Source: a plasmid
Direction: 5' to 3' (one strand)
DNA length: 64,000 nt
Sequence record: NZ_CP024444.1
Shown: positions 1 to 64,000 of the stretch, piece after piece
How positions within the stretch are numbered: the first letter of the stretch is position 1
How the letters are laid out: every line of letters starts with the position of its first letter
Translations under genes and position numbers: made by a program
The notes under the pieces: model-generated
The model's input: only the letters and a program-made list of their open reading frames with translations
The model's database searches: none
What the model was told of the DNA's origin: nothing

Positions 1-767
1 AAATTGTCATTTGGTGACTGGGTTAAATTTAGACGTTCGGTAAGTTTACTTTTAATTTTTTCACGCAAATACAGCACACCTTTGTCAAAAGACAGCATGC
101 CAATCGGTTCTTTATTACCCGAAGAGATACTGACCACATCAACTGTTCTGCCACCGATATCAATAACCACGCAGCCATACTCGCTGACTGACTCGCTAAA
201 TTCGGTTTCTTGTAAGTCGTTGTCGTACATCAAGTCAGTTAAAATGCCATACCCTTCAGGGATAATTTTTACCGCCACCGCTTCAAGTCTAGGTAAATCT
301 TCCTCGCTTTCAGCATACGATTTTGCCAGCCTTTTTAAGCTATCAACCTTTTTTTGCACCAGCTCATGATTAATATGACCAATGTTCTTATCATAAAATT
401 GGTTGGCTGGCAGACCAGCGACAATTTTGAGCTGATTACTACCATTAAAAAAGGTTCTGACTTTGCGAAGTGCTTGATTAACCAAGGCTAAGTTAAGATT
501 GCTGTAAGGATAATCTTTGCTGCGCGTGTCGATGATGTCACGTTGATGATTTTCGCTAACCCAAAATTTCTCAACACCGCTTTCTGTTTCGATGACAATT
601 GTGGCGTCATCATTATTGTTATTGATTAGATTTAGATTGCGATTTTCACCGATTTTAGCCCGTGATAGCATCTGTATTTGAATAGGTTCATCGGTTACAT
701 TTAGGCCCAAAAAAACCTTAATGGATGAATGGCCGTCGTCAAGGCCAATATTGATTACTTCACTCAT
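1..767 (-). CDS. ParM/StbA-like actin-fold plasmid segregation ATPase (N-terminal part; gene continues beyond window start)
   Basis: Manual minus-strand translation from the ATG at 765-767 gives MSEVINIGLDDGHSSIKV...GCVVIDIGGRTVDVV. The actin-fold phosphate-1 motif (DDG) and the DIGGRTVD phosphate-2 motif are typical of ParM/StbA. It is absent from the ORF track only because it is truncated at the window edge. Confidence 0.6.
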   Translation of the reverse strand, partial: MSEVINIGLDDGHSSIKVFLGLNVTDEPIQIQMLSRAKIGENRNLNLINNNNDDATIVIETESGVEKFWVSENHQRDIIDTRSKDYPYSNLNLALVNQALRKVRTFFNGSNQLKIVAGLPANQFYDKNIGHINHELVQKKVDSLKRLAKSYAESEEDLPRLEAVAVKIIPEGYGILTDLMYDNDLQETEFSESVSEYGCVVIDIGGRTVDVVSISSGNKEPIGMLSFDKGVLYLREKIKSKLTERLNLTQSPNDN

Positions 768-832
768 GTTATACCTACCAGTTTATTCGCTAAAAATTAA
801 TATTTATCAACCTAAATATAGAATTAGGAAGA

Positions 833-1105
833 TTACAACTCGAAACGGTTATTGCGTACCCTTGTGTGCTTGGTGTTCCCAACAAGGAAACTTCTAATTA
901 AAGGCCATGTGTAGCGCATAGGCATCTTTAAAAACTTTTCAAAAATAATCACATATATCCAAACAGCCAATGTGAAGATAAACCACCACATACTATGATG
1001 AATATTAAATCCAATAATGCTTATAAAAAGCACCACAAACGGCCACGGACTAATAAATAAAATTTTGGGTTCGTGGCTAAATTGACTCCAGTGTTCGTTT
1101 GCCAT
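833..1105 (-). CDS. small integral membrane protein, possibly IcmT/TraK-like T4SS component
   Basis: 90 aa with two hydrophobic helices, immediately downstream of the T4SS ATPase in the same orientation. The assignment rests on size and context only. Confidence 0.3.
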   Translation of the reverse strand: MANEHWSQFSHEPKILFISPWPFVVLFISIIGFNIHHSMWWFIFTLAVWIYVIIFEKFLKMPMRYTWPLIRSFLVGNTKHTRVRNNRFEL

Positions 1106-1133
1106 AATTTCTTATCCTAGAACAATCATAAGT

Positions 1134-2453
1134 CTAAACACTCTCTAATTTTTCAAACGTTTCATTATCAAGTTCACTATCGTCTTCTACTAATCGACGA
1201 TAGCTAAGTTCATCAATGATGCCATCAGAGAGCAGTTTGTCCGCTTGTCTTTTAAAGTTGATACTGCCAGTAATTCCTTCATCCATAATCGCGTCAATTT
1301 TTCTTGCTAAAATATCAGGCTGTTTAGCAAACCGCAGTAGATATTTACGCAATCCTTCTTTTAAAACCAAAACTTCTCTAACAGCAAAACGCTTGCCGTT
1401 TACATCACGTATTAGTTTTTGTGCGACCAATACCCTTGCTGAGTCAATAATATCAAATGCTTTTTCACCCTGAATTTCTGCAGGGAAACGGCTTAATAAA
1501 CGTGGAATAATTGCTTTGATATTTGTGGCGTGCGTTGTTGCAAAAACAGGGTGACCAGTTTGGGAAAGCTCAATAGCCGCTTGCACCGTAGCACCATTTC
1601 GCAACTCACCTACTAAGACTAACGCTGGAAACCGTCGTAGTGCTGCTTGGTTGGCGATATCGAAACTCCGTATATGACCACCTAACCCGATTGCACTTTG
1701 AGATACTATAGAATGAGTAGACCGTATATTGTGATATGAAAACTCGATTGGCTCTTCATGTGTCACAATATTACCTTGGATGATGGTATTGTTTTCCAAA
1801 ATATAGCGTATCGTTGCCGCAAGCGTAGTCGTTTTACCTGAACCTGTAGAGCCAGCAATAATCACAAAACCCGAGTCAATAATACAACTTTTAATAAAAT
1901 CTTCAGGAATGTTCAGCGACTCATAATGTGGGGGTGTTACTGGTAGTGGGCGTAGCGTTAACTGAAAGCCATTAGGCTCAATAACGGTATCACATCCTGC
2001 CAGCTCATAACGAAAACGCTTTTGAAGTAATCGACCAAAAGTATCACGTTCCCCATCACTATTTAACTCATTGATCTTTGATAAGCCACTTAAAGGTTCG
2101 CCATCTTTAATCATTGAGATTGCAGACTCAATCCCAGTGATTAATTTAACCATATTTACACATTCACCCGTATCAATGGTGCGATGGGTAACAGCCATTA
2201 ATTTGCCGTTGACAATGGCTGCTACAGGAATACCAGGCATGATAAAGATATCAGAAACCTCGTGCGACATGATTTCGTTAAACAGCATGCGTATTTCACG
2301 CATATCACTAAAGCGTTCAGGGTCGGTATATTTCGTAACCCAATTTATAGCTGTTAATGAACTTGCTGAAATCTTAATAGTTTCTTGTTTTTCCTCGCCT
2401 CTATCATTAGTGCTTGCTTTTGCAAATACAGGCTGTGCCACTAAAGTCTTCAT
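1134..2453 (-). CDS. type IV secretion/conjugation ATPase, PilT/DotB/VirB11 (TraJ-like) family
   Basis: 439 aa with Walker A GSTGSGKTTTLAA and the overall PilT/GspE-like secretion NTPase layout. It is translationally coupled (ATGA overlap) to the upstream gene. Confidence 0.65.
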   Translation of the reverse strand: MKTLVAQPVFAKASTNDRGEEKQETIKISASSLTAINWVTKYTDPERFSDMREIRMLFNEIMSHEVSDIFIMPGIPVAAIVNGKLMAVTHRTIDTGECVNMVKLITGIESAISMIKDGEPLSGLSKINELNSDGERDTFGRLLQKRFRYELAGCDTVIEPNGFQLTLRPLPVTPPHYESLNIPEDFIKSCIIDSGFVIIAGSTGSGKTTTLAATIRYILENNTIIQGNIVTHEEPIEFSYHNIRSTHSIVSQSAIGLGGHIRSFDIANQAALRRFPALVLVGELRNGATVQAAIELSQTGHPVFATTHATNIKAIIPRLLSRFPAEIQGEKAFDIIDSARVLVAQKLIRDVNGKRFAVREVLVLKEGLRKYLLRFAKQPDILARKIDAIMDEGITGSINFKRQADKLLSDGIIDELSYRRLVEDDSELDNETFEKLESV

Positions 2454-3748
2454 TGGCCATGCGTCCTATTGTATTCATCAATTTCAGCTGGGGTCATGAC
2501 ATGAAGAGCTGGTTTAGAACTATTGGTGTAAGTGCTAACCGTTACGCCAGTATTGCCCGGCACCACTGCAACGGCAGCATTCCCTGGAACCACTGTCGTT
2601 GTTGTTGTGCTTACAACAGCATTGGTAGCATTGGTAGCATTGGTGGTAGTTGCCGCAGTATTACTGATACTAACAGGTCGCTGCTCAATAGTGTATTTGG
2701 TTTCCAAAGGATTTGGTGTTGTTACAATACCAGTGTTATTCAACCAAGGTTGTGCGCCATTTGCTTTTAAGTCATTATTGCGTACATTTTGCATATACTT
2801 CATTAGTGCTGGCGAAAAGGTTTCCTCGATTGGGGTTTGTGATACCACGCCTGATTTCCCATCATTTTTTAACGTCACAGCACCCAAGCCAACATATTTA
2901 GAATTGTTGTATCTAGGCTTAAACGGTTGCGTGATGAATGATGGTAACACTTCGATTTGCAATAACTGTTCATCAATTCTTAAGCGATCACCGTCATTAT
3001 TGTCATACAGATTATAGCTGTTAATAACAGGCGAGTTAATTTTGCCGTCTAACACAAACTCATGGAAACGTATCATCCCAATATAGTCACGGTTAAGGCG
3101 ATCCATAGCCTGTTGTAAAATACCATTAGCTTGAGCCAATCCTAAACGCCAACCCTCTTTGGTTGCATCCTCCCATAATTTACGCTCATGACTTGTTTTT
3201 GGATAAATCTCTTTGCTCACGAATGCATAATCAGGAAATGCATTAGACTCATAGCTAAAGTTTAAGTAATCACGCCAGTTTGGTGCTGTGGTGGAAAAAC
3301 GTGCCTGTTTAACAATATTATAAATTGCGCGTGAAAGGCGAATTTGCATGTGATTGTCTTGGTTATACAGATTGCGTGCTTCAGTGATAACAGGAGGGAC
3401 GACACGCTGTTGTATCATTAAGGGTTGGAAATTATATATGGCATCTAAATTTCGAGAGTTTGTTTGTACTGCCCATTGTATTTGTTTAAAACGCATGCTC
3501 ATGGCTGCACGAATAGCAGTCATTTTTGCATATTCCATCATGGCTTTATCACGCTCGGTACTTGCCATATCAATCATGGCATTTGTTGCACCGCCACGGA
3601 CTAACTGTTTTTGATAGCTTAAAAAATCTTCTGCATTAGTGATGTTTTCAGGGCTACCAGCGGCATGACTAGCCGCTGACAAACTTGTCAAAATCACACC
3701 AAATAATGCAGCTACTCTTTTGGATGAATTACCCATGGTTTGCCTCAT
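2450..3748 (-). CDS. secreted T4SS-associated protein (possibly DotC/TraI-like), Thr/Asn-rich C-terminus
   Basis: 432 aa with an N-terminal signal peptide and a low-complexity C-terminus (TTTNATNATNAVVSTTTTTVVPGN). Its position between the lipoprotein and the ATPase mirrors dotD-dotC-dotB / traH-traI-traJ order. Confidence 0.3.
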   Translation of the reverse strand: MRQTMGNSSKRVAALFGVILTSLSAASHAAGSPENITNAEDFLSYQKQLVRGGATNAMIDMASTERDKAMMEYAKMTAIRAAMSMRFKQIQWAVQTNSRNLDAIYNFQPLMIQQRVVPPVITEARNLYNQDNHMQIRLSRAIYNIVKQARFSTTAPNWRDYLNFSYESNAFPDYAFVSKEIYPKTSHERKLWEDATKEGWRLGLAQANGILQQAMDRLNRDYIGMIRFHEFVLDGKINSPVINSYNLYDNNDGDRLRIDEQLLQIEVLPSFITQPFKPRYNNSKYVGLGAVTLKNDGKSGVVSQTPIEETFSPALMKYMQNVRNNDLKANGAQPWLNNTGIVTTPNPLETKYTIEQRPVSISNTAATTTNATNATNAVVSTTTTTVVPGNAAVAVVPGNTGVTVSTYTNSSKPALHVMTPAEIDEYNRTHGQ

Positions 3749-4284
3749 TATCTGTAAATAAGTGTGATTACTTTATTGTTTTTATCTAAGCTGATAGTCG
3801 CTTCATTCCCTAATTGCGCTGAAATTACCATGACAGCATTTTCGGGCGTAGTCCAGTTATTTGTAAAATTAACCGTACCTAAATCTCTTGACTGACCAAC
3901 TTCTAAGAAACGGTAGCCATATCGAATAGCGATAGAAGTTAATAAAGGTTGTGGCTTACCAATATAGTCAATAGCTACTTGGTCTTCTTCAAAACTACGT
4001 TGACGTGATTCTAGCGTTGCTGAATATTGTTGACGGTACTTGACGAGCATCTTTTGAGCTTCAAGTGCGCGTTGGCTTTCTTGAGAGATAATTTCTAAAG
4101 CGTTTTCAGTTTGGGGATAAACACCGCTTTTAGAAAATAAGATGCCGTTGCTAGTTGCATTCGGTGTTGATGTATAATTATGTCCACTCCAACCAAGTTG
4201 CGTACAACCTGTAGCAGATAAGATGGCACCACAAAACAAAAGACTTGCTAAAGTCTTGTTAACTTTTTCGCTATAACTTTTCAT
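3748..4284 (-). CDS. lipoprotein, possibly DotD/TraH-like
   Basis: 178 aa with signal peptide and lipobox (LSATGC). It is the first gene of the co-oriented cluster and overlaps the next gene by 1 nt. Confidence 0.3.
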   Translation of the reverse strand: MKSYSEKVNKTLASLLFCGAILSATGCTQLGWSGHNYTSTPNATSNGILFSKSGVYPQTENALEIISQESQRALEAQKMLVKYRQQYSATLESRQRSFEEDQVAIDYIGKPQPLLTSIAIRYGYRFLEVGQSRDLGTVNFTNNWTTPENAVMVISAQLGNEATISLDKNNKVITLIYR

Positions 4285-4496
4285 AATCTTTCCTAAGAAG
4301 AAGATTTAAGATTAATGTTTTAAATGTCTACTATTACTACCCTGCAATACTGATTGGGTGATAAAAGCAAAGTTATTCTACAATAAACTTTCATACTGTG
4401 TCCTTGTTTTCAATTCCTAAAACCAAAGACTTTTGTTTGAAACCTCGCATCAATAAATTTTATTTCATTATAAACATATCAAATTATGAATTAAAT

Positions 4497-5478
4497 ACCC
4501 CACTCTCAACACTTTTAAGTGGGATTGAAACAAAGAAGGCATGAACTTAAACTTTAATCAATGACCAAAAAGATTAGAGGATAAGCCATGCCCATAGATG
4601 AATTTATCATTAAAATCTATCTAATGGTAGATGACTACTACAAAAAGATTGTAACAAACCGCCTAAGACAAGGCGGATATGCACCTAAACTGACCGACAG
4701 TGAAATCATCACCATGGAGTTAGTGGGTGAATTTTTACAGATGGACACCGATTCACAAATCCATCAGTATTTTAAACAGCATTGGCAAACATGGTTTCCT
4801 AATCTAGGCTCATACCCCAACTTTGCTAAGCAGTGCGTTAATTTGCTACAAGTAAAAACTTTGATACAACAGCATATCGTTAAACAGTATGGACAAGACA
4901 ACATTCATTTTATTGATGGCTTTCCAATCCCTGTGTGTCAATATGCCAGAGCCTATCGGCATAAAACCTTCAAGTACGAAGGTAGTTATAGTTACTGCGC
5001 CTCAAAGCAACAAAAATATTTCGGCTTTGAAGGGCATTTACTTATCAATCTATCGGGCATGATAACGAATTTTACCTTTGCCTCTGCCAGAATAGATGAA
5101 AGACTCGTTGCACCTGATATGCTTGATGATATTAAAGGTTTATTGGGGGCAGATATGGGTTATATTAGCCCTGATTTATCCGAGTATTGCTTCAAGCGAT
5201 GTGTTGATTTGCAAACACCGCTTAGAAAAAATATGTCCGATAAAAGACCAATCAGTGTCCTTAATCGTCTTAAAAATGCTCGTCGCAATATTGAGACAGT
5301 AATTGGTCAGTTGTCCGAGCGGTTTAATATGCAAAAGGTTAGAGCGAGAGATTTATGGCATTTATCCCACAGATTTATGCGTAAAATCTTGGCTCATAAC
5401 TTCTGCTTTGTAATTAATAAACAGTTAGGTAATCCGCCACTTCAGTTTGAACTGCTTATTTCAAGTTGAGAGTGGGGT
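4497..5478 (+). mobile_element. IS982-family insertion sequence, copy 1
   Basis: Terminal inverted repeats ACCCCACTCTCAAC at 4497-4510 and GTTGAGAGTGGGGT at 5465-5478 flank a 293-aa DDE transposase. The IS is about 982 bp. Confidence 0.75.
4588..5469 (+). CDS. IS982-family DDE transposase
   Basis: 293 aa, starting MPIDEFIIKIYLMVDDYY. It is about 95% identical to the copy at 21820-22701. Confidence 0.75.
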   Translation: MPIDEFIIKIYLMVDDYYKKIVTNRLRQGGYAPKLTDSEIITMELVGEFLQMDTDSQIHQYFKQHWQTWFPNLGSYPNFAKQCVNLLQVKTLIQQHIVKQYGQDNIHFIDGFPIPVCQYARAYRHKTFKYEGSYSYCASKQQKYFGFEGHLLINLSGMITNFTFASARIDERLVAPDMLDDIKGLLGADMGYISPDLSEYCFKRCVDLQTPLRKNMSDKRPISVLNRLKNARRNIETVIGQLSERFNMQKVRARDLWHLSHRFMRKILAHNFCFVINKQLGNPPLQFELLISS

Positions 5479-5479
5479 A

Positions 5480-8137
5480 TTAATAGGAACTTTTCAACTC
5501 ATTTGCTAAAAATGATGCAGTGCGACTATCAAGGTTCTGTGCTACCTGTTTTGGTGTTCCTGCCACAACAATATTCCCACCAGCATTTCCAGCACCTGGT
5601 CCCACATCAATCACCCAATCTGCTTGTGCAACGGCACGCATATCATGCTCAATCATAACCACGGTATTACCCGCATCGACTAATCGCTGCAATTGAACTA
5701 ACAATCGATCTACATCTGATGGATGCAAACCTGTAGTTGGCTCATCAAGTATATACAGTGTATTTCCACGCTGATTGCGTTGCAGCTCGGTCGCCAATTT
5801 AATACGTTGCGCTTCTCCACCAGATAGTTCAGTCGCTGGTTGCCCTAAACGTAAATAACCAAGACCAATTTCCTTTAATAATTGTAGTGAACGAGCAATC
5901 GAGACCTCTCCATCAAAAAAATCACGTGCTTCATTGACGGTCATTTCTAATACTTCAGCAATATTACGTCCATTCCAGCGAATTTTCAGAGTGTCATCAT
6001 TATATCGAGCACCATGACATGTCGGACAAGGGGCATATACACTTGGCATAAACAATAATTCTACACTGACAAAGCCTTCACCTTCACAAGTTTCACATCG
6101 CCCTTTAGCCACATTAAATGAAAAACGTCCAGCATCATAATGAGCTTGGAGAGCTTCAGGAGTCCCAGCAAATAACTTTCTAACATGATCAAATAAACCC
6201 GTATAAGTTGCCAGATTAGAACGTGGAGTACGGCCAATTGGTTTTTGATCAACCTGTACCAGACGCTTTATAGCCTCCACATCACCAGCTAGAGAACCTC
6301 GTGTAACCTCGGTAACCAACATTCCTTCATTTAAAGGATTATCTTCATTATTGTTTTCAGTTTCAGATTCATTGCCTAAATATGAAAGTACTAACTCAGG
6401 TAAAGCTTGAGAAACGAGACTAGATTTACCTGAACCTGAAATACCTGTAACTGCTGTAAGTACACCAAGAGGTATACGAGCATCAATATTATGCAGGTTA
6501 TGTCGGTAAATATTGTTAAGTTCAAGCCAACCAGAGGGTGTACGTCCATAACTTTGAGTAACTGGGATTTTATTAAATAAATAACTTGCAGTACGTGAAG
6601 CTGAAATCTCACTTAAACCCTGAGGTACCCCACTATATAAAATATTACCACCTTGCTCTCCTGCATCTGGTCCAACATCCACTAACCATTGAGCACGACG
6701 CATGAGCTCTAAATCATGCTCTACAACAAATACGGAGTTCCCAGCATCTCTTAATTTATCGAGGGAATCATATAATGACTGACTATCTGAAGGATGTAAT
6801 CCAGCAGACGGCTCATCCAGTACGTAAACTACACCAAATAGCATAGAACTTAATTGTGTTGCTAAACGCAAACGTTGTAACTCTCCAGCTGAAAGAGTCG
6901 GTGTGGCTCTATCTAATGTTAGATAACCAAGGCCTAACTGGCGTAATTGATTTAAACGCCCTACCACACCACTTGCTAAACGCTGGGCAGCAATTTTCTT
7001 TTCATCTGAAAGTGCTGAAGTACGTCTTACATCTGGAGATACAGAATGCACTGCTCTACCTGTTGTTGCTCGTTCAGATCTATCAAGTTGGGTTACTTTA
7101 TTATTAGTCTTTTCGCCAGCATCATGAGCGTCGAAATCGCCAAGAACAATGGGTTCAAGCAGGCAAGTTAATTTATCCAAAGAAAGTTGCATAAACTCAC
7201 CAATATCTACTCCTGCAAAGGTAATAGATAAGGCTTCTGGCTTAAGTCGTTTACCATGGCAGGAAGGGCATATTTTTCCTTCCATAAAACGTGAAACACG
7301 TTTTTTCATCAACGTACTTTGGGTATTAGCAAAAGTATGAAGGACATAGCGACGAGCACCAGTGAAAGTGCCCATATAGCTGGGTTCTAGTTTACGTTTA
7401 AGTGCAGATTGAGTCTCAGCGGGGCTTAAACCAGCATAGACAGGAACTGTTGGGGTTTCTTCAGTAAATAAAATCCAATCTCGATCCGATTGCGGTAAAT
7501 CTTTCCATGGTCGATCAACATCATACCCTAGGGTTACTAGGATATCGCGTAAGTTTTGCCCGTGCCAAGCAGGTGGCCATGATGCGATAGCTCTCTCACG
7601 AATACTGAGTGTCGGGTCAGGAACCATTGTCGATTCTGTAACTTCATAAATGTGACCTAAACCATGACAGGTAGGACAAGCACCTTGAGGAGTGTTCGGC
7701 GAAAAGTCCTCGGCATATAACATTGGCTGATCGGCAGGATATGCACCAGCACGCGAATAAATCATTCGAACGAGACTTGATAAAGTTGTTACACTTCCAA
7801 CAGAAGAACGGGTATTACTTGCACCACGTTGTTGTTGCAATGCGACTGCTGGTGGTAGACCATCAATAGCATCAACATCTGGTACTCCTGCCTGATCAAT
7901 TAAGCGTCTTGCATAAGGTGCAACAGATTCGAAATATCTTCTTTGTGCTTCAGCAAAAATAGTCCCAAAAGCAAGTGATGATTTTCCCGAACCCGATACA
8001 CCTGAGAAAACAACAAGTGCATTTCTTGGGATAGAAACATCTACATCCTTAAGGTTATGTTCACGCGCACCTCGAACTTCAATACAATTATTAGATAAAG
8101 TAATGTTATTGGGTTCACCAAAAGAATGTGTTTTCAT
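5480..8137 (-). CDS. uvrA: UvrA-like ABC ATPase (class II UvrA paralog, shorter than canonical UvrA)
   Basis: 885 aa with an N-terminus (EVRGAREHNLKDVDVSIPRNALVVFSGVSGSGKSSLAF) nearly colinear with UvrA. It has two ABC modules with Walker A motifs and CxxC zinc-finger pairs. The stop codon is supplied at the IS982 right inverted repeat. Confidence 0.8.
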   Translation of the reverse strand: MKTHSFGEPNNITLSNNCIEVRGAREHNLKDVDVSIPRNALVVFSGVSGSGKSSLAFGTIFAEAQRRYFESVAPYARRLIDQAGVPDVDAIDGLPPAVALQQQRGASNTRSSVGSVTTLSSLVRMIYSRAGAYPADQPMLYAEDFSPNTPQGACPTCHGLGHIYEVTESTMVPDPTLSIRERAIASWPPAWHGQNLRDILVTLGYDVDRPWKDLPQSDRDWILFTEETPTVPVYAGLSPAETQSALKRKLEPSYMGTFTGARRYVLHTFANTQSTLMKKRVSRFMEGKICPSCHGKRLKPEALSITFAGVDIGEFMQLSLDKLTCLLEPIVLGDFDAHDAGEKTNNKVTQLDRSERATTGRAVHSVSPDVRRTSALSDEKKIAAQRLASGVVGRLNQLRQLGLGYLTLDRATPTLSAGELQRLRLATQLSSMLFGVVYVLDEPSAGLHPSDSQSLYDSLDKLRDAGNSVFVVEHDLELMRRAQWLVDVGPDAGEQGGNILYSGVPQGLSEISASRTASYLFNKIPVTQSYGRTPSGWLELNNIYRHNLHNIDARIPLGVLTAVTGISGSGKSSLVSQALPELVLSYLGNESETENNNEDNPLNEGMLVTEVTRGSLAGDVEAIKRLVQVDQKPIGRTPRSNLATYTGLFDHVRKLFAGTPEALQAHYDAGRFSFNVAKGRCETCEGEGFVSVELLFMPSVYAPCPTCHGARYNDDTLKIRWNGRNIAEVLEMTVNEARDFFDGEVSIARSLQLLKEIGLGYLRLGQPATELSGGEAQRIKLATELQRNQRGNTLYILDEPTTGLHPSDVDRLLVQLQRLVDAGNTVVMIEHDMRAVAQADWVIDVGPGAGNAGGNIVVAGTPKQVAQNLDSRTASFLANELKSSY

Positions 8138-8219
8138 GTTTCTACCCTCTATCGCTTAAAAAGTCGTAAGCTAATAATTATTAAAATATTTTCTATTAAT
8201 TCCTAAAATTAAAGTTAGC

Positions 8220-9512
8220 TTAATTCTTAGGAATAGATTTACTAATATCTTCTTTTCTTACATTTGTGATAAGTCTTGAACCACGATAACCCACACTATG
8301 ATTCCACAACCAACTTAAGGCAACGTTTAAACGACTTTGCACACCAATCAAAAAGTAAATATGTATAAGTTTCCAAAACCACCAAGCGAGTACTCCTTGT
8401 AGTTGAAATTTACCCATATCAACAACTGCGCGACTACGTCCAATTGTTGCTAGATTACCTTGATGATGATATTTAAATGGCTCTTTTATATCTTTGCCTT
8501 TTAATCGATTATCAATGGTTTTCGCAACATATTTTCCTTGTTGTTTGGCGGCTGGTGCTATACCTGGTACTAACTTACCATCTTCCATAGTAACTGCCGC
8601 GGTATCACCAATGACGAAAATTTCAGGATGCCCTGTCACAGTTAGATTTGAATCAACCAACACACGCCCTGCACGATCAGATTCAACATTTAACCAACGA
8701 GCTGCTGGAGATGCTTGTACGCCAGCAGCCCAAATAATTGTTTTTGCAGGTAGCTGTTTTCCATCATAAACAACACCATCTTCTGAACAACTTGTCACTG
8801 GTGTTCCAAGTACAACCTCAACACCAAGTTGTTCAAGTGCCTGACGGGTATAGCTAGACAACTTTTCAGGGAAAACTGATAATAAACGTGGACCGGCTTC
8901 AATCAATACCACTCGAGATTCACGAGGATCTATCAAACGAAAATCTCGAGATAACGTATCTTTTGCCAGTTCTGCAATAGTTCCTGATAGCTCAACTCCC
9001 GTCGGACCACCTCCAATGATCACAAATGTTTGTAAAGCCTTTCTTAAGATTGGATCTTTGGTACGTTCAGCTTCTTCAAAGGCAGCCAGAATTCGTTCTC
9101 GAATATTTGTTGCATCCCCCAAGGTTTTTAAACCTGGTGCAAATCGCTCCCATTCATCATGACCAAAATAAGCATGAGTAGCACCTGTCGCAATAACTAA
9201 AGTGTCATAATGCAACTTTTCGCCATCATCAAGAACAACTAGTCGGCTACCCACTTCAATGCCCTGCACCTCTCCCATTAAGGTACGGACTTCAGGACGG
9301 TTTCGAAAAATATATCGAATAGGCCAAGCGATTTCAGATGTTGATAAAGATGAGCCTGCGACTTGATACAATAATGGTTGAAATAGATGGTGATTTCTTC
9401 TGTCGATAATAGTTATATCGACATTGACACCAGCGAGACTATTTGCAGCCTCTATCCCTCCAAAACCAGCTCCAATAATAACAACACGATGACGTCCTGT
9501 AGACTTTACCAT
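8220..9512 (-). CDS. ndh: type II NADH:quinone oxidoreductase (NDH-2)
   Basis: 430 aa with an N-terminal FAD Rossmann motif (VVIIGAGFGGIEAA), a second dinucleotide motif (VIIGGGPTGVE) and a C-terminal membrane anchor. Confidence 0.85.
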   Translation of the reverse strand: MVKSTGRHRVVIIGAGFGGIEAANSLAGVNVDITIIDRRNHHLFQPLLYQVAGSSLSTSEIAWPIRYIFRNRPEVRTLMGEVQGIEVGSRLVVLDDGEKLHYDTLVIATGATHAYFGHDEWERFAPGLKTLGDATNIRERILAAFEEAERTKDPILRKALQTFVIIGGGPTGVELSGTIAELAKDTLSRDFRLIDPRESRVVLIEAGPRLLSVFPEKLSSYTRQALEQLGVEVVLGTPVTSCSEDGVVYDGKQLPAKTIIWAAGVQASPAARWLNVESDRAGRVLVDSNLTVTGHPEIFVIGDTAAVTMEDGKLVPGIAPAAKQQGKYVAKTIDNRLKGKDIKEPFKYHHQGNLATIGRSRAVVDMGKFQLQGVLAWWFWKLIHIYFLIGVQSRLNVALSWLWNHSVGYRGSRLITNVRKEDISKSIPKN

Positions 9513-9531
9513 GAGTTTATCTCCCTATTTC

Positions 9532-10362
9532 CTAGCACTTAAGAGCTAAAGCATGATGCACAATATGTGCACGAATAAAGCTCGCAATGAAGTAATAACT
9601 ATGGTCGTAACCTTCTCTTAGGTTTAAAACTAAAGGGTGATCCATTTCAGTACATACTTTTCGTAGTCTTTCTGGTTGAAGTTGGCTATCAAGAAATTCA
9701 TCCCCTAAGCCTTGATCAACTAATAATGGAATTTTATGAATTGAATTCTTAACTAATTCAACAGTATCGTATTGTTTCCATGATTCCTGATCAGCTCCTA
9801 AATAAGCATTGAAAGCTTTTTGTCCCCAAGGAACTATGGATGGATTAACAATAGGCGAAAAAGCTGATACGCTCAGATATAATTCGGGATTACGTAAGGC
9901 AATCGTTAATGCCCCATGTCCTCCCATTGAATGACCACTAATACCGCGTTTTTGTGACGCAGGGAAATGAGCCTCAATTAGCGCTGGAAGTTCATGCACA
10001 ATATAATCATACATTTGAAAATGTGCAGCCCAAGGATCTTGAGTGGCATTCAGATAAAATCCAGCACCTTGACCGAGATCATATGCAGGATCGTCAGCTA
10101 CATTTTCTCCACGAGGGCTAGTATCTGGTGCAACAATAATAATTCCATGTTCAGCCGCATATTGTTGCGCTGCAGACTTCGTAATAAAATTTTGTTCTGT
10201 GCAGGTAAGACCACTGAGCCAGTACAGTACTGGTAATTTATCTTGATGCACCTGAGGAGGCAGATAAATAGCAAATTTCATCATGCATCCGAGTACTTCA
10301 GATTTATGTTGATAAACGTCTTGCCAACCACCAAACATTGCATGATGTTCAACACGATCCAT
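9532..10362 (-). CDS. fghA: S-formylglutathione hydrolase (esterase D family)
   Basis: 276 aa with the GHSMGGHGAL serine-hydrolase motif and esterase D/FrmB architecture. It lies next to frmA/gfa. Confidence 0.85.
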   Translation of the reverse strand: MDRVEHHAMFGGWQDVYQHKSEVLGCMMKFAIYLPPQVHQDKLPVLYWLSGLTCTEQNFITKSAAQQYAAEHGIIIVAPDTSPRGENVADDPAYDLGQGAGFYLNATQDPWAAHFQMYDYIVHELPALIEAHFPASQKRGISGHSMGGHGALTIALRNPELYLSVSAFSPIVNPSIVPWGQKAFNAYLGADQESWKQYDTVELVKNSIHKIPLLVDQGLGDEFLDSQLQPERLRKVCTEMDHPLVLNLREGYDHSYYFIASFIRAHIVHHALALKC

Positions 10363-10435
10363 ATCGTTTTCCTTATTACAAAAAAGTTGTGATCTCCCTT
10401 TATTTTTAGAGAGGTCTTGTTTGTCGTTAAAATGA

Positions 10436-11770
10436 TTATTTTTCTGGTATTACATCACTATGCTTTTGTCTAATCTTTCGCATTGTCCACCAAATAGAAA
10501 ACATCACTAACGGTACTAATATCGCAATTGTGAATTCAGGCGCTGCTATATCATGAACTGAAGGTATACCTTTCACTAAATATGCAAGTAAACTAACAAC
10601 ATAATAAGAAATCGCAGCAACGGATAAACCCTCTACCGTTTGTTGAAGGTGTAATTGTTGTCTAGCACGATTATTCATTGATGTGAGCAAATCTCGATTT
10701 TGACGCTCTAACTCAACATCGATCCATGAACGCAAAAGAGAAATAGCACGTGTTAATTTTTCAGAAAGAGTAGCTTGGCGTTCTTTAACAGATTGACATG
10801 TCCTCATCGCTGGAGCGATACGACGCTCAAGAAAGTCGTGCCATGTGCAATATCCAGATATAGACTTTTCTGAAAGTCTATTCAAACGTTCTTCAACGAG
10901 TTCATAATAAGCACGACTGGCGCCAAATCGGTAAAGATTCGCTGCCACATTGGCTTCTAGTTCAGTTGCAAGCGTCGTAAGTTCAAATAGCAGTACATCA
11001 TTATCACGTCTTAATTCTGTTCCTTTATTCATTTCATCAGTGATCGCGGCAAGCCGTAGCTCCATCTGACGTAGTTCAAAGGTCATTGTTCGAATTAATG
11101 GCAAAGCAAGTAATGCCAATGTTCGATATGTTTCAATCTCTAATAAACTTTGAGCAAGTGCGCCTGCACGAGCCTCTGTCAAACCACGATCAAGAATAAG
11201 AATCCGGGTCAGACCGTCATTATCTTGTCTGAAATCAGTCAAAATAGCTGCTGTTTCATTTTCTACTAGTGAATAGCACAAACTGACTGTATCAAAACGA
11301 TTTACCAATTTTTCAGATTCAGTAGCCCATGGCAATACTTGCAAGCAGATACCTGAGATAATTTCACCTGGTGGAACAAAGCCATTTTTAAATGGATCTT
11401 CACCTTTAGGCAATCCCGTTGGTACATCTAGTTCTGCACACCAAAGATATGTGGAAAATTCTGTGTGTTTTTCACAATGCAAATTTCCTTCATCCCAAGT
11501 CAAACCATGAAGTGGTGATTCTTCTTTTTGAGTTTTTTTCAAGCCAAAGCGATCTGATAGTTCATCCAGCGCAATTTGGTCCTTGCTTGGATCTCCCTCT
11601 GTCAAGAAAGCTAACTGCAATAAGTTTCGTGGAGCTTGTATTAATAAAGGTGGACGGGCATGTACCTCTCCCACAGCCCTCACTCGATCTGCATGTGCTG
11701 GCATACCATATACAAATGCAGTCGAGGAAGTTTGTGGGGTCGTTTTGATAGCGGGTTCTTCTTTCATCAC
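10436..11770 (-). CDS. hypothetical membrane-anchored protein embedded in the formaldehyde-detoxification cluster
   Basis: 444 aa with two C-terminal transmembrane helices. It sits between gfa and fghA on the same strand, and I recognise no family. Confidence 0.5.
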   Translation of the reverse strand: MMKEEPAIKTTPQTSSTAFVYGMPAHADRVRAVGEVHARPPLLIQAPRNLLQLAFLTEGDPSKDQIALDELSDRFGLKKTQKEESPLHGLTWDEGNLHCEKHTEFSTYLWCAELDVPTGLPKGEDPFKNGFVPPGEIISGICLQVLPWATESEKLVNRFDTVSLCYSLVENETAAILTDFRQDNDGLTRILILDRGLTEARAGALAQSLLEIETYRTLALLALPLIRTMTFELRQMELRLAAITDEMNKGTELRRDNDVLLFELTTLATELEANVAANLYRFGASRAYYELVEERLNRLSEKSISGYCTWHDFLERRIAPAMRTCQSVKERQATLSEKLTRAISLLRSWIDVELERQNRDLLTSMNNRARQQLHLQQTVEGLSVAAISYYVVSLLAYLVKGIPSVHDIAAPEFTIAILVPLVMFSIWWTMRKIRQKHSDVIPEK

Positions 11771-11801
11771 GACCTCAGTTTTTCAAGTTTAATAAAGAGA
11801 A

Positions 11802-12380
11802 TTAAGCTTCTTTATACGTTCCTTTCTGCTTAGCTGAATGTGTAGCTAAAGCATCCATTAAGCCCGGTGACAAACAATCATAAGGTTCAAGTTTAAGTTC
11901 ACGTAAACGATTGCGGATAGCATCCATATTTGATGGAGGAGTTCCACTTTCAATCACAGACGAAACAAAAGCTGCAAAACCAGGAGCAGACCATCCTTCT
12001 TGTGGAGAAAGCTCCGTATGAACAAAGTCTAAACCGTAGAATGCATGATCTTTATTTTCGATACGACCAAAAAGGTGCGCTCCACATTCACGACATGCGT
12101 GACGTTGAATTGCAGCATTCTCATCAACAATATGAAGCTTTTGTGGATTTGCTACAACGCTTACTTTGTCACGTGGTACAACTGCAATTACAGCGAACGT
12201 AGCACCTTCTGGTTTCCAGCATTTAGTACATCCACAAGCATGGTTATGCAATGTTTGAGCACCAACCTCAACTTGAACTTTATCCGTTGAGCATAGACAT
12301 TCTAAGATTCCACCGTCGAAGTTTTCTTGGCTTGGACGGATCCCATGATCAAGAGAAGGGTGTATATGAATTTCGCTCAT
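11802..12380 (-). CDS. gfa: glutathione-dependent formaldehyde-activating enzyme (S-hydroxymethylglutathione synthase)
   Basis: The Cys-rich Gfa fold (CLCS...CGCTKC...CRECG) is present. I moved the start to MSEIHIHP at 12380, which has an RBS. The ORF track extends it 15 codons further upstream. Confidence 0.8.
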
Positions 12381-12455
12381 TTTACTTTCCTTAAGATGAA
12401 TTGATCGACATGGTGTGAAATTCACACCATGGATTTTTAATATGAGATTAGTTAA

Positions 12456-13577
<1,122 letters not shown>

Positions 13578-13623
13578 TTAGACCAAATGTAGTTTTTGGC
13601 ACCGAACATCAAGTCGGTGCTGA

Positions 13624-13899
13624 TTAACGAAGATACGATCTAACGATAGAAATAGTTTCGTCAATTGACTTTCTTTGAGAGTTAGTTCTAGTTTCATTAT
13701 CTGGAAATTCTTCTCGCAAATAACTTTCTAGTACAACCGCCATTAAACCATTTACAGCCCCACGGACTGCGGCTAGCTGATGAAGAATTACACCACACTC
13801 AGTACCTTCATCAAGTGCCTGCTCAAGAGCAGCGACTTGTCCTTTGATACGTCTAACACGAGTAAGCGCTTGTTTCTTCTCACGATCATTGTATGGCAT
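13624..13899 (-). CDS. frmR: FrmR-type formaldehyde-responsive repressor (CsoR/RcnR family)
   Basis: 91 aa reading ...RVRRIKGQVAALEQALDEGTECGVILHQLAAVRGAVNGL, the CsoR/RcnR/FrmR helix bundle. It is the first gene of the operon. Confidence 0.85.
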   Translation of the reverse strand: MPYNDREKKQALTRVRRIKGQVAALEQALDEGTECGVILHQLAAVRGAVNGLMAVVLESYLREEFPDNETRTNSQRKSIDETISIVRSYLR

Positions 13900-14109
13900 A
13901 TATTCAACCTTCTCTCATTTAGATTTAGTCATCATACTATACTCTCTTATCGTTAAACTCATAATACTATACCCCCCCATGGTATAAAAGGGGTAAATTA
14001 AAAATAATTAATATTTTTTGAAGAAAATTATCTTTTAGTTATACTATTGCTTTGCATAATTAATTTAATATTATTAAAAATCAGTAATTTAGTAAAAAAA
14101 TATTAAAAA

Positions 14110-15359
14110 GAAACCTTTGCACGAATAAACACACAAAAGTTCATTAAATTGGTATAATACAATAAAATCAATCACCTAGCAAAAAACACGACTATGGCAT
14201 GGAAACAAACAGGGCAACTCTCCCTAGCAGACAGTCTCATTAACGCTCACAAAGCCATCGAAGAATTAGATGAACTACACAACCTAATTGACTGGCAAAC
14301 TATCGAGCAAACCTTACGCCACGTTCATAGCAGTGAGCGTGGGGAATCTGCCTTTCACCCTGTCATCATGTTTAAAGTATTACTCTTACAAAAACTCTAT
14401 AACCTATCGGATCCAGCCATGGAAAAACAACTGGCACGAGACTTACTATTTCGTCGCTTTGTTGGCCTATCATTAACGGATGATGTACCCGACCATAGCA
14501 CCATTTGGCGATACCACAAACACCTAGGTGAGCTTAGACTGATTGAACCATTGTTCAACCAAATCAATGAGCAACTAGCCCAACAAAACATTTTTATCAA
14601 AGCGGGCAGTGTCAGCATCATCGATGCCAGTATCGTTGAAGCTAAAAACAAACGACCTAAGAAAGGCAAACACACCGACAATACCCAAGATAACGAAGCC
14701 GCCTATGTCAGTAAAAAAGACAGTACAGGTAAAGTAAAAACCACCTACGGCTTTAAAATTCATCTCAACTGTGATGAAGACAGCTTTGTCAAAAAGGTTG
14801 AAACTACCCCTGCCAATGTCCATGATTCCCAATGTTTTACCACGCTGTTAACAGATGATGAATCAGCCGTGTATGCTGACAGTGCGTATAAAAGCCAAGC
14901 CCATGATGACTACCTTGCCGAGCATGAACCACCGATAAAAAATCATATTCATGATAGAGCATGGCGCAATACACCCTTAACCGAACAGCAAAAACGCAAT
15001 AATACCCAAAAGAGCCAAACTAGAAACACCGTTGAGCGGGTCTTTGGACATTTTAAACTGCATTATGGGATGAGCAAAGCTCGTCATTTAGGGTTAATGC
15101 AATTTCATACCAGCACTTTGCTTGCAAGCATGGTGCATAATTTAAAAACTGCCCTAAGCTTGAAACGAAAATACGGACTCGCCTAGGGTTATTGTGTCTG
15201 TTGGTTAGTAAGCTCAGCCAATAGACACAAATTTAACAACCATTTGGAGATTTTATCCATGATTTAGCCATTGTTTTGCTTATTTCATTGCCATTCTTTG
15301 TTTTTTTTCGGTTTGGTGGTATGCCTCGAGCAAAGGGGCTGTTTCGTGCAAAGGTCTCA
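14110..15359 (+). mobile_element. IS5-family insertion sequence
   Basis: Inverted repeats GAAACCTTTGCACGAA at 14110-14125 and TTCGTGCAAAGGTCTC at 15344-15359 match 15 of 16 positions. They enclose a 330-aa IS5-type DDE transposase. Confidence 0.7.
14194..15186 (+). CDS. IS5-family DDE transposase
   Basis: 330 aa reading MAWKQTGQLSLADSLINAHK...ESAFHPVIMFKVLLLQKLYNLSD, which is typical of IS5/IS1182-like transposases. Confidence 0.75.
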   Translation: MAWKQTGQLSLADSLINAHKAIEELDELHNLIDWQTIEQTLRHVHSSERGESAFHPVIMFKVLLLQKLYNLSDPAMEKQLARDLLFRRFVGLSLTDDVPDHSTIWRYHKHLGELRLIEPLFNQINEQLAQQNIFIKAGSVSIIDASIVEAKNKRPKKGKHTDNTQDNEAAYVSKKDSTGKVKTTYGFKIHLNCDEDSFVKKVETTPANVHDSQCFTTLLTDDESAVYADSAYKSQAHDDYLAEHEPPIKNHIHDRAWRNTPLTEQQKRNNTQKSQTRNTVERVFGHFKLHYGMSKARHLGLMQFHTSTLLASMVHNLKTALSLKRKYGLA

Positions 15360-15628
15360 AAAATATATTTTTTAAAAAAAAGAAAATTTATATTAAATAT
15401 TCTTATATTAACACTTCTGTATATCAAATTATCTTTTAGCAAAAACACGCTTAAAAAATAAATAAATTAAATCAATAATTTATGTTAAAGTAAAAAAAAC
15501 CTAGTAATCAAACCGATTGTTAGAAAAGAATATTTCAATTGTTTAAATTAAAATCAATTAAAATAAAACCATGATACAAATTAATCTATCGAATTTACTT
15601 AATCATTTTCTTTTTAACTAGTATGCAT

Positions 15629-17200
15629 TCAACTTGAATAATTCTTCATAAACAAATTAAAATCCATGACTTGCTGCTGCTCTAACACTTCTTGCTCAAG
15701 AAGAGACTTTTGTGCAACTGATTCAAAAAATTGTTTACGCTCATCCGTCAAAACCTGTTTCGAAAAGTTATTCAAATGTTGCTGGCATTGATGTAAAGCG
15801 AAGTCATTAAAACCTATATTATGTTGAAACATATATGTTAAGACCTTAGAGGATGGCGTTAAGAATGAATTCTCAATTTTAGCCTGTTGAGCATATATAG
15901 CTTCTTTATGTTTATTAATATCATTTGCATGATCGAGTAAATTAGCTAGAGGTCTAATATTAGCCAACAACTCTTGAGCCCAATCATACATAGCAATTGA
16001 ACTATCTCCATTTTGGAGTTCTAAATTTGGCTTTCGCCCCTTTTCAGCCACAAGGTGAAAGTTATTATTCGCCTGATTAAGGCTATCTTGACTTAATGAT
16101 GGGCTTTTATATAAAGCACAAAATAATAAAAATGCATCCAAAAAGTAAGCTTGCTCTAAATCAATTCCTAACGAAGAAAAAGGATTAATGTCCAAACAAC
16201 GTATCTCGACATACTGTACCCCACGTGCATTTAATGCATGAAGCACACGCTCACCAGAATATGGAACTCGTTTTGGTCTAATATTTGAATAATATTCATT
16301 TTCTATTTGCAAAATATTAGTATTAAGTTGCACCCATTCGTTATTTTTATGGGTACCAATATTCGTATACAAGGGGTAAGGTGTTTCTAAAGCCTCTTTT
16401 ATACTATGAATGTATGAATTGAGACTATCAAAACAAGGAGAGATAGTAGATTGTGCACTACTTTGATAACCAATCTTACTCATTCGAAGACTAGTCGCAT
16501 AAGGCAAGTAGTAAGTGTCATTATCAAATTTTTTAAATTGATCTAAGTTTTTTTTTAAAAAATTTGAATTAACCGCTGGGGATGCTCCGAATAGATAAAT
16601 CAATAGCCAACTATAACGGTGAAAATTTCGTATCATATCCATATAAATTGATGACCGATCTTTATTTTCGAAAGTAGTTATATTATCTAGTTGGTATAAA
16701 AGCTGAATTAATTGCTCAGGTAATGAAAAATTATAGTGAATACCTGCTATACATTGCATGGCCCTACCATATCGAAGAGCTAATCCTTTTCGATAAACGT
16801 GTTTAAACTTACCAATATTTGAATTGCCATACTCAGCTATAGGAATCCTTTCTTCTTCTGGCAAAAGAGAAGGCATTGATGAACTCCAAAGGTATTCATT
16901 ATTTAGTTTTGTATAAACAAAACGATGAATATCATTAAGTTCTGCAAGGACCTCTGAAGCACTCAAACAAGGTGGCGTAACAAATTCCATTAATGATTCG
17001 GAATAGTCTGTAGTAATAAACTCATTTGTCAAAGCTGATCCTAGTGTTTTTGGATGCGGTGTAAGCACCAAATTCCCATTCTTCGTTACACGCAAACATT
17101 CACGTTCTATCCCTCGCAAACACATAGTCAATAAAGGTAAATTTTCACCTAGAATATTTAGACGATGAGTATAGTGTTCATCAAATATTAATTTATCCAT
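15629..17200 (-). CDS. gshA: glutamate--cysteine ligase (proteobacterial GshA type)
   Basis: 523 aa. The motif ERECLRV...HPKTLGSALTNEFITTDYSESLMEFVTPP matches the GshA N-terminus. It sits in an AT-rich island with atypical codon usage. Confidence 0.85.
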   Translation of the reverse strand: MDKLIFDEHYTHRLNILGENLPLLTMCLRGIERECLRVTKNGNLVLTPHPKTLGSALTNEFITTDYSESLMEFVTPPCLSASEVLAELNDIHRFVYTKLNNEYLWSSSMPSLLPEEERIPIAEYGNSNIGKFKHVYRKGLALRYGRAMQCIAGIHYNFSLPEQLIQLLYQLDNITTFENKDRSSIYMDMIRNFHRYSWLLIYLFGASPAVNSNFLKKNLDQFKKFDNDTYYLPYATSLRMSKIGYQSSAQSTISPCFDSLNSYIHSIKEALETPYPLYTNIGTHKNNEWVQLNTNILQIENEYYSNIRPKRVPYSGERVLHALNARGVQYVEIRCLDINPFSSLGIDLEQAYFLDAFLLFCALYKSPSLSQDSLNQANNNFHLVAEKGRKPNLELQNGDSSIAMYDWAQELLANIRPLANLLDHANDINKHKEAIYAQQAKIENSFLTPSSKVLTYMFQHNIGFNDFALHQCQQHLNNFSKQVLTDERKQFFESVAQKSLLEQEVLEQQQVMDFNLFMKNYSS

Positions 17201-17222
17201 ATATCAAACCTTACATTCAAAG

Positions 17223-17993
17223 TTAATGTGCACCATGAACTACCCTATTAATTAAAGTTACTATAAGAATTCCTATAAAAAGCCAAAGAATTTGGATAAT
17301 GGTATCTTTAGTTGTCCAACGCTGTTGTAATTGAGGAATTAGATCTGATAAAGACACATAAATAAAACTACTACTAGCCAAAATCATAAGGAAAGGTTGC
17401 CATTGCTGTAATCCGGCCAGTAGAAAATATCCACTTAATCCACCTAAAGCTGTCATTGCACCAGCCATAGTAAGCTTTAGTACAGCAGCACTACGATGAT
17501 TTTTCTGCCTAAGAACTACCAAATCACCCATATGATGAGGTACTTCATGTACAAGAACCGAAGCAGCTGCAATCAGCCCAAGATGTATGTCAACAATGAA
17601 AATTGAAGCAATCAAAATACCATCACCAAAACAATGGACTCCATCACCCAATAATAGTGACCAACCATTAGTTGTATGTGGCTCATGTGAATGATTATGC
17701 TCATGTCCGTGATGCCACAATTCAGCTTTATTAAGTAGAAAAAAGAAAACTAAACCAATTAGAAGTGCTAAAAAAAGTTGATGTGTATCTATATTGCTTT
17801 CAAAAGCCTCTGGTAACAAATGTGTAAAACTTGTTGCTAATAACGCACCAGCTGCTAGACCTAAAAAGCCTTGTTGTACATAACTATCTTGATTGTTAAT
17901 AGCTGCCCCAGCTCTCGTTACCAATAAGTCTGCGATCAAAACGCTACCTATTCCTACGACCAGAGTGACTAGGGTAATAATGAAAAGTGACAT
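17223..17993 (-). CDS. zupT: ZIP-family divalent metal transporter (ZupT-like)
   Basis: 256 aa and polytopic, with a His-rich loop (HGHEHNHSHEPH) and the ZIP signature HEVPHHMGD. Confidence 0.7.
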   Translation of the reverse strand: MSLFIITLVTLVVGIGSVLIADLLVTRAGAAINNQDSYVQQGFLGLAAGALLATSFTHLLPEAFESNIDTHQLFLALLIGLVFFFLLNKAELWHHGHEHNHSHEPHTTNGWSLLLGDGVHCFGDGILIASIFIVDIHLGLIAAASVLVHEVPHHMGDLVVLRQKNHRSAAVLKLTMAGAMTALGGLSGYFLLAGLQQWQPFLMILASSSFIYVSLSDLIPQLQQRWTTKDTIIQILWLFIGILIVTLINRVVHGAH

Positions 17994-18308
17994 AGATTTA
18001 ATACATACCTAGTAGACAATCATTTTTAACTAATCGCATATACAAGCCGAAATTCGTTCGATACAACATCAAATTTGTAGATGTTGTATTAAGCAATCTA
18101 ATATACTATACCCACCTATAGTATAAAAGGGATTTTATAAAAAAGTTTAAGCCACTCAACAATTAATAGGAAATTATTTTAAATTCAATTAAATAGATAC
18201 AAAAATCATGACATTCTTAATCAAATCTAGTCTATTGAGAAATTTTTATTTTTTACATTATACAAAAGAGCCTAAACAAAGGCCCTTTCATCACTATTCT
18301 CTGAGCTC

Positions 18309-18416
18309 TTAGTATGCTAATTGAATTAAGAATCTAAAAATTCCTGCAATAACCGCTAATGTAACTACACCAATTACCCAAAGTAAGATAAACCATCCTG
18401 TCTGTGAAAGTTTCAT
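18309..18416 (-). CDS. cydX: cytochrome bd oxidase small subunit CydX-like peptide (35 aa)
   Basis: This ORF is not in the track. ATG at 18414-18416, stop at 18309-18311, peptide MKLSQTGWFILLWVIGVVTLAVIAGIFRFLIQLAY with a single transmembrane helix. It lies 8 nt downstream of cydB on the same strand. Confidence 0.5.
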   Translation of the reverse strand: MKLSQTGWFILLWVIGVVTLAVIAGIFRFLIQLAY

Positions 18417-18424
18417 ACAAACTC

Positions 18425-19429
18425 CTAATGATAACCAGCATCACCAACACGAACTTTACCTTTAAAAATCCAATATGAAAAAATGGTATAAGTCAGAATA
18501 ATAGGAATGAGCAACAGTGCACCAATCAAAGCAAAAAGTTGACTATTCGCTGGGGCTGCAGCCTGCCAGATCGTTACTGAAGGTGGAATAATATAAGGCC
18601 ACAAACTAATTAAAAAACCTGTATAAGCAAGGAAGACTAAGCCTAACGTATAAATAAAAGGACTAAGTTCTTTCTTTTGTTTACATGCCCGTAAAGCCAT
18701 TCCCGTAAAAATAAGTACTAATACAGGAATTGGACTAAAGTACATTAACTGAGGCTGACTAAACCAGCGTTCAGCAATTTGCGGTTGTGAAAGTGGTGTA
18801 TAGATAGTAACTAATCCAAAAATAATAAATACTGAAATGATCAGTTTAGGCATCATTGAAAACATTTTTTCTTGAATTTCAGCATCAGTTTTATAAATTA
18901 ACCATCCACATCCTAAAGTTGCATACAGAACGACTACACCAATACCAGTAAACACAGAGAAAGGTGTCAACCAGTCCAACTGCCCACCAGCATAAACACC
19001 ATTTAAGGTTTTAATACCCTGAATATATGCACCTAGAACTACACCTTGAAGAAAACCTGCAAATACTGAACCACTAATAAAAGCTTTATCCCACAGATGC
19101 TTAGTACGGTTTGCTTTAAATCGGAATTCAAAAGCAACTCCACGAAATATTAATGCGATCACCATCAAAATAATCGGCATATAAAGTGCAGAAAGAACTG
19201 TTGAATAAACTAGCGGAAAGGCAGCAAAAAGCCCCGCCCCACCAAGCACCATCCAAGTTTCATTACCATCCCAGACCGGAGCAACGGTATTCATTAGCAC
19301 ATCTCGCTCATTGGAACCTTTAATGAAAGGAAATAAAATTCCGATACCTAAGTCAAACCCATCTAGAATGACATAAATCAATACACCAATTCCAATAATG
19401 ACAATCCAAATAAGAGATAAATCAATCAT
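18425..19429 (-). CDS. cydB: cytochrome bd ubiquinol oxidase subunit II
   Basis: 334 aa and polytopic, with CydB/CioB-type sequence. It overlaps the cydA remnant by 8 nt. Confidence 0.85.
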   Translation of the reverse strand: MIDLSLIWIVIIGIGVLIYVILDGFDLGIGILFPFIKGSNERDVLMNTVAPVWDGNETWMVLGGAGLFAAFPLVYSTVLSALYMPIILMVIALIFRGVAFEFRFKANRTKHLWDKAFISGSVFAGFLQGVVLGAYIQGIKTLNGVYAGGQLDWLTPFSVFTGIGVVVLYATLGCGWLIYKTDAEIQEKMFSMMPKLIISVFIIFGLVTIYTPLSQPQIAERWFSQPQLMYFSPIPVLVLIFTGMALRACKQKKELSPFIYTLGLVFLAYTGFLISLWPYIIPPSVTIWQAAAPANSQLFALIGALLLIPIILTYTIFSYWIFKGKVRVGDAGYH

Positions 19430-19898
19430 GGCGATTCTCCCGTATTGATTCTAGTTTATCTAAGCTTCCTTCAACCGCACTCATTGGTCGCATCGGTGTT
19501 TGACCAACATCAGCATGTTCGCCTGAATGTACACTTAAGAATTGCGGGCCTTTATGCATTAGCTTTAACATGTAATAAATGCCAATACCGAAAACTACAA
19601 AATAAACCAGAACAAAAATAATTAGAGTTATTCCAACTTGCGATGCGGATACGGGTGACAACGCATCTTTAGTACGAAGTACATTGTAAACAACCCAAGG
19701 TTGACGACCGACCTCTGTTGTAAACCAACCAGCTAGAAGAGCGATAAAACCTGACGGACCCATATATAATGCAAAACGTTGAAACCATTTACTTTCATAT
19801 AAACGGTCAGAACGACGCAGCCATAAGCCTAAGACGGCTAATAGCAGCATTAACATTCCCATACCAACCATGACACGGAAACTCCAAAAGATGATCAA
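19422..19898 (-). pseudogene. cydA: cytochrome bd oxidase subunit I, C-terminal fragment only (truncated by IS3-family insertion)
   Basis: The 158-aa ORF matches only the C-terminal helices of CydA. The N-terminal roughly 350 codons are missing, and an IS3-family left inverted repeat begins 20 bp upstream. Confidence 0.7.
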
Positions 19899-20011
19899 AG
19901 AATTCGGCCGATCTTCTGAACCGTCCTAGTTTTATCAGAGACAGGTTTACTTGAGTCAGGCAGCATAGCCTGACGGAATTAATGAACAATAGTACATATT
20001 TTCTGCATCTA

Positions 20012-21007
20012 CTACGAGCATAGCTCTCCGTCTTGCACTCGGGCGAAGCAGTGCTTCGCTAATCCTCGTTCAGGCGATACATATCCATTGGTAGAATGCA
20101 ATCGTTCATAGTTGTACCAGTGTACCCAATCAAGGGTTGCTAGCGCAACATCATTTACGCCATCCCATTCCTGTTTCAAATAATCAATCACCTCCGCTTT
20201 ATATAGCCCATTCACGCTTTCAGCTAGGGCATTATCTGAGCGAGGAAATAGCGAAGCACTGCTTCGCCCGGGTGCAAGACGTAGGGCTATGCCCGAAGTG
20301 GAGTCACCAGTTGTACCAACCGATGCAGCAAGCCCCGATTGTTTAAGCCGTTCACCGTACTTAATCGATAGATACTGACTACCTTTATCAGAATGATGAA
20401 TTACCCCGCTTGGTCTACCTCTAGCGTCTAAGGCTTGATTTAGGGCATCTAAGACCAGCTGAGTGTCCATATGATTCGATACTTTCCAACCCACAATAAC
20501 TCGCTTAAATACGTCAATCACAAAGGCAGTATAGACCCAACCTGATTTAGTTTTAATGTAGGTAAAATCAGCGACCTGAGGAGCACTGCTCCGCAAGAGT
20601 CTTTTCTTGTTTGGGGCATCGGCAGTAAAGTTGCGTTTAACAAGGTCATTCGGCTTGTCTTGGTCGTCTCTCTGCTTCGTGGTGATTTTGCCTTTGCCTC
20701 GCCATACGCCTTGTATGCCAAGCTGTTTCATTAAGCGTTCAACGGTGCAACGAGCAAGCTTTGGCAAACCCTCTTGTTTGAGCTTGTGCCAAACTTTACG
20801 AATGCCATAGCGACAGCCACTGGCTTGCCAAATCTGTTTGATTTGTGCCATGAGGTGTTTGTCGCTTTGTTTGCGTCGACTTTGCTTTTCTGGGTTGTCT
20901 TGTTCATCTTTGATGCGATAGTAGGTGGATGGGGCAATTGGCAGGATTTTGCAAATCGGCTCGACCCCATATTTTTCTTTTTCATCATCAATGAATTTGA
21001 CCATCAC
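20012..21007 (-). CDS. IS3-family transposase OrfB (DDE integrase core), possibly disrupted
   Basis: 331 aa with a DDE/rve core (HSDKGSQY...). The C-terminal region carries two inverted copies of a 30-bp palindrome-containing element at 20028-20058 and 20249-20280, which lengthen and alter the conserved end. Confidence 0.6.
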   Translation of the reverse strand: MMVKFIDDEKEKYGVEPICKILPIAPSTYYRIKDEQDNPEKQSRRKQSDKHLMAQIKQIWQASGCRYGIRKVWHKLKQEGLPKLARCTVERLMKQLGIQGVWRGKGKITTKQRDDQDKPNDLVKRNFTADAPNKKRLLRSSAPQVADFTYIKTKSGWVYTAFVIDVFKRVIVGWKVSNHMDTQLVLDALNQALDARGRPSGVIHHSDKGSQYLSIKYGERLKQSGLAASVGTTGDSTSGIALRLAPGRSSASLFPRSDNALAESVNGLYKAEVIDYLKQEWDGVNDVALATLDWVHWYNYERLHSTNGYVSPERGLAKHCFARVQDGELCS

Positions 21008-21321
21008 TTGGGTTTGCGGTCGAGCTCCGCCTGGGCTTCAATACCGGCTGCCTTGCGAATGATTTCGTTCGCTTGTTTGAGTTCTCTGATTTCTCGCTCA
21101 AGCTCAGCGATACGAGCCGCTTGGCTTTCAGTGCTTATAGTCACAGGATTTTGCTTAGCTAGGTGCTTTTGATGCCATGAGCGTAGGGTTTCAGGGGTAC
21201 ACCCGAATTTGGGGGCGATGGCTTGGATGGCCGCCCACAGTGAGGGATAATCTTTTTGTGATTCAATCAGTAATTCGACGGCTCTACTCTTAACTTCTGT
21301 TGGGTATTGTTTGCTTTTCAT
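21004..21321 (-). CDS. IS3-family transposase OrfA (HTH)
   Basis: 105 aa with an HTH domain and a leucine-zipper-like C-terminus, overlapping orfB. Confidence 0.7.
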   Translation of the reverse strand: MKSKQYPTEVKSRAVELLIESQKDYPSLWAAIQAIAPKFGCTPETLRSWHQKHLAKQNPVTISTESQAARIAELEREIRELKQANEIIRKAAGIEAQAELDRKPK

Positions 21322-21728
21322 AAGGGTATTGTCTCAGAGTTTTAGGTCTCCGACAATCCCGGGACGGTTCACTTTTGGTCGTCAAGTTTTAAAAGACTTA
21401 GTTTGTAAAAGCTCATTATTAGGAGATTTAGCTCTAAAGAAGAAAGTACATGAACACTTATTTAAGTTTTTAGAAAATACTATTAATTCTCTTTATAATC
21501 CAGATGCATATAAAGATAGTAGAATCGATATGGTATTTAAGGAAAAAGGCTTTACAATACGTAACAATATTTTAAGTTCAGATGTAAGACAAGATTTTAA
21601 TAAAAAAAATTTTTCTGACCCAATTCACAAAATTTTTAAAGATATTGGAATTTTTTAAAGTTATAGATGCAACTCTAACCTTATAACTTTAATTGTATAA
21701 GGTTAGTAGATAGCGCATTATATATTTA

Positions 21729-22710
21729 ACCCCACTCTCAACACTTTTAGAGGGGGTTGAAACAAAAAAGGCATGAACTTAAACTTTAATCAATGACCAA
21801 AAAGATTAGAGGATAAGCCATGCCCATTGATGAATTTATCATTAAAATCTATCTAATGGTAGATGACTACTACAAAAAGATTGTAACAAACCGGCTAAGA
21901 CAAGGCGGATATGCACCAAAGCTAACCGACAGTGAAATTATCACCATGGAGATAGTGGGTGAGTTTTTACAGATGGACACCGATTCACAAATCCATCAGT
22001 ATTTTAAACAGCATTGGCAAACATGGTTTCCACAAATAGGCTCATATCCCAACTTTGCCAAGCAGTGCGTCAATTTGTTACAGGTAAAAACTTTGATACA
22101 ACAGCATATCGTTAAACAGCATGGGCAAGACAACATTCATTTTATTGATGGCTTTCCCATTCCGGTGTGTCAATATGCCAGAGCCTATCGGCATAAAACC
22201 TTCGAATATGAAGGTAGCTATAGTTACTGTGCCTCAAAGCAACAAAAATATTTTGGCTTTGAAGGACATTTACTCATTAATCTATCGGGCATGATAACCA
22301 ATTTTACCTTTGCCTCTGCTAAGATAGATGAAAGGCTTGTTGCACCTGATATGCTTGATAATATCAAAGGCTTGTTAGGTGCAGATATGGGCTATATTAG
22401 CCCTGATTTATCTGAGTATTGCTTTAAGCGATGTGTTGATTTGCAAACACCGCTTAGAAAAAATATGCCCGATAAACGACCAATCAGTGTACTTAATCGT
22501 CTTAAAAATTCTCGTCGCAATATTGAGACGGTGATTGGTCAGTTATCACAGCGGTTTAATATGCAAAAGGTGAGAGCGAGAGATTTATGGCATTTATCCC
22601 ACAGATTTATGCGTAAAATCTTGGCTCATAACGTTTGCTTTGTGATCAATAAACAGTTAGGTAATCCCCCACTTCAGTTTGAGTTGCTTATTTCAAGTTG
22701 AGAGTGGGGT
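21729..22710 (+). mobile_element. IS982-family insertion sequence, copy 2 (direct orientation relative to copy 1)
   Basis: It has the same inverted repeats (ACCCCACTCTCAAC ... GTTGAGAGTGGGGT) and transposase as copy 1. Confidence 0.75.
21820..22701 (+). CDS. IS982-family DDE transposase
   Basis: 293 aa and near-identical to the transposase at 4588-5469. Confidence 0.75.
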   Translation: MPIDEFIIKIYLMVDDYYKKIVTNRLRQGGYAPKLTDSEIITMEIVGEFLQMDTDSQIHQYFKQHWQTWFPQIGSYPNFAKQCVNLLQVKTLIQQHIVKQHGQDNIHFIDGFPIPVCQYARAYRHKTFEYEGSYSYCASKQQKYFGFEGHLLINLSGMITNFTFASAKIDERLVAPDMLDNIKGLLGADMGYISPDLSEYCFKRCVDLQTPLRKNMPDKRPISVLNRLKNSRRNIETVIGQLSQRFNMQKVRARDLWHLSHRFMRKILAHNVCFVINKQLGNPPLQFELLISS

Positions 22711-22906
22711 ATTAAATAGAAAAAATAAAGAAACTCTAAAATATTGGTAAAATTAAAAACCTAAACCTAGTCTTTCATCTTTATTACCAAAACAACCCAC
22801 ATCTAATTATTATCCAAACCCCATATATCACGTCATGCAATCGCTAAAATTTGGTTTGGTCTAATGGCTAATGTGATTAATTTATAGAGGCTTTTTTAAA
22901 TTTATT

Positions 22907-23550
22907 TACGCTCAAATCGGTTTTTATACGTTATTTGCCATTTTCTTACGCTCAAATCGGTTTTTATACGTTATTTGCCATTTTCTTACGCTCAAATCGG
23001 TTTTTATACGTTATTTGCCATTTTCTTACGCTCAAACCCATTTTTATACGTTATTTGCCGTTTTCTTACGCTCAAACCCATTTTTATACGTTATTTGCCG
23101 TTTTCTTACGCTCAAACCCATTTTTATACGTTATTTACCATTTTCTTACGCTCAAACCCATTTTTATACGTTATTTACCATTTTCTTACGCTCAAACCCA
23201 TTTTTATACGTTATTTGCCATTTTCTTACGCTCAAACCCATTTTTATACGTTATTTACCATTTTCTTACGCTCAAACCCATTTTTATACGTTATTTGCCA
23301 TTTTCTTACGCTCAAACCCATTTTTATACGTTATTTACCATTTTCTTACGCTCAAACCCATTTTTATACGTTATTTGCCATTTTCTTACGCTCAAACCCA
23401 TTTTTATACGTTATTTGCCGTTTTCTTACGCTCAAACCCATTTTTATACGTTATTTGCCATTTTCTTACGCTCAAATCGGTTTTTATACGTTATTTACCG
23501 TTTTCTTACGCTCAAACCCATTTTTATACGTTATTTGCCGTTTTCTTACG
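22907..23550. repeat. tandem array of about 16 copies of a 40-bp repeat (TTACGCTCAAAYCSRTTTTTATACGTTATTTRCCRTTTTC)
   Basis: Direct reading shows perfect head-to-tail 40-bp periodicity with a few variant positions (ATCGG/ACCCA, GCCA/GCCG/ACCA) and no intervening unique sequence. The three long ORFs in the track here are artefacts of translating the repeat. Confidence 0.9.
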
Positions 23551-24021
23551 TTCTTGAAGGACTTAATCATATCTCTATATTTTCATCCAAGTTTTCATGT
23601 ATCTTGGCGTTGAATTCGCTTAAAGGAAGTTTTCTGTTTCTAGCTTATGAAGTTCTCGCCTTTCTTACCAAAACATACTGAATTTTTTTATTAATAGCTA
23701 ATGTCAGATGCGCTCTAAGCTCGATGGTTGGGCAATCTTCACTTGAAATGTCATTAATGCTTTTTAAAATTTCAGTTTTTTAAAAATAGGTTCTGACAAT
23801 AACTGCTTCATCCCAAAAATTTAATAAGAATTTCTTGAGTAACGGGAGATAGACAATTTTTTATCACGGTTTGCGCCGCTTCTGCCCTATATGTAATGCC
23901 CTATATTTAACTTTTGAAATAGCGATAGCTTGATTTAGGTTTTGTCCAGCCAAAAACCGCAGGACTTTTATTCTGTCGCCTTATGGCGACAACGATTCGG
24001 GTTTTTGGGCTGTTGGGCTAA

Positions 24022-24333
24022 TTAAGGTTTATTGCTTTCCTTATTTTTCACTTTTTCGCGATTGGCTTTTATCCTATCAACCGATTTTTTAGTTTCATTA
24101 TCAAGTTGTGGTGCGGTGTTACCAACGGTTTGTAAATCAACTTTTAGTCGAATATTTTGGATATGTCGCTCTCGATTTTGGTTTTGTACATCGGCTTGAT
24201 GAAAAAATGCTTGGATAAAAAGCAAGGTCAAGCTAAAGACAAAAGCAAAAAGAAAGATACCGTTACGGACTTCTTTTAGTGTGCCTTTGGCTTTGTCGCC
24301 AATTTCTAACTTAAAGTTATTTGATAGTTTCAT
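24022..24333 (-). CDS. small single-TM membrane protein (last unit of the array)
   Basis: 103 aa, preceded by a degenerate copy of the conserved promoter/leader module at 24340-24480. Confidence 0.5.
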   Translation of the reverse strand: MKLSNNFKLEIGDKAKGTLKEVRNGIFLFAFVFSLTLLFIQAFFHQADVQNQNRERHIQNIRLKVDLQTVGNTAPQLDNETKKSVDRIKANREKVKNKESNKP

Positions 24334-24731
24334 AATGTTTTACCTTTTTGGAAGTAGAAATGTGATTGAGCCTATCTCGAAATCACCTGCTTATAATAAC
24401 GGTTTTAGCGTGTATTGTCAAGCGGTTTAACCGTTTTTTTCATGTAAAGAAAAGTAACCAAACATAGGCTGTGCCTAGCTTTTAGCCTATTTTGACTACC
24501 AAAAAATGCGTTACAATTTTCCCCATATTTAAGGTTTTTCTAAACCCATTTCACCCTGTATGTAATGGCTTTTCAAACCACTGTTCACCCTATAATTAAA
24601 GGCTTTTCTTGAATTAGCGATAGCTTGATTTAGATTTATCCGCACCCAAAAAAATGCCCAAGCAATCGCAAGGGCAAAGTTGACATTCGGGGAATGGGTA
24701 GGCAATCACGCCTACCGTTTTCATTTGGGGG

Positions 24732-25049
24732 TTACTGGTAGTAATTGTAGCAATCGCCAAGCAGTTTCATAAAGTCGTCACGACGGTTTTCCATTTCGGT
24801 TTCCACATCGTCAAATTTACCATCTTCGTTACATTCTTCATCCACGTAAAGGCTCACATCATCATCTAACATCAGGTAGCGTAAACCCTCAATGACAATG
24901 AAGTTACCTATGGCACGTACTGGGTAGCCATAGTGTACCCATGATGCAGTGAATTGTTCGGTGTCGCTGTCAAAACTGATATTTGGGCTAACCTTAAGAA
25001 TATCGTTAACAACTTCTTGGGCTTTGGTGTTATTGGTAGTGGTAGTCAT
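24732..25049 (-). CDS. small acidic hypothetical protein
   Basis: 105 aa and highly acidic (D/E-rich). The conserved module lies upstream at 25050-25200. Confidence 0.5.
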   Translation of the reverse strand: MTTTTNNTKAQEVVNDILKVSPNISFDSDTEQFTASWVHYGYPVRAIGNFIVIEGLRYLMLDDDVSLYVDEECNEDGKFDDVETEMENRRDDFMKLLGDCYNYYQ

Positions 25050-25210
25050 AATTTCGTTCCTTGTGGTTGGTATGGTTTCGAGCCTTTCTCGTTTCCATGT
25101 GCTTATTATGACGGTTTAACCGTTTATAGTCAAGCGGTTTAACCGTGTTTTACCCATTTTCCGACGAACGGTAAAACCGTTTTCGACCACATTTCAGACA
25201 TTTATCCCTC

Positions 25211-25500
25211 TATTTAAAAAACCATGACCACGGCTTTTGGTGGTAATGGTTGCAATCTTTTCAGGCAATCATTCCCACGGCTTTTGGTGGGTATGAGGCC
25301 CTCTTGTCTTAGCTCGGATAGTCAAGGCTGGCAAGTATGAAATGCAGGCAATCGCCTACGGATCATGCGGCTTGATGACTTATCGCGTTAGCAGGAAGTC
25401 AGTAAGACCATGAAGCCGTCAGCGAGTGACAAGAGTAATACTGCCAAGACTGACGTTGCTGGCGTCTTTTTGCCAGCAATCCGCCAAAGTCTTTATCAGT
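25211..25500. repeat. 290-bp GC-rich repeated element, copy 1 (candidate structured ssDNA/RNA element)
   Basis: It is about 97% identical to 27968-28258, non-coding, and contains internal direct repeats (CACCAAAAGCCGTGG twice) and the hairpin GCTGGCgtctttttGCCAGC. Confidence 0.6.
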
Positions 25501-25524
25501 TAAAAAACTAACCTTTGCGCAAAT

Positions 25525-26001
25525 TTATGAATTATCTAAAGTAGCTTTATTGGCTAATAACCGAATTAAATCTTTTAACTCATAATCTTTGTGAGCAATA
25601 GCACCAACCTTAATTAACCCATTCTCAATATGGTATAAATCATAAACAATAGCGTCTGATACCAAAACGGGTTGTTCATCAGGTACATTAATATCAATTA
25701 ATCGGATAACAGGTTCGCTATCATCATCCACGCCAGCCGAACCAAAACGTTCTGCACTCACAATAAAAGAAACATCGAAACCATCTAGCCAAAGTTCAAA
25801 TAAAAGACTTGCCGGGATATCACGACTACCTTTTTCATAATTGGCATACGTGGATTGGGCAATCGCTAATCGCTCATAAACAGATTTAGCCGTATAACCT
25901 AACCTTAACCGTTCTTGCTTTAATCGCTCACCGATAAACTTGAACGGATATTTTTTAAATTCAGCATCAATCTTTGCCATAAGTTGTTCTTGGGGGTTCA
26001 T
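25525..26001 (-). CDS. XRE-family (Cro/CI-type HTH) transcriptional regulator
   Basis: 158 aa with an N-terminal HTH (IGERLKQERLRLGYTAKSVYERLAIAQSTYANYEKG). Its own upstream region lacks the conserved promoter module but keeps the TAGCGATAGCTTGATATAG motif. Confidence 0.65.
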   Translation of the reverse strand: MNPQEQLMAKIDAEFKKYPFKFIGERLKQERLRLGYTAKSVYERLAIAQSTYANYEKGSRDIPASLLFELWLDGFDVSFIVSAERFGSAGVDDDSEPVIRLIDINVPDEQPVLVSDAIVYDLYHIENGLIKVGAIAHKDYELKDLIRLLANKATLDNS

Positions 26002-26153
26002 GAGTAAATCCTATGTACCAGTATAAGTATAGTCATATAAAATGCATTAAATATAGCCATTTGACCACATGTTGTCTATCACAACGATAGCATCCATAAG
26101 TAACATTTGTATTAGCGATAGCTTGATATAGTCCATCACGCCAAATTTTTGGA

Positions 26154-26193
26154 AAAAAACCCAACCAATTTTTTGGCTGGGCGTTGGGTTTGA
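26154..26193 (-). terminator. rho-independent terminator after unit 26247-26609
   Basis: On the minus strand a GC stem (CCCAACGCCCAGCC...GGTTGGG) is followed by a T7 run. Confidence 0.5.
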
Positions 26194-26246
26194 CTGGGTG
26201 ACTGGACGACCAACCTTACCGCATTGGGTAAGGTGGTTTTGCGTGA

Positions 26247-26609
26247 TTATAAAGCAAAGTCTTCGTCTTTGTTTTCGTCTTCAGTGTCTTCCGAGCGATA
26301 GGCTAGACGTAACTGCTGGAAGTAGTTAACCGTATCATAGCCCATACTATCGCGTGACTCACCAAGTACGATGACTTCCATGTAAGCGTCGTGAGCGTCT
26401 TTTGGCAGCTCTTCTTTGATGGTATCAGCTAACCAAAACAGCATAGCGTTATGGTAGCAACCTTCACATACCAAACCTAGACAGTGTGAGCCATACATGC
26501 CACGTCCTGAATACGTGCGAATACGGATATCACCAAAGTCTGACTCAAAGCGTTCTTTGCGTTTTACTAGGGCATCAAATAGTTGGTTGGTTAATTCTTC
26601 AGTAATCAT
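26247..26609 (-). CDS. hypothetical protein (Cys-containing, acidic C-terminus)
   Basis: 120 aa with the conserved module upstream (26620-26760) and a terminator downstream. Confidence 0.5.
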   Translation of the reverse strand: MITEELTNQLFDALVKRKERFESDFGDIRIRTYSGRGMYGSHCLGLVCEGCYHNAMLFWLADTIKEELPKDAHDAYMEVIVLGESRDSMGYDTVNYFQQLRLAYRSEDTEDENKDEDFAL

Positions 26610-26902
26610 AATCTCGTTCCTTTTGGTTGGGTGATGGTAGCGAGCCTATCTCGTTTCCATGTGCTTATAATAACGCTTTAACCGTGTATAATCAAGCGGT
26701 TTTAGCGTTTATTTAAGGGTTTTCCGACGAACGGTAAAACCGTTTATTTCGCAGTTTGCCGGGCGAACACCCCTATAATTGATGGCTTTTCATCTTTGTA
26801 TTAGCGATAACTTGATATAGTGCATCACGCCCACCCAACCGATGGCGATGCATGGACGAAAAAACCTAGTCACTTCTGACTAGGCTTTATGCATCCGGCT
26901 TG

Positions 26903-27799
26903 TTAAGCGGCTATGGGTTGTTTCTTCTGCGACCAATTTTCTAAGATGTAATTAACTGCTTTTTGGGCGTCCGCTGAAGCTTTGAAGATGGCGCGTTTGT
27001 CAGCTTTTAGCACTTGTAACCATGATTTTAAATAGCTTGCATGGTTGGTTAGTGTGGTTTCTAAGCATCCCATTTCAGCGCATAAAAAGCTTGCGCCTAG
27101 TTCTGCTACAAGTTCCTCCCGAGCGTATGCGGTATCACCGAATTTTTTACCGTATTGGCGGTTTAATCGTTTTTCTGCACCCGTGCTGTGGACTAGCTCA
27201 TGTCCAAGCGTCGCAAACTGTTCATCTAGGTTTACAAAGTCGCTTGCATTCGGCATGCATATCGTATCGATGTAGGGTTTATAACAAGCTGAATTGTAAC
27301 CGTATTCAATTTTTACGTCGGTATTTGCAAAGATGGTTTTTGCGGTTTCATTCTCTGCAATGGGTGTTAACGTTTCGTCTTCATCAGGGGTGATTGCGCT
27401 AATATCGCCATCCATTTGGCTAATGTTAAACACACAAAAACTATTTAAAAATGGGATGGTTTCGATGTCACCCTCTTTGTTTTCTTTCTCAATGACATTG
27501 TAATATGCTAGGCGTACCGATTTTGCACCTTTTTTAACCTGTAAGTTTTTGGCTTGGGCTTGCTTGTAGGTCATCCATACATTGTATTTATAATCGCTGT
27601 TAATCATGGCTTTGGCTAAGATTAGACGATTAACGCCTTTGTAGAGTTCACCTGTTGAGCCATTGACGCCACCGAAAATGTTGGTAACCGGACGGGTTTT
27701 CCAGCCTTTTTTCCATTGTGGTAAATCAGTTTCAAGAAGTTCAATCATTGCATTGGTTACTTCTTGGTACATATCGATTTTAGTAGCTGATTTTGTCAT
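26903..27799 (-). CDS. ardC: ArdC-like antirestriction protein (N-terminal ssDNA-binding domain plus zincin-like metalloprotease domain)
   Basis: N-terminus MTKSATKIDMYQEVTNAMIELLETDLPQWKKGW and the HExxH motif (LGHELVHSTGAE) match ArdC. The true start is the ATG at 27797-27799, which follows an AAAAGGA RBS. The ORF track extends upstream through the leader. Confidence 0.8.
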   Translation of the reverse strand: MTKSATKIDMYQEVTNAMIELLETDLPQWKKGWKTRPVTNIFGGVNGSTGELYKGVNRLILAKAMINSDYKYNVWMTYKQAQAKNLQVKKGAKSVRLAYYNVIEKENKEGDIETIPFLNSFCVFNISQMDGDISAITPDEDETLTPIAENETAKTIFANTDVKIEYGYNSACYKPYIDTICMPNASDFVNLDEQFATLGHELVHSTGAEKRLNRQYGKKFGDTAYAREELVAELGASFLCAEMGCLETTLTNHASYLKSWLQVLKADKRAIFKASADAQKAVNYILENWSQKKQPIAA

Positions 27800-27967
27800 G
27801 ATGTCGTTTCCTTTTGGTTGGGTGTTGGAATTGAGCCTATCTCGTTTCCATGTGTTTATAATAACGGTTTTAGCGTGTATAGTCAAGCGGTTTAACCGTG
27901 TATTTTATGCATTTTCCGACGAACGGTAAAACCGTGTATCTTCAGATGCCGGACACACAACCCAATA

Positions 27968-28258
27968 ATTAACAACCATGACCACGGCTTTTGGTGGTGA
28001 TGGTTGCAAGCTTTTCAGGCAATCATTCCCACGGCTTTTGGTGGGTATGAGGCCCTCTTGTCTTAGCTCGGATAGTCAAGGCTGGCAAGTATGAAACGCA
28101 GGCAATCGCCTACGGATCATGCGGCTTGATGACTTATCGCGTTAGCAGGAAGTCAGCAAGACCATGAAGCCGTCAGCGAGTGACAAGAGTAATACTGCCA
28201 AGACTGACGTTGCTGGCGTCTTTTTGCCAGCAATCCGCCAAAGTCTTTATCAGTTTAA
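27968..28258. repeat. 290-bp GC-rich repeated element, copy 2
   Basis: Near-identical to 25211-25500. It is followed by about 700 bp without a convincing ORF (28260-28945). Confidence 0.6.
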
Positions 28259-28901
28259 TCACCACGGCTTACCAACTAACCAATAACACCAACTAACCTA
28301 ACATCTTGCCCATCCATAAAATCCACATCAGCCTAAAACACCACAATAGACACCACCATGGCAAAACCTTATGCTAGAACCATAATAGCCTCTACTGCAT
28401 TAAGTATATATGCACTAACAAAGGTGACTTACCGGGTAACCACTTATGGCTAGTACATCACGCCAATATCAACCTATCATCGATACCAAACTCACCAAGC
28501 TTGGGCTAAAAAGTCAGGTAAACCAGTTCATTAAACTAACTGCCATAATCATGGTAATGCCAACAGTGATAGCAAATTATCTCGTCACACTGCTAACTAT
28601 TCATAAAAAAGCGAATCGATTAAGACTGCAGGCGCAATTGCCGATACCGACGTTAAAGCAGGCTTATCTTCTGCTTATCAAAGCAAACGACGTGTAAACC
28701 TGACAAGGTCTTAACCGTACTATAAAAGCACCTAAATAGCCTACCTGACTAAAGCCGTTGTATGGGGGTATCTATAAGTAACGGCTACGAGCAATAGATT
28801 ATCCAATCAATGCCTAAGCCAGTTAACTTCCACTTTGTTTTAGCGATAACTTGATGTAGGCTGCCAAACCACACGCCAGTCTTGCCATTAACCGCTGCCC
28901 A

Positions 28902-28928
28902 TAAAAAACCCTAGTGCGATGACTAGGG
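28902..28928 (-). terminator. rho-independent terminator after unit 28948-29334
   Basis: On the minus strand CCCTAGTCATCGCACTAGGG is followed by TTTTTT. Confidence 0.55.
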
Positions 28929-28947
28929 CTATTGGGTGGTAAGTGGG

Positions 28948-29334
28948 TTAACCTGTAAAGTTAAAGTAGTGAAAGCTTGCGCGTGTACCGTTACCTGTTA
29001 AGCCATCAGATAAGATACCATACAAACGGTATAGCACATCATGCACTGCATCCGAGCCACAGCTGCGTATCACTAGGTTACCGTTTCTATTCATACGCTC
29101 ACCAAGCACCTTATGAAGAATTGGCGTGATGTTCATAAATTTATTGTCTTTGACCAAACCAAAGCGGATTTGGTGGGTGTAACCGCTTGCTGATACATGG
29201 GCTTCATTAGCAACCACATCGACGGTGTGGCGGTTATTCCACATGTATTCAAGCACTTCGCCCATGTCGTTATCGACAGATGGGTTATCTTGCATCAGGG
29301 TAATGATATTTGGGTTTTGAATAGATGTTGTCAT
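28948..29334 (-). CDS. hypothetical protein
   Basis: 128 aa with the module upstream (29340-29470). Confidence 0.5.
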   Translation of the reverse strand: MTTSIQNPNIITLMQDNPSVDNDMGEVLEYMWNNRHTVDVVANEAHVSASGYTHQIRFGLVKDNKFMNITPILHKVLGERMNRNGNLVIRSCGSDAVHDVLYRLYGILSDGLTGNGTRASFHYFNFTG

Positions 29335-29624
29335 ACGTGTTTATCCTTTTGGTTGGGGTTGGTTGCGAGCCTATCTCGTTTCCATGTGCTAATAATAACG
29401 CTTTTAGCGTGTTTAATCAAGCGGTTTAACCGTGTTTATTGGTATTTTCAGATGAACGGTAACCGAAAAATGCCGACCCTACCCACCCATAAGTACGACC
29501 CATTTGCACTAGCCATCACTTGAAAATAGCACCAATCATGCCTGCCAGCTGTGCCCATCAACCACGCCAGTCAACAATAAAAAAACCTGTCGTCTGACAG
29601 GTCTTAGTAAGTGTGGGGGTGGCA

Positions 29625-30557
29625 TTAGGCGCGTGAGAGTAAAGCTGGTGTGTTTTGCTCAAATGGCGTCACGATGTAGCTAACGTTGCCATTAAAATCA
29701 GCACTACCAATGCATGATAACGGCTTACCAATGAAATTGTCTTTAATCGGTCTGCCTTTGGCGTCACTGGTAACCGCCTGTACCAATAAGATGGTATCAA
29801 AGTTTTCGCTATTCATGCCAAGCTTGACCACTTGGTAGAACAGTTTGGCATCGGGTTTGCTAGTTGAGCTTGCCTGTAAAAAATCACCGACCTTTAATTG
29901 CTCGTTGTATTGGTTTTCTACCATATCCAAGCTTAGGGTGAGCTGCTTGTAAACTTCAATCAAGGCTTCAAACAAGTCAGCCGGGTTATCAAAATGGCAA
30001 GCACTGCTTTGGTTAAATACGGCAATACCGATAGGGCGTTTACCGTCATAAGCCACAATCATCATGATACTAGCGTTCAAGTAGCTTAAAATTACATCGG
30101 TCCAGGTGGCGTTGAATTTTTCTTTGACCAGTGCGCGACGTCCCTGTACCAATTGATTGCTTTCAAAGTTGTTGCGTGACTCGTTATCGTCGACGACAAG
30201 TTTACCCTTTGGGCTTAATTGGTTGTAGGCAACTTGGGCTTGCTTGATGGTAAATTGGTCAATGTATTTGACATACTGACTAATTTCTTCAATGGTGGTT
30301 ATCATGTCAGGATAAAACAAGGTATTTAGGTTTTTAAGCGGCTGCCCGGTGGGTACGTGCATCTTAGACTGGTTGTCGTGCGTTCTAATCACAGTAAAAG
30401 GTGGGGTCAGTAGTGTGCCTTTGCTGTGGATTTTGCCGTCATCATTGACCAGCGCATTGTGCCCAGCTTTGCTTTCAGCCATCCAGCTGCCCAGCATCAG
30501 CTTATGATTTTTACTGTATTTGAAGTTATCAATAATAGCGATTAGGGTGTTTTTCAT
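29625..30557 (-). CDS. family B paralog (unknown function; motifs GTLLTPPFT, IMxxFA, QVGD, IRCIAxD)
   Basis: 310 aa. It shares conserved blocks with 31896-32939, 33051-34037, 36738-37736, 38502-39515 and 44536-45495. Confidence 0.55.
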   Translation of the reverse strand: MKNTLIAIIDNFKYSKNHKLMLGSWMAESKAGHNALVNDDGKIHSKGTLLTPPFTVIRTHDNQSKMHVPTGQPLKNLNTLFYPDMITTIEEISQYVKYIDQFTIKQAQVAYNQLSPKGKLVVDDNESRNNFESNQLVQGRRALVKEKFNATWTDVILSYLNASIMMIVAYDGKRPIGIAVFNQSSACHFDNPADLFEALIEVYKQLTLSLDMVENQYNEQLKVGDFLQASSTSKPDAKLFYQVVKLGMNSENFDTILLVQAVTSDAKGRPIKDNFIGKPLSCIGSADFNGNVSYIVTPFEQNTPALLSRA

Positions 30558-30848
30558 GATGGTTATCCTTTTGGTTGGGGTTATGGTGTCGAGCCTATCT
30601 CGTTTCCATGTACTTATAATAACGCTTTAACCGTGTATAGTCAAGCGGTTTAACCGTTTATATACAAGCTATTCGACGGATGGCTGGCGCAGGCGCGATG
30701 TGTGTTAACCCACACTCCCCCATACATAAGCTCTTATAGCACTAGCTATCGCTTGAATTAGATCAGCTCGCCTGTCCAATACCCACCGATGCGATGGGCA
30801 TAAAAAAACTTGCTAGGGTTAACTAGCAAGTCTGTTGTTTGGGTGGGC

Positions 30849-31607
30849 TTATGCTAAGGGACGTTTTTTGCTCTTGGATTTATCATTTTTACGGCATTCA
30901 TTTAATGCCACAAAACTTTTAGCAAGGGTTAGGATGCCTTCTTTATATACTTTCCAAAAATCTAAGGCATCGAATTCCATTCGGGCTATCTCGCTACTGC
31001 TAAAATTTTCCCATTCTTCGATGGTGTGGCATTTACAGCCGATACGGATTTTGTCATTCATCAAGCTGATAAACCACTGATAATCATATAAACACAATAC
31101 CGGATAAGGTAGCTTGGCGAAGGTGATATTTGCACCACGAAAAATGGCTTGTTCAATGTCGCATTGGGTGAAGTCGGTTTGTTTCAATGATGCGTTGGTA
31201 AAGTTGGTATTAATGGTATTGGCATTGGTAAAAATTGAGCAATCAAGGTTACAGCCATCAAGATGGGTTAATTCTAGGTTGCTATCCGTAAAGTTACAAT
31301 TGCTAAGGTTGGCTTGATAAAAATAAGCTTGGCGTAAATCTGCGTTGGTAAAATTTACCCGACGTCCTTTTACATTGGTCATGTTGGTTTGGCATAAGTT
31401 AGCATTTTCAAAATTGGCATTGCTGATATCGCAGTTAATAAGGCTTGCACCGAATAAATTTGCACCGCTTAGGTTTGCACCTGTTAAATCAAACCCTTTT
31501 AAGTCCATGTCTTTTAAGTCGATGTTGCGTAAGTCGGCTTTAACTAGGGTGTCTAAATCAAGTGTGATAGTCGATTTGTTGTATACATGCTTGATGGTGA
31601 TAGCCAT
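30849..31607 (-). CDS. pentapeptide-repeat protein with conserved C-terminal RIGCxCH domain
   Basis: 252 aa with tandem A(D/N)LxX pentapeptides (ANLSGANLFGASLINCDISNANFENANL...) and the C-terminus ...WFISLMNDKIRIGCKCHTIEEW. Confidence 0.75.
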   Translation of the reverse strand: MAITIKHVYNKSTITLDLDTLVKADLRNIDLKDMDLKGFDLTGANLSGANLFGASLINCDISNANFENANLCQTNMTNVKGRRVNFTNADLRQAYFYQANLSNCNFTDSNLELTHLDGCNLDCSIFTNANTINTNFTNASLKQTDFTQCDIEQAIFRGANITFAKLPYPVLCLYDYQWFISLMNDKIRIGCKCHTIEEWENFSSSEIARMEFDALDFWKVYKEGILTLAKSFVALNECRKNDKSKSKKRPLA

Positions 31608-31654
31608 GAGAGTATTCCTTTTGGTTGGGTGATGGTAGCGAGCCTATCTCGTTT

Positions 31655-31700
31655 CCATGTGCTTATAATAACGCTTTAACCGTGTATAATCAAGCGGTTT
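31655..31700 (-). promoter_or_regulatory. representative copy of the conserved sigma70-type promoter of the array (-35 TTGATT, 17-nt spacer, -10 TATTAT) bracketed by CGGTTAAACCG-like sites
   Basis: On the minus strand the sequence reads CGGTTAAACCGCTTGATTATACACGGTTAAAGCGTTATTATAAGCACATGG. The -10 is at 31663-31668 and the -35 at 31686-31691. The same block recurs upstream of about 35 genes with at most a few substitutions. Confidence 0.55.
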
Positions 31701-31895
31701 AACCGTGTTTTTACCCATTTTCCGATAAACGGTAAAAGCGTTTTTCGGGTCGGCTGACACGTTTCCCTCCAGGTAAGAATGTTTTTTTGATATAGCGATC
31801 GTTTGATATAGGCCATCACGCACGCCCAAACAGCGAGCCAAAAAAAACGCCTTACTATCAAGTAAAGCGTTGGGTGGGTGGGTCAAGGCTTATCG

Positions 31896-32939
31896 CTAAA
31901 TACCGTATTTGGACTTAAAAGTTTCAGTCGGAAAGTTGGTCATGACCTTGTCATGTTTGGCAGTCACCATGATTTGTGTATTAACGACAGTCACAAAACA
32001 TTCAATCGGTGGTGTGATGTATGCGCCTTGTTTTGGCATAGTGGTCGCTAACATGGGGTTGTCGGCATCTTCAACAAAACCACTAATACCACGGATGATT
32101 AACGTTTGACCACCATAAAAATCATCGTTGACCACATCAATCACTTCATAGTTTTGACATAAGCCCATTAATAGCCATTTTGAATAAGCACTGCTATAAC
32201 AAATGATATCACCCACCTGAAGTGACGGGTTTGATTGGGTGTTAAGTGATGGCTTGATAGCATGACCAAGTTCGACATATAAATCTGCCATTAATTTTAA
32301 AATCAAGTTTTGACCTTTGTATTCAATTACGCCACGATGGGTAAACAACACAAGCCCACGATGGGTACTAGCGGTGTTATAGGCAAATACCATAAACTCA
32401 CCATCACGGTAGACGCTTAACAATTCGCTATCAGCATAGTCAAGGTCGGTACAGATGTAGTTTTGGCGAGCAAGGTACAATGGGTCGTTTAAAAATGCGT
32501 TGGGGTCTTGGGGGTGTTGGGCAATATCAAGCACCGCTTTGTCAGTGGCTTTGTAGGCATCATGGAATGAATTGAGCATATTTTGGTCAAGGGTTTGGAC
32601 GTATTGTTCCATCTTAGTTTTGCAATCATATACCACATGGTAACTGCTCACCCATTCACCTTTATAAAAGGATGGATATTTACCACTATTGGGGTTTTCC
32701 ATCACCCAAATGGCGGTTTCTTTGCTGTATTTAATCTCGCTATTGGGTAAAAACATCGCTTTGGTTACGATAAAGCCGTTAGTGCCGTTTTGTCTGATTA
32801 ATGGCTTGATGCTATCAATGCGGTCTTGGATTTCATCAATCAGTTGGGCGTGGTCATGGCTTGTAATCACGCGCTTAGTAAGGTCGTAAAAACGTGGGAT
32901 TGATGTGTTTTGTGGTTTGAGTAAAACGATATCGCTCAT
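31896..32939 (-). CDS. family B paralog
   Basis: 347 aa with the shared motifs (LPNSE..., MVFAYN, QVGDII, IIRGISG). Confidence 0.55.
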   Translation of the reverse strand: MSDIVLLKPQNTSIPRFYDLTKRVITSHDHAQLIDEIQDRIDSIKPLIRQNGTNGFIVTKAMFLPNSEIKYSKETAIWVMENPNSGKYPSFYKGEWVSSYHVVYDCKTKMEQYVQTLDQNMLNSFHDAYKATDKAVLDIAQHPQDPNAFLNDPLYLARQNYICTDLDYADSELLSVYRDGEFMVFAYNTASTHRGLVLFTHRGVIEYKGQNLILKLMADLYVELGHAIKPSLNTQSNPSLQVGDIICYSSAYSKWLLMGLCQNYEVIDVVNDDFYGGQTLIIRGISGFVEDADNPMLATTMPKQGAYITPPIECFVTVVNTQIMVTAKHDKVMTNFPTETFKSKYGI

Positions 32940-33050
32940 GGGGTTATCCTTTTGGTTGGGGTCGGATGCGAGCCTATCTCGCTGTCCATGAGAGTATTAT
33001 AACGGTTTTACCGTGTATAATCAAGCGGTAAAACCGTTTTTTATGGTTAA

Positions 33051-34037
33051 TTAAGCCACTGCCGGATGATGGTTTGGGTGGGTACCATAAACATCAAGCA
33101 CATTTAAGGCGTGTCTTGTCCCTGCCAGTCCATTAAATATCACCACACCATCCGCGCCTGTGTACAAGCAGATATCAAGGGGTGCGCCAATATACTTACC
33201 GCGAATAGGTTGGAACTTTTTATCAAACATAATCGCTTGCATCTTGCCTGTCTGCATCTGCCCACTATTTGGCGTATCAAGGTGGGTGACTTCATAAAAA
33301 TGGGTATGAGAGCATTCGTCCATGGCATTGGCTAAAATCGTACCTATCTCAATTGGCTTGCTGTCATTGGCGTGGCTTAATGCCTTTTGGGTATCGACGT
33401 GGTCTTCAATCGCATCATATAGGTGCGCCATGACCAATAGAATACTATTCCACCCGTGATAAAAATAGGTGGCATGGGGCAAGCACAAGGCATAGCCTTT
33501 TTTGTGTTCTTCGGTGGTGGCAAACAATAAAATATCATCATCAAGCCAACTGCCAATTAACTCAACATAGCGAGCATTAAAATAGCTTTTTACGCCCTCT
33601 AAGCGATTGCTATACAATGGGTGCAAGTGGCTGTGGATGTGGTAGCCTTGCTTTTGGACAATGGCTTTGGTCTGTTCGCTTGCATCCTTGAGCCTTTCTT
33701 CAAAGTCAGTGATTTGCTGACGGTCACGCTCAAGCACGAATTGACGAGCCGACCACAACTCCCCAAAAAAGTAACTAGGCGTGGTGTATTCAGCATCAAG
33801 TAACGGGCAATCATTGCGTGACGTGAGCACATAACGCCCATTGTTATTGACCGATAGCAAACAAGGCGGCTGAAATAGCGTACCATCACAAAAATAGACG
33901 CCATCTTGAACGTGGCTTTTTTTGGTGACCCGTTGAAAAGGTTGTGAGCAAGTTTTGCTTAGTCCGCGCATTTCTTCGCATAGGGCTAGATGGTCGGTGC
34001 TGTGTACGATACTTTTCATCAAAACATATAAATTCAT
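33051..34037 (-). CDS. family B paralog (second gene of a two-gene unit)
   Basis: 328 aa. It has no full module of its own; the module lies upstream of the preceding 38-aa peptide gene. Confidence 0.5.
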   Translation of the reverse strand: MNLYVLMKSIVHSTDHLALCEEMRGLSKTCSQPFQRVTKKSHVQDGVYFCDGTLFQPPCLLSVNNNGRYVLTSRNDCPLLDAEYTTPSYFFGELWSARQFVLERDRQQITDFEERLKDASEQTKAIVQKQGYHIHSHLHPLYSNRLEGVKSYFNARYVELIGSWLDDDILLFATTEEHKKGYALCLPHATYFYHGWNSILLVMAHLYDAIEDHVDTQKALSHANDSKPIEIGTILANAMDECSHTHFYEVTHLDTPNSGQMQTGKMQAIMFDKKFQPIRGKYIGAPLDICLYTGADGVVIFNGLAGTRHALNVLDVYGTHPNHHPAVA

Positions 34038-34113
34038 GGCAATTATCCTATTGGTTTTAAGTGGTGGGTGGGCGGTAAGTGAGCCTTTCTCAACTAACCG
34101 TTAATCAGCATTA

Positions 34114-34230
34114 TTATTTTTTAAGCACGCGTTTAACACTGGGGGCGACTTTGCGTTGAGCCGTTCCCAAATAGCGATACATCATTAAAGACAATGGGTA
34201 AATAAAAGCACTGATTTGTAAAAAATTCAT
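34114..34230 (-). CDS. 38-aa hydrophobic peptide (MNFLQISAFIYPLSLMMYRYLGTAQRKVAPSVKRVLKK)
   Basis: Not in the ORF track. An ATG follows the conserved module and AAAAGGA RBS, and the peptide has a single transmembrane-like segment. Confidence 0.4.
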   Translation of the reverse strand: MNFLQISAFIYPLSLMMYRYLGTAQRKVAPSVKRVLKK

Positions 34231-34519
34231 GGCCGTTCCTTTTGGTTGGGTGATGGTAGCAAGCCTATCTCGCTGTCCATGTAGTTATAATAACGCTTTA
34301 ACCGTGTATAATCAAGCGGTTTAACCGTGTTTTTACCCATTTTCCGATAAACGGTAAAAGCGTTTTTCGGGTCGGCTGACACGTTTCCCTACAATTTACT
34401 ATCCTTGTACTAGCTATGGCTTGATGTAGATCAGCTCGCCTGCCTAACGCCTGCCAAAATCGGTACAAAAAAAGCCACAATACGATGATTGTAGCTTTGG
34501 GTGGGTGGGCGTGATGCGA

Positions 34520-35266
34520 CTAGGCGACTTGCTTTTTAGATGGCGTGATTTTTTTAAGCTGTTGCTCACTAAACGCGGTAGCGATGGCTAAAATTTCCTC
34601 TTTGAATTCTTCCCAAAACTCAATGGCGTAGTCATCCATATCAATGATTTCGTTACCATCAAAATTACGCCATTCTTCAATGCTATAACATTTACAGCCA
34701 ATGCGTAGCATATCGTCACATACGCTGATAAACCACTCATAGTTATACAGGCAAAGCAATTTTTTGGGTAATACGGTGCAATCTAACACGGTATAGTCAA
34801 AAACCGTTCGACGAATATCCGACTTCATCAAATTAGCTTCAGTTAAATTGGCACAGGTAAATTGCGTGGTGTCCAAATTGGTGTTGTTAAAGACCACCCA
34901 TTGAAAATTTGAACGGTATAAATTGGATTTGCTTAAATTCACATTGTCAAAAATTGCATGTTTAAAGTCGGCATTGGAAGCCACCACCATTGCCATATTC
35001 GCATTACTAAAGTCGGCATTGCCTGCCCTTGAGCCATTTAAATTGGCGTGAGTCATGTTGGCATGACTAAAATTAGCTTCAAACAGTTCGCAGTCGGTCA
35101 TAATAGCCCGTGATAAATTGGCACCGCTAAAATTTGCCTTGGATAAATCAACACTGGTAAAAATAGCACCAGCTAAGTTTTGACCGCTAAAGTCATAGCC
35201 TTGCAGGGTATCAGCATCGATAACTAGGTCGTCTTTCTTGCCAAAAAATTTAATGGTAATACTCAT
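34520..35266 (-). CDS. pentapeptide-repeat protein with conserved C-terminal RIGCxCY domain
   Basis: 248 aa with pentapeptide tandems and the C-terminus YEWFISVCDDMLRIGCKCYSIEEW. Confidence 0.75.
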   Translation of the reverse strand: MSITIKFFGKKDDLVIDADTLQGYDFSGQNLAGAIFTSVDLSKANFSGANLSRAIMTDCELFEANFSHANMTHANLNGSRAGNADFSNANMAMVVASNADFKHAIFDNVNLSKSNLYRSNFQWVVFNNTNLDTTQFTCANLTEANLMKSDIRRTVFDYTVLDCTVLPKKLLCLYNYEWFISVCDDMLRIGCKCYSIEEWRNFDGNEIIDMDDYAIEFWEEFKEEILAIATAFSEQQLKKITPSKKQVA

Positions 35267-35604
35267 GGGTGTGTCCTTTTGGTTGGGGGTCGGAATTGAG
35301 CCTATCTCGTTTCCATGATGCTATTATAACGGTTTTAGCGTGTTTAATATAACGGTTTTAGCGTTTATTTATCGATTTTCCGATAAACGGTTTTAACGTT
35401 CACCACGCCCACCACCCACCTACCCCGACCCTTAGTCATGCTTGCCTTAGAGTTCGCTTGCGCTAGGTGCATCCTTGCTACCGGATAAAACCATCGCCAA
35501 AAAAAATGCTATACAGGTGTATAGCATTGACTGGTGTGACTAAGCTTCATTAGACTAGACGGCATCAGGCATGTCATGACTGCCGTATGGGTTGGCATAG
35601 TCAG

Positions 35605-36432
35605 TTAGCTGACTTGTTTTTGTCCCTGAAAGATGCTCACGCCCATACCGACATCGTCATGTTTTTGTTGATATAAGCCGTCTTTAAATTGGTAGTCTTT
35701 TTCATACGAATGGTAGAAAGCACAGGCGATTTCGAGTATTTCATATTTATGCCAACGCCAAAACGATAAGGCTTCATCGCCCATATTCTCAATTTGCTCT
35801 GCGTTAAAGTCTTTCCATTGTTTGATGGTATGACACTGGCATCCAATACGGATGGTATCGGCACAAATAAAAATTGGCCAGTTGTAATGATACAAAAACA
35901 TCACCTTAAAAGGAAATAAGGCGGTCATGATGTTTGTTCCCCAAAAAATAGCGTAGCGGATGTCTGCTTGCTGAAAGTCGGCACAGCTAATAGTGGCGTT
36001 AAAAAAATTGGTTGCTAGTAAATCTGCCTTATCAAAACTTGCTTGCACAAGACTTGCGCCCGTGAATTGGGCATACTGACAGTTGGCATCATGAAAATTA
36101 CTAAAATTAAAATTGGCATGACTGGCATGAATGCTTTTGAGATTGGCGTGTTTAAAGCGTCCCTTCAGTAGCGTTGCGCTAGTAAAATTAGCCCCTTGTA
36201 AATCAGCGTTTTCAAAATTGACATGATTTAACGTCGCCTTATCAAAACGCGCATACTGTAAATTGCATCCGCTAAAATTGGCATTGGTTAAGTCCATGCC
36301 GATAAAGTCAGCACCTTGTAAATTGGCACCGCTAAAATCATGCCCCACAAGACTGTCGCCCTCGATGGTTGCAAGGATGGCTTTTGATTTGAAGGAATTA
36401 TGCGTAAGGTAGCTTTGAATTTCGATGGTCAT
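35605..36432 (-). CDS. pentapeptide-repeat protein with conserved C-terminal RIGCQCH domain
   Basis: 275 aa with pentapeptide tandems and the C-terminus ICADTIRIGCQCHTIKQW. Confidence 0.75.
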   Translation of the reverse strand: MTIEIQSYLTHNSFKSKAILATIEGDSLVGHDFSGANLQGADFIGMDLTNANFSGCNLQYARFDKATLNHVNFENADLQGANFTSATLLKGRFKHANLKSIHASHANFNFSNFHDANCQYAQFTGASLVQASFDKADLLATNFFNATISCADFQQADIRYAIFWGTNIMTALFPFKVMFLYHYNWPIFICADTIRIGCQCHTIKQWKDFNAEQIENMGDEALSFWRWHKYEILEIACAFYHSYEKDYQFKDGLYQQKHDDVGMGVSIFQGQKQVS

Positions 36433-36737
36433 ACTTTTATCCTTTTGGTTGGGTGTTGGAATTGAGCCTTTCTCGTTTCCATGATGCTATTATAACGGTT
36501 TTAGCGTGTTTAATATAGCTGTTTAACCGTGTTTTTACTCATTTTCCGACGAACGGTAAAACCGTTTTTAGGTTGGCTGGCACGTTTCCCCGTACTTAAT
36601 GACCCTTGTACTAGCCATATCTTGAGATATGTACTAGCCATATCTTGAGATAGCCGATCGGCACCGACTGCCGTTTGTTAGCCATCAGCCACAAAAAAGC
36701 ATGGTGTGGTTACCATGCTTGGGCATATCAAGTCATC

Positions 36738-37736
36738 TTAGCGTGGGACGGCTTCAACTACCCTTAATCGGGCATTGTACAGCAAAAGCGACTGCTGACT
36801 ATCTACTTTTAAATAACCGTTGACGTGTTTGGCAATACAAGCAATCTCACTGCCTAAAAATGCATTGGTGATTGGATTGTTTAGGCTGTCATAGGCAATA
36901 CAGCGCAGTTTAATGGCGTTGCCTTGTTTGCTGATGTTCTCGCCTACTTGGGTGATTTGGTAGTATTGGCTCGGGTTGGTGTTGTTAAACCGTTCAAGTC
37001 TTACAATACTACCGACACCGATATCTAGCATATTTTCCGGTTGTTGGTTGTTGTAAAGAAATAATTTGGCGGTTTCACAAAAACCATAGAGTTTGCTCAT
37101 GACGTCTAAAATGCTATTAAGTCCATAGCTTAAATACATACTGTTGTCGCCATACAGCGCATAGCCTTGTGAATAGCTTTCTTTGGTGGGCGTGGTGCAA
37201 GCAAATAGCATGATGGTATCATTGGCATAACTGCCGATAAGTTCAGCTTGCGTATTTTGAAAATACTGCTTGGTGAATGCTAAACGTGGGGCATGCAGTG
37301 GGTGAGCTTGGCTTTGCTCGCTCACCTGGTTGTTTTGTGCCAAGTTGCGCACGTCTTTACTGGCGTTTTCATACGCAAATTGAAAGCATCCGATTGCGCT
37401 TAAATCATCACATTTGATACGCAACAGGGCAATTTCTTCGCTCAAAAAGCGGTGATTTTTTTGTAGCTCGGTACAATCGATTAAATACTCGCCATTGATG
37501 GGTTGTACGGTGTAAAAATCTTCTTCCCCCACGACATTACTACGCTCAAGGGTTGTGATAGGCTGTAACAAGGTGGGCGTGGTGACAAAACCGGATGCAG
37601 TTTTTTCGATGGTGGCACGGTGCTGTTTCTCAAGCTTGAATAACTGCTTAATGAGTGCCGAATGATTATCGCTTGCCATGACAAGACGCATGACTTGTTC
37701 AGGGGTGATAGGGGCTTGGGTGCTATGGCTTGGCAT
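36738..37736 (-). CDS. family B paralog
   Basis: Start reassigned to MPSHSTQAPI (ATG at 37734-37736, after AAAAGGA). The ORF track extends 95 codons upstream through the module. Confidence 0.55.
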   Translation of the reverse strand: MPSHSTQAPITPEQVMRLVMASDNHSALIKQLFKLEKQHRATIEKTASGFVTTPTLLQPITTLERSNVVGEEDFYTVQPINGEYLIDCTELQKNHRFLSEEIALLRIKCDDLSAIGCFQFAYENASKDVRNLAQNNQVSEQSQAHPLHAPRLAFTKQYFQNTQAELIGSYANDTIMLFACTTPTKESYSQGYALYGDNSMYLSYGLNSILDVMSKLYGFCETAKLFLYNNQQPENMLDIGVGSIVRLERFNNTNPSQYYQITQVGENISKQGNAIKLRCIAYDSLNNPITNAFLGSEIACIAKHVNGYLKVDSQQSLLLYNARLRVVEAVPR

Positions 37737-38045
37737 AATCTTTTTCCTTTTGGTTGGGGTCGGATGTGAGCCTATCTCACAATCCATGTGCTTATAATAA
37801 CGCTTTAACCGTGTATAATAAAGCGGTATTAGCGTTTTTCTACCCATTTTCCGATGAACGGTAAAAGCGTTTTTAAAGTCGGCTGGCACGTTTCCCTGTA
37901 CTTTAGGGGGTTTACCTGATTTAGTGATAGCTTGGGCTAATACTGGGTTAGTAGGCTTGGTCGCAGCGGTATGCCAATCGGCATTAAAAGCTTGGGCAAC
38001 AAAAAACCCATGCACTGGCACGGGTTTGTTTGGGTGGGCGTGGGG

Positions 38046-38165
38046 TTACATTCTGGCACAGCGAAACACATAATAAATCACGGCAATGAATAATACCAAA
38101 ACAACGTTGCTGTCAAATAAAGACATAATGGCATTAAAGGCTTCGAGTTGTGATGAATATTGCAT
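38046..38165 (-). CDS. 39-aa hydrophobic peptide (MQYSSQLEAFNAIMSLFDSNVVLVLFIAVIYYVFRCARM)
   Basis: Not in the ORF track. It has its own full conserved module (38170-38300) and one predicted transmembrane helix. Confidence 0.4.
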   Translation of the reverse strand: MQYSSQLEAFNAIMSLFDSNVVLVLFIAVIYYVFRCARM

Positions 38166-38501
38166 ATTTTTTCCTTTTGGGTTGGGTGTAGGAATTGAGC
38201 CTTTCTCGTTTCCATGATGCTATTATAACGGTTTAACCGTGTATAATCAAGCGGTATTAGCGTGTATCTATGGTTTTCCGACGAACGGTAAAACCGTTTT
38301 ATCGGGCAAATCCTAGCCCGACCGCCCTAAAATTCATGTTATTTACTTGCGTTAGTGATAGTTTGACTTAGGGTGCACCAGCCACAGATGCACTAGCCGC
38401 GCCTGTTGCCCAGCTTGCCAGCAAAAAAACCACCAACCGATTTGGCGGTCAGTGGTCGGGCAGAATTTACTAGCTTGGATAGCCGCTAAAATTGCCTGTG
38501 C

Positions 38502-39515
38502 TTAGTGTGCGTTAGGCTCATACTTGGCAAGTTCAGTAATGCCACCAAGCGTACTGCCAGCAAATGGCATTAGGTAGCAAGCAATATAGCCTTCACGATA
38601 TAGGTGGACATACGCATTCATTTTGGGCGAAATCATACTATTTTTAACAGGCAGGGATTTGTCGTCATGCAAGATAGCGCGTAGGGTTATCATAACGGCT
38701 TGTTTGTTTAATGTGGGACTTACCTCTACCACCCGGTAGTAACGATAACAGCGGATGTTGAGATTGCGAAAATCTTCAAAAATATCACCCACCTGTACCA
38801 GCTTTTGAAATGGCGCATTTTCAATAATCACCGCAGCTGCGATGACTTGGTACAATCGGCACATGACGGTAAAACAATGTTGCAACCCACTAAAAAACTC
38901 GATGCCATCAGCATGGCATAGGGTGAAACCAGGGTAATCATGATTGGCGGTCATAAATACCATAATCGATCCATCCAAATAGCTACCCACCAAATTGGTA
39001 ACATTCATATTTTGCGCTGAAAAATAACGTTCAGCAATTTTTAGTCGTCCATCATGCAAGGTATCTAGCACCGACGTCACTTCGCTGGCATGATTGTTCT
39101 GAATTGCCATTATGGTTGCATCATACGCCTTGTTATACGCATCTTTAAACTCTTGGATGGCGTTATGGTCGGTTTCTTTCACATATTTTTTAGCCTGTGC
39201 CAACGACTCAAAGTAACGATACGGTTTAGAGTCGATGCGACTTATTGAGTACATATACGCTCGCCAGTCCGTCTTGCCCATCCATTGTTTTTTAATGTTG
39301 TCACGGTTTAGGGTGAATGGTGGCAGTAATAACGTACCGCTACAGACATAATCACTCCCCTGTTTGGTAAGATTGTAATCATACGCTTGGGTGGCACTTT
39401 GCAAGTCTTCAATCAATTCATCATGGTTGCGACTGGAAAATAAAGCGACACACAGGTCAACTAAGGTAGCAAAACCTTTGGTGGTTGCCGCGGCTTGGGC
39501 AATGGCAGTAGACAT
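38502..39515 (-). CDS. family B paralog
   Basis: Start reassigned to MSTAIAQ (ATG at 39513-39515). Shared motifs are GTLLLPPFT, IMVFMTA and QVGDIFED. Confidence 0.55.
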   Translation of the reverse strand: MSTAIAQAAATTKGFATLVDLCVALFSSRNHDELIEDLQSATQAYDYNLTKQGSDYVCSGTLLLPPFTLNRDNIKKQWMGKTDWRAYMYSISRIDSKPYRYFESLAQAKKYVKETDHNAIQEFKDAYNKAYDATIMAIQNNHASEVTSVLDTLHDGRLKIAERYFSAQNMNVTNLVGSYLDGSIMVFMTANHDYPGFTLCHADGIEFFSGLQHCFTVMCRLYQVIAAAVIIENAPFQKLVQVGDIFEDFRNLNIRCYRYYRVVEVSPTLNKQAVMITLRAILHDDKSLPVKNSMISPKMNAYVHLYREGYIACYLMPFAGSTLGGITELAKYEPNAH

Positions 39516-39879
39516 AATTTTTATCCTTTTGGTCGGGGTCGGACGCAAGCCTATCTCGCTATCCATATAGCTATAATAACGGTTTAACCGTGTATAATCA
39601 AGCGGTTTAACCGTGTTTTTACCCGTTTTCCGATAAACGGTAAAACCGTTTTTCGGGTCGGCTGACACGTTCCCCCGTACTTTAGGATGCTTTTTTTGAT
39701 GTAGTAATAACTTGGTTTAGATCGGTTCACTCGCCCATCGACGACAACTTGCCAGCAACAGGCAATAAAAAACCCACTGTCATGTGACAGTGGGGGGATT
39801 TTCCCAACCACGAGAAAACTAGAAAATTCGGTAATATTTAGCTTGCCAGCATCGCCAGCTGTGGACTTATCGCTTCAAT

Positions 39880-40269
39880 TTAGTTAAACGCTTGGGCAAT
39901 CTTAGTGCCACGGGTGTTAATTTCTTGTTCGATGTCGCTAACTATCTTGGTAATTGATACATTGCCACCGTTATTAAAGACACGCAGATTGTCTTTTAAC
40001 TCGTCGAAACTACTTTCAATATAAAATTTGCCATCTTGCCAAGCGATGTCAATGTTGAACGCTTTATTGCCAACAATCACCAAAACGTGCGATTTATAAC
40101 GCCCTGTACGTGTCTTAACCGTTTTTCGCTCAATTTTAAATACGACGTTCACATAACTGCCGTTTGGCAAACACACGGTAGAGTCAACCAGGTTTGGGTT
40201 ATCAATGAGTTTACCCTTCACTTTGATTTTGCGTAGGCTGTCGATACTAAAAACTGGAATAGTTGACAT
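39880..40269 (-). CDS. hypothetical protein
   Basis: The true start MSTIPVFS follows the RBS. The track's upstream 28 codons are leader translation. Confidence 0.45.
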   Translation of the reverse strand: MSTIPVFSIDSLRKIKVKGKLIDNPNLVDSTVCLPNGSYVNVVFKIERKTVKTRTGRYKSHVLVIVGNKAFNIDIAWQDGKFYIESSFDELKDNLRVFNNGGNVSITKIVSDIEQEINTRGTKIAQAFN

Positions 40270-40525
40270 ACATTTTCCTGTGGGTTGGGTGCCGGAATTG
40301 AGCCTATCTCGTTTCCATGATGTTATTATAACGGTTTTAGCGTGTAAATGCAAGCGGTTTAACCGTTTATTTAATAATATTTAGTACGCCAGCTCATTGA
40401 CGTATCAAGCATGGATTGATAACACCCGTATTTACTAGGTCAGTATGATAATTAATTGCGTTACCACCATGCCAAAAATTAAAAGGACTGCAATAGCAGT
40501 CCTAGTGTTTGATTAGATGCGATGA

Positions 40526-41044
40526 CTATAACGACATGCCGAGTGCATCATGTACGCTGTTAGTGATGATTTTCATCATGTCGGGGTTTTTGCTAATTTC
40601 TCTTAGGATGTTGCTAACCATGGTTTCCTGTAAATCGATTTCAGGATGCTCACCATCATATAAGATAAATTGCAAATCGGCATCATTTTGCAAGGCTTCA
40701 GGGATTTCAAAACGGATGATATTGTCTTCGTTTAACTCCACCATAGAAGTACCCACTGGAACATAGCTCAATTCATTGACGTCACGTAACATATCGTCGA
40801 TTAGCGAATTGGTAAGGTCTATGAATGGGATAAAATCAGGAAGGGCTTGTACACACGCCACAAAATGAATCTCTATACCTGACTCGGTGACAAGGTTTAA
40901 CTCCATAATACGACGGGCAATGACATGGTCAAAACCATACGGGCGTGCTTCAGGAATGATACCTTTAAAGCGAGTGTAGCTGTCAATTGACGTCACAGTC
41001 AGTTTGGCGTTGCTTAAATTGTCGATGATGTCTTGGATAGTCAT
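40526..41044 (-). CDS. family C paralog (unknown function)
   Basis: 172 aa, colinear with 49150-49680 (...LTVTSID...HPEIDLQE...). Confidence 0.5.
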   Translation of the reverse strand: MTIQDIIDNLSNAKLTVTSIDSYTRFKGIIPEARPYGFDHVIARRIMELNLVTESGIEIHFVACVQALPDFIPFIDLTNSLIDDMLRDVNELSYVPVGTSMVELNEDNIIRFEIPEALQNDADLQFILYDGEHPEIDLQETMVSNILREISKNPDMMKIITNSVHDALGMSL

Positions 41045-41344
41045 ATTTTTTCCTTTTGGTTGGGTGTAGGAATTGAGCCTTTCTCGTTTCCATGTAGTTA
41101 TAATAACGGTTTAACCGTGCATAGTCAAGCGGTTTAACCGTGTTTTTACCCATTTTCCGACGAACGGTAAAAGCGTTTTTCGGGTCGGCTGGCACGTTTC
41201 CCCATACGTTACGATGCTTTTTTTGCATTAGTGATAACTTGATATAGGATGTTGCCGAGCGTACCCATAAGGCATGCCAAACCTACCTGTCAAAGCAAAA
41301 AACCCTAGTCTTTGGCTAGGGTCTTAATTGTGGGGTTTAAGTGC

Positions 41345-41719
41345 TTAGGCGGCATTTAGGTAGGTTGCATAGATTTGGCTTAAGGTGGTTGGCTTAAAGT
41401 CTAAGTCAAGTTTCATGCTGTCGATTTCACAAAGTTCAACCAAGCTAATATAACCAAGCTCGCTAGGCCAATTGTGCAAACGCACTAAACCGAATGCTTG
41501 ATATTGTGGCTCTTCCATGTCTTTTTCAGTGATGAACCAATGGCAAGTATAACCGTTTGGTGTTTCAACCATGTAATGCAAGTGTGCCACCGCTTCATCG
41601 CCTAGCCCGTCTTGCTCATAGGTTTTTGGCATGGTGTCAAAGATTTCGTCAATTTTGGCTTTTTGCTCTTCAGTCAGTGCGTTTAATTGGCGTGGTGGTA
41701 CATAAGCTGAATTTTTCAT
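41345..41719 (-). CDS. hypothetical protein
   Basis: About 124 aa from MKNSAYVPP. The module lies upstream. Confidence 0.45.
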   Translation of the reverse strand: MKNSAYVPPRQLNALTEEQKAKIDEIFDTMPKTYEQDGLGDEAVAHLHYMVETPNGYTCHWFITEKDMEEPQYQAFGLVRLHNWPSELGYISLVELCEIDSMKLDLDFKPTTLSQIYATYLNAA

Positions 41720-42009
41720 AATCTTTTCCTTTTGGGTTGGGTTTAGGAATTGAGCCTTTCTCGTTTCCATGTGCTTATAATAACGGTTTTAGCGTGTATA
41801 ATCAAGCGGTTTTAGCGTTTATTTGATGATTTCCCGACGAACGGTAAAAGCGTTTTTTGGGAATGACTGACCTGTTCGCCCCATATGTCAGGGTGTTTTT
41901 TTTGCATTAGTGATGGCTTGATTTAGACCAGCTGGCTTACCGCCAAACGTTGGCGACAAAAAAACCTTGCAAGCTGTGCAAGCAAGGTCTTAATAATTTC
42001 ACTGGCTGG

Positions 42010-42717
42010 CTAGAATGTTGACATTTTAGCAAAGGCAATCATGCGCTTTTTGTAGTCGTGCCAAAAATCCAGCGCGTCACTGCTCATTTTATCAATGTCT
42101 TCATCGCTAAAGTTTTCCCATGTTTCGACAAGGTGGCATTGGCAACCAATTCTTAACATGCCATGGCGTGCGCTGACAAACCATTGATAGCCATATAGCA
42201 TCATCACATCACCATCGATATGAGCATACTCTAGTCGTGAGCCGTTGAAGATGGTTGTATCAATATTGGTATTGTCCAATTTGGCATGTTTAAGCTCACA
42301 ATCTGCCAAGCTAGTATGATGCAAATTTGCAAAGTCAAAATTAGCGATGCGTAGGTCGCAGTCGGTTATCAGGGCTTTGGTAAGGTTTGCTTGAAAGAAA
42401 TTGGTTTCCATCAATTCGGCATGATGGGCGGATGCATGCAATAAATTGGCTTTGCTAAAGTCGGCATTACTGGCTTTGGCGTTGGTTAATGATGCGCCCA
42501 CCAAGTTTGCATTGCTAAAGTTTGCCCACTCGATACAACTATCATTGAACTGTGCGCCTGTTAAGTTTGCACCGCTAAAATTGGTCTTGCTTAAGTGCAA
42601 GTTACTTAAATTGGCATTTTGTAAGTCCAAGTTGCTTAAGTCTGCGCCTGCAAGCGTATCAAGCTCTAACGTGATAATTGGGTTGCCTGTGTTTTTATGC
42701 TCGATAGTAATCGCCAT
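42010..42717 (-). CDS. pentapeptide-repeat protein with conserved C-terminal RIGCQCH domain
   Basis: The true start is MAITIEHKNTG. It has pentapeptide tandems and the C-terminus WFVSARHGMLRIGCQCHLVETW. Confidence 0.75.
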   Translation of the reverse strand: MAITIEHKNTGNPIITLELDTLAGADLSNLDLQNANLSNLHLSKTNFSGANLTGAQFNDSCIEWANFSNANLVGASLTNAKASNADFSKANLLHASAHHAELMETNFFQANLTKALITDCDLRIANFDFANLHHTSLADCELKHAKLDNTNIDTTIFNGSRLEYAHIDGDVMMLYGYQWFVSARHGMLRIGCQCHLVETWENFSDEDIDKMSSDALDFWHDYKKRMIAFAKMSTF

Positions 42718-43011
42718 GATTTTTTTCCTTTTGGTTGGGTGTTGGAATTGAGCCTTTCTCGTTTCCATGTGCTTATAATAACGCTTTAACCGTGTATAAT
42801 CAAGCGGTTTTAGCGTTTATTTGGGGGTTTTCCGACGAACGGTAAAACCGTTTTTAGACTCGGCTGGCATGTTTCCCCGTACCTAAGGGGGTTTATCTGA
42901 TTTAGTGATAACTTGATGTAGTCCATCACGCTCGCCTGTCGACGACAACTTGCCAGCAGGCAATAAAAAACCCACCTAATGACAAGGTGGGTATTATCCG
43001 GTAGTAATCAA

Positions 43012-43626
43012 TTATTTGGCTTGGGTGGCTGCCACATAAAAATATGCGCCCTCTTTGCCGATATGGTGTCGAAACTGCTCACCAAAGCGTTTAACCGTGC
43101 TTTCGGTAATCGGGAATGCTTTGCCACGATGACTAAATGTTATGATTTTCTCGTCGATGTGTTGCGGTAGGTTTAATTCAGGGGCATCACTTAGCACAAA
43201 TAGCATGCGTTCACGTTCAGCGGTGACGTGTTGTTTGGCTTGGTTGTATGACGCTTTTTTATCGGCATGGGCTTGCTTGTTTTTGGCGTTGCTGTCAATG
43301 AGTGTTTGTATTTGCTCACAGCTCACAGCACCGTTGTTGGTCGCAAGTTGGATAGCCGTGTTAATGGTCTTGGTATCAAACCAACCTTTTTGGATATGTT
43401 CATTCGCCCATTTAAAATAGTCTTGGGTGCGCTTGGTGTTGTTCATGTTATAGCGATTGCGATTGGCGATTTCTTTGTCGCGCATTCGAGAAATCACATT
43501 ATTGGGCGCACCACTACCACGAAAATTTTCAATGAGCGCAGACACGTCACTACCAAAACGCCCATTATTCAATAGGTTGTTAATTTGAGTTTCCGACTCA
43601 AGGATATCTGATACAAAAGTATTCAT
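43012..43626 (-). CDS. hypothetical protein (probably co-transcribed with ssb; upstream module truncated)
   Basis: 204 aa. The spacer to ssb is only 87 bp and carries a degenerate module. Confidence 0.45.
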   Translation of the reverse strand: MNTFVSDILESETQINNLLNNGRFGSDVSALIENFRGSGAPNNVISRMRDKEIANRNRYNMNNTKRTQDYFKWANEHIQKGWFDTKTINTAIQLATNNGAVSCEQIQTLIDSNAKNKQAHADKKASYNQAKQHVTAERERMLFVLSDAPELNLPQHIDEKIITFSHRGKAFPITESTVKRFGEQFRHHIGKEGAYFYVAATQAK

Positions 43627-43713
43627 AAAAACGTTCCTTTTGGTTGGGGTTGGTTGCGAGCCTATCTCGTTTCCATAATGAAATTATAGCGGTTTAAGGG
43701 ATTAAGTGCTTAC

Positions 43714-44208
43714 TTAAACTTTGGCTTTTGCCTTAACTAAAAAGGCTTCAGGGATGCCATCATCTTGTTGTACCATTGGTTGCTGATTAGCTTGTACCAT
43801 TGGTTGGCTATTGGCAACAGGTTGGCTTGCATACTCATCTTGGTCAGGGAATGGGATATTGGGTCGTCCACCACCGCTACTGCCTAGCATTTGCAAAGAG
43901 TCGCCATAGATTTCAGTCACATAGCGTTCAATGTTGTTGCTGTCCGTGTATTTGCGGTTGCGTAGTTCACCCTCAATAAAAACGCCAGCACCTTTTTTTA
44001 GGTAATTTTGGGCGATTTCTGCGAGTCGGTTGAACAACACCACGCGATGCCATTCGGTACGCTCTTTTTTCTCTTGGGTAGTCTTGTCTGTCCAAGTTTT
44101 CGTAGTAGCCATTGAAATGGTTGCGCACACGCCACCACTTGGCAATTGACGTACATCAGGGTCAGCACCTAAGTTGCCGATTAAAATTACTTTGTTTACA
44201 CCTTTCAT
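43714..44208 (-). CDS. ssb: single-stranded DNA-binding protein
   Basis: The OB-fold N-terminus (MKGVNKVILIGNLGADPDVRQLPSGG...WHRVVLFNRLAEIA) and a Gln/Pro-rich tail ending DDGIPEAF are present. The start is the ATG at 44206-44208. Confidence 0.85.
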   Translation of the reverse strand: MKGVNKVILIGNLGADPDVRQLPSGGVCATISMATTKTWTDKTTQEKKERTEWHRVVLFNRLAEIAQNYLKKGAGVFIEGELRNRKYTDSNNIERYVTEIYGDSLQMLGSSGGGRPNIPFPDQDEYASQPVANSQPMVQANQQPMVQQDDGIPEAFLVKAKAKV

Positions 44209-44535
44209 AACCTTATCCTTTTTAAAGAGTGTTCTAAACCAAGTGAGCCTATCTCGTCTTGATGATTTCATTATAACGGTTTAACCGTGTATAATCAAGC
44301 GGTTTAACCGTTTTTTATGATTTACCGATAAACGGTAATAGCGCGGATAAACGGTTTTCAAGGGTTTGGACACGCGGCCCTACAGTTAATCGCTTTTTGC
44401 TTTTCACCTTTGCATTAGCGACCACTTGATATAGGTTGTTCCTGCCAGCGGTAGCCAAGCAACGGGGTGCTAAAAATGGCAATAAAAAAACCCTAGTAAG
44501 CGTTAACTAGGGTTATTTCGTTATCCGGTGGTGGT

Positions 44536-45495
44536 TTAAGCTGCCAATTTGTCATCAATTGATGGTGATTGAGTCCGTAATACCGCATATCTTAGATTAT
44601 TATTGACCGTAGCATGGGCTTCATAGCGTTTGTCTTCGCTGTTATAAGTCACAAAGCAAGGAATATCGCCTGTTAAGTATTTACCACGGATTGGCGTGCC
44701 GTGGGCGTCAAAAGCAATACAGCGGATAGTAATTTCACCGCCTAGCTTGGTTGATAGCATATTAAGTTGGGTCACTTCAAAATAACGACGTGGTCTATCG
44801 CTATCATACTTAACGTTTTCAAAAATAGTGCCCAGCTCGATAGCATGAATTGGCTTGTCAACCTTGCGCAAATTATCAGATACCGCATAATAAATAAATC
44901 GCATAGCTCGAAGAATTTTATTTAGCCCACTAAAAAACTCCATGCCGTTTTGGTGAAATACTACTAGCCCTGTCTTGCCCTGTTCATAGCAGGCAAACAA
45001 CATGATATCACCGCCCATGTAGCAAGCCTCAAGCTCAACCTGTTGCGATTTCATGTGCTGACAAGCGAATTCATAACGGGCTTGGTAAAGTGGAAGATTT
45101 TTGCTGTTGGCATCGATTTGGTTATGCTCGGCAATGGCTCTGACGTTTTCGTGACTAATCACATCATAGCCCAGTGAAAAAATCTGCATGTTATTCCCAT
45201 TCTTGATGAATTTTTTACAGTCTGCTAGTTTCCGCATACGCACTTTATAAGTGGGGTGATCAATTTGCGGTAAGCATAACGATGGGTCATCACAAGTAAT
45301 TTGCCATTCGCCATCATTATTTTTATGTATGGTGACCGCAGGGGTTAACAGGGTTGCGGCACAAGTGTACCCAACACCATCTTTTTTATTTTTAAAGACG
45401 TTGGGGTGTTTTTCACTTAGCGAATTTAACTGCTCATGTAGGTCATGATGGTTGGTGCTGGTAACCACTAATTTAACAATGTCTGAAAGTTGCAT
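44536..45495 (-). CDS. family B paralog
   Basis: 319 aa with motifs CAATLLTPAVT, IMLFACY and IRCIAFDAHGTPIRGKY. Confidence 0.55.
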   Translation of the reverse strand: MQLSDIVKLVVTSTNHHDLHEQLNSLSEKHPNVFKNKKDGVGYTCAATLLTPAVTIHKNNDGEWQITCDDPSLCLPQIDHPTYKVRMRKLADCKKFIKNGNNMQIFSLGYDVISHENVRAIAEHNQIDANSKNLPLYQARYEFACQHMKSQQVELEACYMGGDIMLFACYEQGKTGLVVFHQNGMEFFSGLNKILRAMRFIYYAVSDNLRKVDKPIHAIELGTIFENVKYDSDRPRRYFEVTQLNMLSTKLGGEITIRCIAFDAHGTPIRGKYLTGDIPCFVTYNSEDKRYEAHATVNNNLRYAVLRTQSPSIDDKLAA

Positions 45496-45777
45496 CGGGT
45501 TTTATCCTTTTAGGTTGGGTGTAGGAATTGAGCCTATCTCGTTTCCATGTGCTCATTATAACGGTTTAACCGTGTATAATAAAGCGGTTTAACCGTTTAT
45601 TTGTCAATTTTCAGACAAACGGTTTTAGCGTCTAATTCGGATTTTTGACTACACTCCCCTACAAGTTAAGGTTTTTGCCTTAGTGTTCGCTTGAACTAGC
45701 GAATGTGCTTTGTTGACCACTCGCCAGCCAAGCCAAAAAAAACCAGTCATCGACTGGTCTTTTTTTTGGCTGGGTCA

Positions 45778-46512
45778 TTAGCAAAATAGCATACTTACCT
45801 GTTTGGCATCCAAGACGATGTCAAAATAACCATCTGCCCAAAAATCCGATACATCAAACTTAAAGCGTACAATAAACTGCATTTTTAGCTGTCCATCGCC
45901 AAACGGTTTAACATCGATGATAAACTCACAAGCATCTGTCCATTTAAAATACAAGCCACGGTTGCGTGATGGCTCATTACAGTCTTCAAGCATTACATTG
46001 TAATCTTCTTCACTATCAATCACATCAAAACCTGTATCAATATCCGCTTTGATGCTATTAAATTGATAAAGCTTGCTTTGGCAATACGCTAATGTCGCTT
46101 GCTCGTATGCCAATAAGCCTTGTGCATCATGCACGCCTACCATCGCAAGCATCTTAATAATGCCATGTTTCAATTGCTCGGTATGGTGACGGTTTACCAT
46201 AATAAGCATGTCGTTTGGCAAGCTTTCATCCACCAACTCCCATAGATTGGTATGTAAAATAACAGCACCCCGTCTGTCCGATTGCCAATCATTCGCCAAG
46301 TAAATTAAATTTGGGTCGGTGTCTAGCTGTAAATACAATTCACTCACATTCACCGAGTCTTGTATCAATTCAGGACTGTGGTTTAGATAGCTAGGTTGCA
46401 TCGCATACACATAGAAATTTGCTTTATTTTTCATGGTATCAATCAACTGACTACCAATTTTTACCATGTCACAGGTTAAGATTAAGTCACGGTCAAAAAC
46501 GTCATGTAGCAT
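45778..46512 (-). CDS. hypothetical protein
   Basis: 244 aa with the module upstream. Confidence 0.45.
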   Translation of the reverse strand: MLHDVFDRDLILTCDMVKIGSQLIDTMKNKANFYVYAMQPSYLNHSPELIQDSVNVSELYLQLDTDPNLIYLANDWQSDRRGAVILHTNLWELVDESLPNDMLIMVNRHHTEQLKHGIIKMLAMVGVHDAQGLLAYEQATLAYCQSKLYQFNSIKADIDTGFDVIDSEEDYNVMLEDCNEPSRNRGLYFKWTDACEFIIDVKPFGDGQLKMQFIVRFKFDVSDFWADGYFDIVLDAKQVSMLFC

Positions 46513-46824
46513 TGGAATTTTCCTTTTGGTCGGGGTCGGAATTGAGCCTATCTCGTTTCCATGTGTCTATAATAACGCTTTAACCGTGTATAATCAAGCG
46601 GTTTAACCGTGTTTTTACCCATTTTCCGACGAACGGTAAAAGCGTGTTTTACATCGGCTGGCGCGGTTTGCCCATATTTTAGGTTTTTATGATATAGCGA
46701 TGTCTTGGGTTAGCGTCCTCTCGCCTGCCAATTTACAAGCAAAAATAAACCCACTGTCATTTGACAGTGGGGGGTTTTTCCCAACCACGAGAAAGCTGTT
46801 TGATGCGTTTAGGTAGGCAGCATC

Positions 46825-47085
46825 TTATGAGCCTGTTTGTGCCAATGACGGCATGGCGGACAACTTAAATGCGCTGGTGACCACGGCTGTCGGTCTTGGT
46901 GGCTGTGGGTATGCACCCATCGGATAAATGCCATTCCAGTATTCACCATCAAAATCAGCAATCGCACTTTGACCGCTATCAAATTTAATTAAATAATCAC
47001 ACTTGGTTTCGATAGGCTGGGCTAAGGAGTCAACCTGAATATCACTGCCTTTAACTTTTATTTTGACTGAATGAAGCTGTAGCAT
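46825..47085 (-). CDS. small hypothetical protein
   Basis: 86 aa with a truncated module upstream. Confidence 0.4.
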   Translation of the reverse strand: MLQLHSVKIKVKGSDIQVDSLAQPIETKCDYLIKFDSGQSAIADFDGEYWNGIYPMGAYPQPPRPTAVVTSAFKLSAMPSLAQTGS

Positions 47086-47197
47086 TTTTTCGTCCTTTTT
47101 GTGTGTTTTTGGATTTGAGCCTATCTCGTTTCCATGGGTGTATTATAACGCTAAAACCGTTTAAATGCAAGCGGTATTAGCGTTTTTTTATAAAAAG

Positions 47198-47875
47198 CTA
47201 GGCATTACACGGATTTTTTTTGCGTGCATTGCATTGTTCAACTAGGTCGGTGGCAATGGTTTCCATCTCATAGTCGTATACGCCCCATTGAGATTCCAAA
47301 GAACCAAATTTATCGCTTACTTGGATGCCGTAAACATAGCCATTTGACCATTTCTCAAAGTCTTTAATCTCACGGCTTAACTGCTCATAAGTTTGAGCCA
47401 ATACGCCATCACTCATAGCTTTAACATTATATTCAGCAAAAACTTGCTCATAGGTGGCATAAATAAAGCCAAACAAATCATCTTCAATTCGCCAATCCTG
47501 CGGTTTAATACATCGGTAAGCAATGTCATCAATTAGGTAATCAGCTTTCGTATGATAGCCAAATAAGCAACCCAATGATTTGCTCGACTCGGCACGTCTA
47601 AAAAAGTGAATTGGCATCCAAACGACACGCGACATATCCAAGCCGTGATAACGACAAAAATTTGCCATAGCTTCATTAATATCGGGGCTAACTGCGATAT
47701 CATTGGGGTAGCATACATCGCAATACACGGTGCCACCACCCACTAATGTACCTAGATTGCCTTCGATTTTACGCGGATTTACGGCATTATCATCAAAATA
47801 CGTCTGTAAGGTTAAGCCTTTGGTTTGGGCTTTTTGTATTAGGGTATCGCTTAAGTTTAAGTTGACGGCATACAT
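47198..47875 (-). CDS. family A paralog (unknown function; WxPIxxxxxxxxxxxYRC motif)
   Basis: 225 aa, colinear with 48186-48842 and 60004-60612. Confidence 0.5.
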   Translation of the reverse strand: MYAVNLNLSDTLIQKAQTKGLTLQTYFDDNAVNPRKIEGNLGTLVGGGTVYCDVCYPNDIAVSPDINEAMANFCRYHGLDMSRVVWMPIHFFRRAESSKSLGCLFGYHTKADYLIDDIAYRCIKPQDWRIEDDLFGFIYATYEQVFAEYNVKAMSDGVLAQTYEQLSREIKDFEKWSNGYVYGIQVSDKFGSLESQWGVYDYEMETIATDLVEQCNARKKNPCNA

Positions 47876-48185
47876 GATTTTTTATCCTTGTGGTTGGCAT
47901 GGGTTCGAGCCTATCTCGCTGTCCATATAGCTATAATAACGGTTTAACCGTGTATAATCAAGCGGTTTTAGCGTTTATTTAGGGGTTTTCCGATAAACGG
48001 TAAAACCGTTTTTCGGGTCGGCTGGCACGTTTCCCCGTACCTTAGGTGTTTACCTGATTTAGTGATAGCTTGGTATAGTGCGGCTGGCATGCCATTCATT
48101 GGTGATAGCTGGGTAATAGTTGGGTAATAAAAGACTAGGCAAAAAAAGCCCACTGGTTACCAGTGGGCGGTAGGACTTGGACTGA

Positions 48186-48842
48186 TTAGGCAGTTTTCAC
48201 AAAACGGTTTTTAAGGTTTTCGGCTTTGGCTGGCTCATATTCTTGGTTTAAATACGCATCACATTCAGCAAGCATATCCATTGCCACTTCGTCTAAGTCA
48301 CTTCCAAAAATACCCCATGTTGACTCAACATTAGTTACTGGATTGTCAATGGTGATGCCATATACTTCACCATTACACCATTGCTCAAAAATACTCACTT
48401 CGCCTTTAAAACAGTTATGCACACGTTCCAAAATGTCTTTGGTGACACGTTTTACACCATAACACTCACGGATTTTTTCCTTGGTGGCATAGATAAAGCC
48501 ATAGACGCCACCGTCAAAACGACACTCATACGGCGCAGTGCAGCGGTAGGCAACATTGCCATGCGTATAGCTGTAAATTGGTAACCATACCACACTATCA
48601 AGCGGTATTTTATGATGTTTAAAAAAGTTGGTGGCGGTATCAAAAATATCATTACCGATATCTACATCTGACGGGTAAACTTCATCACAGTAGTTGCGAC
48701 CACGGCTAACGAGCGTGCCTAGATTATCCCATTCTTTGCGTGGGTTAAATGGGTCAGAATCATAATACGCATTGATAGTTAAGCCTTTGAGTTGGGCGAC
48801 TTTTTTGACTTCATCACTTAATAATTCGGTAGCTGAATACAT
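48186..48842 (-). CDS. family A paralog
   Basis: The true start is MYSATELL (ATG at 48840-48842). Confidence 0.5.
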   Translation of the reverse strand: MYSATELLSDEVKKVAQLKGLTINAYYDSDPFNPRKEWDNLGTLVSRGRNYCDEVYPSDVDIGNDIFDTATNFFKHHKIPLDSVVWLPIYSYTHGNVAYRCTAPYECRFDGGVYGFIYATKEKIRECYGVKRVTKDILERVHNCFKGEVSIFEQWCNGEVYGITIDNPVTNVESTWGIFGSDLDEVAMDMLAECDAYLNQEYEPAKAENLKNRFVKTA

Positions 48843-49149
48843 AATTTTTATCCTTTTGGTTGGGTGTTGGAATTGAGCCTTTCTCGTTTCCATGTGCTTA
48901 TAATAACGCTTTAACCGTGTATAATCAAGCGGTTTTAGCGTTTATTTAGGGGTTTTCCGACGAACGGTAAAAGCGTTTTTAGCAACCTTACTGAAGCTGC
49001 CGACCTTATTTCCCTTCACTTAATGGCTGTTATTGTATCTAGCCATCGCTTGAAATAGCCCGTGACCAGCTCGCCTACTAAACCAATATAGCCAAACCAG
49101 GCGAAAAAAAGACTGCCAATTGTGCAGTCTTTTAGTCTTCAGTTTAGGG

Positions 49150-49680
49150 TTAACTTACCACGCCTTGCTTTGGCTCGCCTTTGTCAAAACTTTCTTGGAT
49201 GACTTGATTAACAATTGCCATAATCGCATCATCCTTTTTCATGCTACCGACGACATCCCTCACCCAAACTTCTTGCAAGTCGATTTCGGGGTGTCGGTTG
49301 TCATATAAGTAATAATAAAAGTCTTCATCTTCTTCTTGCTCTGCGGTTAAATCAAAGGCAATGATATTGTCTTCATGCAAAAATGCCATCGCTTCAGCAA
49401 TTGATACCGGGGTAAACTCCCCTTGTTTTTTCAAAATATCATCCAATATGCCAAACTTATTAAATGATAAGCTTTCAAGATAAACACGCACGCTTGCATT
49501 AAAGCTAAAGCTAATACCTGTTTCAGTGGTTACCTTCACATCTACAAATCGCCAAGCGGTCAATTCATCAATGCCTGTTAAGTCAGCCTCGGTCACGCCA
49601 TGTATTCGGGTGGCGGTATCAACGTGGGTAACGGTAACGCTGGCATTGGTAAGATTACTAATGAGATTTTGTAAAAGCAT
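49150..49680 (-). CDS. family C paralog
   Basis: 176 aa, see 40526-41044. Confidence 0.5.
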   Translation of the reverse strand: MLLQNLISNLTNASVTVTHVDTATRIHGVTEADLTGIDELTAWRFVDVKVTTETGISFSFNASVRVYLESLSFNKFGILDDILKKQGEFTPVSIAEAMAFLHEDNIIAFDLTAEQEEDEDFYYYLYDNRHPEIDLQEVWVRDVVGSMKKDDAIMAIVNQVIQESFDKGEPKQGVVS

Positions 49681-49836
49681 TTTTTATTCCTTTTGGCTGG
49701 GGTCGGATGCAAGCCTATCTCGCTGTCCATGATACTATTATAACGCTTTAACCGTGTATAATCAAGCGGTTTAACCGTTTTTCTAATAAAAAAGCCTGCT
49801 ATGTTAAGCAGGCTTTTTAAAAAACTAGAGAAGGGC

Positions 49837-50034
49837 TTAGTCGTCTTCGTCGACGTCATCACGATAAGCCTTGATTTCATAATCATGATTAACATCACCG
49901 TCCGAGGCATCCAAGAGAATGTCTTGATTGCGGTACTTGTCATTCACAAGACGCACAGCATCACTTTCACTGTCGGCTTCAACGGTCACAATTTTACTGG
50001 CGGTTTCGATAATTTCGATATCATAGCTTGGCAT
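49837..50034 (-). CDS. small acidic protein (65 aa), operonic with 50111-50533
   Basis: MPSYDIEIIETASKIVTVEADSESDAVRLV...DDVDEDD. It has an RBS but no promoter module, only a 76-bp spacer to the upstream gene. Confidence 0.45.
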   Translation of the reverse strand: MPSYDIEIIETASKIVTVEADSESDAVRLVNDKYRNQDILLDASDGDVNHDYEIKAYRDDVDEDD

Positions 50035-50110
50035 AGTGGTTTTCCTTGTTGTTTGGTTGGGCGCAAGCCTATCTTGCACCCGGATGGTTAATGAGTAAGT
50101 GGGTAAAGAG

Positions 50111-50533
50111 TTAGTGCCATTCAGTGTAGTAACATTCATCAATTTTGCCGTTTTCCGAATCGTCATAGATTTGAGCAAAGTTTTCGTAATTTTTTCCTAG
50201 TTGCTCATTTACATACGCTACCGCTTGGGCTTCATGGTCTTTTGAAAAATAGACGACGCCACCAAAGATGCAATAACCCTCGCTCATAAAACGCTTGGTT
50301 ACATGGTCGATGCGGATACAGTCTTCCATCACCTCAAAAACGCTCATAGATGGGTTTTCGTTTTGTATCTTTAAGAATAAATCTAAGTCGTCATCATTGA
50401 CAGCATAGTCAGGCGGCAACTCGGTGTCTATGCCGATGTACTGTTTAACAATGCTAGTTAAGGTTTGTTTAAATGCTTCACGTAAGTCAATGCCGTTATT
50501 GACGCCTACTTCGGTTTTAACTTGGGTTTCCAT
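50111..50533 (-). CDS. hypothetical protein
   Basis: The true start is METQVKTEV (ATG at 50531-50533). The module lies upstream. Confidence 0.45.
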   Translation of the reverse strand: METQVKTEVGVNNGIDLREAFKQTLTSIVKQYIGIDTELPPDYAVNDDDLDLFLKIQNENPSMSVFEVMEDCIRIDHVTKRFMSEGYCIFGGVVYFSKDHEAQAVAYVNEQLGKNYENFAQIYDDSENGKIDECYYTEWH

Positions 50534-50774
50534 GATGTTTTCCTTTTGGGTTGGGTGTTGGAATTGAGCCTTTCTCGTTTCCATGTAGGTATAATAACGG
50601 TTTTAGCGTGTATAATCAAGCGGTTTTAGCGTTTATTTTATGATTTCCCGACGAACGGTAAAAGCGTTTTTTTGGGAATGACTGACCTGTTCGCCCCATA
50701 CGTCAGGGTGTTTTTTTGCATTAGTGATGGCTTGGTATAGAACCTCACACCTATATCACGTCAAAGCATATCTG

Positions 50775-51383
50775 TTAACTGGCATGGTCATAGACATGTA
50801 GACGTGCTGAAACGGTAACCGCTGTGACAACTTGATATTGGTTTTCGCTTTCAAACAAAATACAGATTTCCGTTGCATGTTCTTTGCCAATCATTCTAGC
50901 CAAAGGCAATGCCTTATCGATTTTATCAAACACAATAGCGGTGGATGGCTCGCTCACATATTGGTAATGATGATGAAATAGCATGTCACAAGCGATATGG
51001 TGATGTGTCGTTGTGATACTTGCTTTTGATAAAAAACCATTTAGTTCAGCAACATGGATGATATAGCCTTTTACCCAACAATCAGCTGGTATATCATTCA
51101 CCTGATAAAATTCCTCCATACCGACGGTTTTCAAACCCATATTTGCATATTTGCGTTCTTCCGCAGCCGCAATTCGCTGTTGTTGATTGCCGCGAAGTTT
51201 AGCTTGACCCATTCCTGCCCTCCATAAGAATTTAATTAACAAAAATACCGTAATTTTGCCTAGATTGAAATACCAATATGACAAATATGTGACAGTTAAC
51301 GTATAGTCACCAAACCAACATCCCCATAGGTTCACTGTGGGATGCTGGTTAATGTTAGGCTCTACTTGGGGATTTAGTCCCAA
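50775..51383 (-). CDS. hypothetical protein (start uncertain; likely the internal Met near 51212)
   Basis: The ORF overlaps the upstream gene by 10 nt. An alternative start at MGQAKLRGNQQQ gives about 145 aa. Confidence 0.4.
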   Translation of the reverse strand: MGLNPQVEPNINQHPTVNLWGCWFGDYTLTVTYLSYWYFNLGKITVFLLIKFLWRAGMGQAKLRGNQQQRIAAAEERKYANMGLKTVGMEEFYQVNDIPADCWVKGYIIHVAELNGFLSKASITTTHHHIACDMLFHHHYQYVSEPSTAIVFDKIDKALPLARMIGKEHATEICILFESENQYQVVTAVTVSARLHVYDHAS

Positions 51384-52003
51384 GTATCATAAAACAACAC
51401 GCTGTCGGTAATGTCTTGCCCACCTTTGATGGGTTTAACGACGGTATAGTAAATTGGTTGGTCATACCAAGTGCCGACATGGGTATAATTTTCGGTAGAC
51501 GCATCGAATTGGTAATCGCCACCGCCCTTACGTTCTTTTGACAACCGTGTCAACATAGCCAGTGGGCTTATGAGGCTTTGACGGGCATTTTTCGCTTGAG
51601 TAATCTTGCTTAAATCGATGTAGTTTTCGGTTTCAGGGCTAACAAGATAACCCACTAAGTGGGCATCGTAAGTTTCCGCCTCTGTCTCAAATCGTTTCAT
51701 AAACTGCTTGATTGCTCGTTTACTCCCAATCACATCATAACTATGACCCTCTGCTACGCTGTCGTCATAATTACAAATGGTTGTCACTCGCGCAGGCTTA
51801 TCAACGTCGGTTTCTTCGGCTAATAATTGGTAGATGGCATGATGTTCATATACGCCAAAATAAAAGCTTTCAAGAAATTTCAACATGCTATGCGCTACGG
51901 TTAATTGCACATTATTTGAAAAGGTTGGTAATTTGATGGCGCAGTTTTCATCTTTATTAAAACTAAACTCACCGACTAGACTGGTTTTAAAATAAGCACC
52001 CAT
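51374..52003 (-). CDS. hypothetical protein
   Basis: 209 aa with the module upstream (52010-52150). It is the first gene of a two-gene unit. Confidence 0.45.
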   Translation of the reverse strand: MGAYFKTSLVGEFSFNKDENCAIKLPTFSNNVQLTVAHSMLKFLESFYFGVYEHHAIYQLLAEETDVDKPARVTTICNYDDSVAEGHSYDVIGSKRAIKQFMKRFETEAETYDAHLVGYLVSPETENYIDLSKITQAKNARQSLISPLAMLTRLSKERKGGGDYQFDASTENYTHVGTWYDQPIYYTVVKPIKGGQDITDSVLFYDTWD

Positions 52004-52258
52004 GATATTTTATCCTGTTGGTTGGGGTCGGACGCGAGCCTATCTCGTTTCCATGTGCTTATAATAACGCTTTAACCGTGTATAATCAAGCGGTTTAACC
52101 GTGTTTTTACCCATTTTCCGATAAACGGTAAAAGCGTTTTTAAAGTCGGCTGGCACGTTTCCCTACAGGTAAGAATGCTTTTTTGATATAGCGATAATTT
52201 GATATAGTACATCACGCCCATCGGTGTCACCAAACTGTTTGGGTGACACTAACCCACT

Positions 52259-53326
52259 CTAGCCATTCACAAAAATTGGGGCGATCCATTTTAACGTGTA
52301 ATGCTTATCTTGACCTGTGCCCATCCAATAGCCATGATAATGCGCACTACGGATATGAGGTCGTCTGCTTGTCGATGTACGTTTGGCCGATGCCAGTTTA
52401 TCATTTGCCTGTTTAATCTCACCACCCATACGCCTGCCAATCTCATACAAAAATGGCTTGGATGGTGGGATAAAGGTGCCTGTGCGTTTATTCACAGTGT
52501 ACTTAGGTTTGGATAAATCAATTTTTGGGATGGGTTCGCCTTGTATGTTGCTAATATCAGGTTCTTCAGGGCATATCATTAGTAGTATTGATAATAGTTT
52601 ATTGATTAGCTGGTAATCAGCACGGCTTTGCTGCTGGGCAATCAAGATATCTTTATCGGGCGCAAAAGACTCGTGTATCATCCTAGCGTGTTTTTCCATT
52701 GATTGCTTAATGGTTAAGCCATCTTCAAGCAACAGTTGCAATGGCTGCATGTTGTTAAATACGTTGTCAATGCTCGACTCTATGTTTAAGTGAAAATTGA
52801 GCACCTTAACTTGCAGTTCATGGTTATTTTTATAAACCGCCTGCATATCAGCCAATACCCAAAACCCATAAATAAAGCATTGATGATTAAGGTAATCATC
52901 GTCTTTAAAATTAATTGGGATTGCCTGGTTGTCGGGGAATGCCACATAAATACACCATTCCGGCAACCGATCAAATATCTCACAAGGGGTATCATCGGGA
53001 ATGTTGGTATTCACTAAAGTATCAAATAGGTTATCATTGATTTCATAGATACCTAATGTATTGCGCCACGCACCAAATACCGATAGTCCCCAAAATAAAT
53101 TAAGATACCCTTTTTCTTGTTGGGTCATCGTTGTAAAGTCTTTATTTAGCTTGCCGCTACTAAGTAACTGCGCCAATGATGGCGACAATGTATACAACTC
53201 CCCTGACGGGACAAAGATGCCATGTTTGGGCTTATTGGCAATATGCCATGCCTGCATTTTTTTAAATACGTCTTTGCTTTCGGGGAATTGTTTAATAAAC
53301 GATTGGTATTTCTCAAAAGGCTGCAT
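52259..53326 (-). CDS. hypothetical protein with non-canonical (module-less, AT-rich) upstream region
   Basis: 355 aa. The 170-bp upstream region is unlike the conserved module. Confidence 0.45.
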   Translation of the reverse strand: MQPFEKYQSFIKQFPESKDVFKKMQAWHIANKPKHGIFVPSGELYTLSPSLAQLLSSGKLNKDFTTMTQQEKGYLNLFWGLSVFGAWRNTLGIYEINDNLFDTLVNTNIPDDTPCEIFDRLPEWCIYVAFPDNQAIPINFKDDDYLNHQCFIYGFWVLADMQAVYKNNHELQVKVLNFHLNIESSIDNVFNNMQPLQLLLEDGLTIKQSMEKHARMIHESFAPDKDILIAQQQSRADYQLINKLLSILLMICPEEPDISNIQGEPIPKIDLSKPKYTVNKRTGTFIPPSKPFLYEIGRRMGGEIKQANDKLASAKRTSTSRRPHIRSAHYHGYWMGTGQDKHYTLKWIAPIFVNG

Positions 53327-53498
53327 TTAGATTCCTCATTTTTAACCTTTCAAACATTGTGATAGATTCAAGTTGTTTATAACACGTTTTTTTATGCCAA
53401 TAATATTAACATGATTTGAATTTACTCATCGCTAAACTGCCAAAAGCCATAGCTAACCAATTGGGCTAACTAGGGCTTGTGTCTATTAGCTCGCCTCC

Positions 53499-54047
53499 TT
53501 AGGCTTCAACACGATTTGCACCCACAAATTGCGTCCAATCATAGCGAAAACGCATATCTTTTTGTACATTTACCGCAACCACCGTGCTTTTAGATGGTTT
53601 TTTGCGCGGATTTGGCCAGTAAAATGCTTCAAAACGCACCAAGATATCATCTTTGAGTTTAACCAAGTCGCCATATTTAAGACTATTCATAAACGCCAAT
53701 GCGGTTTTTTTCTCATTGCGTTTGTCTAGGCATTTCCTGCGCCATTCTTCAGCATAGGCCTCTTTACAAGTCGATTGTTTAAGAAATTTCACCGGGCAGT
53801 CATAACAACAAGGGCCTGCTGACTCGCTCATGGTTTTCCAAAGAAACTCGCCATCAGAACGTTGCGTCAGGGTAACTGAAATAAATTTGTCGTTCGGGTC
53901 TGTTTTGTTTTCTACCAATGAATAAACCGTTGTACCGACAATACTGTGGCCTACATACCGCCATTTATCGTTGTAATTTGTGCCAAGTTCGTCTTCAACA
54001 AACTCTTTTACACTGTCAAATTCACGCCAAGAACCTGTCCATCCCAT
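53499..54047 (-). CDS. hypothetical protein
   Basis: 182 aa with the module upstream. Confidence 0.45.
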   Translation of the reverse strand: MGWTGSWREFDSVKEFVEDELGTNYNDKWRYVGHSIVGTTVYSLVENKTDPNDKFISVTLTQRSDGEFLWKTMSESAGPCCYDCPVKFLKQSTCKEAYAEEWRRKCLDKRNEKKTALAFMNSLKYGDLVKLKDDILVRFEAFYWPNPRKKPSKSTVVAVNVQKDMRFRYDWTQFVGANRVEA

Positions 54048-54338
54048 GATATATTTCCTCTTTTGGTTGATTGGGTATCAAACGAGCCTTTCTCGTTTCC
54101 ATGTAAGTATAATAACGGTTTTAGCGTGTATAATCAAGCGGTTTAACCGTTTTTTTAACCATTTTCCGATAAACGGTAAAAGCGTTTTTTAGGGGTTTTT
54201 GGCGATGACCAACCACTTTTCCCCACTTTTAAGGCTTTTTTGAATTAGCGATCGCTTGAAATAGGTCAACCACGCCAGCGCATTTTTGCCCAAAAAAAAC
54301 CAACTTGGGCAAGTTGGTTTTTTATCGCTTCGGGCTCA

Positions 54339-54713
54339 TTAGTTATAGCTACAATAATAATCAGGTTTATAACTACCATTATCTTCAGGCTGTTTTAAGG
54401 CTGCCAATGAAAAAGCATCCAATCTCACCCGAACATTTACCTTATCCCCGTTTTGGTAAATACTGGCGCGTGTATCGAATTCTTCACCGATAAAATCATC
54501 TTTGCTTGGCACTTTTCTGCCTGCGCCATAGCCGATACTTTCCACCACTTTTGCGCCAATTTCACGCAAAGTCAGGGTGGATTTATCTTTGATGCCGACC
54601 ACCTGGTAGTAGTCAATGTTGGTTTGCTCATAGCCCCAGCTGCTCACAAAGACGTCGCCTGCTTTTACCGATGGTATTAATTGTTGGGTGCTGGTTGTAA
54701 TCGCTGTAGTCAT
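54339..54713 (-). CDS. family D protein (short form)
   Basis: 124 aa, about 75% identical to the C-terminal half of 55015-55740. An identical terminator lies downstream. Confidence 0.5.
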   Translation of the reverse strand: MTTAITTSTQQLIPSVKAGDVFVSSWGYEQTNIDYYQVVGIKDKSTLTLREIGAKVVESIGYGAGRKVPSKDDFIGEEFDTRASIYQNGDKVNVRVRLDAFSLAALKQPEDNGSYKPDYYCSYN

Positions 54714-55014
54714 AATCTTTATCTCTTTGGATGTTTTTGAACTTGAGCCTATCTCGTAATCACCTGTTTACAATAACGGTTTTAGCGTTTTCTGTCAAGC
54801 GGTTAAACCGTTAATAAACAATTGCCATTAGTTGTTTTGGGCGTTTCTATCGATGACGGATTTGCTTGCAAATGCTTATGGTTCGCCCATCTTCTTCCCT
54901 ACTTTTAATGGCTTTTTGGTATTAGCCATCGCTTGAAATAGGTCAACCACGCCAGCGCATTTTTGCCCAAAAAAACCAACTTGGGCAAGTTGGTTTTTTA
55001 TCGCTTGGGACTGA

Positions 55015-55740
55015 TTAATAGTAGCTTGAGAAATAATCAGATTTGTAACTACCATCTGCTTCAGGTTGTTTTAAACTTGCCGATGAAAAACTATTTAACG
55101 ACACGCGCACGTTCACATTGTTTCCGATTTTGTAAATATTGGCGCGTTTATCGAATGCCTCACCGATAAAATTATCCTTGCTTGGCACTTTTCTGCCTGC
55201 ATCATAATGTGTGCTTTCTACCACTTCTGCGCTAATCTCACGCAAGGTAAGCGTTGATTTGCCTTTGATGCCGACTACTTGATAGTAATCAATGTTAGTT
55301 TGCTCATAGCCCCAGCTGCTCACAAAGACATCGCCCACTTTAACAAACTTTTCAATCTCATTTTGTAGGGCTTTTTGCTCTTCTTTGCGCTGTGCCTTGT
55401 TCTGTGCCGAGAGTAAATTTCTTTGTGCCCATGTGCGGATAAAATCTATCATTTTGCTTTCACTGCTAAATAGATAGTTAAAAACTGGTTTGACTGTACG
55501 ACCCACAAAACCCATTGCCACGAAATCATTAGAACCTTTGGCAATATAGACCATACCGTTAAAACCTTCAAAGAAAAAGGCTAACTTTTTGCCATAAGCG
55601 TTACTTTCACGCTGTTCTATGATTGCTTGGTTGGTTTTGAATTTCTTACCGTCCAAACCCTTTTGAAAGTCGTTTAAAGCCTGTTGCGCATCGGCTAACA
55701 TGGCTTGGTTTACGCTTGTTTCGATTGCTGAAGTCGTCAT
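55015..55740 (-). CDS. family D protein (long form with extra N-terminal domain)
   Basis: The true start is MTTSAIETS. Its C-terminal 110 aa are paralogous to 54339-54713. Confidence 0.5.
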   Translation of the reverse strand: MTTSAIETSVNQAMLADAQQALNDFQKGLDGKKFKTNQAIIEQRESNAYGKKLAFFFEGFNGMVYIAKGSNDFVAMGFVGRTVKPVFNYLFSSESKMIDFIRTWAQRNLLSAQNKAQRKEEQKALQNEIEKFVKVGDVFVSSWGYEQTNIDYYQVVGIKGKSTLTLREISAEVVESTHYDAGRKVPSKDNFIGEAFDKRANIYKIGNNVNVRVSLNSFSSASLKQPEADGSYKSDYFSSYY

Positions 55741-56072
55741 GATGTTATTCCTTTTGGTTGGGTGTTGGAATTGAGCCTTTCTCGTTTCCATGTGCTTATA
55801 ATAACGCTTTAACCGTTTATACTCAAGCGGTTTTAGCGTTTATTTGATGATTTTCCGACGAACGGTAAAACCGTTTTTTTGCTTTTTGGCTGGCACGTTT
55901 CCCTAAAATTGATGGTTTTTTATTTGATATAGCGATAACTTGATATAGTGCACCACGCCCACCCGTGCCAACCAAGCTGGCTTGTTGACACCAAGCGTTA
56001 AAAATACTGGACAATAAAAAACCCACTGTCATGTGACAGTGGGGGGGATTTTCCCAACCACGAGAAAATTGT

Positions 56073-56624
56073 TTAAGCGGCTATTGGCTCTATTTGGGGT
56101 ATGTCTTTGGCTTCAGGGACAAACGTTTTCATGATGTCATTGTGAATACAGAAAAAAAAGGCAAATGCTTCAGTTTCAATACTGATTGCCAACGGGATAA
56201 CACAGCAAACTTGGGCAATCGGTTCGTTATCATCCACCTCATAAGTTTTGCCCTGCTCGCCAAACACAATACAGCTATAAGGCGTGTTGCCACCCATCAC
56301 TGCATCGCCTTTGACCACCACTTTGGTCAACTCGCCTGCACCAAAAAACTCATGGGCAATACGTGCGAAACTGGGCAAATTTAGTAGGGTGTCAGCTTCA
56401 CGCTGGGTATCGTCATTATCAGGGTAGCCTAGCGTTAATATCGGTTTACCATCAAGTGCAATGGCTAACAATTGAGTTTGGCGCATGGCGTGTGATGTAT
56501 AGTAGCTACCAATAGCAAGTGCTGATTGGTTGTATAAATCATCGGTGATATGACGGTTTAGCGGCTCGGTTTTGCATCTAGGATGGCGACTTCTTGCTAA
56601 TAGGGCGTTGACAACATTATTCAT
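56073..56624 (-). CDS. hypothetical protein
   Basis: The true start is MNNVVNALL (ATG at 56622-56624). Confidence 0.45.
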   Translation of the reverse strand: MNNVVNALLARSRHPRCKTEPLNRHITDDLYNQSALAIGSYYTSHAMRQTQLLAIALDGKPILTLGYPDNDDTQREADTLLNLPSFARIAHEFFGAGELTKVVVKGDAVMGGNTPYSCIVFGEQGKTYEVDDNEPIAQVCCVIPLAISIETEAFAFFFCIHNDIMKTFVPEAKDIPQIEPIAA

Positions 56625-56744
56625 GATTTTTTTATCCTTTTGGTTGGGGTTATGGTGTCGAGCCTTTCTCGTTTCCATGTGTTCATTATAACGGTTTAAC
56701 CGTGTATATGCAAGCGGTAAAACCGTTTTTTTTAACGATTTTTA

Positions 56745-57155
56745 TTAACTGACCATTGGCTGGGTAAAGTCTTTGGCGTAGCTATGCTCGGCAAGTCCAT
56801 CACTCCCATACAAGTGGTGTCGATAGATGCGAATGCTAAACACATCATTATCAATACCGCAAAGGGCACTCCGATAGTAAAAGCAGTAAAAGTCTTTTAG
56901 GGTGTTGTCGTTGGCATCGATGGCGTCTTCGCACTCGGTAATAAAGCGTAAAAATTCATCATGTTTTAGGCGATAAATTGGGTCGGTTTCTAGGTGTTTA
57001 TCCGCTAGGTGATTTTCCACGTAGCCTGAAAAGATGTCATTGCGAATAAAACTTTTTAGGGTTGCCAGGTTTTGGTTATTGTCCAAACTACAATACACGG
57101 GCGCAACTTGGGCGATTTCATCATTCATTGAAAATTCAACATGAAAAATTTGCAT
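56745..57155 (-). CDS. family E protein (short)
   Basis: 136 aa. Its N-terminus QIFHVEFSMNDE and the HHLYGSDGL motif are paralogous to the 57452-58099 N-terminal domain. Confidence 0.45.
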   Translation of the reverse strand: MQIFHVEFSMNDEIAQVAPVYCSLDNNQNLATLKSFIRNDIFSGYVENHLADKHLETDPIYRLKHDEFLRFITECEDAIDANDNTLKDFYCFYYRSALCGIDNDVFSIRIYRHHLYGSDGLAEHSYAKDFTQPMVS

Positions 57156-57451
57156 GTTAACTATCCTTTTATCCTATTGGTTGGGTCAGATATGAGCCTA
57201 TCTCACTATCTTAAGTTAATTATAACGGTTTAACCGTTGATATTCAATTAATATTTACACGCTTTTACCGTTAAACGACAATGCGTAAGGCGGTTAAAAA
57301 CCAAACCACCCATCCCCATACGTGACTTTTTGCTATAGTCATCACTTGAATTAGTGTATCACGCCCATTGTGACTAACTGGTAGTCACACAGTTGACTGG
57401 GCTTAAAAAAACCCACGCGAACGTGGGTCAAAATTACTTTGGAACGTGGAT

Positions 57452-58099
57452 TTATGGGGTGGTGGCATCAAGTTTAGCAATCGTTTTATCGGCAATGACG
57501 ACGGCAGTATGAGCAATCGCATCTGCATTAACAAAACTTCTGTCTTTAAGCGCGATACTAGCGGCTAACAGGGCATGCATGGCAAACTGGTCGCGTCTAG
57601 TGAGTGGTTGTGCCACATCGTTTAAAGGTAGTAAGTCAAGCTTGGTAGTATCGCTTTCATTGACAGTGGCTTGATTGTCAGCCGTAACCGCGACATCCGT
57701 GTTTGGCTTACTGTCTGACCCAAAAAGCGCATGGGAGGTGATGTATAGCTCAAAAACAGTATCGCAGGCATTTCCCGACGTAAAGCGTAGGCGCATAAAA
57801 TAACGCTCTTGCTCAAGCGTGTTTGTGTTTTCAATCATTTGATTGGCTTGCTCAATGAAATTTTTCAAATGCAATTTTTGATTGGCTTGGTCTTCGGTTT
57901 CATCCAAGTCGGCATCATCATCGCAGTTATTAATTTCATTGTAACGGTAGTCGTCTGTGATGTTCTTTAGCATGGCAATAAGATTTTTCTTATTGGTGGC
58001 ATCGTCGGCACTTTTGAATACAGGGTAGCATCCATCCAGCTCACCGTTTACGGTAAATTGAATATCAAAAACTTGGATTTGATTTTGTTGGGTACTCAT
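57452..58099 (-). CDS. family E protein (long)
   Basis: 215 aa, reading QVFDIQFTVNGE ... HALFGSDSK. Confidence 0.45.
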   Translation of the reverse strand: MSTQQNQIQVFDIQFTVNGELDGCYPVFKSADDATNKKNLIAMLKNITDDYRYNEINNCDDDADLDETEDQANQKLHLKNFIEQANQMIENTNTLEQERYFMRLRFTSGNACDTVFELYITSHALFGSDSKPNTDVAVTADNQATVNESDTTKLDLLPLNDVAQPLTRRDQFAMHALLAASIALKDRSFVNADAIAHTAVVIADKTIAKLDATTP

Positions 58100-58373
58100 G
58101 ATTTTATCCTTTTGGTTGGGTGTAGGAATTGAGCCTTTCTCGTTTCCATGTAGGTATAATAACGGTTTAACCGTGTATAGTCAAGCGGTATTAGCGTTTA
58201 TTTGGGGTTTTCCGATGAACGGTAAAACCGTTTTTTAGGTCGGTTGGCAAGATGTCAGCCCGGTTTCCCCACAGGTCATGATTTTTTGATATAGCCATCG
58301 CTTGTTTTAGCCAGTGCGCCTGCGGTTTAAATGACTGGTAGTTTTAACTACCAGTCGCCTGTATTGCCCTACC

Positions 58374-59108
58374 CTATGCCACCTTATTCAAGCCTGTCAC
58401 CTCATTGGTGGTCAGTGGTGATACCGTACCATCACGATTAACCTTGCCAAGTTGAAGTGCGCCTGCGATGTAACGACAGGCATTGTCCAGTACAGCAATG
58501 TCGTTTTGACTGGCGGTACTGATAATGGTTTCAATATCTTGATAGCTTAAGCCTTCGTATTTATAAGCATCGGCTATGGCAGTTTCTTGGTCGTCACCAT
58601 TTTCGATGTTTTCATTGACCAAGCTGACAAGTCGCTCATTCATGCTGTCTAGCTTTGCTTTAAATGCTGGGGCAAGGTCTGTTAGAAAATGACAATCATA
58701 GCGGTTAAGACGCTCTGCTATATGGCTGGCAATTTTGCCATGTAAACTTGGCTGTTCGTCTTTGATATCCCCAAGTACGCTATCTGACAAATACTGTACC
58801 GCTTCATGATAAAATGCCCGTGTTTCTGAAACTAGAAAGTCAAAGTCACCATAAAACTTACAACAATCAGGGGTTTTACTGGCAAGCATAAAGCCATTGG
58901 GGTGGGTCGATACTACAGTTAGCTGTGTGGCAAAGCGTGAACGGTTATCATTAAAATGCTTTACCATCGCCTGCGCCTTTTGGCGCAAATTATCCAACGT
59001 TTGCGTGGGGCAGTAATCGCTTGGGTTTTGCTGGCAAATAAAATACAAGTTAGTGCCAAAATCGGTGCTGATACGCGATTGCTGTAGAAATTCGATTGCT
59101 TGGGGCAT
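58374..59108 (-). CDS. hypothetical protein
   Basis: 244 aa with the module upstream. Confidence 0.45.
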   Translation of the reverse strand: MPQAIEFLQQSRISTDFGTNLYFICQQNPSDYCPTQTLDNLRQKAQAMVKHFNDNRSRFATQLTVVSTHPNGFMLASKTPDCCKFYGDFDFLVSETRAFYHEAVQYLSDSVLGDIKDEQPSLHGKIASHIAERLNRYDCHFLTDLAPAFKAKLDSMNERLVSLVNENIENGDDQETAIADAYKYEGLSYQDIETIISTASQNDIAVLDNACRYIAGALQLGKVNRDGTVSPLTTNEVTGLNKVA

Positions 59109-59398
59109 GATGCATATCCTTTTGGTTGAGTGTCGGATGCGAGCCTATCTCGTCGTCCATAATGCTATTATAACGGTTTTAGCGTGTTTAATATAGCGGT
59201 TTAACCGTGTTTTAACCATTTTCCGATAAACGGTAAAAGCGTTTTTCGGGTCGGCTGGCACGTTTCCCCTAGCTTAATGCACTTTGTTTTAGCGATGGTT
59301 TGATTTAGTTCAGCTCGCACGCCCAAGCGTGCAATGAAATGCCAAAAAAGGTGCAAGCTATACGCTCACACCTTACCCATCCGTTAAACTATAAAGCG

Positions 59399-59914
59399 TT
59401 ACGCTTGGTTGCCGTGCAGAATTTGGGTAATAAAAGGCTTTTTACGTTGAATGTGACGCACCCGACGCTTTAATTTGAAGCTTTCTTTTAAATAGTGCAT
59501 TTTACGCAGGAATGGGTTTGTAATCGGAGGTCGCTCGGCAAGTTCATCCATTTTGGCAATATACCCTAACTTTCCTTCAATACCGTACATAATGTCAACC
59601 ACACGCAGTCTATGTGGGTCTATGGGTGCTTTTACAAGGTATCGCCAGCCTTCGGCACAATTTACCGCATTGTCTAACAATGCACCCAAGTTATGAGGTG
59701 GCGTATTAATCACATCCCCATCCCACGCCATTACCAGCATTGCCCCGTGACGCAGTGCTTGTCCTCCGTACTTAGGATGGGTGTAATTTGGCTCACAATT
59801 AATACCAAAGTCGCTTTCATCGGTTGGGTTTTTCGGATCACGAAAAGCGATAAATGTACCGCTTTCACTGATTGCCAGTGCGCTTTCAATGTCGGTTTCG
59901 TGGTATAAAATCAT
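59399..59914 (-). CDS. hypothetical protein
   Basis: 171 aa with a basic C-terminus. Confidence 0.45.
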   Translation of the reverse strand: MILYHETDIESALAISESGTFIAFRDPKNPTDESDFGINCEPNYTHPKYGGQALRHGAMLVMAWDGDVINTPPHNLGALLDNAVNCAEGWRYLVKAPIDPHRLRVVDIMYGIEGKLGYIAKMDELAERPPITNPFLRKMHYLKESFKLKRRVRHIQRKKPFITQILHGNQA

Positions 59915-60003
59915 TATGGTAAATCCTCCAAAATTTTTAATTAGGTAGGGCGCACCTTGTCATACCCAGTCACAAAATGCGTCACAAGATGCGCTGTTGG
60001 GTG

Positions 60004-60612
60004 TTATGCGCAGGCAATCTCTTTTTGTCTTTTTAGTAGCTTAGTAACCTTGCTATCGATTTCATCAGGGTAGACACTATCCATACCATCAATCCACTGG
60101 CCTTTTTTCAAGATGTTCACTTGGAACACTTGACCATTTAGGTAATCTTTAATCATGCCGATATAGCGAATGTAGTGTTGGTTGGTTTTATACTTCACGC
60201 TACTATCCACCTTTTTGATGCCAAAGTGTTCACGCACTTTGTCTTTACTGCTATAGATGATGCCCACAAAACCATCCCACCAGTGAGCGTTAAAGTCATA
60301 ATGCACCACGTTATAGCCATCACGTCCGCTATTACTGGCATAAATTGGTAGCCATAACTGGTCATTAAAATTTAGCCCTTTTTGTTTAAAAAATGCCTTT
60401 ACCGCATCATCGAGTGTGCCTGACTGACTGTATTGAGCATCCAACAATTCTGCTTCACAGTCAAGTGAATTGTCTAACAAGGCAACATGACTAAAAGCAC
60501 GACGGCTAATAGGGTCAACTGGGTCGCTTTCATGGTAGATTTGAACGGTTGTGCCCGTTTTTTCGGTCAAGATTTTGTTGATTGGGGTTAATGGAAATTC
60601 AGGCGATGCCAT
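60004..60612 (-). CDS. family A paralog
   Basis: 202 aa with the motifs LWLPIYASNSG and GFVGIIYSSKDKV. Confidence 0.5.
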   Translation of the reverse strand: MASPEFPLTPINKILTEKTGTTVQIYHESDPVDPISRRAFSHVALLDNSLDCEAELLDAQYSQSGTLDDAVKAFFKQKGLNFNDQLWLPIYASNSGRDGYNVVHYDFNAHWWDGFVGIIYSSKDKVREHFGIKKVDSSVKYKTNQHYIRYIGMIKDYLNGQVFQVNILKKGQWIDGMDSVYPDEIDSKVTKLLKRQKEIACA

Positions 60613-60973
60613 AATTTTTTATCCTTTTGGTTGGGTGATGGTAGCGAGCCTATCTCGTTTCCATGTGCTTATAATAACGCTTTAACCGTGTACAATCAAG
60701 CGGTTTTAGCGTTTATTTAAGGGTTTTCCGATAAACGGTAAAAGCGTTTTTTAACAAGCTGCCGCATGCCAAACCACTTCCCCCATAGATAATGTCCACT
60801 GTCTTAGCCATCGCTTGCTCTAGTACATCACGCTAGTTACTTAACCGATTTAGTTATGTTTTGACGTTAATTTAGTTCTAAATCAAATCCAATATAGTTT
60901 TAATAAGGTGACTGCTAAAAATTTAGGCAAAAAAAACCAGCGAATTTACGCTGGTTGTCAAACAGGATGGGGC

Positions 60974-61735
60974 TTAATGAATGATGGGTGTATCAAACAT
61001 AAAGCCAAGCTCTTTAAGTGGCAAAAAGATATCAATATAGGATTTGCCCACAAAATCCCTTGCCTCGATAGCTAGTCGCACTTCTAGCTTACTTGCAAAG
61101 TTAAAGTCATAACGAATAGCACCTAGACCAAACCAACGAAAATCGATGATACCGTAACGGTCGTTACAATCAGGGTTACTCACCACGTTAAAAGGTAGGG
61201 CAAAGTCAGCTGACACACGCATATCACGGTAATTAAAATCAGAGACGGCTTCAATCCGTGCTTGCCGTGCTAACAATTCATCGAGTGAATTCACATTCAT
61301 GACGTCGTTTAGAAAACTGCGCATTTTTGTTTTAAGGTACTTCATTTCATCCACTGATAGACTAATTAAAGCATCTGACGGCATCACCATGCCAAGTTCA
61401 TCGTCTTGGTTATCATAAAGCCCACATACGCCTAGTCCAATATCGTTGCCTTGTTCCTTTTGCAATGCATGGGTTTTACCGATGACACCGATTTGGGTGC
61501 TCATGTTGCTATCAATCTGATTAATATCAATGCACCCACGTTCTGTGGTCTCACCATCATTCATTAAACTGTCGTTTAAACCGAGCACATAAAATGCCTG
61601 CTCATTTTTTAAATGTTGTAACAGTTGTTCGCTGATTTTGTATTCGTCAGTGCACAACACCAAGCCATCGGCAAATGATAGGTCAATGTTGGTTTGGCTA
61701 TCGCCTTTTGTACTGGTTGGGTTAGCGGTGGTCAT
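60974..61735 (-). CDS. hypothetical protein (first unit of the array)
   Basis: 253 aa with a full module upstream (61745-61960). Confidence 0.45.
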   Translation of the reverse strand: MTTANPTSTKGDSQTNIDLSFADGLVLCTDEYKISEQLLQHLKNEQAFYVLGLNDSLMNDGETTERGCIDINQIDSNMSTQIGVIGKTHALQKEQGNDIGLGVCGLYDNQDDELGMVMPSDALISLSVDEMKYLKTKMRSFLNDVMNVNSLDELLARQARIEAVSDFNYRDMRVSADFALPFNVVSNPDCNDRYGIIDFRWFGLGAIRYDFNFASKLEVRLAIEARDFVGKSYIDIFLPLKELGFMFDTPIIH

Positions 61736-61999
61736 AATTTTATCCTTTTAGGTTGGGTGTTGGAATTGAGCCTTTCTCGTTTCCATGTAGGTATAATAAC
61801 GGTTTAACCGTGTATAGTCAAGCGGTTTTAGCGTTTATTTAGCGATTTTCCGATGAACAGTAATAGCGTCATAATTCGATTTTCCACTGCATTATCCCCA
61901 AAATTAAGTCTTGTAATTGTATTAGTGATAGTTTGAAATAGGGGTATTATTGCTGACGTTGTAAGGCCAACTTAAGTGGACTACACGGCTAATTGCTGG

Positions 62000-63340
62000 C
62001 AAGGTGTCATCTTGCCAGCTTCACATTGATTGAAGCAATCGCAGATTAATTAGATATAATGGCTTGCACTATATCAATACGTTTTCCGATCTAAATTTCT
62101 TCTTTAACTAACATATATTCTCTTGACTCCCCCCCCCCCTTGCTAAAGCAAGGGGATTCCTTCCACAAGACGGTCAAGCCCGACCGCAAGAATGTTTTTA
62201 CTGGCATTGATATCTCTATCATGCCATGTGCCACACGAAGCACAAGTCCATTCCCTTATTCCAAGCGATTTTCTACCTTTCGGACTATTGTCGGTGATTT
62301 CACCACAACACGAACATCGCTGGGTCGTGTATCGTTCATTCACGATTTCAAAACGGCAACCTGCGTTCTCGCATTTGTAGGCCAGTTGTTGTTTCATTTC
62401 AAACCAACCTGCATCGTAAACCGATTTGGCTAGTTTGCCTTTTTTACTGTTAAATTGATTGGTTTTAACGTCACCAACTACAATTAGGGCATTGTCTTTA
62501 ACTAGTCGTGTGGTGAATTTGTGAATTAGGTCTTGCCGTGTATGTTTGATTTTGGCATGGATTGCCTTGACACGCTGTTTGTTTTTGGCACGTTGGGCGG
62601 TAGCTAACGCTTTGGCATATTTAAGCGTTTGCTTGATTTGTAGCTTGTCACCGTTTGAGGTGGTGGCACTTTCCTTTAAGCCTAAGTCTATGCCAACACT
62701 ACCAGTACCACATGATTGTTTGGGATAGTCTTTGACGGTGACACAGGCATACCAACGATTACGGCTGTCTTGCACGACCTCAAGGGTGTTGATTTGGTAA
62801 AGCGATAGGTTGTAGCTGTCCCATAGGTCGATGATTAGCTTTTGTCCTTTGGCTAGGCTTAGTTGTAGTGTTGATTTTAAGCCCTTTTTACCAGTTTGGT
62901 GCGTGGCAATATGCTTAATGGCAGATTGTTTAAATGGTAGCCAACCCAAGCTTTTACGCTTAGAGTTTGGGTTGTTGGTTCGCCATGATAACTTAGCTTT
63001 TTTGAATTGCTTACGGCTTTTGGCGTGGGTTTCGTTGATGGCTTGGATGGTCTGACTGTGTAAGCCAAGTAGTTCACCGCTACCTTTGGTGTAGTCGTTT
63101 AGGTCATAAGCACTAAAGAACTTGCCAGTTTTTTGTAGGTGTCTGTAACTCAAATCATTGACATAATTCCACACGAAATTGACTGAACCGCTTAGGCGGT
63201 TTAATTGGTCTGCGTGTTTATCTCGTATGCGTAACTTGAGTGTTTTCATGGGTTTATTTTAACACATTTAGCAAAATTTTGTGCGTAAGCATGGTTACGG
63301 AGTTGCCTTATATCCACCGCCTGAAGTCGGTGGTTTTACG
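62000..63340 (-). mobile_element. IS200/IS605-family element of the tnpB-only (IS1341-like) type; ends approximate
   Basis: The 5' side of tnpB has the hairpin CCACCGcctgaagtCGGTGG at about 63308-63327 (LE-like). The 3' end overlaps a strong hairpin CCCCTTGCtaaaGCAAGGGG at about 62140-62160 and is followed by about 140 bp of non-coding sequence (RE/omega-RNA region). Confidence 0.5.
62143..63249 (-). CDS. tnpB: TnpB (IS605 OrfB family RNA-guided endonuclease)
   Basis: 368 aa with a RuvC-like split domain and a C-terminal zinc finger (CSCCG...CASCG), typical of OrfB/TnpB. Confidence 0.8.
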   Translation of the reverse strand: MKTLKLRIRDKHADQLNRLSGSVNFVWNYVNDLSYRHLQKTGKFFSAYDLNDYTKGSGELLGLHSQTIQAINETHAKSRKQFKKAKLSWRTNNPNSKRKSLGWLPFKQSAIKHIATHQTGKKGLKSTLQLSLAKGQKLIIDLWDSYNLSLYQINTLEVVQDSRNRWYACVTVKDYPKQSCGTGSVGIDLGLKESATTSNGDKLQIKQTLKYAKALATAQRAKNKQRVKAIHAKIKHTRQDLIHKFTTRLVKDNALIVVGDVKTNQFNSKKGKLAKSVYDAGWFEMKQQLAYKCENAGCRFEIVNERYTTQRCSCCGEITDNSPKGRKSLGIREWTCASCGTWHDRDINASKNILAVGLDRLVEGIPLL

Positions 63341-63378
63341 ACAACGGAGGATAAAAATTTATATACAGCTGGTCGATC

Positions 63379-63610
63379 CAAAAACTTGCGTTAACGCAAA
63401 CTTTTTACTCGCATCCAAAATTTGGCCACACTCAAAAAAACTTGCGTTAACGCAAACTTTTCAAACACAGCTGGTCGATCCAAAAACTTGCGTTAACGCA
63501 AACTTTTTACTTCTACACCCAAAACTTGGCTACATCAAAAAACTTGCGTTAACGCAAACTTTTCAAACACAGCTGGTCGATCCAAAAACTTGCGTTAACG
63601 CAAACTTTGT
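63379..63610. promoter_or_regulatory. cluster of five copies of the 14-bp perfect palindrome TTGCGTTAACGCAA (candidate operators or centromere-like site)
   Basis: Copies sit at about 63384, 63443, 63487, 63541 and 63590. Three are preceded by CAGCTGGTCGATCC, and they alternate with CCAAAAYTTGGCYACA, giving roughly 103-bp periodicity. The cluster lies 170 bp upstream of a KorA-like HTH gene. Confidence 0.6.
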
Positions 63611-63775
63611 AAATTGGTCATAGAGTAGGAAATAATTAATGACTGTTTAATAAAAAAGGAGTTAGATAAGTCTGAGCCTACTATTAAACGTTTAAATAAT
63701 ATTAAAAAAAGATTGTTAATTCTTTTCAAGTAAGATATTATTACCTTGCATGCAATAAGTCTTAAGGCGGTAATA

Positions 63776-64000
63776 ATGGTTAAAACCAATGAAATAAAGG
63801 GTACGGTTACCGAACAACAATTTGAGTCGGCGATTAGCAAAACCAAGATAAAGCAAAAAGGTAAGGATATTGCTTACAAAGTTTTGGTGCTGGGTTCAGA
63901 TATTAATGAAGTTGCCGCATCAAACAACATGAGTTACCAAAGGGTAAAAAAAATTTGTGAGCGCGTTCATAGCGAAGTAGGTAATGACAAAATGATGGAA
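63776..64000 (+). CDS. KorA/TrfB-like HTH transcriptional repressor (5' part; runs off the window)
   Basis: MVKTNEIKGTVTEQQFESAISKTKIKQKGKDIAYKVLVLGSDINEVAASNNMSYQRVKKICERVHSEV has no stop before 64000. The pattern TExQFxxAI...IAxxVLVxG...EVA...QxVxK...RV resembles IncP KorA. Confidence 0.45.
   Translation, partial: MVKTNEIKGTVTEQQFESAISKTKIKQKGKDIAYKVLVLGSDINEVAASNNMSYQRVKKICERVHSEVGNDKMME

Follow-up and report, generated by a model that had tools for sequence, protein, structure and literature searches.

The repeated element lies in a 64,000-nt stretch of megaplasmid DNA (the whole of which is called the window here) that matches the 248-kb Moraxella osloensis plasmid pMOXF1, within an anti-defence gene array with about 40 copies of one promoter-operator-leader module. 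Since all of the array genes are on the − strand, copy 1 is located downstream of the gene for an XRE-family protein and copy 2 upstream of ardC (Table 1). The first-pass annotation had put the copies after the XRE gene and after ardC; the former placement stands, with copy 1 beginning 20 nt past the XRE stop codon, whereas the latter does not. The element directly follows the XRE gene in every arrangement seen, and the XRE protein forms a single 90% cluster among 5.8 billion proteins. As had been proposed, the array looks like a plasmid leading region, with ArdC, SSB and pentapeptide-repeat proteins encoded by genes that all point in the same direction. The plasmid encodes a type IV coupling protein, two SSBs and ArdC; no relaxase or oriT was found on it.

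The roughly 700 bp to the right of copy 2, initially described as apparently non-coding, is not wholly free of open reading frames: 28259-28947 (689 bp) holds an 83-aa + strand ORF (28446-28697), annotated as hypothetical in pMOXF1. This ORF is doubtful as a real gene, since all four of its differences from pMOXF1 (4/4) are non-synonymous and no relative was found outside this plasmid lineage. In a scan for promoter-like sites, none was detected inside the element on either strand. The + strand site beside copy 2 (Table 1) is no evidence by itself, because 12 such sites were found against 11.1 expected; its flank is conserved in the isolates L019 and L020 and in pMOXF1, and the corresponding place beside copy 1 has only TTCAGA-16-TAAAAA.

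Table 1 Features in and around the two copies of the element (positions in the window).
Feature	Position	Strand	Description
105-aa gene with module	24732..25183	−	no Pfam family; unit downstream of copy 1
Element copy 1, 288 nt	25217..25504		XRE stop codon (25525) on one side, promoter module of the 105-aa gene on the other
XRE-family HTH gene, 158 aa	25525..26001	−	HTH_3
XRE gene's own promoter	26050..26078	−	TAGACA-17-TATATT, 10/12; not the array module, palindromes differ
ardC, 298 aa	26903..27799	−	ArdcN + MPTase-PolyVal; downstream of copy 2
ardC promoter module and leader	27800..27936	−	operators, TTGACT-17-TATTAT, leader ending CACCCAACCAAAAGGAA; between copy 2 and ardC
Promoter-like site	27941..27969	+	TTCAGA-17-AATAAT, 9/12; predicted start at the first bases of copy 2
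Element copy 2, 288 nt	27971..28258		directly upstream (gene sense) of the ardC promoter module
Hairpin 1	27973..28006 (copy 1: 25219-25252)		12-pair stem, loop GGCTTTTG; homologous to the array leader
Hairpin 2	28018..28054 (copy 1: 25264-25300)		47-nt tandem paralogue of hairpin 1, apex identical
Branched central domain	28055..28189 (copy 1: 25301-25435)		contains ATAGTCAAG, the reverse complement of the module −35 box CTTGACTAT
3′ hairpin, 61 nt	28194..28254 (copy 1: 25440-25500)		−22.9 kcal/mol, z −4.4; right arm holds TTGCCA-18-TATCAG
Region from copy 2 to the next D6 box, 575 bp	28259..28833		no − strand ORF; doubtful 83-aa + strand ORF; − strand promoter-like site 28826-28798

The element is a direct repeat of 288 nt, the copies of which are 97.9% identical (six mismatches, no gaps) and start 2754 nt apart. 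The two near-identical copies first reported (about 97%, 25211-25500 and 27968-28258) were thus borne out, with limits 3-6 nt off. Their description as the only long non-coding repeats of the array besides the promoter modules is also essentially right: the remaining long repeats in the whole window are promoter modules, a 40-bp tandem array, two IS copies and one 79% paralogous pair (54284/54960). The copies are GC-richer than their surroundings, as claimed (0.479 and 0.497, against 0.417 for the array), and equally without an ORF, with stop codons abounding in all six frames. The small + strand ORFs that do occur are disrupted in other isolates by a 1-nt insertion or a 47-nt deletion. The repeat boundaries are sharp and lie at the base of the first and of the last hairpin, which are the limits of the folded domain; the repeat takes in neither a flanking promoter nor a U-tract.

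Both strands of copy 2 fold far better than dinucleotide shuffles as RNA and as DNA (minimum free energy z −5.1 to −6.0), confirming a stable secondary structure beyond chance, and adjustment for GC against 443 windows from the same 64 kb leaves z scores of −2.0 to −3.1. In a 300-nt ssDNA scan of the + strand, the copies ranked second and third among 3185 windows, and first and second within the array, at −57.6 kcal/mol (copy 1; z −3.9 within the array) and −63.5 kcal/mol (copy 2; z −4.8), against an array mean of −33 kcal/mol (sd 6.3). The internal direct repeats and hairpins noted at first reading are real: each copy contains a 47-nt tandem duplication that gives two hairpins sharing the apex CCACGGCTTTTGGTGG, which has four exact copies in the window when 0.46 matches would be expected even at up to three mismatches. 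A branched central domain and a 3′ hairpin follow, and the element folds into five separate hairpins. Relative to hairpin 1, two pairs of hairpin 2 are changed on both sides (C-G to T-A and A-T to C-G), and a 47-nt deletion fuses the two in pMOXF1 copy b and in copy 1 of the isolate L056. The element is real, non-coding and unusually structured.

The structure shows some preference for one strand. The central domain carries four C/T polymorphisms, all within stems and all opposite G, so that pairing survives on the + strand and is lost on the − strand (4 to 0), whereas C/T and G/A differences outside the element are balanced (257 to 288; p about 0.05 for the stem bias). Whichever structure is taken, its + strand version is the more stable one by 2-12 kcal/mol, and the + strand folds 5-7 kcal/mol better as ssDNA, among the most extreme 2-6% of windows. 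The evidence from the few polymorphisms, together with that from the folding energies, leans weakly towards the + strand.

The element is confined to the pMOXF1 lineage, at one or two copies per plasmid. It is absent from the remaining 200 kb of pMOXF1, which was its sole blastn match in PLSDB, and was not found beyond the same locus in PLSDB, phage records, GTDB representative genomes, IMG/VR or JGI metagenomes. The order XRE-element is kept in all arrangements, including a single-copy form, XRE-element-ardC, that occurs in three samples and is spanned by an unbranched Logan contig. Because the element diverges between isolates at about the same rate as neighbouring DNA (1.4-3.1% versus about 2%), there is no sign of strong constraint. 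Lineage-specific states are common to both copies of one plasmid, indicating concerted evolution; the 47-nt unit is freely gained and lost among isolates, with one-hairpin variants persisting, and recombination of the promoter modules is frequent, as can be seen from the gene order in L019.

Both hairpin 1 (at about 25/33 positions) and hairpin 2 can be aligned with the array leader, with an inverted copy of the upstream 12 nt in place of the Shine-Dalgarno GGAA. The −35 box of the module, ATAGTCAAG, comes after the leader homology, in the same order as in the module. To judge from these alignments, the two 5′ hairpins descend from the conserved leader/RBS of the array. A 12-nt inverted duplication would have made the leader a hairpin, which a 47-nt tandem duplication would then have doubled. 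It is possible, though no strong claim is made, that the element as a whole is a young, lineage-specific non-coding module remodelled from the array's own leader and promoter module. The CUP repeats of IncN plasmids are repressor-controlled repeated promoters that constitute an establishment regulon. The array belongs with regulons of this kind, such as EGeRS2 with Reg576 of p576 (PMC6294495). Compared with such promoter modules, the element has lost the −10 box, operators and Shine-Dalgarno sequence, and its leader and −35 box parts descend from such a module.

Our best guess for the function, offered tentatively, is a cis-acting terminator/insulator on the gene (−) strand, like EGeRS1 of pLS20. 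On this strand, hairpin 1 (−13.2 and −17.7 kcal/mol) is followed by UUUUUUAAAU in copy 1 or UUGUUAAUUAUU in copy 2, and its inner stem was flagged as terminator-like in a terminator scan. Five canonical terminators of the array span −13 to −24 kcal/mol, a range that includes both values; hairpin 1 with its U-tract is a predicted intrinsic terminator with energies like those of the array. Standard cassettes each close with their own terminator, followed by a D6 box. In the 20 nt between the XRE stop codon and the element no terminator was found, leaving hairpin 1 as the only one of the XRE cassette. On its left, each copy is flanked by sequence homologous to the standard spacer, and the element plus its cassette fits exactly between spacer and D6 box; by this layout, the element takes the position where standard cassettes carry a terminator.

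The element would then be the structured 3′ end of two cassettes lacking a repressor-controlled array promoter, namely that of XRE and the ORF-less one to the right of copy 2. Hairpin 1 and the U-tract would terminate their transcripts, shielding the tightly repressed downstream genes, ardC and the 105-aa gene, from read-through. This presumes that the XRE and 28826 promoters are active, that termination takes place at hairpin 1 and that insulation is the selected function; the other 240 nt may stabilise or process the 3′ end rather than play some other role.

EGeRS1 of pLS20 has 51% GC against 38% for its plasmid, precedes ardC and contains many inverted repeats and no promoter; experiments showed that it blocks read-through in its native orientation only (Val-Calvo et al. 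2021, PMC8708921). Like EGeRS1, known from pLS20-family conjugative plasmids, the present element is GC-richer, non-coding and multi-hairpin, lacks a constitutive promoter and occurs in several copies in an establishment region, before ardC; the one-orientation block, experimental for EGeRS1, is here predicted from hairpin 1 and the U-tract. The two have no sequence similarity, the blastn search of PLSDB having matched pMOXF1 alone, and differ in length (288 nt versus 420-750 nt), copy number (1-2 versus 4-5) and host (Gram-negative Moraxella versus Bacillus). EGeRS1 abuts the RBS and replaces the promoter, whereas a complete repressor-controlled sigma-70 module separates our element from ardC. 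Our element also resembles intrinsic terminators, structured 3′ UTRs and 3′UTR-derived small RNAs in starting 20 nt past a stop codon and in having a stem with a U-tract end. Several observations speak against termination. Hairpin 1 and its tail amount to just ~45 nt, and 288 nt, six times the length of a terminator, far exceeds what one needs. Stem polymorphisms and folding energies point to the + strand, not to that of the genes. Copy 2 has a poor U-tract and follows no gene to terminate, with only a 9/12 promoter-like site upstream, and divergence of the element about equals that of its surroundings.

The + strand bias is also consistent with a single-stranded DNA signal, a reading that we regard as rather doubtful, in which the element would fold as the transferred strand enters the recipient and support ssi priming or early transcription. 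It assumes that the array is the leading region and that the + strand, also the gene template, is the transferred strand. Synthesis from the element would proceed leftwards through the ardC module and ardC, so the repressor-controlled ardC promoter would be the first to become double-stranded and thus active. On the + strand, which is also the gene template and the one strand where the stem polymorphisms keep G-T pairing, the copies have the most stable ssDNA folds of the array. Both lie within about 4.5 kb of the array end towards which the genes point, each directly upstream of a promoter module, and the repeat limits coincide with the folded domain to the exclusion of any flanking promoter or U-tract. 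The coupling protein, SSBs and ArdC of the plasmid fit as well, and two direct copies 2.75 kb apart recall Frpo1 and Frpo2 of the F plasmid, which are 92% identical and 5 kb apart (PMC9849209). Frpo/ssi elements share with ours the length (~300 nt), the non-coding, GC-richer composition, the occurrence as near-identical direct repeats separated by a few kb within a leading-type region, a position upstream of anti-restriction/SSB-type genes on their template strand and the best ssDNA fold of the region.

The more specific proposal of the first-pass annotation, an ssi site or Frpo-like ssDNA promoter, was not supported by the tests applied. The element has no similarity to five reference Frpo/ssi sequences, and the Frpo profile matches nothing anywhere in the window. 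The references fold with 52-121 pairs across the midpoint (span 225-318 nt, −94 to −102 kcal/mol), whereas the element has 9-27 midpoint-spanning pairs at −57 to −64 kcal/mol, or −0.20 to −0.22 versus −0.27 to −0.31 kcal/mol per nt, and five short hairpins instead of one ~150 bp stem-loop. As for the suggested extended hairpin with a promoter in its stem, the fold offers one right-arm pair, TTGCCA-18-TATCAG, which misses the −7 T and is no convincing rebuilt −35/−10; a normal dsDNA promoter lies between element and gene. These points weigh on the broader ssDNA reading too. The mining of ssDNA promoters in pESBL and F used a threshold of −75 kcal/mol per 300 nt (PMC12672017), of which both copies fall short, though the plasmid is much AT-richer than F. 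In addition, with neither oriT nor relaxase found, the transferred strand is assumed from gene orientation, and the analogous element of pLS20 lies on the strand unable to serve as template (PMC8708921). Related arrays have no comparable fold outlier in front of ardC, and a transcript begun in the 3′ hairpin would reach the hairpin 1 terminator before ardC.

A functionless fossil is an unlikely reading. The element would then be what is left of a deleted cassette (leader, −35 box and unrelated DNA); template-switch mutation would have produced its hairpins, and after a recent copying event inside the array gene conversion would have kept the two copies alike. The leader and −35 homology in module order, the confinement to one narrow plasmid lineage, the divergence like that of neighbouring DNA, the states shared by both copies, the free gain and loss of the 47-nt unit and the frequent recombination of promoter modules all agree with this. 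Against it stand a fold of z about −6 that ranks top in the array, the both-sided pair changes between hairpins 1 and 2, the 4-to-0 excess of wobble-compatible polymorphisms, the sharp boundaries at the hairpin feet and the retention of the site beside XRE and ardC in all arrangements.

A structured RNA had also been suggested. No family was matched in an Rfam scan, but there are strand-specific signals on both strands, and the element may be such an RNA. In its most definite form, which we consider quite unlikely, this would be an 'anti-leader' RNA, a small RNA of the + strand that starts at the left boundary of the repeat and displays CUUUUGG(U)GG at the apex of two loops. As this sequence is antisense to CCCAACCAAAAGGA, the leader/RBS conserved among the array mRNAs, the RNA would lower the translation of the ~40 array genes, or of some of them, once the entry burst is over. 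A + strand RNA is complementary to the leader, of which hairpins 1 and 2 are same-strand homologues. The 92-nt hairpin region forms duplexes with 39 array leaders at a median of −26.9 kcal/mol, whereas the − strand gives −17.0, shuffled leaders −21.9 and non-array leaders −20.3 (Mann-Whitney p = 2e-5). The − strand has 38 occurrences of CCAAAAG and the + strand 7, and the part of the leader around the RBS lacks structure. YUNR-type UUUG is a feature of antisense-RNA recognition loops, and the loop GGCUUUUG contains it. The promoter-like site beside copy 2 would place the start at its first bases, and the polymorphism and energy bias favours the + strand. However, descent alone accounts for the complementarity, and the net gain after hairpin opening is small (median −5.9 kcal/mol, −4.7 for the ardC leader), reaching −8 or below for 6/25 leaders and −10 to −20 kcal/mol for just three or four (34245, 26626, 31624, 60630). 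The + strand has no credible terminator, the alternative in the 3′ hairpin (GACGTTGCTGGCGTC, then T5) giving just −5.3 kcal/mol; the copy 1 promoter is poor, such matches occur at chance frequency, and the would-be promoter flanks lie outside the conserved repeat, of which one-hairpin variants persist. FinP, CopA and Sok are plasmid antisense RNAs with recognition loops. The element shares with them stem-loops in which the apical loop is the complement of an RBS region, here two in tandem, and descent from the target; unlike them, it would be a trans-acting RNA with many imperfect targets and little net energy gain, and it has no clear terminator or promoter.

Insertion of a MITE or PATE twice into array spacers, another earlier alternative, is very improbable: there are at most two copies per 248-kb plasmid and none in the rest of pMOXF1 or, beyond the same locus, in the databases; the ends are only weakly similar as an inverted repeat (12/18) and not clean terminal inverted repeats, and they do not resemble IS200/IS605 ends, because the hairpins at the two ends differ from each other. 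The plasmid does carry TnpB and IS elements, and the A-rich 9-mer TTAAAAAAC on both sides of copy 1 resembles a target-site duplication, with the copy 2 flanks TTAACAACC and TTAATCACC matching at 7/9 positions, but the left 'duplication' belongs to the conserved standard spacer.

The pair of near-identical, GC-rich and non-coding copies described in the first-pass annotation is a genuine direct repeat of 288 nt, with 6 mismatches and no gaps. The GC contents of the copies (0.479 and 0.497) exceed those of the array (0.417) and of the window (0.405), and the internal direct repeats and hairpins reported with them are present as a 47-nt tandem pair and five hairpins. The element is also without an ORF, as had been stated: there is no open frame and its small ORFs are broken in other isolates, on which grounds protein coding was rejected. 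Folding, proposed at that stage as a check, gave minimum free energy (MFE) z-scores of -5.1 to -6.0 against dinucleotide shuffles for both strands, as RNA and as DNA, and less extreme values (-2.0 to -3.1) against the window's own GC-adjusted background. When the array was scanned as ssDNA in 300-nt windows, the two copies were the best + strand folds (z -3.9 and -4.8). Inspection of the element by eye matched no sigma-54 promoter, DnaA box or IS200/IS605-type ends.

Copy 1 starts 20 nt past the XRE gene, as had been noted, and is followed by the module of a 105-aa gene. The placement of copy 2 "after ardC" does not hold in the sense of transcription, since this copy precedes the ardC module. 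The stretch to its right had been called non-coding, which is true of the - strand (no ORF for ~540 nt), but the + strand carries an 83-aa ORF whose reality is doubtful. The possibility that this 575-bp stretch is a decayed XRE paralogue was rejected for want of any tblastn or blastn similarity. Directly right of copy 2 lies a strongly C/A-rich stretch, at the start of which the hairpin motif recurs a third time, in partial form (CACCACGGCTTACC).

Positions of the element, its parts and the neighbouring array signals
Feature	Position	Strand	Description
Element, copy 1	25217-25504		
Element, copy 2	27971-28258		
Hairpin 1 (copy 2)	27973-28006		
Hairpin 2 (copy 2)	28018-28054		47-nt tandem paralogue of hairpin 1; common apex CCACGGCTTTTGGTGG
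Branched central domain (copy 2)	28055-28189		
3' hairpin (copy 2)	28194-28254		61 nt
C/A-rich stretch	28259-28345	+	~90 nt; GC skew -0.46
XRE	25525-26105 (gene 25525-26001)	-	158 aa
XRE promoter	26078-26050	-	
Promoter-like site upstream of copy 2	28826-28798	-	9/12
Promoter-like site beside copy 2	27941-27969	+	9/12
Module of 105-aa gene	25050-25183	-	
Module of ardC	27800-27936	-	137 nt, complete promoter-operator-leader
Array module		-	order, right of each gene: D6 box, conserved spacer, operators and promoter, leader
Module operators		-	three palindromes ACGGTTnAACCGT around TTGACT-17-TATTAT
Module leader		-	~55 nt; 3' end CACCCAACCAAAAGGAA
Intrinsic terminator		-	one per array gene, downstream of the gene

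The window is ~97-99% identical to the 248-kb Moraxella osloensis plasmid pMOXF1 (CP040258.1), in which the array spans ~44 kb (pMOXF1 203-248 kb). From ~24.0 kb to >62 kb of the window, all of the ~40 array genes lie on the - strand and nearly all are monocistronic. The only products with known domains are ArdC, SSB and four pentapeptide-repeat proteins, the remaining proteins being without assignment. ArdC has its closest relatives (45-53% identity) in Psychrobacter and metagenomes, where they belong to arrays of like design with SSB, ArdA, KlcA and PcfJ, the modules of which are not homologous to those found here. Taken as a whole, the array has the look of a leading or establishment region of a plasmid, controlled by one shared repressor. 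XRE alone among the array genes has another promoter and other palindromes (CTATCGTTGTGATAG), and its protein family forms one 90%-identity cluster among 5.8 billion proteins. Because it lacks the array operator, XRE is probably not the array repressor.

A search of other replicons, also proposed earlier, returned pMOXF1 as the sole match among the 72,556 plasmids of PLSDB (blastn, word size 11). No match was obtained in phage records (blastn), no further copy in the remaining 200 kb of pMOXF1 (nhmmer/blastn), and no copy in the related arrays reached through the ArdC relatives of 45-53% identity (nhmmer, blastn). Pattern scans of the GTDB representative genomes and IMG/VR gave 8 and 23 matches, respectively, all of them unrelated tandem repeats or chance 16-mers, and the single matching contig in JGI metagenomes was the same locus. 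ENA and Logan contigs, reached via the flanking proteins, yielded 15 element copies, all at least 97% identical, and neither the XRE protein nor the 83-aa ORF had relatives beyond this plasmid lineage. The element appears to be confined to one lineage and to be young. In three samples (contigs L019-L021) the arrangement is single-copy, XRE-element-ardC, which is real rather than an assembly collapse because one Logan contig spans it unbranched. Comparison of these contigs with window 25045-28255 shows frequent recombination at the modules; L019 runs on past XRE-element-ardC into a different gene (window 48186-48893). The two direct copies bracket a 2.75-kb unit (ardC, a 120-aa gene and XRE) that could be excisable or amplifiable.

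The proposal that the element is an Frpo/ssi-like ssDNA element was evaluated against five reference sequences (ColIb Frpo1-3, F ssiD and ssiE) from the supplement of Samuel et al. 2024 (PMC11541004), who used a BLAST cut-off of E <= 1e-6. With blastn at word size 7, the best matches between the element and these references were 8-17 nt long with E >= 2.6, and an nhmmer profile of four Frpo sequences found no match in the 64-kb window. Each reference, taken as ssDNA, gives one long stem-loop of -94 to -102 kcal/mol with a maximum span of 225-318 nt, in which 52-121 pairs bridge the midpoint. The extended hairpin anticipated for the element is absent: its ssDNA forms five hairpins (5-6 hairpin loops), with 9-27 midpoint-spanning pairs, a maximum span of 89-134 nt and -57 to -62 kcal/mol. 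ssDNA promoters in pESBL and F have been mined with a criterion of below -75 kcal/mol per 300 nt (PMC12672017), a threshold set for much GC-richer enterobacterial plasmids; the minima of the two copies are -63.5 and -57.6 kcal/mol and no array window passes -75. A consensus promoter scan listed none inside the element, and the sole promoter-like pair on a right-hand arm is a weak TTGCCA-18-TATCAG in the 3' hairpin, with the -35 partly in the loop and the -10 lacking the -7 T. The element thus falls outside the Frpo/ssi class 1 ssDNA promoters in sequence similarity, in the single stem-loop and in the -75 kcal/mol threshold, and its assignment to the Frpo kind is not supported. What remains of the idea is the location, with copy 2 standing before ardC on the strand that serves the array genes as template, the two direct copies, as in Frpo1/Frpo2 of F, the top ssDNA rank on the template strand, and the + strand bias. 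No comparable ssDNA outliers were found in front of ardC in the related arrays; weaker ssDNA folds (z ~-3), the most stable ones of those loci, occur in their longest ORF-free gaps (contigs L010 11501-12655 and L012 2934-3639). These may be non-coding counterparts of the element, to which they show no similarity in sequence. The Rfam models, suggested for the alternative of a small structured RNA, gave no match in the element at gathering thresholds (best E-values 6-9.4, far below gathering scores).

The reading that we rank first, albeit tentatively, is that the element is a cis-acting terminator and insulator, a function suggested by its gene-strand sequence and by analogy with EGeRS1 of pLS20. 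On the - strand, hairpin 1 with its tail folds at -13.2 kcal/mol with UUUUUUAAAU in copy 1 and at -17.7 kcal/mol with UUGUUAAUUAUU, a weaker tail, in copy 2, within the range of the array's own terminators (-13 to -24 kcal/mol), and has the form of an intrinsic terminator, in that a U-tract comes directly after a stable, GC-containing stem-loop where the unit ends. Since XRE has no terminator of its own, the element is predicted to end the XRE transcript. Upstream of copy 2 lie a D6 box, a promoter-like site and ~540 nt without a - strand ORF. The element would accordingly form the 3' end of XRE-type cassettes, terminating and insulating them in the manner of EGeRS1. Termination and insulation is the only function readable directly from the sequence and has experimental precedent, but it offers no account of the other 240 nt or of the + strand bias.

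EGeRS1 is the closest described analogue of the element. It is GC-richer than its plasmid (51% vs 38%), has many inverted repeats, is multi-copy and lies in front of ardC; it contains no promoter and blocks read-through in its native orientation only, and its authors rejected a role as an ssDNA promoter because the transferred strand there is the non-template strand (PMC8708921). The element resembles it in a GC content above that of array and window, several inverted repeats and a complex predicted structure (five hairpins, z ~-6). A similar one-way block is predicted here from sequence, with hairpin 1 and the U-tract on the - strand and a terminator-like hairpin of just -5.3 kcal/mol on the + strand. 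EGeRS1 elements share >60% sequence identity with EGeRS1 of pLS20; judged by the PLSDB blastn search, in which the element recovers pMOXF1 only, it shows no such similarity. In addition, EGeRS1 sits directly upstream of the RBS of establishment operons, in the place of the promoter, whereas the element does not: a complete module separates copy 2 from ardC, and another separates copy 1 from the 105-aa gene.

Three weak but agreeing lines point to the + strand. The four polymorphic positions within stems are all C/T opposite G, so that every stem variant still pairs on the + strand (99.6% of cells paired, 4 one-sided changes), whereas on the - strand the same polymorphisms are A-C mismatches, regardless of the strand from which the MFE structure is taken. 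Beyond the element, C/T and G/A changes are balanced (257 to 288), so a ratio of 4 to 0 has p ~0.05. As RNA, any one structure has an energy 2-12 kcal/mol lower on the + strand, and as ssDNA the + strand folds better by 5.0 and 6.8 kcal/mol, among the most extreme 2-6% of windows. The energies and the polymorphism pattern hint at the folded + strand as the functional form, in which case the element might represent a new class of multi-hairpin single-strand signal in the transferred DNA of Moraxellaceae megaplasmids, unrelated to Frpo, a possibility we hold with considerable reserve. A folded + strand ssDNA signal for priming or early transcription in front of ardC, which we consider possible though rather unlikely, would account for where the element lies, its occurrence in two copies, its ssDNA rank and the strand bias; the architectural tests failed, however, and the identity of the transferred strand is an assumption. 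Under this reading, the element directly upstream of ardC would seed priming or early transcription, and the repressor-controlled anti-restriction promoter would become double-stranded and active before the remaining plasmid.

A weak self-match revealed an alignment, on the gene strand, between hairpin 1 (GCTTGCAACCATCACC--ACCAAAAG) and the leader of the array (GCTCGCTACCATCACCCAACCAAAAG). The leader's Shine-Dalgarno GGAA and start region are replaced in hairpin 1 by GCCGTGGTCATGGTT, an inverted copy of the preceding 12 nt that closes a near-perfect hairpin. Further into the element comes ATAGTCAAG, a match to the -35 box of the module that keeps the module's order. To the left of each copy, the flank shares homology with the standard spacer as far as its GGCTTTT run, just before the D6 box. 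By these homologies the element is in part a remodelled module; together with its cassette it occupies the site of "terminator plus D6 box" in the standard units. It clearly illustrates how a structured element can arise through duplication of an mRNA leader. Between hairpins 1 and 2, two pairs are changed on both sides (C-G to T-A and A-T to C-G), which fits selection for the stem, although template-switch mutation in quasi-palindromes could be the source of the same pattern. No two-sided pair changes occur among the 11 full-length copies, and covariation analysis is impossible because the divergence is so small. The 47-nt unit has been lost independently in pMOXF1 copy 2 and in copy 1 of contig L056, each time leaving one hybrid hairpin that still pairs. 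Lineage-specific states common to both copies of one plasmid indicate gene conversion between them, and the element may simply be a fossil kept alike by this process, which we regard as unlikely.

A variant of the + strand reading, that an anti-leader small RNA tunes the 40-gene anti-defence regulon via the common RBS, seems doubtful to us and less probable than a fossil. A + strand RNA would be antisense to the shared leader, with a median duplex energy of -26.9 kcal/mol over 39 array leaders vs -17 to -22 in controls (calculated from short-segment duplexes and cofolding, as whole-length RNAduplex of 288 nt gave unrealistically long duplexes), and the - strand carries 38 occurrences of the target motif CCAAAAG, at which the leader is open. 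Against this, the net pairing after the cost of hairpin opening is small (median -5.9 kcal/mol; -8 or better in 6 of 25 leaders; -4.7 for ardC), no credible + strand terminator was found, the only terminator-like hairpin there being the one of -5.3 kcal/mol, and the sole + strand promoter-like site, beside copy 2, occurs at chance frequency, copy 1 having a weaker one. The last alternative raised earlier, a MITE, is highly improbable, as the element has no more than 2 copies, invariably at one type of locus, and no clean terminal inverted repeats (12 of 18 end positions match, with gaps), while the 9-mer direct repeat flanks copy 1 alone and overlaps the conserved spacer.

Our ranking, from most to least likely, is a terminator/insulator, an ssDNA signal, a fossil, an anti-leader small RNA and a MITE. 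No single reading covers everything, and more than one may hold at once: the element could act as a terminator on the - strand and also have a function on the + strand. No described family includes the element. In kind it joins Frpo/ssi and EGeRS1 among the structured, non-coding repeats found in plasmid establishment regions, as a new, sequence-unrelated variant in a megaplasmid; it is a Gram-negative counterpart of these repeats, before ardC, in an exceptionally regular array. Plasmid leading regions decide the survival of an incoming plasmid against the defences of the recipient. To our knowledge, early on/off switching of leading-region genes is known for few systems, namely Frpo (F, ColIb), Reg576 (p576) and EGeRS1 (pLS20). 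A strand-specific insulator would show how an unregulated regulator cassette is embedded in a silenced regulon, and a folded ssDNA or anti-leader RNA would add a new mechanism of early control; the general importance is limited by the confinement to one plasmid lineage, without comparative support.

Regarding transfer, MOB-suite types pMOXF1 as non-mobilizable, and no relaxase, nic or oriT was identified in it. A type IV coupling protein of 981 aa with TraG-D_C and TrwB_AAD_bind domains is encoded at pMOXF1 95293-98238 (45293-48238 in contig L028); Pfam searches of 16 large pMOXF1 proteins found this protein and no relaxase. Many large proteins without Pfam matches surround it (76-116 kb and 156-188 kb), and together they may constitute a divergent transfer system. 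In the window, at least 22 head-to-tail 40-bp units (~91% alike; 22760-23659) are located between the final gene of the array and an operon of ParM/StbA type (833-4284). They look like a centromere or iteron set, and occupy the array end toward which all genes point, the expected place of oriT. An IS-bounded accessory segment missing from pMOXF1 (4300-22700) carries UvrA-like, NDH-2, esterase, ADH, gshA, ZIP and cytochrome bd genes, IS copies that are 96% alike (4497-4796 and 21729-22028), an ALIL frameshift pseudoknot (20930-21046) and 54-nt inverted repeats (20008-20302) that form the most stable fold of the whole window. The array itself is interrupted by a TnpB gene (368 aa, - strand; 62143-63600), and a 300-nt stretch at ~63281-63580, which could be an IS200/IS605 end or omega-RNA region, has a very stable ssDNA fold on both strands (-55 and -58 kcal/mol). 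A two-copy repeat of 79% identity (54284-54583 and 54960-55259), covering terminator, module and gene start, probably marks a pair of paralogous cassettes. Finally, a hydrophobic mini-ORF of 38 aa on the - strand (34115-34231; MNFLQISAFIYPLSLMMYRYLG...), called as a gene in contigs L056 and L057, has its own full promoter module, the leader of which shows the strongest predicted pairing with the + strand of the element (net -19.6 kcal/mol).

Follow-up and report, generated by a model that had tools for sequence, protein, structure and literature searches.

What is the role of a short conserved sequence that recurs, unit after unit, between the genes of a long plasmid gene array? The DNA considered here, referred to below as the window, is the whole analyzed stretch of 64,000 nucleotides from sequence record NZ_CP024444.1. 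It comes from a Moraxella osloensis megaplasmid of the pMOXF1-like kind, with Dot/Icm-type transfer genes and a korA-parA-korB operon. In a preliminary description the intergenic motif was proposed to be a cassette boundary or recombination site, with a second regulator-binding site or upstream element as the fallback. It is this fallback that we favor. Judged from sequence, the motif is a putative sequence-specific binding site in double-stranded DNA for a protein that would serve the whole array, a reading to which we assign a probability of roughly 45%. A protein-binding control site is more likely than a cassette recombination site because the units reshuffle inside the neighboring promoter repeats and not at the motif.

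The gene array, its repeated module and the motif

The motif is confined to an array of co-directional genes on the minus strand. The array is bordered by dotD/traI/dotB on one side and by korA-parA-parB on the opposite side, and its start is flanked by genes for KorA-like and ParB/KorB-like proteins. The array and its recognizable members are as follows.

23915..62050, minus strand: co-directional array of ~42 genes with 32 promoter modules
25525-26001, minus strand: XRE gene, array member with its own promoter and no promoter module
26903-27799, minus strand: ArdC gene, array member
43714-44208, minus strand: SSB gene, array member
52259-53326, minus strand: AcrVA2-like gene, array member

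The other array products include many proteins of unknown function. Because it encodes these together with ArdC, SSB and an AcrVA2-like protein, the array looks like a leading-region or kil-kor-like establishment and anti-defence regulon. We infer both its leading-region status and the identity of its transferred strand (T-strand). Relaxase and oriT were not found, and a scan of 20 large pMOXF1 proteins returned only DotM-like and coupling-protein domains.

A full unit is ordered as gene, terminator, variable spacer, G-rich box, motif, S-block, operators O1 and O2, -35, operator O3, -10, 5'UTR hairpin and next gene. Box, motif and S-block make up the first part of a repeated module of ~200 bp, and the motif is its first conserved block. 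In the reference unit these parts are found at the following positions.

26859..26885, minus strand: intrinsic terminator of the upstream ArdC gene; the motif starts 38 nt past its T-run
26797..26820, minus strand: motif copy, between the ArdC gene and gene 26247..26609
26770..26783, minus strand: S-block of the TTAAnTATrGGGG family, the second conserved upstream block
26730..26744, minus strand: operator O1, palindrome AACGS-N5-SCGTT
26667..26709, minus strand: promoter core with O2, -35 TTGATT, O3 and -10 TATTAT
26634..26660, minus strand: 5'UTR hairpin with conserved AWAGG loop

Pairing of O1 with O3 as a stem was also considered. Read from the alignment, their S/S positions are concordant in 12 units and discordant in 10, which points to operators and not to a stem.

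The genes, and hence the natural reading direction of the motif, are on the minus strand, opposite to the direction in which it was first read. On this coding strand the core is CTANNNCAANNNATNNCTANNNCA, which is 25 bases long, carries ~33 bits of information and consists of two direct CTAnnnCAA half-sites offset by 16 bp; it is non-palindromic. The 19-mer described earlier is borne out by the alignment, but the core runs 6 nt further, to the final CTAnnnCAA. At no more than 1 mismatch the core matches 31 times in the window, compared with 0.14 expected by chance. All 31 matches share the minus-strand orientation of the genes and span 23915-61941 inside the array, at a density of ~1 copy per 1.2 kb. 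The + strand sequence TAGCGATAGCTTGATATAG similarly gives 21 matches at up to 3 mismatches (0.02 by chance), 21/21 on the + strand. That a conserved intergenic motif exists is thus confirmed, and each of the 14 positions originally listed is a copy. Apart from the reference unit, the copies, together with the box next to the one first described, are the following.

23915..23938, minus strand: copy past the last array gene, then two S-blocks, no promoter module
24610..24633, minus strand: copy followed by three tandem S-blocks
26107..26131, minus strand: copy first described, CTATATCAAGCTATCGCTAATACAA; an orphan, then the XRE gene's own promoter, no promoter module
26132..26142, minus strand: G-rich box GGCGTGATGGA (+ strand CATCACGCC), directly 5' of the copy at 26107..26131
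28836..28859, minus strand: orphan, then a 1.1-kb non-module region
30738..30761, minus strand: 1 mismatch
31788..31811, minus strand: core match
34406..34429, minus strand: core match
35443..35466, minus strand: 1 mismatch
36607..36653, minus strand: two overlapping copies, a 23-bp tandem duplication; single copy at the pMOXF1 orthologous site
37917..37940, minus strand: 1 mismatch
38348..38371, minus strand: core match
39697..39720, minus strand: core match
41224..41247, minus strand: identical to the pMOXF1 ortholog from motif position 1, unalignable 5' of it
41903..41926, minus strand: sharp onset of similarity to the pMOXF1 ortholog at position 1
42898..42921, minus strand: core match
44411..44434, minus strand: 1 mismatch
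45676..45699, minus strand: 1 mismatch
46690..46713, minus strand: core match
48055..48078, minus strand: core match
49035..49058, minus strand: 2 mismatches to the core
50717..50740, minus strand: core match
52184..52207, minus strand: copy adjoining a unit gain/loss site; junction at 52007-52164, in the promoter module and outside the motif
54241..54264, minus strand: copy in a paralogous segment shared with 54895-55344
54918..54941, minus strand: 1 mismatch, then an atypical promoter
55925..55948, minus strand: core match
57331..57354, minus strand: core match
58287..58310, minus strand: core match
59285..59308, minus strand: core match
60800..60823, minus strand: core match
61918..61941, minus strand: copy of the first (most upstream) unit, no array gene upstream

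The anatomy around the motif departs in several details from the initial account. The second box is present, but it is loosely conserved, occurs on the minus strand in two forms, GGCGTGATG and GGCAGGCGAGCTGAT, and is separated from the motif by 0-3 nt on the + strand and not by 4-8. The promoter was placed ~100 bp away; the measured distance from motif to -35 is 112-135 nt, mostly 115-121, and that from motif to O1 is 66-90 nt. These spacings drift in 1-nt steps across more than one helical turn. The idea that the motif could be part of the terminator fails, as it lies 13-93 nt beyond the T-run of the upstream terminator, outside the stem. Its presence in almost every unit is supported by the 31 copies, with the qualification that it is missing in short terminator-less intergenic regions (87-175 bp), even in those with a promoter core. 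Both array ends carry a copy, giving n+1 copies for n units. Similarity between paralogous units begins at the motif and stops at the start codon.

The motif is separable from the promoter, as had been stated. Three intact orphan copies (23915, 26108, 28836) have no promoter module downstream, and the one at 26108 is kept upstream of the XRE gene. Conversely, the short intergenic regions have promoter cores without the motif, and so do the 4.8-kb and 33.7-kb positions of pMOXF1. A consensus promoter scan of both strands found no promoter at the motif. Rfam covariance models gave no match to it in the window, where the sole hit was an ALIL pseudoknot in an IS3 element (20930-21046). Two further candidates were set aside: stop codons in three frames of the + strand and micro-ORFs across the motif were dropped as coincidental, and a sigma-54 reading of TGGCACG in the neighboring block was rejected, with its -12 element missing.

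The motif is real and under position-specific constraint. Among 43 distinct copies the elements CTA, CAA, AT, CTA and CAA are invariant or nearly so, while the interleaved positions are freely variable and the spacers on both sides are unalignable. In 31 ortholog pairs between the window and pMOXF1, 3 changes fell at the 14 invariant positions and 11 at the 11 variable positions, or 0.7% vs 3.2% per position (Fisher p=0.012). In population contigs, segregating sites amount to 1.1% in box plus motif vs 4.3% in the 95 nt that follow; the motif is not significantly less polymorphic than the unique sequence on its upstream side (p=0.31). One promoter-bearing copy has decayed and is deleted in pMOXF1, and its unit was kept. 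Because the orphans are intact while this copy decayed, upkeep of the motif is not coupled to the promoter. An array-level or post-terminator role fits better than that of a classical upstream activator.

The motif is narrowly distributed. In pMOXF1, 30 copies at up to 1 mismatch are on the array-gene strand, 30/30 in the orthologous array, and none occur in the remaining ~205 kb. A 201-nt module query, searched with blastn in distant mode against the 72,556 plasmids of PLSDB, found pMOXF1 only. Exact-pattern scans for the module returned nothing from genome_contigs or viral_contigs; a scan of metagenome_contigs gave one short contig, and the phage collection contained no homolog. Sister arrays were located through ArdC homologs, two in Psychrobacter (L017, L018) and one on a metagenome contig (L019). 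They have the same architecture, and each has its own family-specific element past the terminator, all co-oriented (8 in L017, 8 in L018 and 19 in L019). No homology was detected among the upstream elements of the three array families (Smith-Waterman vs shuffles, p=0.11 and 0.67).

Unit rearrangements and the cassette proposal

Five unit-level rearrangements were mapped among related plasmids and metagenome contigs. Their junctions, four in the promoter core and one in coding sequence, all lie outside the motif, contrary to the expectation that breakpoints between related plasmids would coincide with it. The promoter-core crossovers fall within identical stretches of 21-65 nt. One event deleted 24 kb between two short modules, neither of which has the motif, and in one orthologous module a mosaic of two pMOXF1 modules is seen. 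Gain, loss and duplication of gene units take place by homologous recombination within the long identical promoter cores; the motif, as the outermost module block, is simply carried along. It is itself a poor substrate for such recombination, because few pairs of copies share more than ~10 consecutive identical bases.

The proposal that the motif bounds cassettes, with site-specific or short-homology recombination from motif to motif as at integron attC sites, is largely refuted by this breakpoint mapping, and we consider it very unlikely. It is true that a copy flanks each full unit, both array ends included, and that conservation sets in sharply at motif position 1 in paralogs and orthologs. 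Box variants and right-half variants of the motif are weakly linked. Additionally, one junction in the Psychrobacter sister arrays, between a block of 96% identity and unrelated sequence, is inside their upstream element, and one paralogous segment (the 54241 copy and 54895-55344) holds the motif and the S-block along with the 3' end of the upstream gene, its terminator and the box. Against these observations stand the junctions just described, a unit order that is unchanged in the large majority of ~40 related contigs, and the lack of a suitable enzyme. A recombinase elsewhere on the replicon had been suggested as supporting evidence, but neither the window nor the surroundings of the array in pMOXF1 contain a tyrosine or serine recombinase. 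Among 59 window ORFs, Pfam scans detected only DDE transposases and TnpB and no IntI-type recombinase, and the tyrosine and serine recombinases of pMOXF1 are inside transposon regions, far from the array. A 388-aa array protein was examined as a recombinase; its weak Phage_int_SAM_5 match is below threshold and it has no PDB relative. What survives of the cassette boundary is that the motif forms a distinct block at the upstream edge of the gene-plus-promoter module.

The suggested analogy to attC also breaks down on structure. Like an attC array, this one has one copy per unit, in a single orientation and at the unit boundary, and its small genes of unknown function are mostly promoter-independent. 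Unlike attC, the motif lacks imperfect inverted repeats, a folded bottom strand, R'/R'' cores and an IntI; alignment columns -34 to +69 show no conserved GTT core of the GTTRRRY/RYYYAAC kind, the junctions are elsewhere, and each array unit has its own promoter and terminator. In a dif/pdif site a 6-bp spacer separates two imperfectly palindromic 11-bp arms (...ATAA-N6-TTAT...), and no Xer dif/pdif arms are present in the motif consensus. The analogy to the PeSLs of T4-like phages (PMC2839356, PMC4122927) is good for the promoter module as a whole and not for the motif. In both cases conserved promoter/terminator modules between small, variable, co-directional genes provide portable homology for gain, loss and swap of units, and 4/5 array events cross within modules. 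The array differs in that it is on a plasmid and not a phage, its crossovers are in the promoter core and not the motif, and its modules are longer (~200 bp), with operators and extra upstream blocks.

The same data could be read to mean that the motif has no function of its own and hitch-hikes in a module homogenized by gene conversion and unequal crossing-over, to which it adds only homology. Concerted evolution of the modules is evident: besides the mosaic, several orthologous modules are only 83-91% identical between the window and pMOXF1 amid neighbors at 97-100%, and inter-module recombination is frequent. The relic copy that decayed and was deleted without loss of its unit also agrees with this. 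Gene conversion alone is insufficient, because it would homogenize all positions of a tract, yet here variable positions alternate with invariant triplets and the spacers are unalignable. The lower rate of change at invariant positions between orthologs, the absence of any crossover in the motif, which recombines poorly, and the retention of analogous elements in the sister arrays likewise make this explanation improbable.

Folding and the transferred strand

No conserved fold was found in the motif. RNAalifold left it unpaired across 24 modules, and DNA folds of 30 individual copies were inconsistent, with no common stem. These results bear on the idea that the motif works in single-stranded DNA. 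In one version, which is extremely unlikely, the motif would be a Frpo-like partner: in the entering strand, its + strand sequence GCTTGATATAG would pair with the -35 region, which would restore a duplex promoter. The consensus complementarity between motif and -35 looks suggestive, with 81% of cells paired over 10 pairs vs 25-35% in slid controls, and modules fold slightly better than shuffles (mean z -1.9 on the + strand). There are, however, 0 compensatory changes; the pair simply breaks where one side varies, and shuffled controls pair equally well (81.4%). The palindromic operators and the UTR hairpin account for the negative z-scores, and in minimum-energy folds the loop of an O2:O3 hairpin contains the -35, with the -10 unpaired.

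In a second version, the transferred strand would carry the motif as a signal, such as a complementary-strand priming site, that would make each entered unit duplex and expressible from its ordinary promoter. We regard this as unlikely, though less so than the Frpo-like pairing. If the array is a leading region, the + strand would be the transferred strand and the template of all array genes, a gene orientation that agrees with the T-strand rule for leading regions (PMC11541004). The motif would then reach the recipient directly behind the promoter and gene of its unit. All copies are on one strand and in the array only, their dense spacing and the intactness of the promoter-less orphans would suit such a signal, and the array carries SSB and ArdC genes. 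Because the -35 is in a loop and the -10 unpaired in the folds, the promoters are predicted not to work in single-stranded DNA, so duplex conversion would have to precede expression. On the other side, this version depends on the presumed leading-region status and T-strand identity of an array for which neither oriT nor relaxase was located, and co-orientation is automatic for any part of a directional module. Frpo, ssi and G4-type signals are hairpins, whereas the motif has no conserved fold, and we know of no sequence-specific primase for such plasmids. The array does resemble the leading regions of F-like and IncI plasmids (PMC11541004) in being a putative leading region with SSB and anti-defence genes on one strand. 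The Frpo and ssi elements there are long hairpins through which a duplex -35 and -10 is formed again; in the array this is done by neither motif nor promoter, and compensatory change is absent. It is improbable, to a similar degree, that the motif is not a transcription factor site at all and is instead a per-unit signal on the transferred strand that directs priming or loading, a hairpin-free alternative to Frpo-type promoters. If true, each anti-defence unit would become duplex and be expressed within seconds of entry.

A candidate protein-binding site and related control systems

We return to the motif as a binding site in duplex DNA. The host nucleoid protein IHF, which would bend the DNA from terminator to promoter, was considered as the binder. 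The E. coli IHF consensus is WATCAANNNNTTR, and REP/RIP-type intergenic elements after terminators also bind IHF. Motif positions 4-16 (wATCAAGnnATsr) match the WATCAA, the first T and the R of that consensus. The second T of its TTR is missing in 43/43 copies, which have C, G or A there, so that the motif does not qualify as an IHF site. The equally conserved 3' CTAnnnCAA and 5' CTA are outside the IHF site, and the sister-array elements have no IHF-like core. An IHF site is therefore about as doubtful as a cassette boundary.

A dedicated binder is the more plausible candidate. The three palindromic operators around the promoter would take a dimeric repressor, an arrangement predicted to produce an expression burst when the plasmid enters a new cell and to shut expression off afterwards. 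The half-sites of the motif would take a second, non-palindromic binder acting from a distance. We infer this binding, the kind of binder and its effect; the site may be a distal operator, an activator site, an architectural site or an insulator separating the upstream terminator from the next promoter. Because the spacing to O1 and -35 drifts in 1-nt steps, strictly phased contact of a motif-bound protein with the promoter complex is disfavored. At an offset of 16 bp the half-sites face opposite sides of the helix, an unusual arrangement for a simple dimer, and this counts against binding. Three other observations also speak against the reading: promoter cores do without the motif in the short intergenic regions and at two positions of pMOXF1, its upkeep does not follow the promoter, and its polymorphism is not significantly reduced relative to the unique upstream sequence. 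The different family-specific elements of the sister arrays are the pattern expected if the site co-evolves with a plasmid-encoded binder.

Two plasmid systems offer precedents. The CUP elements of IncN plasmids are described, in the work of Delver & Belogurov (1997) as cited in PMC6289460, as ArdK-binding repeats in the leading region. As in pKM101/R46, the array has repeats upstream of many small genes, anti-restriction genes included, in what is probably a conjugative establishment region, and it combines a promoter with putative sites for a plasmid regulator, so that the regulon could be on at entry and then repressed. The CUP-type traits present are the repeats, a consensus promoter, palindromic operators, and ArdC, SSB and AcrVA2-like genes, in a presumed leading region. 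No sequence similarity of the array module to CUP repeats or the ArdK site was found, the PLSDB blastn search having hit pMOXF1 only. IncN plasmids carry a handful of copies, whereas here 32 modules extend over 38 kb, the motif is separable and ~115 nt from the promoter, and the backbone is of the Dot/Icm type and not IncN.

The second precedent is the kil-kor regulon of the IncP-1 plasmid RK2, in which KorB acts from distal sites together with promoter-bound KorA (PMC11790492). KorA-like and ParB/KorB-like genes adjoin the array, palindromic operators overlap its core promoter, and near-identical promoters are reused before several small genes of unknown function. The second conserved site is at least ~100 nt upstream, where distal KorB operators of RK2 can also lie. 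The IncP-1 KorB operator, however, is a 13-bp perfect palindrome for a dimer of the ParB family, while the array motif is non-palindromic. ParB-type palindromes (TTGCGTTAACGCAA) are clustered at 63386-63603, with none inside the array.

Leading-region anti-defence islands decide whether a plasmid survives on entering a new host, and the joint switch-on of their genes is known for few enterobacterial plasmids (Frpo, CUP/ArdK, KorA/KorB). The array described here is an extreme case, with ~42 genes, 32 promoter-operator modules and, in each unit, a separable 25-bp site that known factors do not explain. The breakpoint mapping shows that such islands diversify by homologous recombination between promoter repeats, in a PeSL-like manner, and not by an integron-like site-specific system. 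Knowing the binder would reveal how a whole Moraxellaceae family of transfer plasmids is controlled and would provide a handle on ~40 candidate anti-defence genes.

Motif core and unit plan

The preliminary description had placed a short conserved motif upstream of the genes of the array. The 19-mer on which it relied (TAGCGATAGCTTGATATAG) has 21 matches in the window at three or fewer mismatches, against 0.02 by chance, all on the plus strand between 23.9 and 62 kb. Because the genes of this region all lie on the minus strand, the motif is read here on the minus strand. A core consensus was built from 43 distinct anchored copies in the window and its closest relative, the Moraxella osloensis plasmid pMOXF1 (CP040258.1, 248 kb), which is collinear with the window at ~98% identity. 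It reads C1 T2 A3 n n T6 C7 A8 A9 G10 y n A13 T14 s r C17 T18 A19 n n n C23 A24 A25, which amounts to a direct repeat of the half-site CTAnnnCAA at an offset of 16 bp, the AT in between being invariant. The core is non-palindromic and carries ~33 bits. Its 14-base skeleton (CTANNNCAANNNATNNCTANNNCA) has 31 matches in the window at no more than one mismatch, against 0.14 by chance, on the minus strand only and all within 23915-61941. This confirms that the motif exists, and each position at which it had been reported corresponds to a copy. The companion box (CAYCACGCC or CAGCTCGCCTGCC) is also present, as a looser G-rich box in two forms (GGCGTGATG or GGCAGGCGAGCTGAT) just ahead of the motif; its distance from the motif is 0-3 nt, not 4-8 as first given. 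In pMOXF1 the motif is confined to the array (30 copies at one mismatch or fewer, on the array strand), and weaker matches outside it occur at about chance level.

The plan of a unit was derived from two alignments, one of 31 intergenic modules and one of 24 (A1). On the coding strand a gene is followed by an intrinsic terminator, an unalignable spacer, the box, the motif, a short spacer and the S-block (TTAAnTATrGGGGAAA). A variable, often hairpin-prone stretch leads to O1, O2, the -35 (TTGATT), O3 and the -10 (TATTAT), and then to a 5'UTR hairpin with an AWAGG loop, the Shine-Dalgarno region CCAACCAAAAGGA and ATG. The operators O1, O2 and O3 share the palindrome AACGS-N5-SCGTT, with 25 exact copies in the window. 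In the array promoters (24400-62000, e.g., 26667-26744) O1 sits near -75, O2 is immediately next to the -35, and O3 occupies the interval from the -35 to the -10. Together O2 and O3 make up a 23-bp direct repeat, which Tandem Repeats Finder detects in many units. A consensus scan recovers the module promoters and upstream terminators and finds no promoter-like sequence at the motif.

Spacings within the unit
-35 to ATG: narrow range, 85-91 nt
motif to -35: 112-135 nt, usually 115-121
motif to O1: mostly 66-90 nt, with single-nucleotide drift
T-run to motif: 13-93 nt, loose

Motif and promoter are separable in both directions. The first array unit has a motif despite the lack of an array gene upstream, and no promoter module follows three of the copies:
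23915, minus strand: copy past the final array gene
26108, minus strand: copy upstream of the XRE gene, named in the preliminary description
28836, minus strand: third such copy

Retention of the motif upstream of the XRE gene was thus correctly described; this gene has its own promoter (TAGACA-17-TATATT), overlapped by the palindrome CTATCgttgtGATAG. Conversely, short terminator-less intergenic regions (87-175 bp) have no motif even where the promoter core is present. In pMOXF1, genes at 4.8 kb and 33.7 kb are likewise driven by the promoter core, the latter core just upstream of a DNA methyltransferase gene, without motif, S-block or O1. Outside the pMOXF1 array, cores comprising O2, -35, O3, -10 and UTR hairpin were seen at ~4.83-4.88, 33.70-33.75 and 41.25-41.40 kb, all without the motif; a class I SAM-dependent DNA methyltransferase gene follows one of them, and a small second array, which includes ssb and a pentapeptide-repeat gene, begins with another.

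Several other elements of the modules recur. The 5'UTR hairpin (e.g., 26634-26660) is conserved in every unit as GGAAACGAG-AWAGG-CTCnnTTCC, with an invariant loop, a stem that alternates between GGACAGCGAG/CTCGCATCC and GGAAACGAG/CTCAATTCC, and the ribosome-binding region invariant on its 3' side; it may be a common post-transcriptional control or stabilising element. The S-block (AAAnCCnTTAAnTATAGGGnnAA) occurs three times in tandem after motif 24610 (24440-24600) and twice after motif 23915 (23860-23915), and since it is repeated on its own it acts as a separate element. A 460-bp segment duplicated at 90% identity (25045-25504 and 27795-28258) stands in for box, motif and S-block upstream of the promoters of gene 24732..25049 and ardC; within it are internal CCACCAAAAGCCGTGG repeats, and it differs from pMOXF1 by a 47-nt slippage. 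In two Psychrobacter arrays (L017, L018) the sequence GCTGGCACGTT is found repeatedly just 3' of terminators, and its inverse ACGTGCCAGCC lies between S-block and O1 in window modules (e.g., 42837-42966, 55864-55993). In some window units both orientations flank the motif as a long-range inverted repeat. A sigma-54 promoter at GCTGGCACGTT/ACGTGCCAGCC was rejected, as the -12 element is absent.

Rearrangement junctions in the array

The motif had been proposed mainly as a cassette boundary at which units recombine. Look-ups of four array proteins gave ~40 contigs with the same array at 98-100% identity. Several of these are rearranged, and their junctions were placed by three-way alignments.

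Mapped unit-level rearrangements
157-aa unit, present in pMOXF1, L026, L027, L029 and L040, absent from the window and L020-L025: mosaic in the promoter module, window 52007-52164, stopping before motif 52184
L036, deletion of about eight to nine gene units: within a 63-nt identical promoter core
L045, tandem duplication of four units: within a 65-nt identical core
L046, 24-kb deletion: within a 21-nt identical O2 stretch of two short motif-less modules
L040, deletion: inside two coding sequences

None of the five joins at the motif, the outcome that had been named as counting against a recombination site. The smaller differences between window and pMOXF1 also spare intact motifs: a 99-nt indel lies at a promoter, a 54-nt deletion with CATG microhomology takes out a decayed motif relic, and the others are a 47-nt slippage and IS and transposon insertions. 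A search for the expected enzyme found no tyrosine or serine recombinase in the window, and the two resolvases and one DUF4102 integrase of pMOXF1 are located 60-150 kb away from the array, where transposons are abundant.

Several observations do lean toward a cassette site. The copies have an n+1 arrangement, similarity between paralogs starts sharply at motif position 1, and the same onset is seen in two orthologous pairs with unalignable upstream spacers. Box variants are weakly linked to variants in the right half of the motif, in one paralogous segment the motif travels with the 3' end of the upstream gene, and L017 and L018 switch from unrelated sequence to 100% identity within their own upstream element. 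We read these as signs of an independent block rather than a crossover site, and a recombination function is not supported. Since four of the five junctions fall within promoter repeats and none at the motif, the array diversifies by homologous recombination between promoter repeats, of which the motif only marks the outer edge. This likens it to phage PeSLs, for which diversification by homologous recombination between repeats was proposed (PMC4122927). The unit of gene 41345..41719 with both flanking intergenic regions is ~93% identical to pMOXF1 while its neighbours exceed 99% (40400-42000 vs. pMOXF1 219.7-221.4 kb); it is an imported recombination tract that starts just past the terminator upstream and ends at the next promoter's -10.

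Candidate functions of the motif

Within the motif, invariant triplets alternate with free positions and the spacers on either side are unalignable, which is not the pattern expected from gene conversion alone. Across 31 orthologous pairs, invariant positions changed in 3/434 cases and variable positions in 11/341 (p=0.012). In population contigs, segregating sites number 9/820 in box and motif vs. 81/1900 in the next 95 nt (p=6e-6), an excess that may in part reflect conversion between modules; unique sequence upstream (15/880) does not differ significantly from box and motif. This evidence for selection is supportive, not decisive.

Sister arrays carry other elements in the corresponding place. 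The metagenome contig L019 has GTGATGTTATTAGTTAA..GTTAGCAAA in 19 copies, most 72-79 nt ahead of the -10, and L017 and L018 have TCTAAAAGCATAG..GCTACnACAT in 8 copies each, 117-134 nt ahead of the -10. All copies are co-oriented, and similarity between the upstream elements of the families is not significant.

The motif itself has no conserved fold. RNAalifold on A1 leaves it unpaired, with pairing confined to the UTR hairpin and the palindromes O1 and O3 (consensus energy -4.7 kcal/mol), and 30 per-copy DNA folds have no common structure at the motif. Its plus-strand sequence resembles an inverted -35 region and can form a 10-pair helix (81% of cells paired), but this helix shows zero compensatory change and shuffled controls reach an equal 81.4%. 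Modules fold slightly better than shuffles (mean z -1.9 and -1.6) because of the palindromic operators and the UTR hairpin. These folds place the -35 in a loop and leave the -10 unpaired, so the promoters are ordinary duplex promoters and not Frpo-like. A folded site or single-strand promoter partner is rejected.

The site is family-specific, strongly directional, structure-free and ~33 bits in content, and it lies beside family-specific operators. For these reasons it is best accounted for as the putative target of a plasmid-encoded DNA-binding protein, with a probability of about 0.45. The second regulatory site offered earlier as a fallback is the best-supported reading. Confidence is held down because promoter spacing is not phased, because the promoter works without the motif, and because orphan copies are intact while one promoter-bearing copy has decayed. 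These three facts fit an array-level or post-terminator role, in which the motif may act as an insulator, architectural site or distal operator. A signal recognised in the single strand as it enters would suit them just as well, and a site entering just behind each unit could then start complementary-strand synthesis over that unit; computation does not separate the two roles.

For a protein target, the closest functional models are CUP/ArdK of IncN plasmids, as outlined in PMC6289460, and RK2, where distal KorB sites cooperate with promoter-bound KorA (PMC11790492). The motif belongs to neither: it has no sequence homology to the former, and unlike KorB sites it is non-palindromic, the ParB-type palindromes of the plasmid being located elsewhere. 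An IHF site was rejected, as every copy violates one fixed position of the IHF consensus.

The array in its plasmid setting

To the left of the array lie genes for DotD-like, IncI TraI/DotC-like and DotB-like proteins and parM; pMOXF1 also encodes a DotM-like protein and a type IV coupling protein. MOB-suite classes pMOXF1 as non-mobilizable, and no relaxase was found among twenty large pMOXF1 proteins scanned. Sixteen tandem copies of a 40-bp unit (TTACGCTCAAACCCATTTTTATACGTTATTTGCCATTTTC, 96% matches; pMOXF1 counterpart at 202.5-203.0 kb) at 22906-23550 separate the last array gene from the dotD-traI-dotB-parM operon. These could be an iteron, centromere or oriT-associated repeat, and they occupy the expected place of oriT if the array is a leading region. 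Further left, 18 kb (4497-22715) are inserted compared with pMOXF1, bounded by direct IS5-family copies at 4497-5483 and 21729-22715 that are 93% identical. Its cargo includes a UvrA-like ABC ATPase, NDH-2, an esterase, DUF3422, GFA, a zinc alcohol dehydrogenase, glutamate-cysteine ligase, a ZIP transporter and cytochrome bd subunits, with an IS3 element bearing an ALIL frameshift pseudoknot (20930-21046); the insertion resembles a composite transposon with a theme of formaldehyde and oxidative stress.

To the right, related contigs carry a divergent korA-like/parA/parB-korB-like operon, an IncP-like central control operon adjoining the array; the window holds the first 75 codons of the KorA-like gene (63776-64000). 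Five palindromes (TTGCGTTAACGCAA; AAACTTGCGTTAACGCAAACTTT), absent from the rest of the window, lie inside 102/46-bp repeats (63365-63608) upstream of the operon and its KorA-like gene, and the promoter of that gene carries the palindrome TTGCATGCAA. Between these repeats and the first array unit, 62123-63356 is an IS200/IS605-type element with TnpB but no TnpA; it is missing from this place in L042, and other copies lie elsewhere in pMOXF1 and within the array in L024 and L049.

The array itself encodes ArdC, SSB, an XRE regulator and, by annotation, pentapeptide-repeat proteins; precomputed Pfam matches add an AcrVA2-like and a DpnD-PcfM protein, and most remaining genes have no family. ArdC homologs (46-48% identity) sit in arrays of like build in L017, L018 and L019, which also carry ArdA, ArdB/KlcA-type, SSB and PcfJ genes. 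Taken together, these features fit a leading-region or establishment regulon with one template strand for all its genes, as described by Samuel et al. (PMC11541004), a status that we infer only, because oriT was not located. The motif is a conserved upstream element of this probable plasmid establishment regulon, and it is less notable than the array taken as a whole.

Follow-up and report, generated by a model that had tools for sequence, protein, structure and literature searches.

Four plasmid-encoded pentapeptide repeat proteins of Moraxella share a C-terminal domain with phage proteins and are candidate establishment or counter-defence factors

Introduction

To our knowledge, pentapeptide repeat proteins abound in phages and mobile elements, a role is known for almost none of them outside the Qnr/MfpA/AlbG group, and we know of none with anti-restriction activity. 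QnrB1, MfpA, AlbG, McbG, and EfsQnr are mildly acidic, cytoplasmic proteins that form a quadrilateral right-handed beta-helix, and Qnr proteins are carried on mobile elements. The four plasmid-encoded paralogs described here appear to resemble them in these features and in helix length, but occur as four divergent copies in a context of establishment genes rather than resistance genes. Ocr of T7 and ArdA of ColIb-P9 and Tn916 are elongated, stoichiometrically binding products of mobile-element early genes, and ArdA is found in leading regions together with ssb. By analogy, the paralogs would act in a similar way, but the folds are unrelated and Ocr has a net charge of around -24 per 100 aa compared to -1 to -5.5 here.

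A documented precedent for the gene arrangement is the CUP/ArdK system of the IncN plasmid pKM101, in which, as far as outlined in PMC6289460 (citing Delver and Belogurov 1997), repeated conserved upstream elements bound by a plasmid repressor precede several establishment genes. The array described here likewise appears to place repeated elements before establishment genes. However, it has 36 copies of an unrelated sequence compared to a handful of named CUP elements, its repeat includes a conserved leader and a Shine-Dalgarno sequence, and every gene is monocistronic.

The modular composition of the paralogs recurs in phage proteins of the PHROGs phrog_31567 and phrog_37032, both of unknown function, such as Caulobacter phage Jess A gp021, Rheinheimera phage Barba gp044, and the Acinetobacter phage Acba series. 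These proteins have the same C-terminal domain (C-domain; E down to 1e-24 against the PHROG profiles) following a solenoid, while the listed phage members usually are shorter and have fewer coils than the four long plasmid paralogs and mostly occur once per genome.

Gene location and conservation

The analyzed stretch of DNA comprises 64,000 nucleotides of a Moraxella megaplasmid (record NZ_CP024444.1) and is referred to as the window. Four minus-strand ORFs combining repeats with a common C-terminal domain were found where the earlier note had placed them. Paralog 1 (30849..31607) encodes 252 aa, consisting of an N-terminal cap, ~30 pentapeptide repeats, the C-domain (residues ~170-234, 30906-31100, minus strand), and a basic tail, KSKKRPLA. 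Paralog 2 (34520..35266) and paralog 3 (35605..36432) encode 248 and 275 aa, each with a pentapeptide beta-helix and a C-domain (34565-34759 and 35710-35904, respectively, both minus strand). The C-domain of paralog 2 has the variant RIGCKCY and is followed by the tail PSKKQVA, while that of paralog 3 is followed by a ~35-aa extra tail ending in GQKQVS. Paralog 4 (42010..42717) encodes 235 aa with a pentapeptide beta-helix and a C-domain (42013-42207, minus strand) without a tail. Its start is the ATG at 42717, in agreement with the earlier note, as the longer ORF from 42768 merely translates the upstream repeat.

Searching the six-frame translation of the window with an HMM of the C-domain matched exactly four ORFs, at E 2e-37 to 3e-41, with the next match at E 0.49. 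Intact orthologues of all four paralogs, identical in length, occurred in pMOXF1 of Moraxella osloensis, and dN/dS between the two plasmids was 0.23-0.55, based on few substitutions. Plasmids carrying four long paralogs are rare; the C-domain occurred in 138 phage records compared to 2 of 72,556 plasmids.

Pentapeptide repeat module

The Pfam pentapeptide families matched each paralog at E 1e-28 to 1e-35, with 97-110 bits for PF00805 (gathering cutoff 20.2) and 61-120 bits for PF13599 (gathering cutoff 38) across all four proteins. Each paralog has 30-31 in-register pentapeptides, corresponding to ~7.5 coils, and the centre residue is hydrophobic at 30-32 of 35-36 repeat positions. The AlphaFold2 model of the repeats is a beta-helix with a short strand every five residues (pLDDT 95-98 over residues 20-150), and its Foldseek matches to solved structures of pentapeptide proteins, at E 1e-9 to 1e-5, included QnrB1, AlbG, and MfpA. 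By profile score and predicted right-handed quadrilateral beta-helix, all four proteins are members of the pentapeptide superfamily (PF00805/PF13599). The fold proposed in the earlier note was thus borne out by the model, while the specific likeness to Qnr and MfpA was not, as pentapeptide proteins in general match this fold.

If the paralogs were topoisomerase-interacting proteins of the Qnr/MfpA/AlbG/McbG type, their target would be gyrase or topoisomerase IV, which they would protect or modulate, for instance during supercoiling of the incoming plasmid or against gyrase poisons. The paralogs have the same fold, a similar helix length, and an overall charge near that of QnrB1 and MfpA. However, they scored far below the curated cutoffs, with 49.5 and 39.7 bits for the Qnr family (NCBIfam NF033086, cutoff 240) and 35.1 and 24.3 bits for MfpA (NCBIfam NF000349, cutoff 360), and the best sequence matches were generic cyanobacterial-type and synthetic pentapeptide proteins. 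The repeat register is without QnrB-type loops. In place of the Qnr-type C-terminal dimerisation helix, the last coil is followed by an unrelated 65-aa beta-meander with three helices (hhalign probability 7% against the QnrB1 C-terminus). As a single conserved target is also hard to square with four divergent paralogs, a topoisomerase-directed role appears quite improbable.

Identity between the paralogs was 16-17% at exposed repeat positions, compared to 56% at buried centres and 47% in the C-domain, a pattern consistent with binding surfaces that diversified while the scaffold stayed conserved. About 55% of the residues at exposed repeat positions are uncharged polar. The earlier note suggested that the proteins are DNA-mimic inhibitors of restriction, topoisomerase-targeting, or other DNA-binding defence proteins and proposed a charge comparison with QnrB1, MfpA, and Ocr or ArdA. 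Their net charge of -2 to -13 is mild and similar to Qnr and MfpA, compared to -28 for Ocr, and the net charge per face ranges from +2 to -4, so that the dense acidic surface by which Ocr and ArdA imitate the phosphate backbone was not found. Anti-restriction by DNA mimicry in the strict sense is favored by the Qnr/MfpA/AlbG fold of the beta-helix, the mildly acidic character of the proteins (pI 4.7-6.0), the presence of ArdC and SSB in the array, and the position of phage homologues next to recombination genes, where lambda carries gam and ral. Nevertheless, charge density is only -0.8 to -5.5 per 100 aa compared to -23.9 in Ocr, with no strongly acidic face. The repeats joined to the C-domain also include hexapeptide-like, CxxC, and LRR-like ones, and mimicry by a pentapeptide helix can therefore not be the defining mechanism of the family. 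In published tests, neither of the pentapeptide proteins McbG and QnrB affected the exclusion of T7 by BREX (PMC7261183). We consider anti-restriction by strict DNA mimicry unlikely.

C-terminal domain

The C-domain of ~65 aa (LYxYxW...RIGCxC[HY]...W.NF...I..M...A..FW...K) aligned in 4 out of 4 paralogs with a mean pairwise identity of 47%. It was modelled as a four-strand meander with three helices (pLDDT 96.9), and no relative was found in Pfam, NCBIfam, or PDB. The domain described as novel in the earlier note is therefore unnamed, but it is not peculiar to these proteins, with matches in 2,206 protein clusters at 50% identity, mostly of phage proteins. The four paralogs matched phrog_31567 at E 1e-15 to 6e-18, and Foldseek found the same fold C-terminally in phage pentapeptide proteins (TM 0.80-0.85). 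With the conserved columns W...IGC[QKE]xH...W..F..D..I..M...AL.FW...K in common, the paralogs are, by sequence profile and model, members of the unnamed phage family of solenoid and C-domain proteins defined by phrog_31567 and phrog_37032.

Throughout this family, the C-domain sits at the extreme C-terminus, with a median of one residue beyond it, and its N-terminal partners comprise pentapeptide, hexapeptide-like, CxxC, and LRR-like repeats. Judging from the sequences, the C-domain is the constant module and the N-terminal beta-solenoid repeat is interchangeable. A confidently folding domain shared by more than 2,000 clusters, and conserved where the repeat type is not, can be defined as a new domain family and used as a well-delimited construct in pull-downs and structural work. 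No experimental characterisation of any C-domain family member was found in the literature searched.

Conserved residues of the C-domain belong mostly to the hydrophobic core. Among the homologues, Cys191 is conserved in 97%, His194 in 85% (Tyr in 14%), and Asp204 in 85%, while the second cysteine, C193, is retained in only 11%. A zinc-binding Cys/His domain needs three to four conserved ligands, and here only Cys191 and His194 are conserved. The zinc site suggested in the earlier note is therefore unlikely, although a site split between two subunits may exist. The near-invariant Cys191 together with His194 and Asp204 could indicate chemistry instead of a purely structural role; the C-domain is, however, probably not an enzyme.

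Gene context

The four pentapeptide genes are part of a one-directional array on the minus strand (24333..61860) of ~40 genes, 36 of which are preceded by the same cassette. The cassette of paralog 1 (31608..31731, minus strand) is a promoter-operator-leader element in the order ACGGTTAAACCGC, TTGATT, 17 nt with a second operator, TATTAT, the leader GGAAACGAGATAGGCTC, and the Shine-Dalgarno sequence AAGGA. Paralog 4 has the same TTGATT-17-TATTAT arrangement (42718..42841, minus strand), and in the variant cassettes of paralogs 2 and 3 (35267..35389 and 36433..36555, respectively, minus strand) the -35 box is weak and the -10 box is TATAAT. The cassette promoters are predicted to be strong and sigma-70-type, overlapped by palindromic operators and followed by a conserved leader. 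Terminator-like hairpins lie 3' of paralogs 1 to 4 at 30806..30833, 34471-34498, 35505-35528, and 41966-41982, respectively, all on the minus strand. Each pentapeptide gene is thus a separate unit with its own predicted promoter-operator-leader cassette and terminator-like hairpin.

As the earlier note had observed, the array also holds ardC and ssb. ArdC (26903..27799, minus strand; ArdcN and zincin metallopeptidase) and SSB (43714..44208, minus strand) each have their own cassette, and the HTH_3 protein encoded at 25525..26001 (minus strand) is a candidate repressor for the palindromic operators. With four paralogs, each in a putatively repressible unit, beside ArdC and SSB, the plasmid is a tractable system.

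Type IVB secretion genes encoding a T2SSE-type ATPase, T4SS_TraI, and DotD occur at 1134..4284 (minus strand). In pMOXF1, which is typed as non-mobilizable (PLSDB, MOB-suite), these genes are 1.4 kb from the array, while ~20 kb of IS-flanked cargo lies between them in the window. No relaxase or oriT was located, and ten large neighbouring ORFs had no Pfam match. A leading region, which would adjoin oriT and enter the recipient first, with the transferred strand as the template of its genes, may be indicated by the one-directional array with ArdC and SSB and by the type IVB genes nearby. The presence of these genes and the array in the same window would also suit an export of the paralogs through the type IVB system into the recipient, as would the short basic tails that end three of the four paralogs and the pentapeptide modules of secreted effectors such as PipB/PipB2 and NleL/SopA. 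However, most family members are phage proteins without a secretion system, and paralog 4 and most homologues have no tail. Export is very unlikely, together with the option that the paralogs serve in plasmid housekeeping or regulation and have no connection with host defences.

Proposed function

We tentatively favor a role of the paralogs in establishment or counter-defence, as binding or decoy proteins that are expressed early, a reading that is quite possible though short of probable. The paralogs would be cytoplasmic two-module proteins, with a right-handed pentapeptide beta-helix rod of ~7.5 coils and a compact ~65-aa alpha/beta domain. Encoded within a putative regulon of ~36 genes that includes ArdC and SSB, with type IVB conjugation genes in the same window, they would be expressed in a burst upon entry of the plasmid into a cell that lacks the repressor. 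Each paralog would then bind a different host protein stoichiometrically, with the divergent solenoid surface as the binding or decoy face, and the structural role of the conserved C-domain may be common to all four, for instance in capping, oligomerisation, or docking. That the host targets handle nucleic acids, like restriction, RecBCD-type, or topoisomerase proteins, is plausible and the least supported step.

Support for early-expressed binding or decoy proteins comes from a C-domain that is constant across repeat types, overwhelmingly found in phages, and present in homologues from early regions, and from the separate cassette and terminator of each gene, the ArdC and SSB genes in the array, and the T4BSS in the window. 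The intact genes, dN/dS below 1 against pMOXF1, the conservation of mostly core residues, the divergence of the exposed repeat positions, the CUP/ArdK precedent, and the absence of PADLOC matches are also in line with it. Counting against it are the lack of a characterised family member and of a relaxase or oriT, the non-mobilizable typing of pMOXF1, the mildly negative charge, the BREX result for McbG and QnrB, and the conserved Cys191, His194, and Asp204.

Homologues were found in phage early regions adjoining cI/cro, recombination, or replication genes, and those in prophages lie beside the immunity region, a common location of exclusion genes. Phage early regions adjoining cI also hold exclusion and defence genes, so this context does not separate counter-defence from defence. 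The paralogs could accordingly be defence or exclusion factors that guard the cell carrying the plasmid against phages or rival plasmids, similar to many cI-adjacent prophage morons. In line with this, the repeat region weakly matched the Hailong effector HalA, which shows that pentapeptide modules occur in defence proteins, but the score was 31 compared to a cutoff of 250. Neither the four pentapeptide proteins nor the interleaved six-member neighbouring family matched PADLOC defence models at E <= 1e-3, some homologues occur next to replication genes in apparently lytic phages, and ArdC and SSB, the co-regulated neighbours, serve in establishment. A defence role is therefore quite unlikely.

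In a broader form of the counter-defence reading, the C-domain would define a large unnamed superfamily built as a solenoid rod plus head, deployed early after entry by phages and a few plasmids as modular decoys. The head would dock on or oligomerise around a common host component, the diversifying solenoid would set which host DNA-targeting defence is blocked, and the four Moraxella paralogs would be four counter-defence specificities in a 36-gene repressor-controlled establishment regulon; as a whole, this is rather unlikely. If counter-defence holds, the family would be a new structural class of anti-defence, and predictions of the host range of Moraxellaceae megaplasmids would benefit. 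If it does not, a useful correction is still made, as what was taken for a novel zinc domain is a module that is common in phages and has no zinc signature.

Four paralogous pentapeptide-repeat proteins

The four pentapeptide-repeat ORFs claimed in the earlier note are present at 30849-31607, 34520-35266, 35605-36432, and 42010-42717 (paralogs 1-4), all on the minus strand. Each matched Pfam pentapeptide families with E-values of 1e-28 to 1e-35 and carries 30-31 pentapeptide units in register, amounting to ~7.5 coils. Aligned end to end, the conserved C-terminal stretch included, the paralogs are 36-41% identical. Searched alone against the six-frame translation of the window, an HMM of the shared C-terminal domain (C-domain) recovered exactly these four ORFs with E-values of 2e-37 to 3e-41, the next-best match being at E 0.49; the window thus holds four copies and no more. 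The start of paralog 4 at 42717 was upheld, as the longer ORF 42010-42768 merely adds translated upstream repeat.

The region is 97.5% identical to pMOXF1, a 248-kb plasmid of Moraxella osloensis, in which all four genes are annotated as “pentapeptide repeat-containing protein” and nothing more. They are intact and of the same length in both plasmids, with dN/dS values of 0.23-0.55 based on few substitutions. Four such paralogs on one plasmid are unusual, and patterns built from them found no relatives in species-representative genomes. Short, similar basic tails extend past the C-domain in paralogs 1 (KSKKRPLA, 30849-30875), 2 (PSKKQVA, 34520-34543), and 3 (GQKQVS, 35605-35625) and are missing from paralog 4 and most homologues; they could be secretion or degradation signals.

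Predicted structure and conserved residues

The beta-helix expected of the repeats was borne out by AlphaFold2, which returned a regular beta-helix with a short strand every five residues and pLDDT 95-98 over residues 20-150. The alignment behind this full-length model held the four paralogs only, making its C-terminal part less certain. The model matched solved pentapeptide structures generically, namely synthetic solenoids, HetL, QnrB1, AlbG, MfpA, Np275/276, and Rfr proteins. The C-domain alone, predicted from a 69-sequence alignment with a mean pLDDT of 96.9, is modelled as an antiparallel meander of four strands, after which come two short helices and a long one.

Column conservation was computed over 153 C-domain sequences. 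G190 and W199 are conserved in 100%, I189, F202, and W218 in 99%, I207, M210, and A214 in 98%, C191 in 97%, W178 and K222 in 93%, and D204 in 85%; most of the conserved residues are hydrophobic and probably form the core. The column of H194 consists of 85% His and 14% Tyr, and C193, the second Cys of “RIGCxCH”, is kept in just 11% of sequences. The Cys/His zinc site suggested by the earlier note is therefore ruled out as a CxCH motif, and one Cys and one His are insufficient for a site within the monomer. A zinc site shared between two subunits may exist.

Distribution and architecture of the C-domain family

The C-domain had been called novel, which holds insofar as it belongs to no named family but fails as to uniqueness, since 2,206 proteins, mostly from phages, match it. 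They came from HMMER run exhaustively over 1.84 billion cluster representatives at E <= 1e-3; at E <= 1e-10 there were 369. Word-indexed protein searches gave only fragments or 38 unnamed proteins, and the family became visible by exhaustive search only. Both the four proteins and stand-alone homologues matched phrog_31567 and phrog_37032 in PHROG, each of unknown function. By tblastn, the domain occurred in 138 phage records, with hosts including Rheinheimera, Acinetobacter, Vibrio, Caulobacter, Edwardsiella, Aeromonas, and Ralstonia, whereas among 72,556 plasmids just two had it, pMOXF1 and one from Leptospira. Phage pentapeptide proteins in BFVD end in the same fold, with TM scores of 0.80-0.85. 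Taken together, these matches identify the C-domain as an unnamed, uncharacterised, and common phage module. A scan of viral contigs with the full-length alignment returned mostly pentapeptide proteins lacking it, with the C-domain present in only 2 of 57 loci, and the literature search yielded no paper on the solenoid-plus-C-domain family.

Architecture was surveyed in the best 150 of the 2,206 representatives. There the C-domain ends the chain, leaving a median of 1 residue beyond it, and is preceded by pentapeptide repeats in 68, by short N-termini in 31 (some clearly fragments), and by other N-termini in 51. A good share of the last group are short or degenerate pentapeptide runs, and its non-pentapeptide repeats comprise GNAxVxG hexapeptide-like, CxxC-rich, LRR-like, and WYSGKW types. 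Because the domain is fused to such varied upstream repeats, it is the constant element of the family and the solenoid the interchangeable one. The paralogs are pentapeptide-repeat proteins set apart by a conserved C-domain that merits its own family definition. Three homologues from outside the window (P0124, P0125, and P0269) carry two repeat-plus-C-domain units in tandem in one polypeptide, which hints that a dimer may be the usual working form of this unit.

Phage and prophage homologues are found among small early genes. Caulobacter phage Jess A has one directly behind DNA polymerase I, and Acinetobacter phage Acba_23 has one following the CI repressor; in a metagenomic phage the gene is near those for the beta-clamp, primase-polymerase, helicase, and Dam, and in a Pseudomonas prophage it adjoins cI/cro. 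Others carry it next to ERF/YqaJ, or with the immunity switch on one side and RecT/NinB on the other. Such early regions of temperate phages hold host-takeover, counter-defence, and exclusion genes alike. The context suggests an early role and leaves its direction open. A defence or exclusion role of the paralogs themselves would suit this setting; a PADLOC search with the four proteins and a six-member neighbouring family gave no matches, and we regard such a role as distinctly unlikely.

Cassette array and proposed regulation

The paralogs belong to an array at ~24.3-61.9 kb whose genes all run along the minus strand. A common ~125-nt cassette stands in front of 36 of them (24384-61784, minus strand). 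In minus-strand orientation it comprises a palindromic site, ACGGTTAAACCG(C/T), that abuts a TTGAYT -35 box. A second palindromic site falls within the 17-nt spacer and is followed by a -10 box (TATTAT or TATAAT) and a conserved leader (GGAAACGAGAWAGGCTC...CCAACCAAAAGGA); the distance from the leader motif to the start codon stays constant at 47-55 nt. The palindrome ACGGTTAAACCGT thus occurs twice around the TTGAYT-17-TATTAT promoter. A consensus promoter scanner made calls for paralogs 1 and 4 and, as a weaker variant, for paralog 2. All four pentapeptide genes are followed by terminator-like hairpins, and the region is rich in terminators, with 42 found where 16 +/- 4 would be expected. With its own cassette and hairpin, each pentapeptide gene is a self-contained unit. 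An Rfam search of the array gave no match to the conserved leader or cassette.

This repeated cassette is perhaps what stands out most in the window. Repeated upstream elements are likewise found on IncN plasmids, where ArdK binds CUP elements (PMC6289460); here the scale is much larger, with 36 copies. The palindromic operators have an obvious candidate repressor in an HTH_3 protein of 158 aa (25525-26001, minus strand), which lies inside the array and does not carry the standard cassette itself. A 63-nt element with a strong hairpin (CCCACTGTCAxxTGACAGTGGG) and a T-run occurs in three copies (39758-39820, 46735-46797, and 56007-56069), which are probably shared terminators.

Surface properties and possible function

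Identity between paralogs falls to 16-17% at exposed positions, compared with 56% at the buried centre residue and 47% in the C-domain. Because exposed positions diverge and the buried centre and C-domain are kept, the paralogs share a conserved scaffold and differ from one another in the surface they expose. We tentatively favour a general reading, held at somewhat less than even confidence, in which a plasmid entering a repressor-free cell would express the paralogs in a burst and these would bind host proteins stoichiometrically, the solenoid setting specificity through its surface and the C-domain serving all of them as a structural or docking module.

A strict DNA-mimic role in anti-restriction would be a narrower version of this reading and is treated as its rival. 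The proteins are mildly acidic, with net charges of -2, -11, -7, and -13 and pI values of 4.7-6.0. In the comparison with Ocr proposed earlier, their charge density proved far lower, at -0.8 to -5.5 per 100 aa against -23.9, and near that of QnrB1 (-2.8) and MfpA (-2.7). The helix faces carry net charges of +2 to -4, none being strongly acidic, and uncharged polar residues make up ~55% of the exposed i+1/i+2 positions. Two other pentapeptide proteins, McbG and QnrB, gave no relief of BREX exclusion of T7 in published tests (PMC7261183), and our literature search found no paper giving any pentapeptide protein an anti-defence role. The DNA-mimic role is considered unlikely.

The similarity in charge to QnrB1 and MfpA would also accommodate a Qnr-like interaction with topoisomerase. 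However, the paralogs have the C-domain instead of the Qnr dimerisation helix, to which it is unrelated, and this domain groups them with phage early proteins, not with Qnr or MfpA. Such an interaction is considered highly doubtful. Membership scores were 49.5 for Qnr (cutoff 240) and 35 for MfpA (cutoff 360), and both assignments were rejected. Nothing so far links the proteins to a specific activity; the C-domain family and the regulon of 36 cassettes merit follow-up.

Array neighbours and plasmid context

The stated company of ssb and ardC was confirmed by Pfam, with ArdC at 26903-27799 and SSB at 43714-44208 both in the array; together with the HTH protein (25525-26001) they are its only clear Pfam matches. 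Paralogous families in the array have 6, 4, 3, 2, 2, 2, and 2 members. The largest of them, with six members of 310-347 aa, is interspersed among the pentapeptide genes on the minus strand (29625-30557, 31896-32939, 33051-34037, 36738-37733, 38502-39515, and 44536-45495) and had no match in Pfam, PHROG, or PADLOC. A 288-nt direct repeat in two 98% identical copies (25217-25504 and 27971-28258) flanks the segment of HTH gene, small gene, and ArdC gene. The C-terminal tip of SSB is usually acidic, of the DDDIPF type. The plasmid SSB (minus strand) ends in ...DDGIPEAFLVKAKAKV, its partner-binding tail extended by a basic segment.

Type IVB secretion system (T4BSS) genes, encoding a T2SSE ATPase, T4SS_TraI, and DotD, occupy the left end of the window. 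They lie 1.4 kb from the array in pMOXF1, while about 18-20 kb of IS-flanked cargo separates them in the window. This cargo (4588-22701), apparently absent from the corresponding pMOXF1 stretch, includes genes for a UvrA-like ABC ATPase, NDH-2, an esterase, DUF3422, GFA, a zinc alcohol dehydrogenase, glutamate-cysteine ligase, a ZIP transporter, and cytochrome bd subunits. The paralogs might be proteins exported through the T4BSS, or else housekeeping ones; we hold this alternative to be very improbable.

A search of pMOXF1 for a relaxase or coupling protein found neither, and no oriT was located; PLSDB types pMOXF1 as non-mobilizable. Its stretch upstream of the T4BSS genes (153.6-188.4 kb) holds ten large ORFs of 476-1,498 aa with no Pfam match at E <= 1e-4; the conjugation or other machinery of the megaplasmid is largely unrecognisable. 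Given the missing relaxase and oriT and the non-mobilizable typing, the array as a “leading region” is a reasonable proposal only, not a demonstrated one. The array is terminated by a TnpB gene (62143-63249), just past which stand three tandem 102-nt repeats (63333-63611), each with the inverted repeat AAAAACTTGCGTTAACGCAAACTTTT; they look iteron-like and are possibly an oriV, oriT, or partition site.
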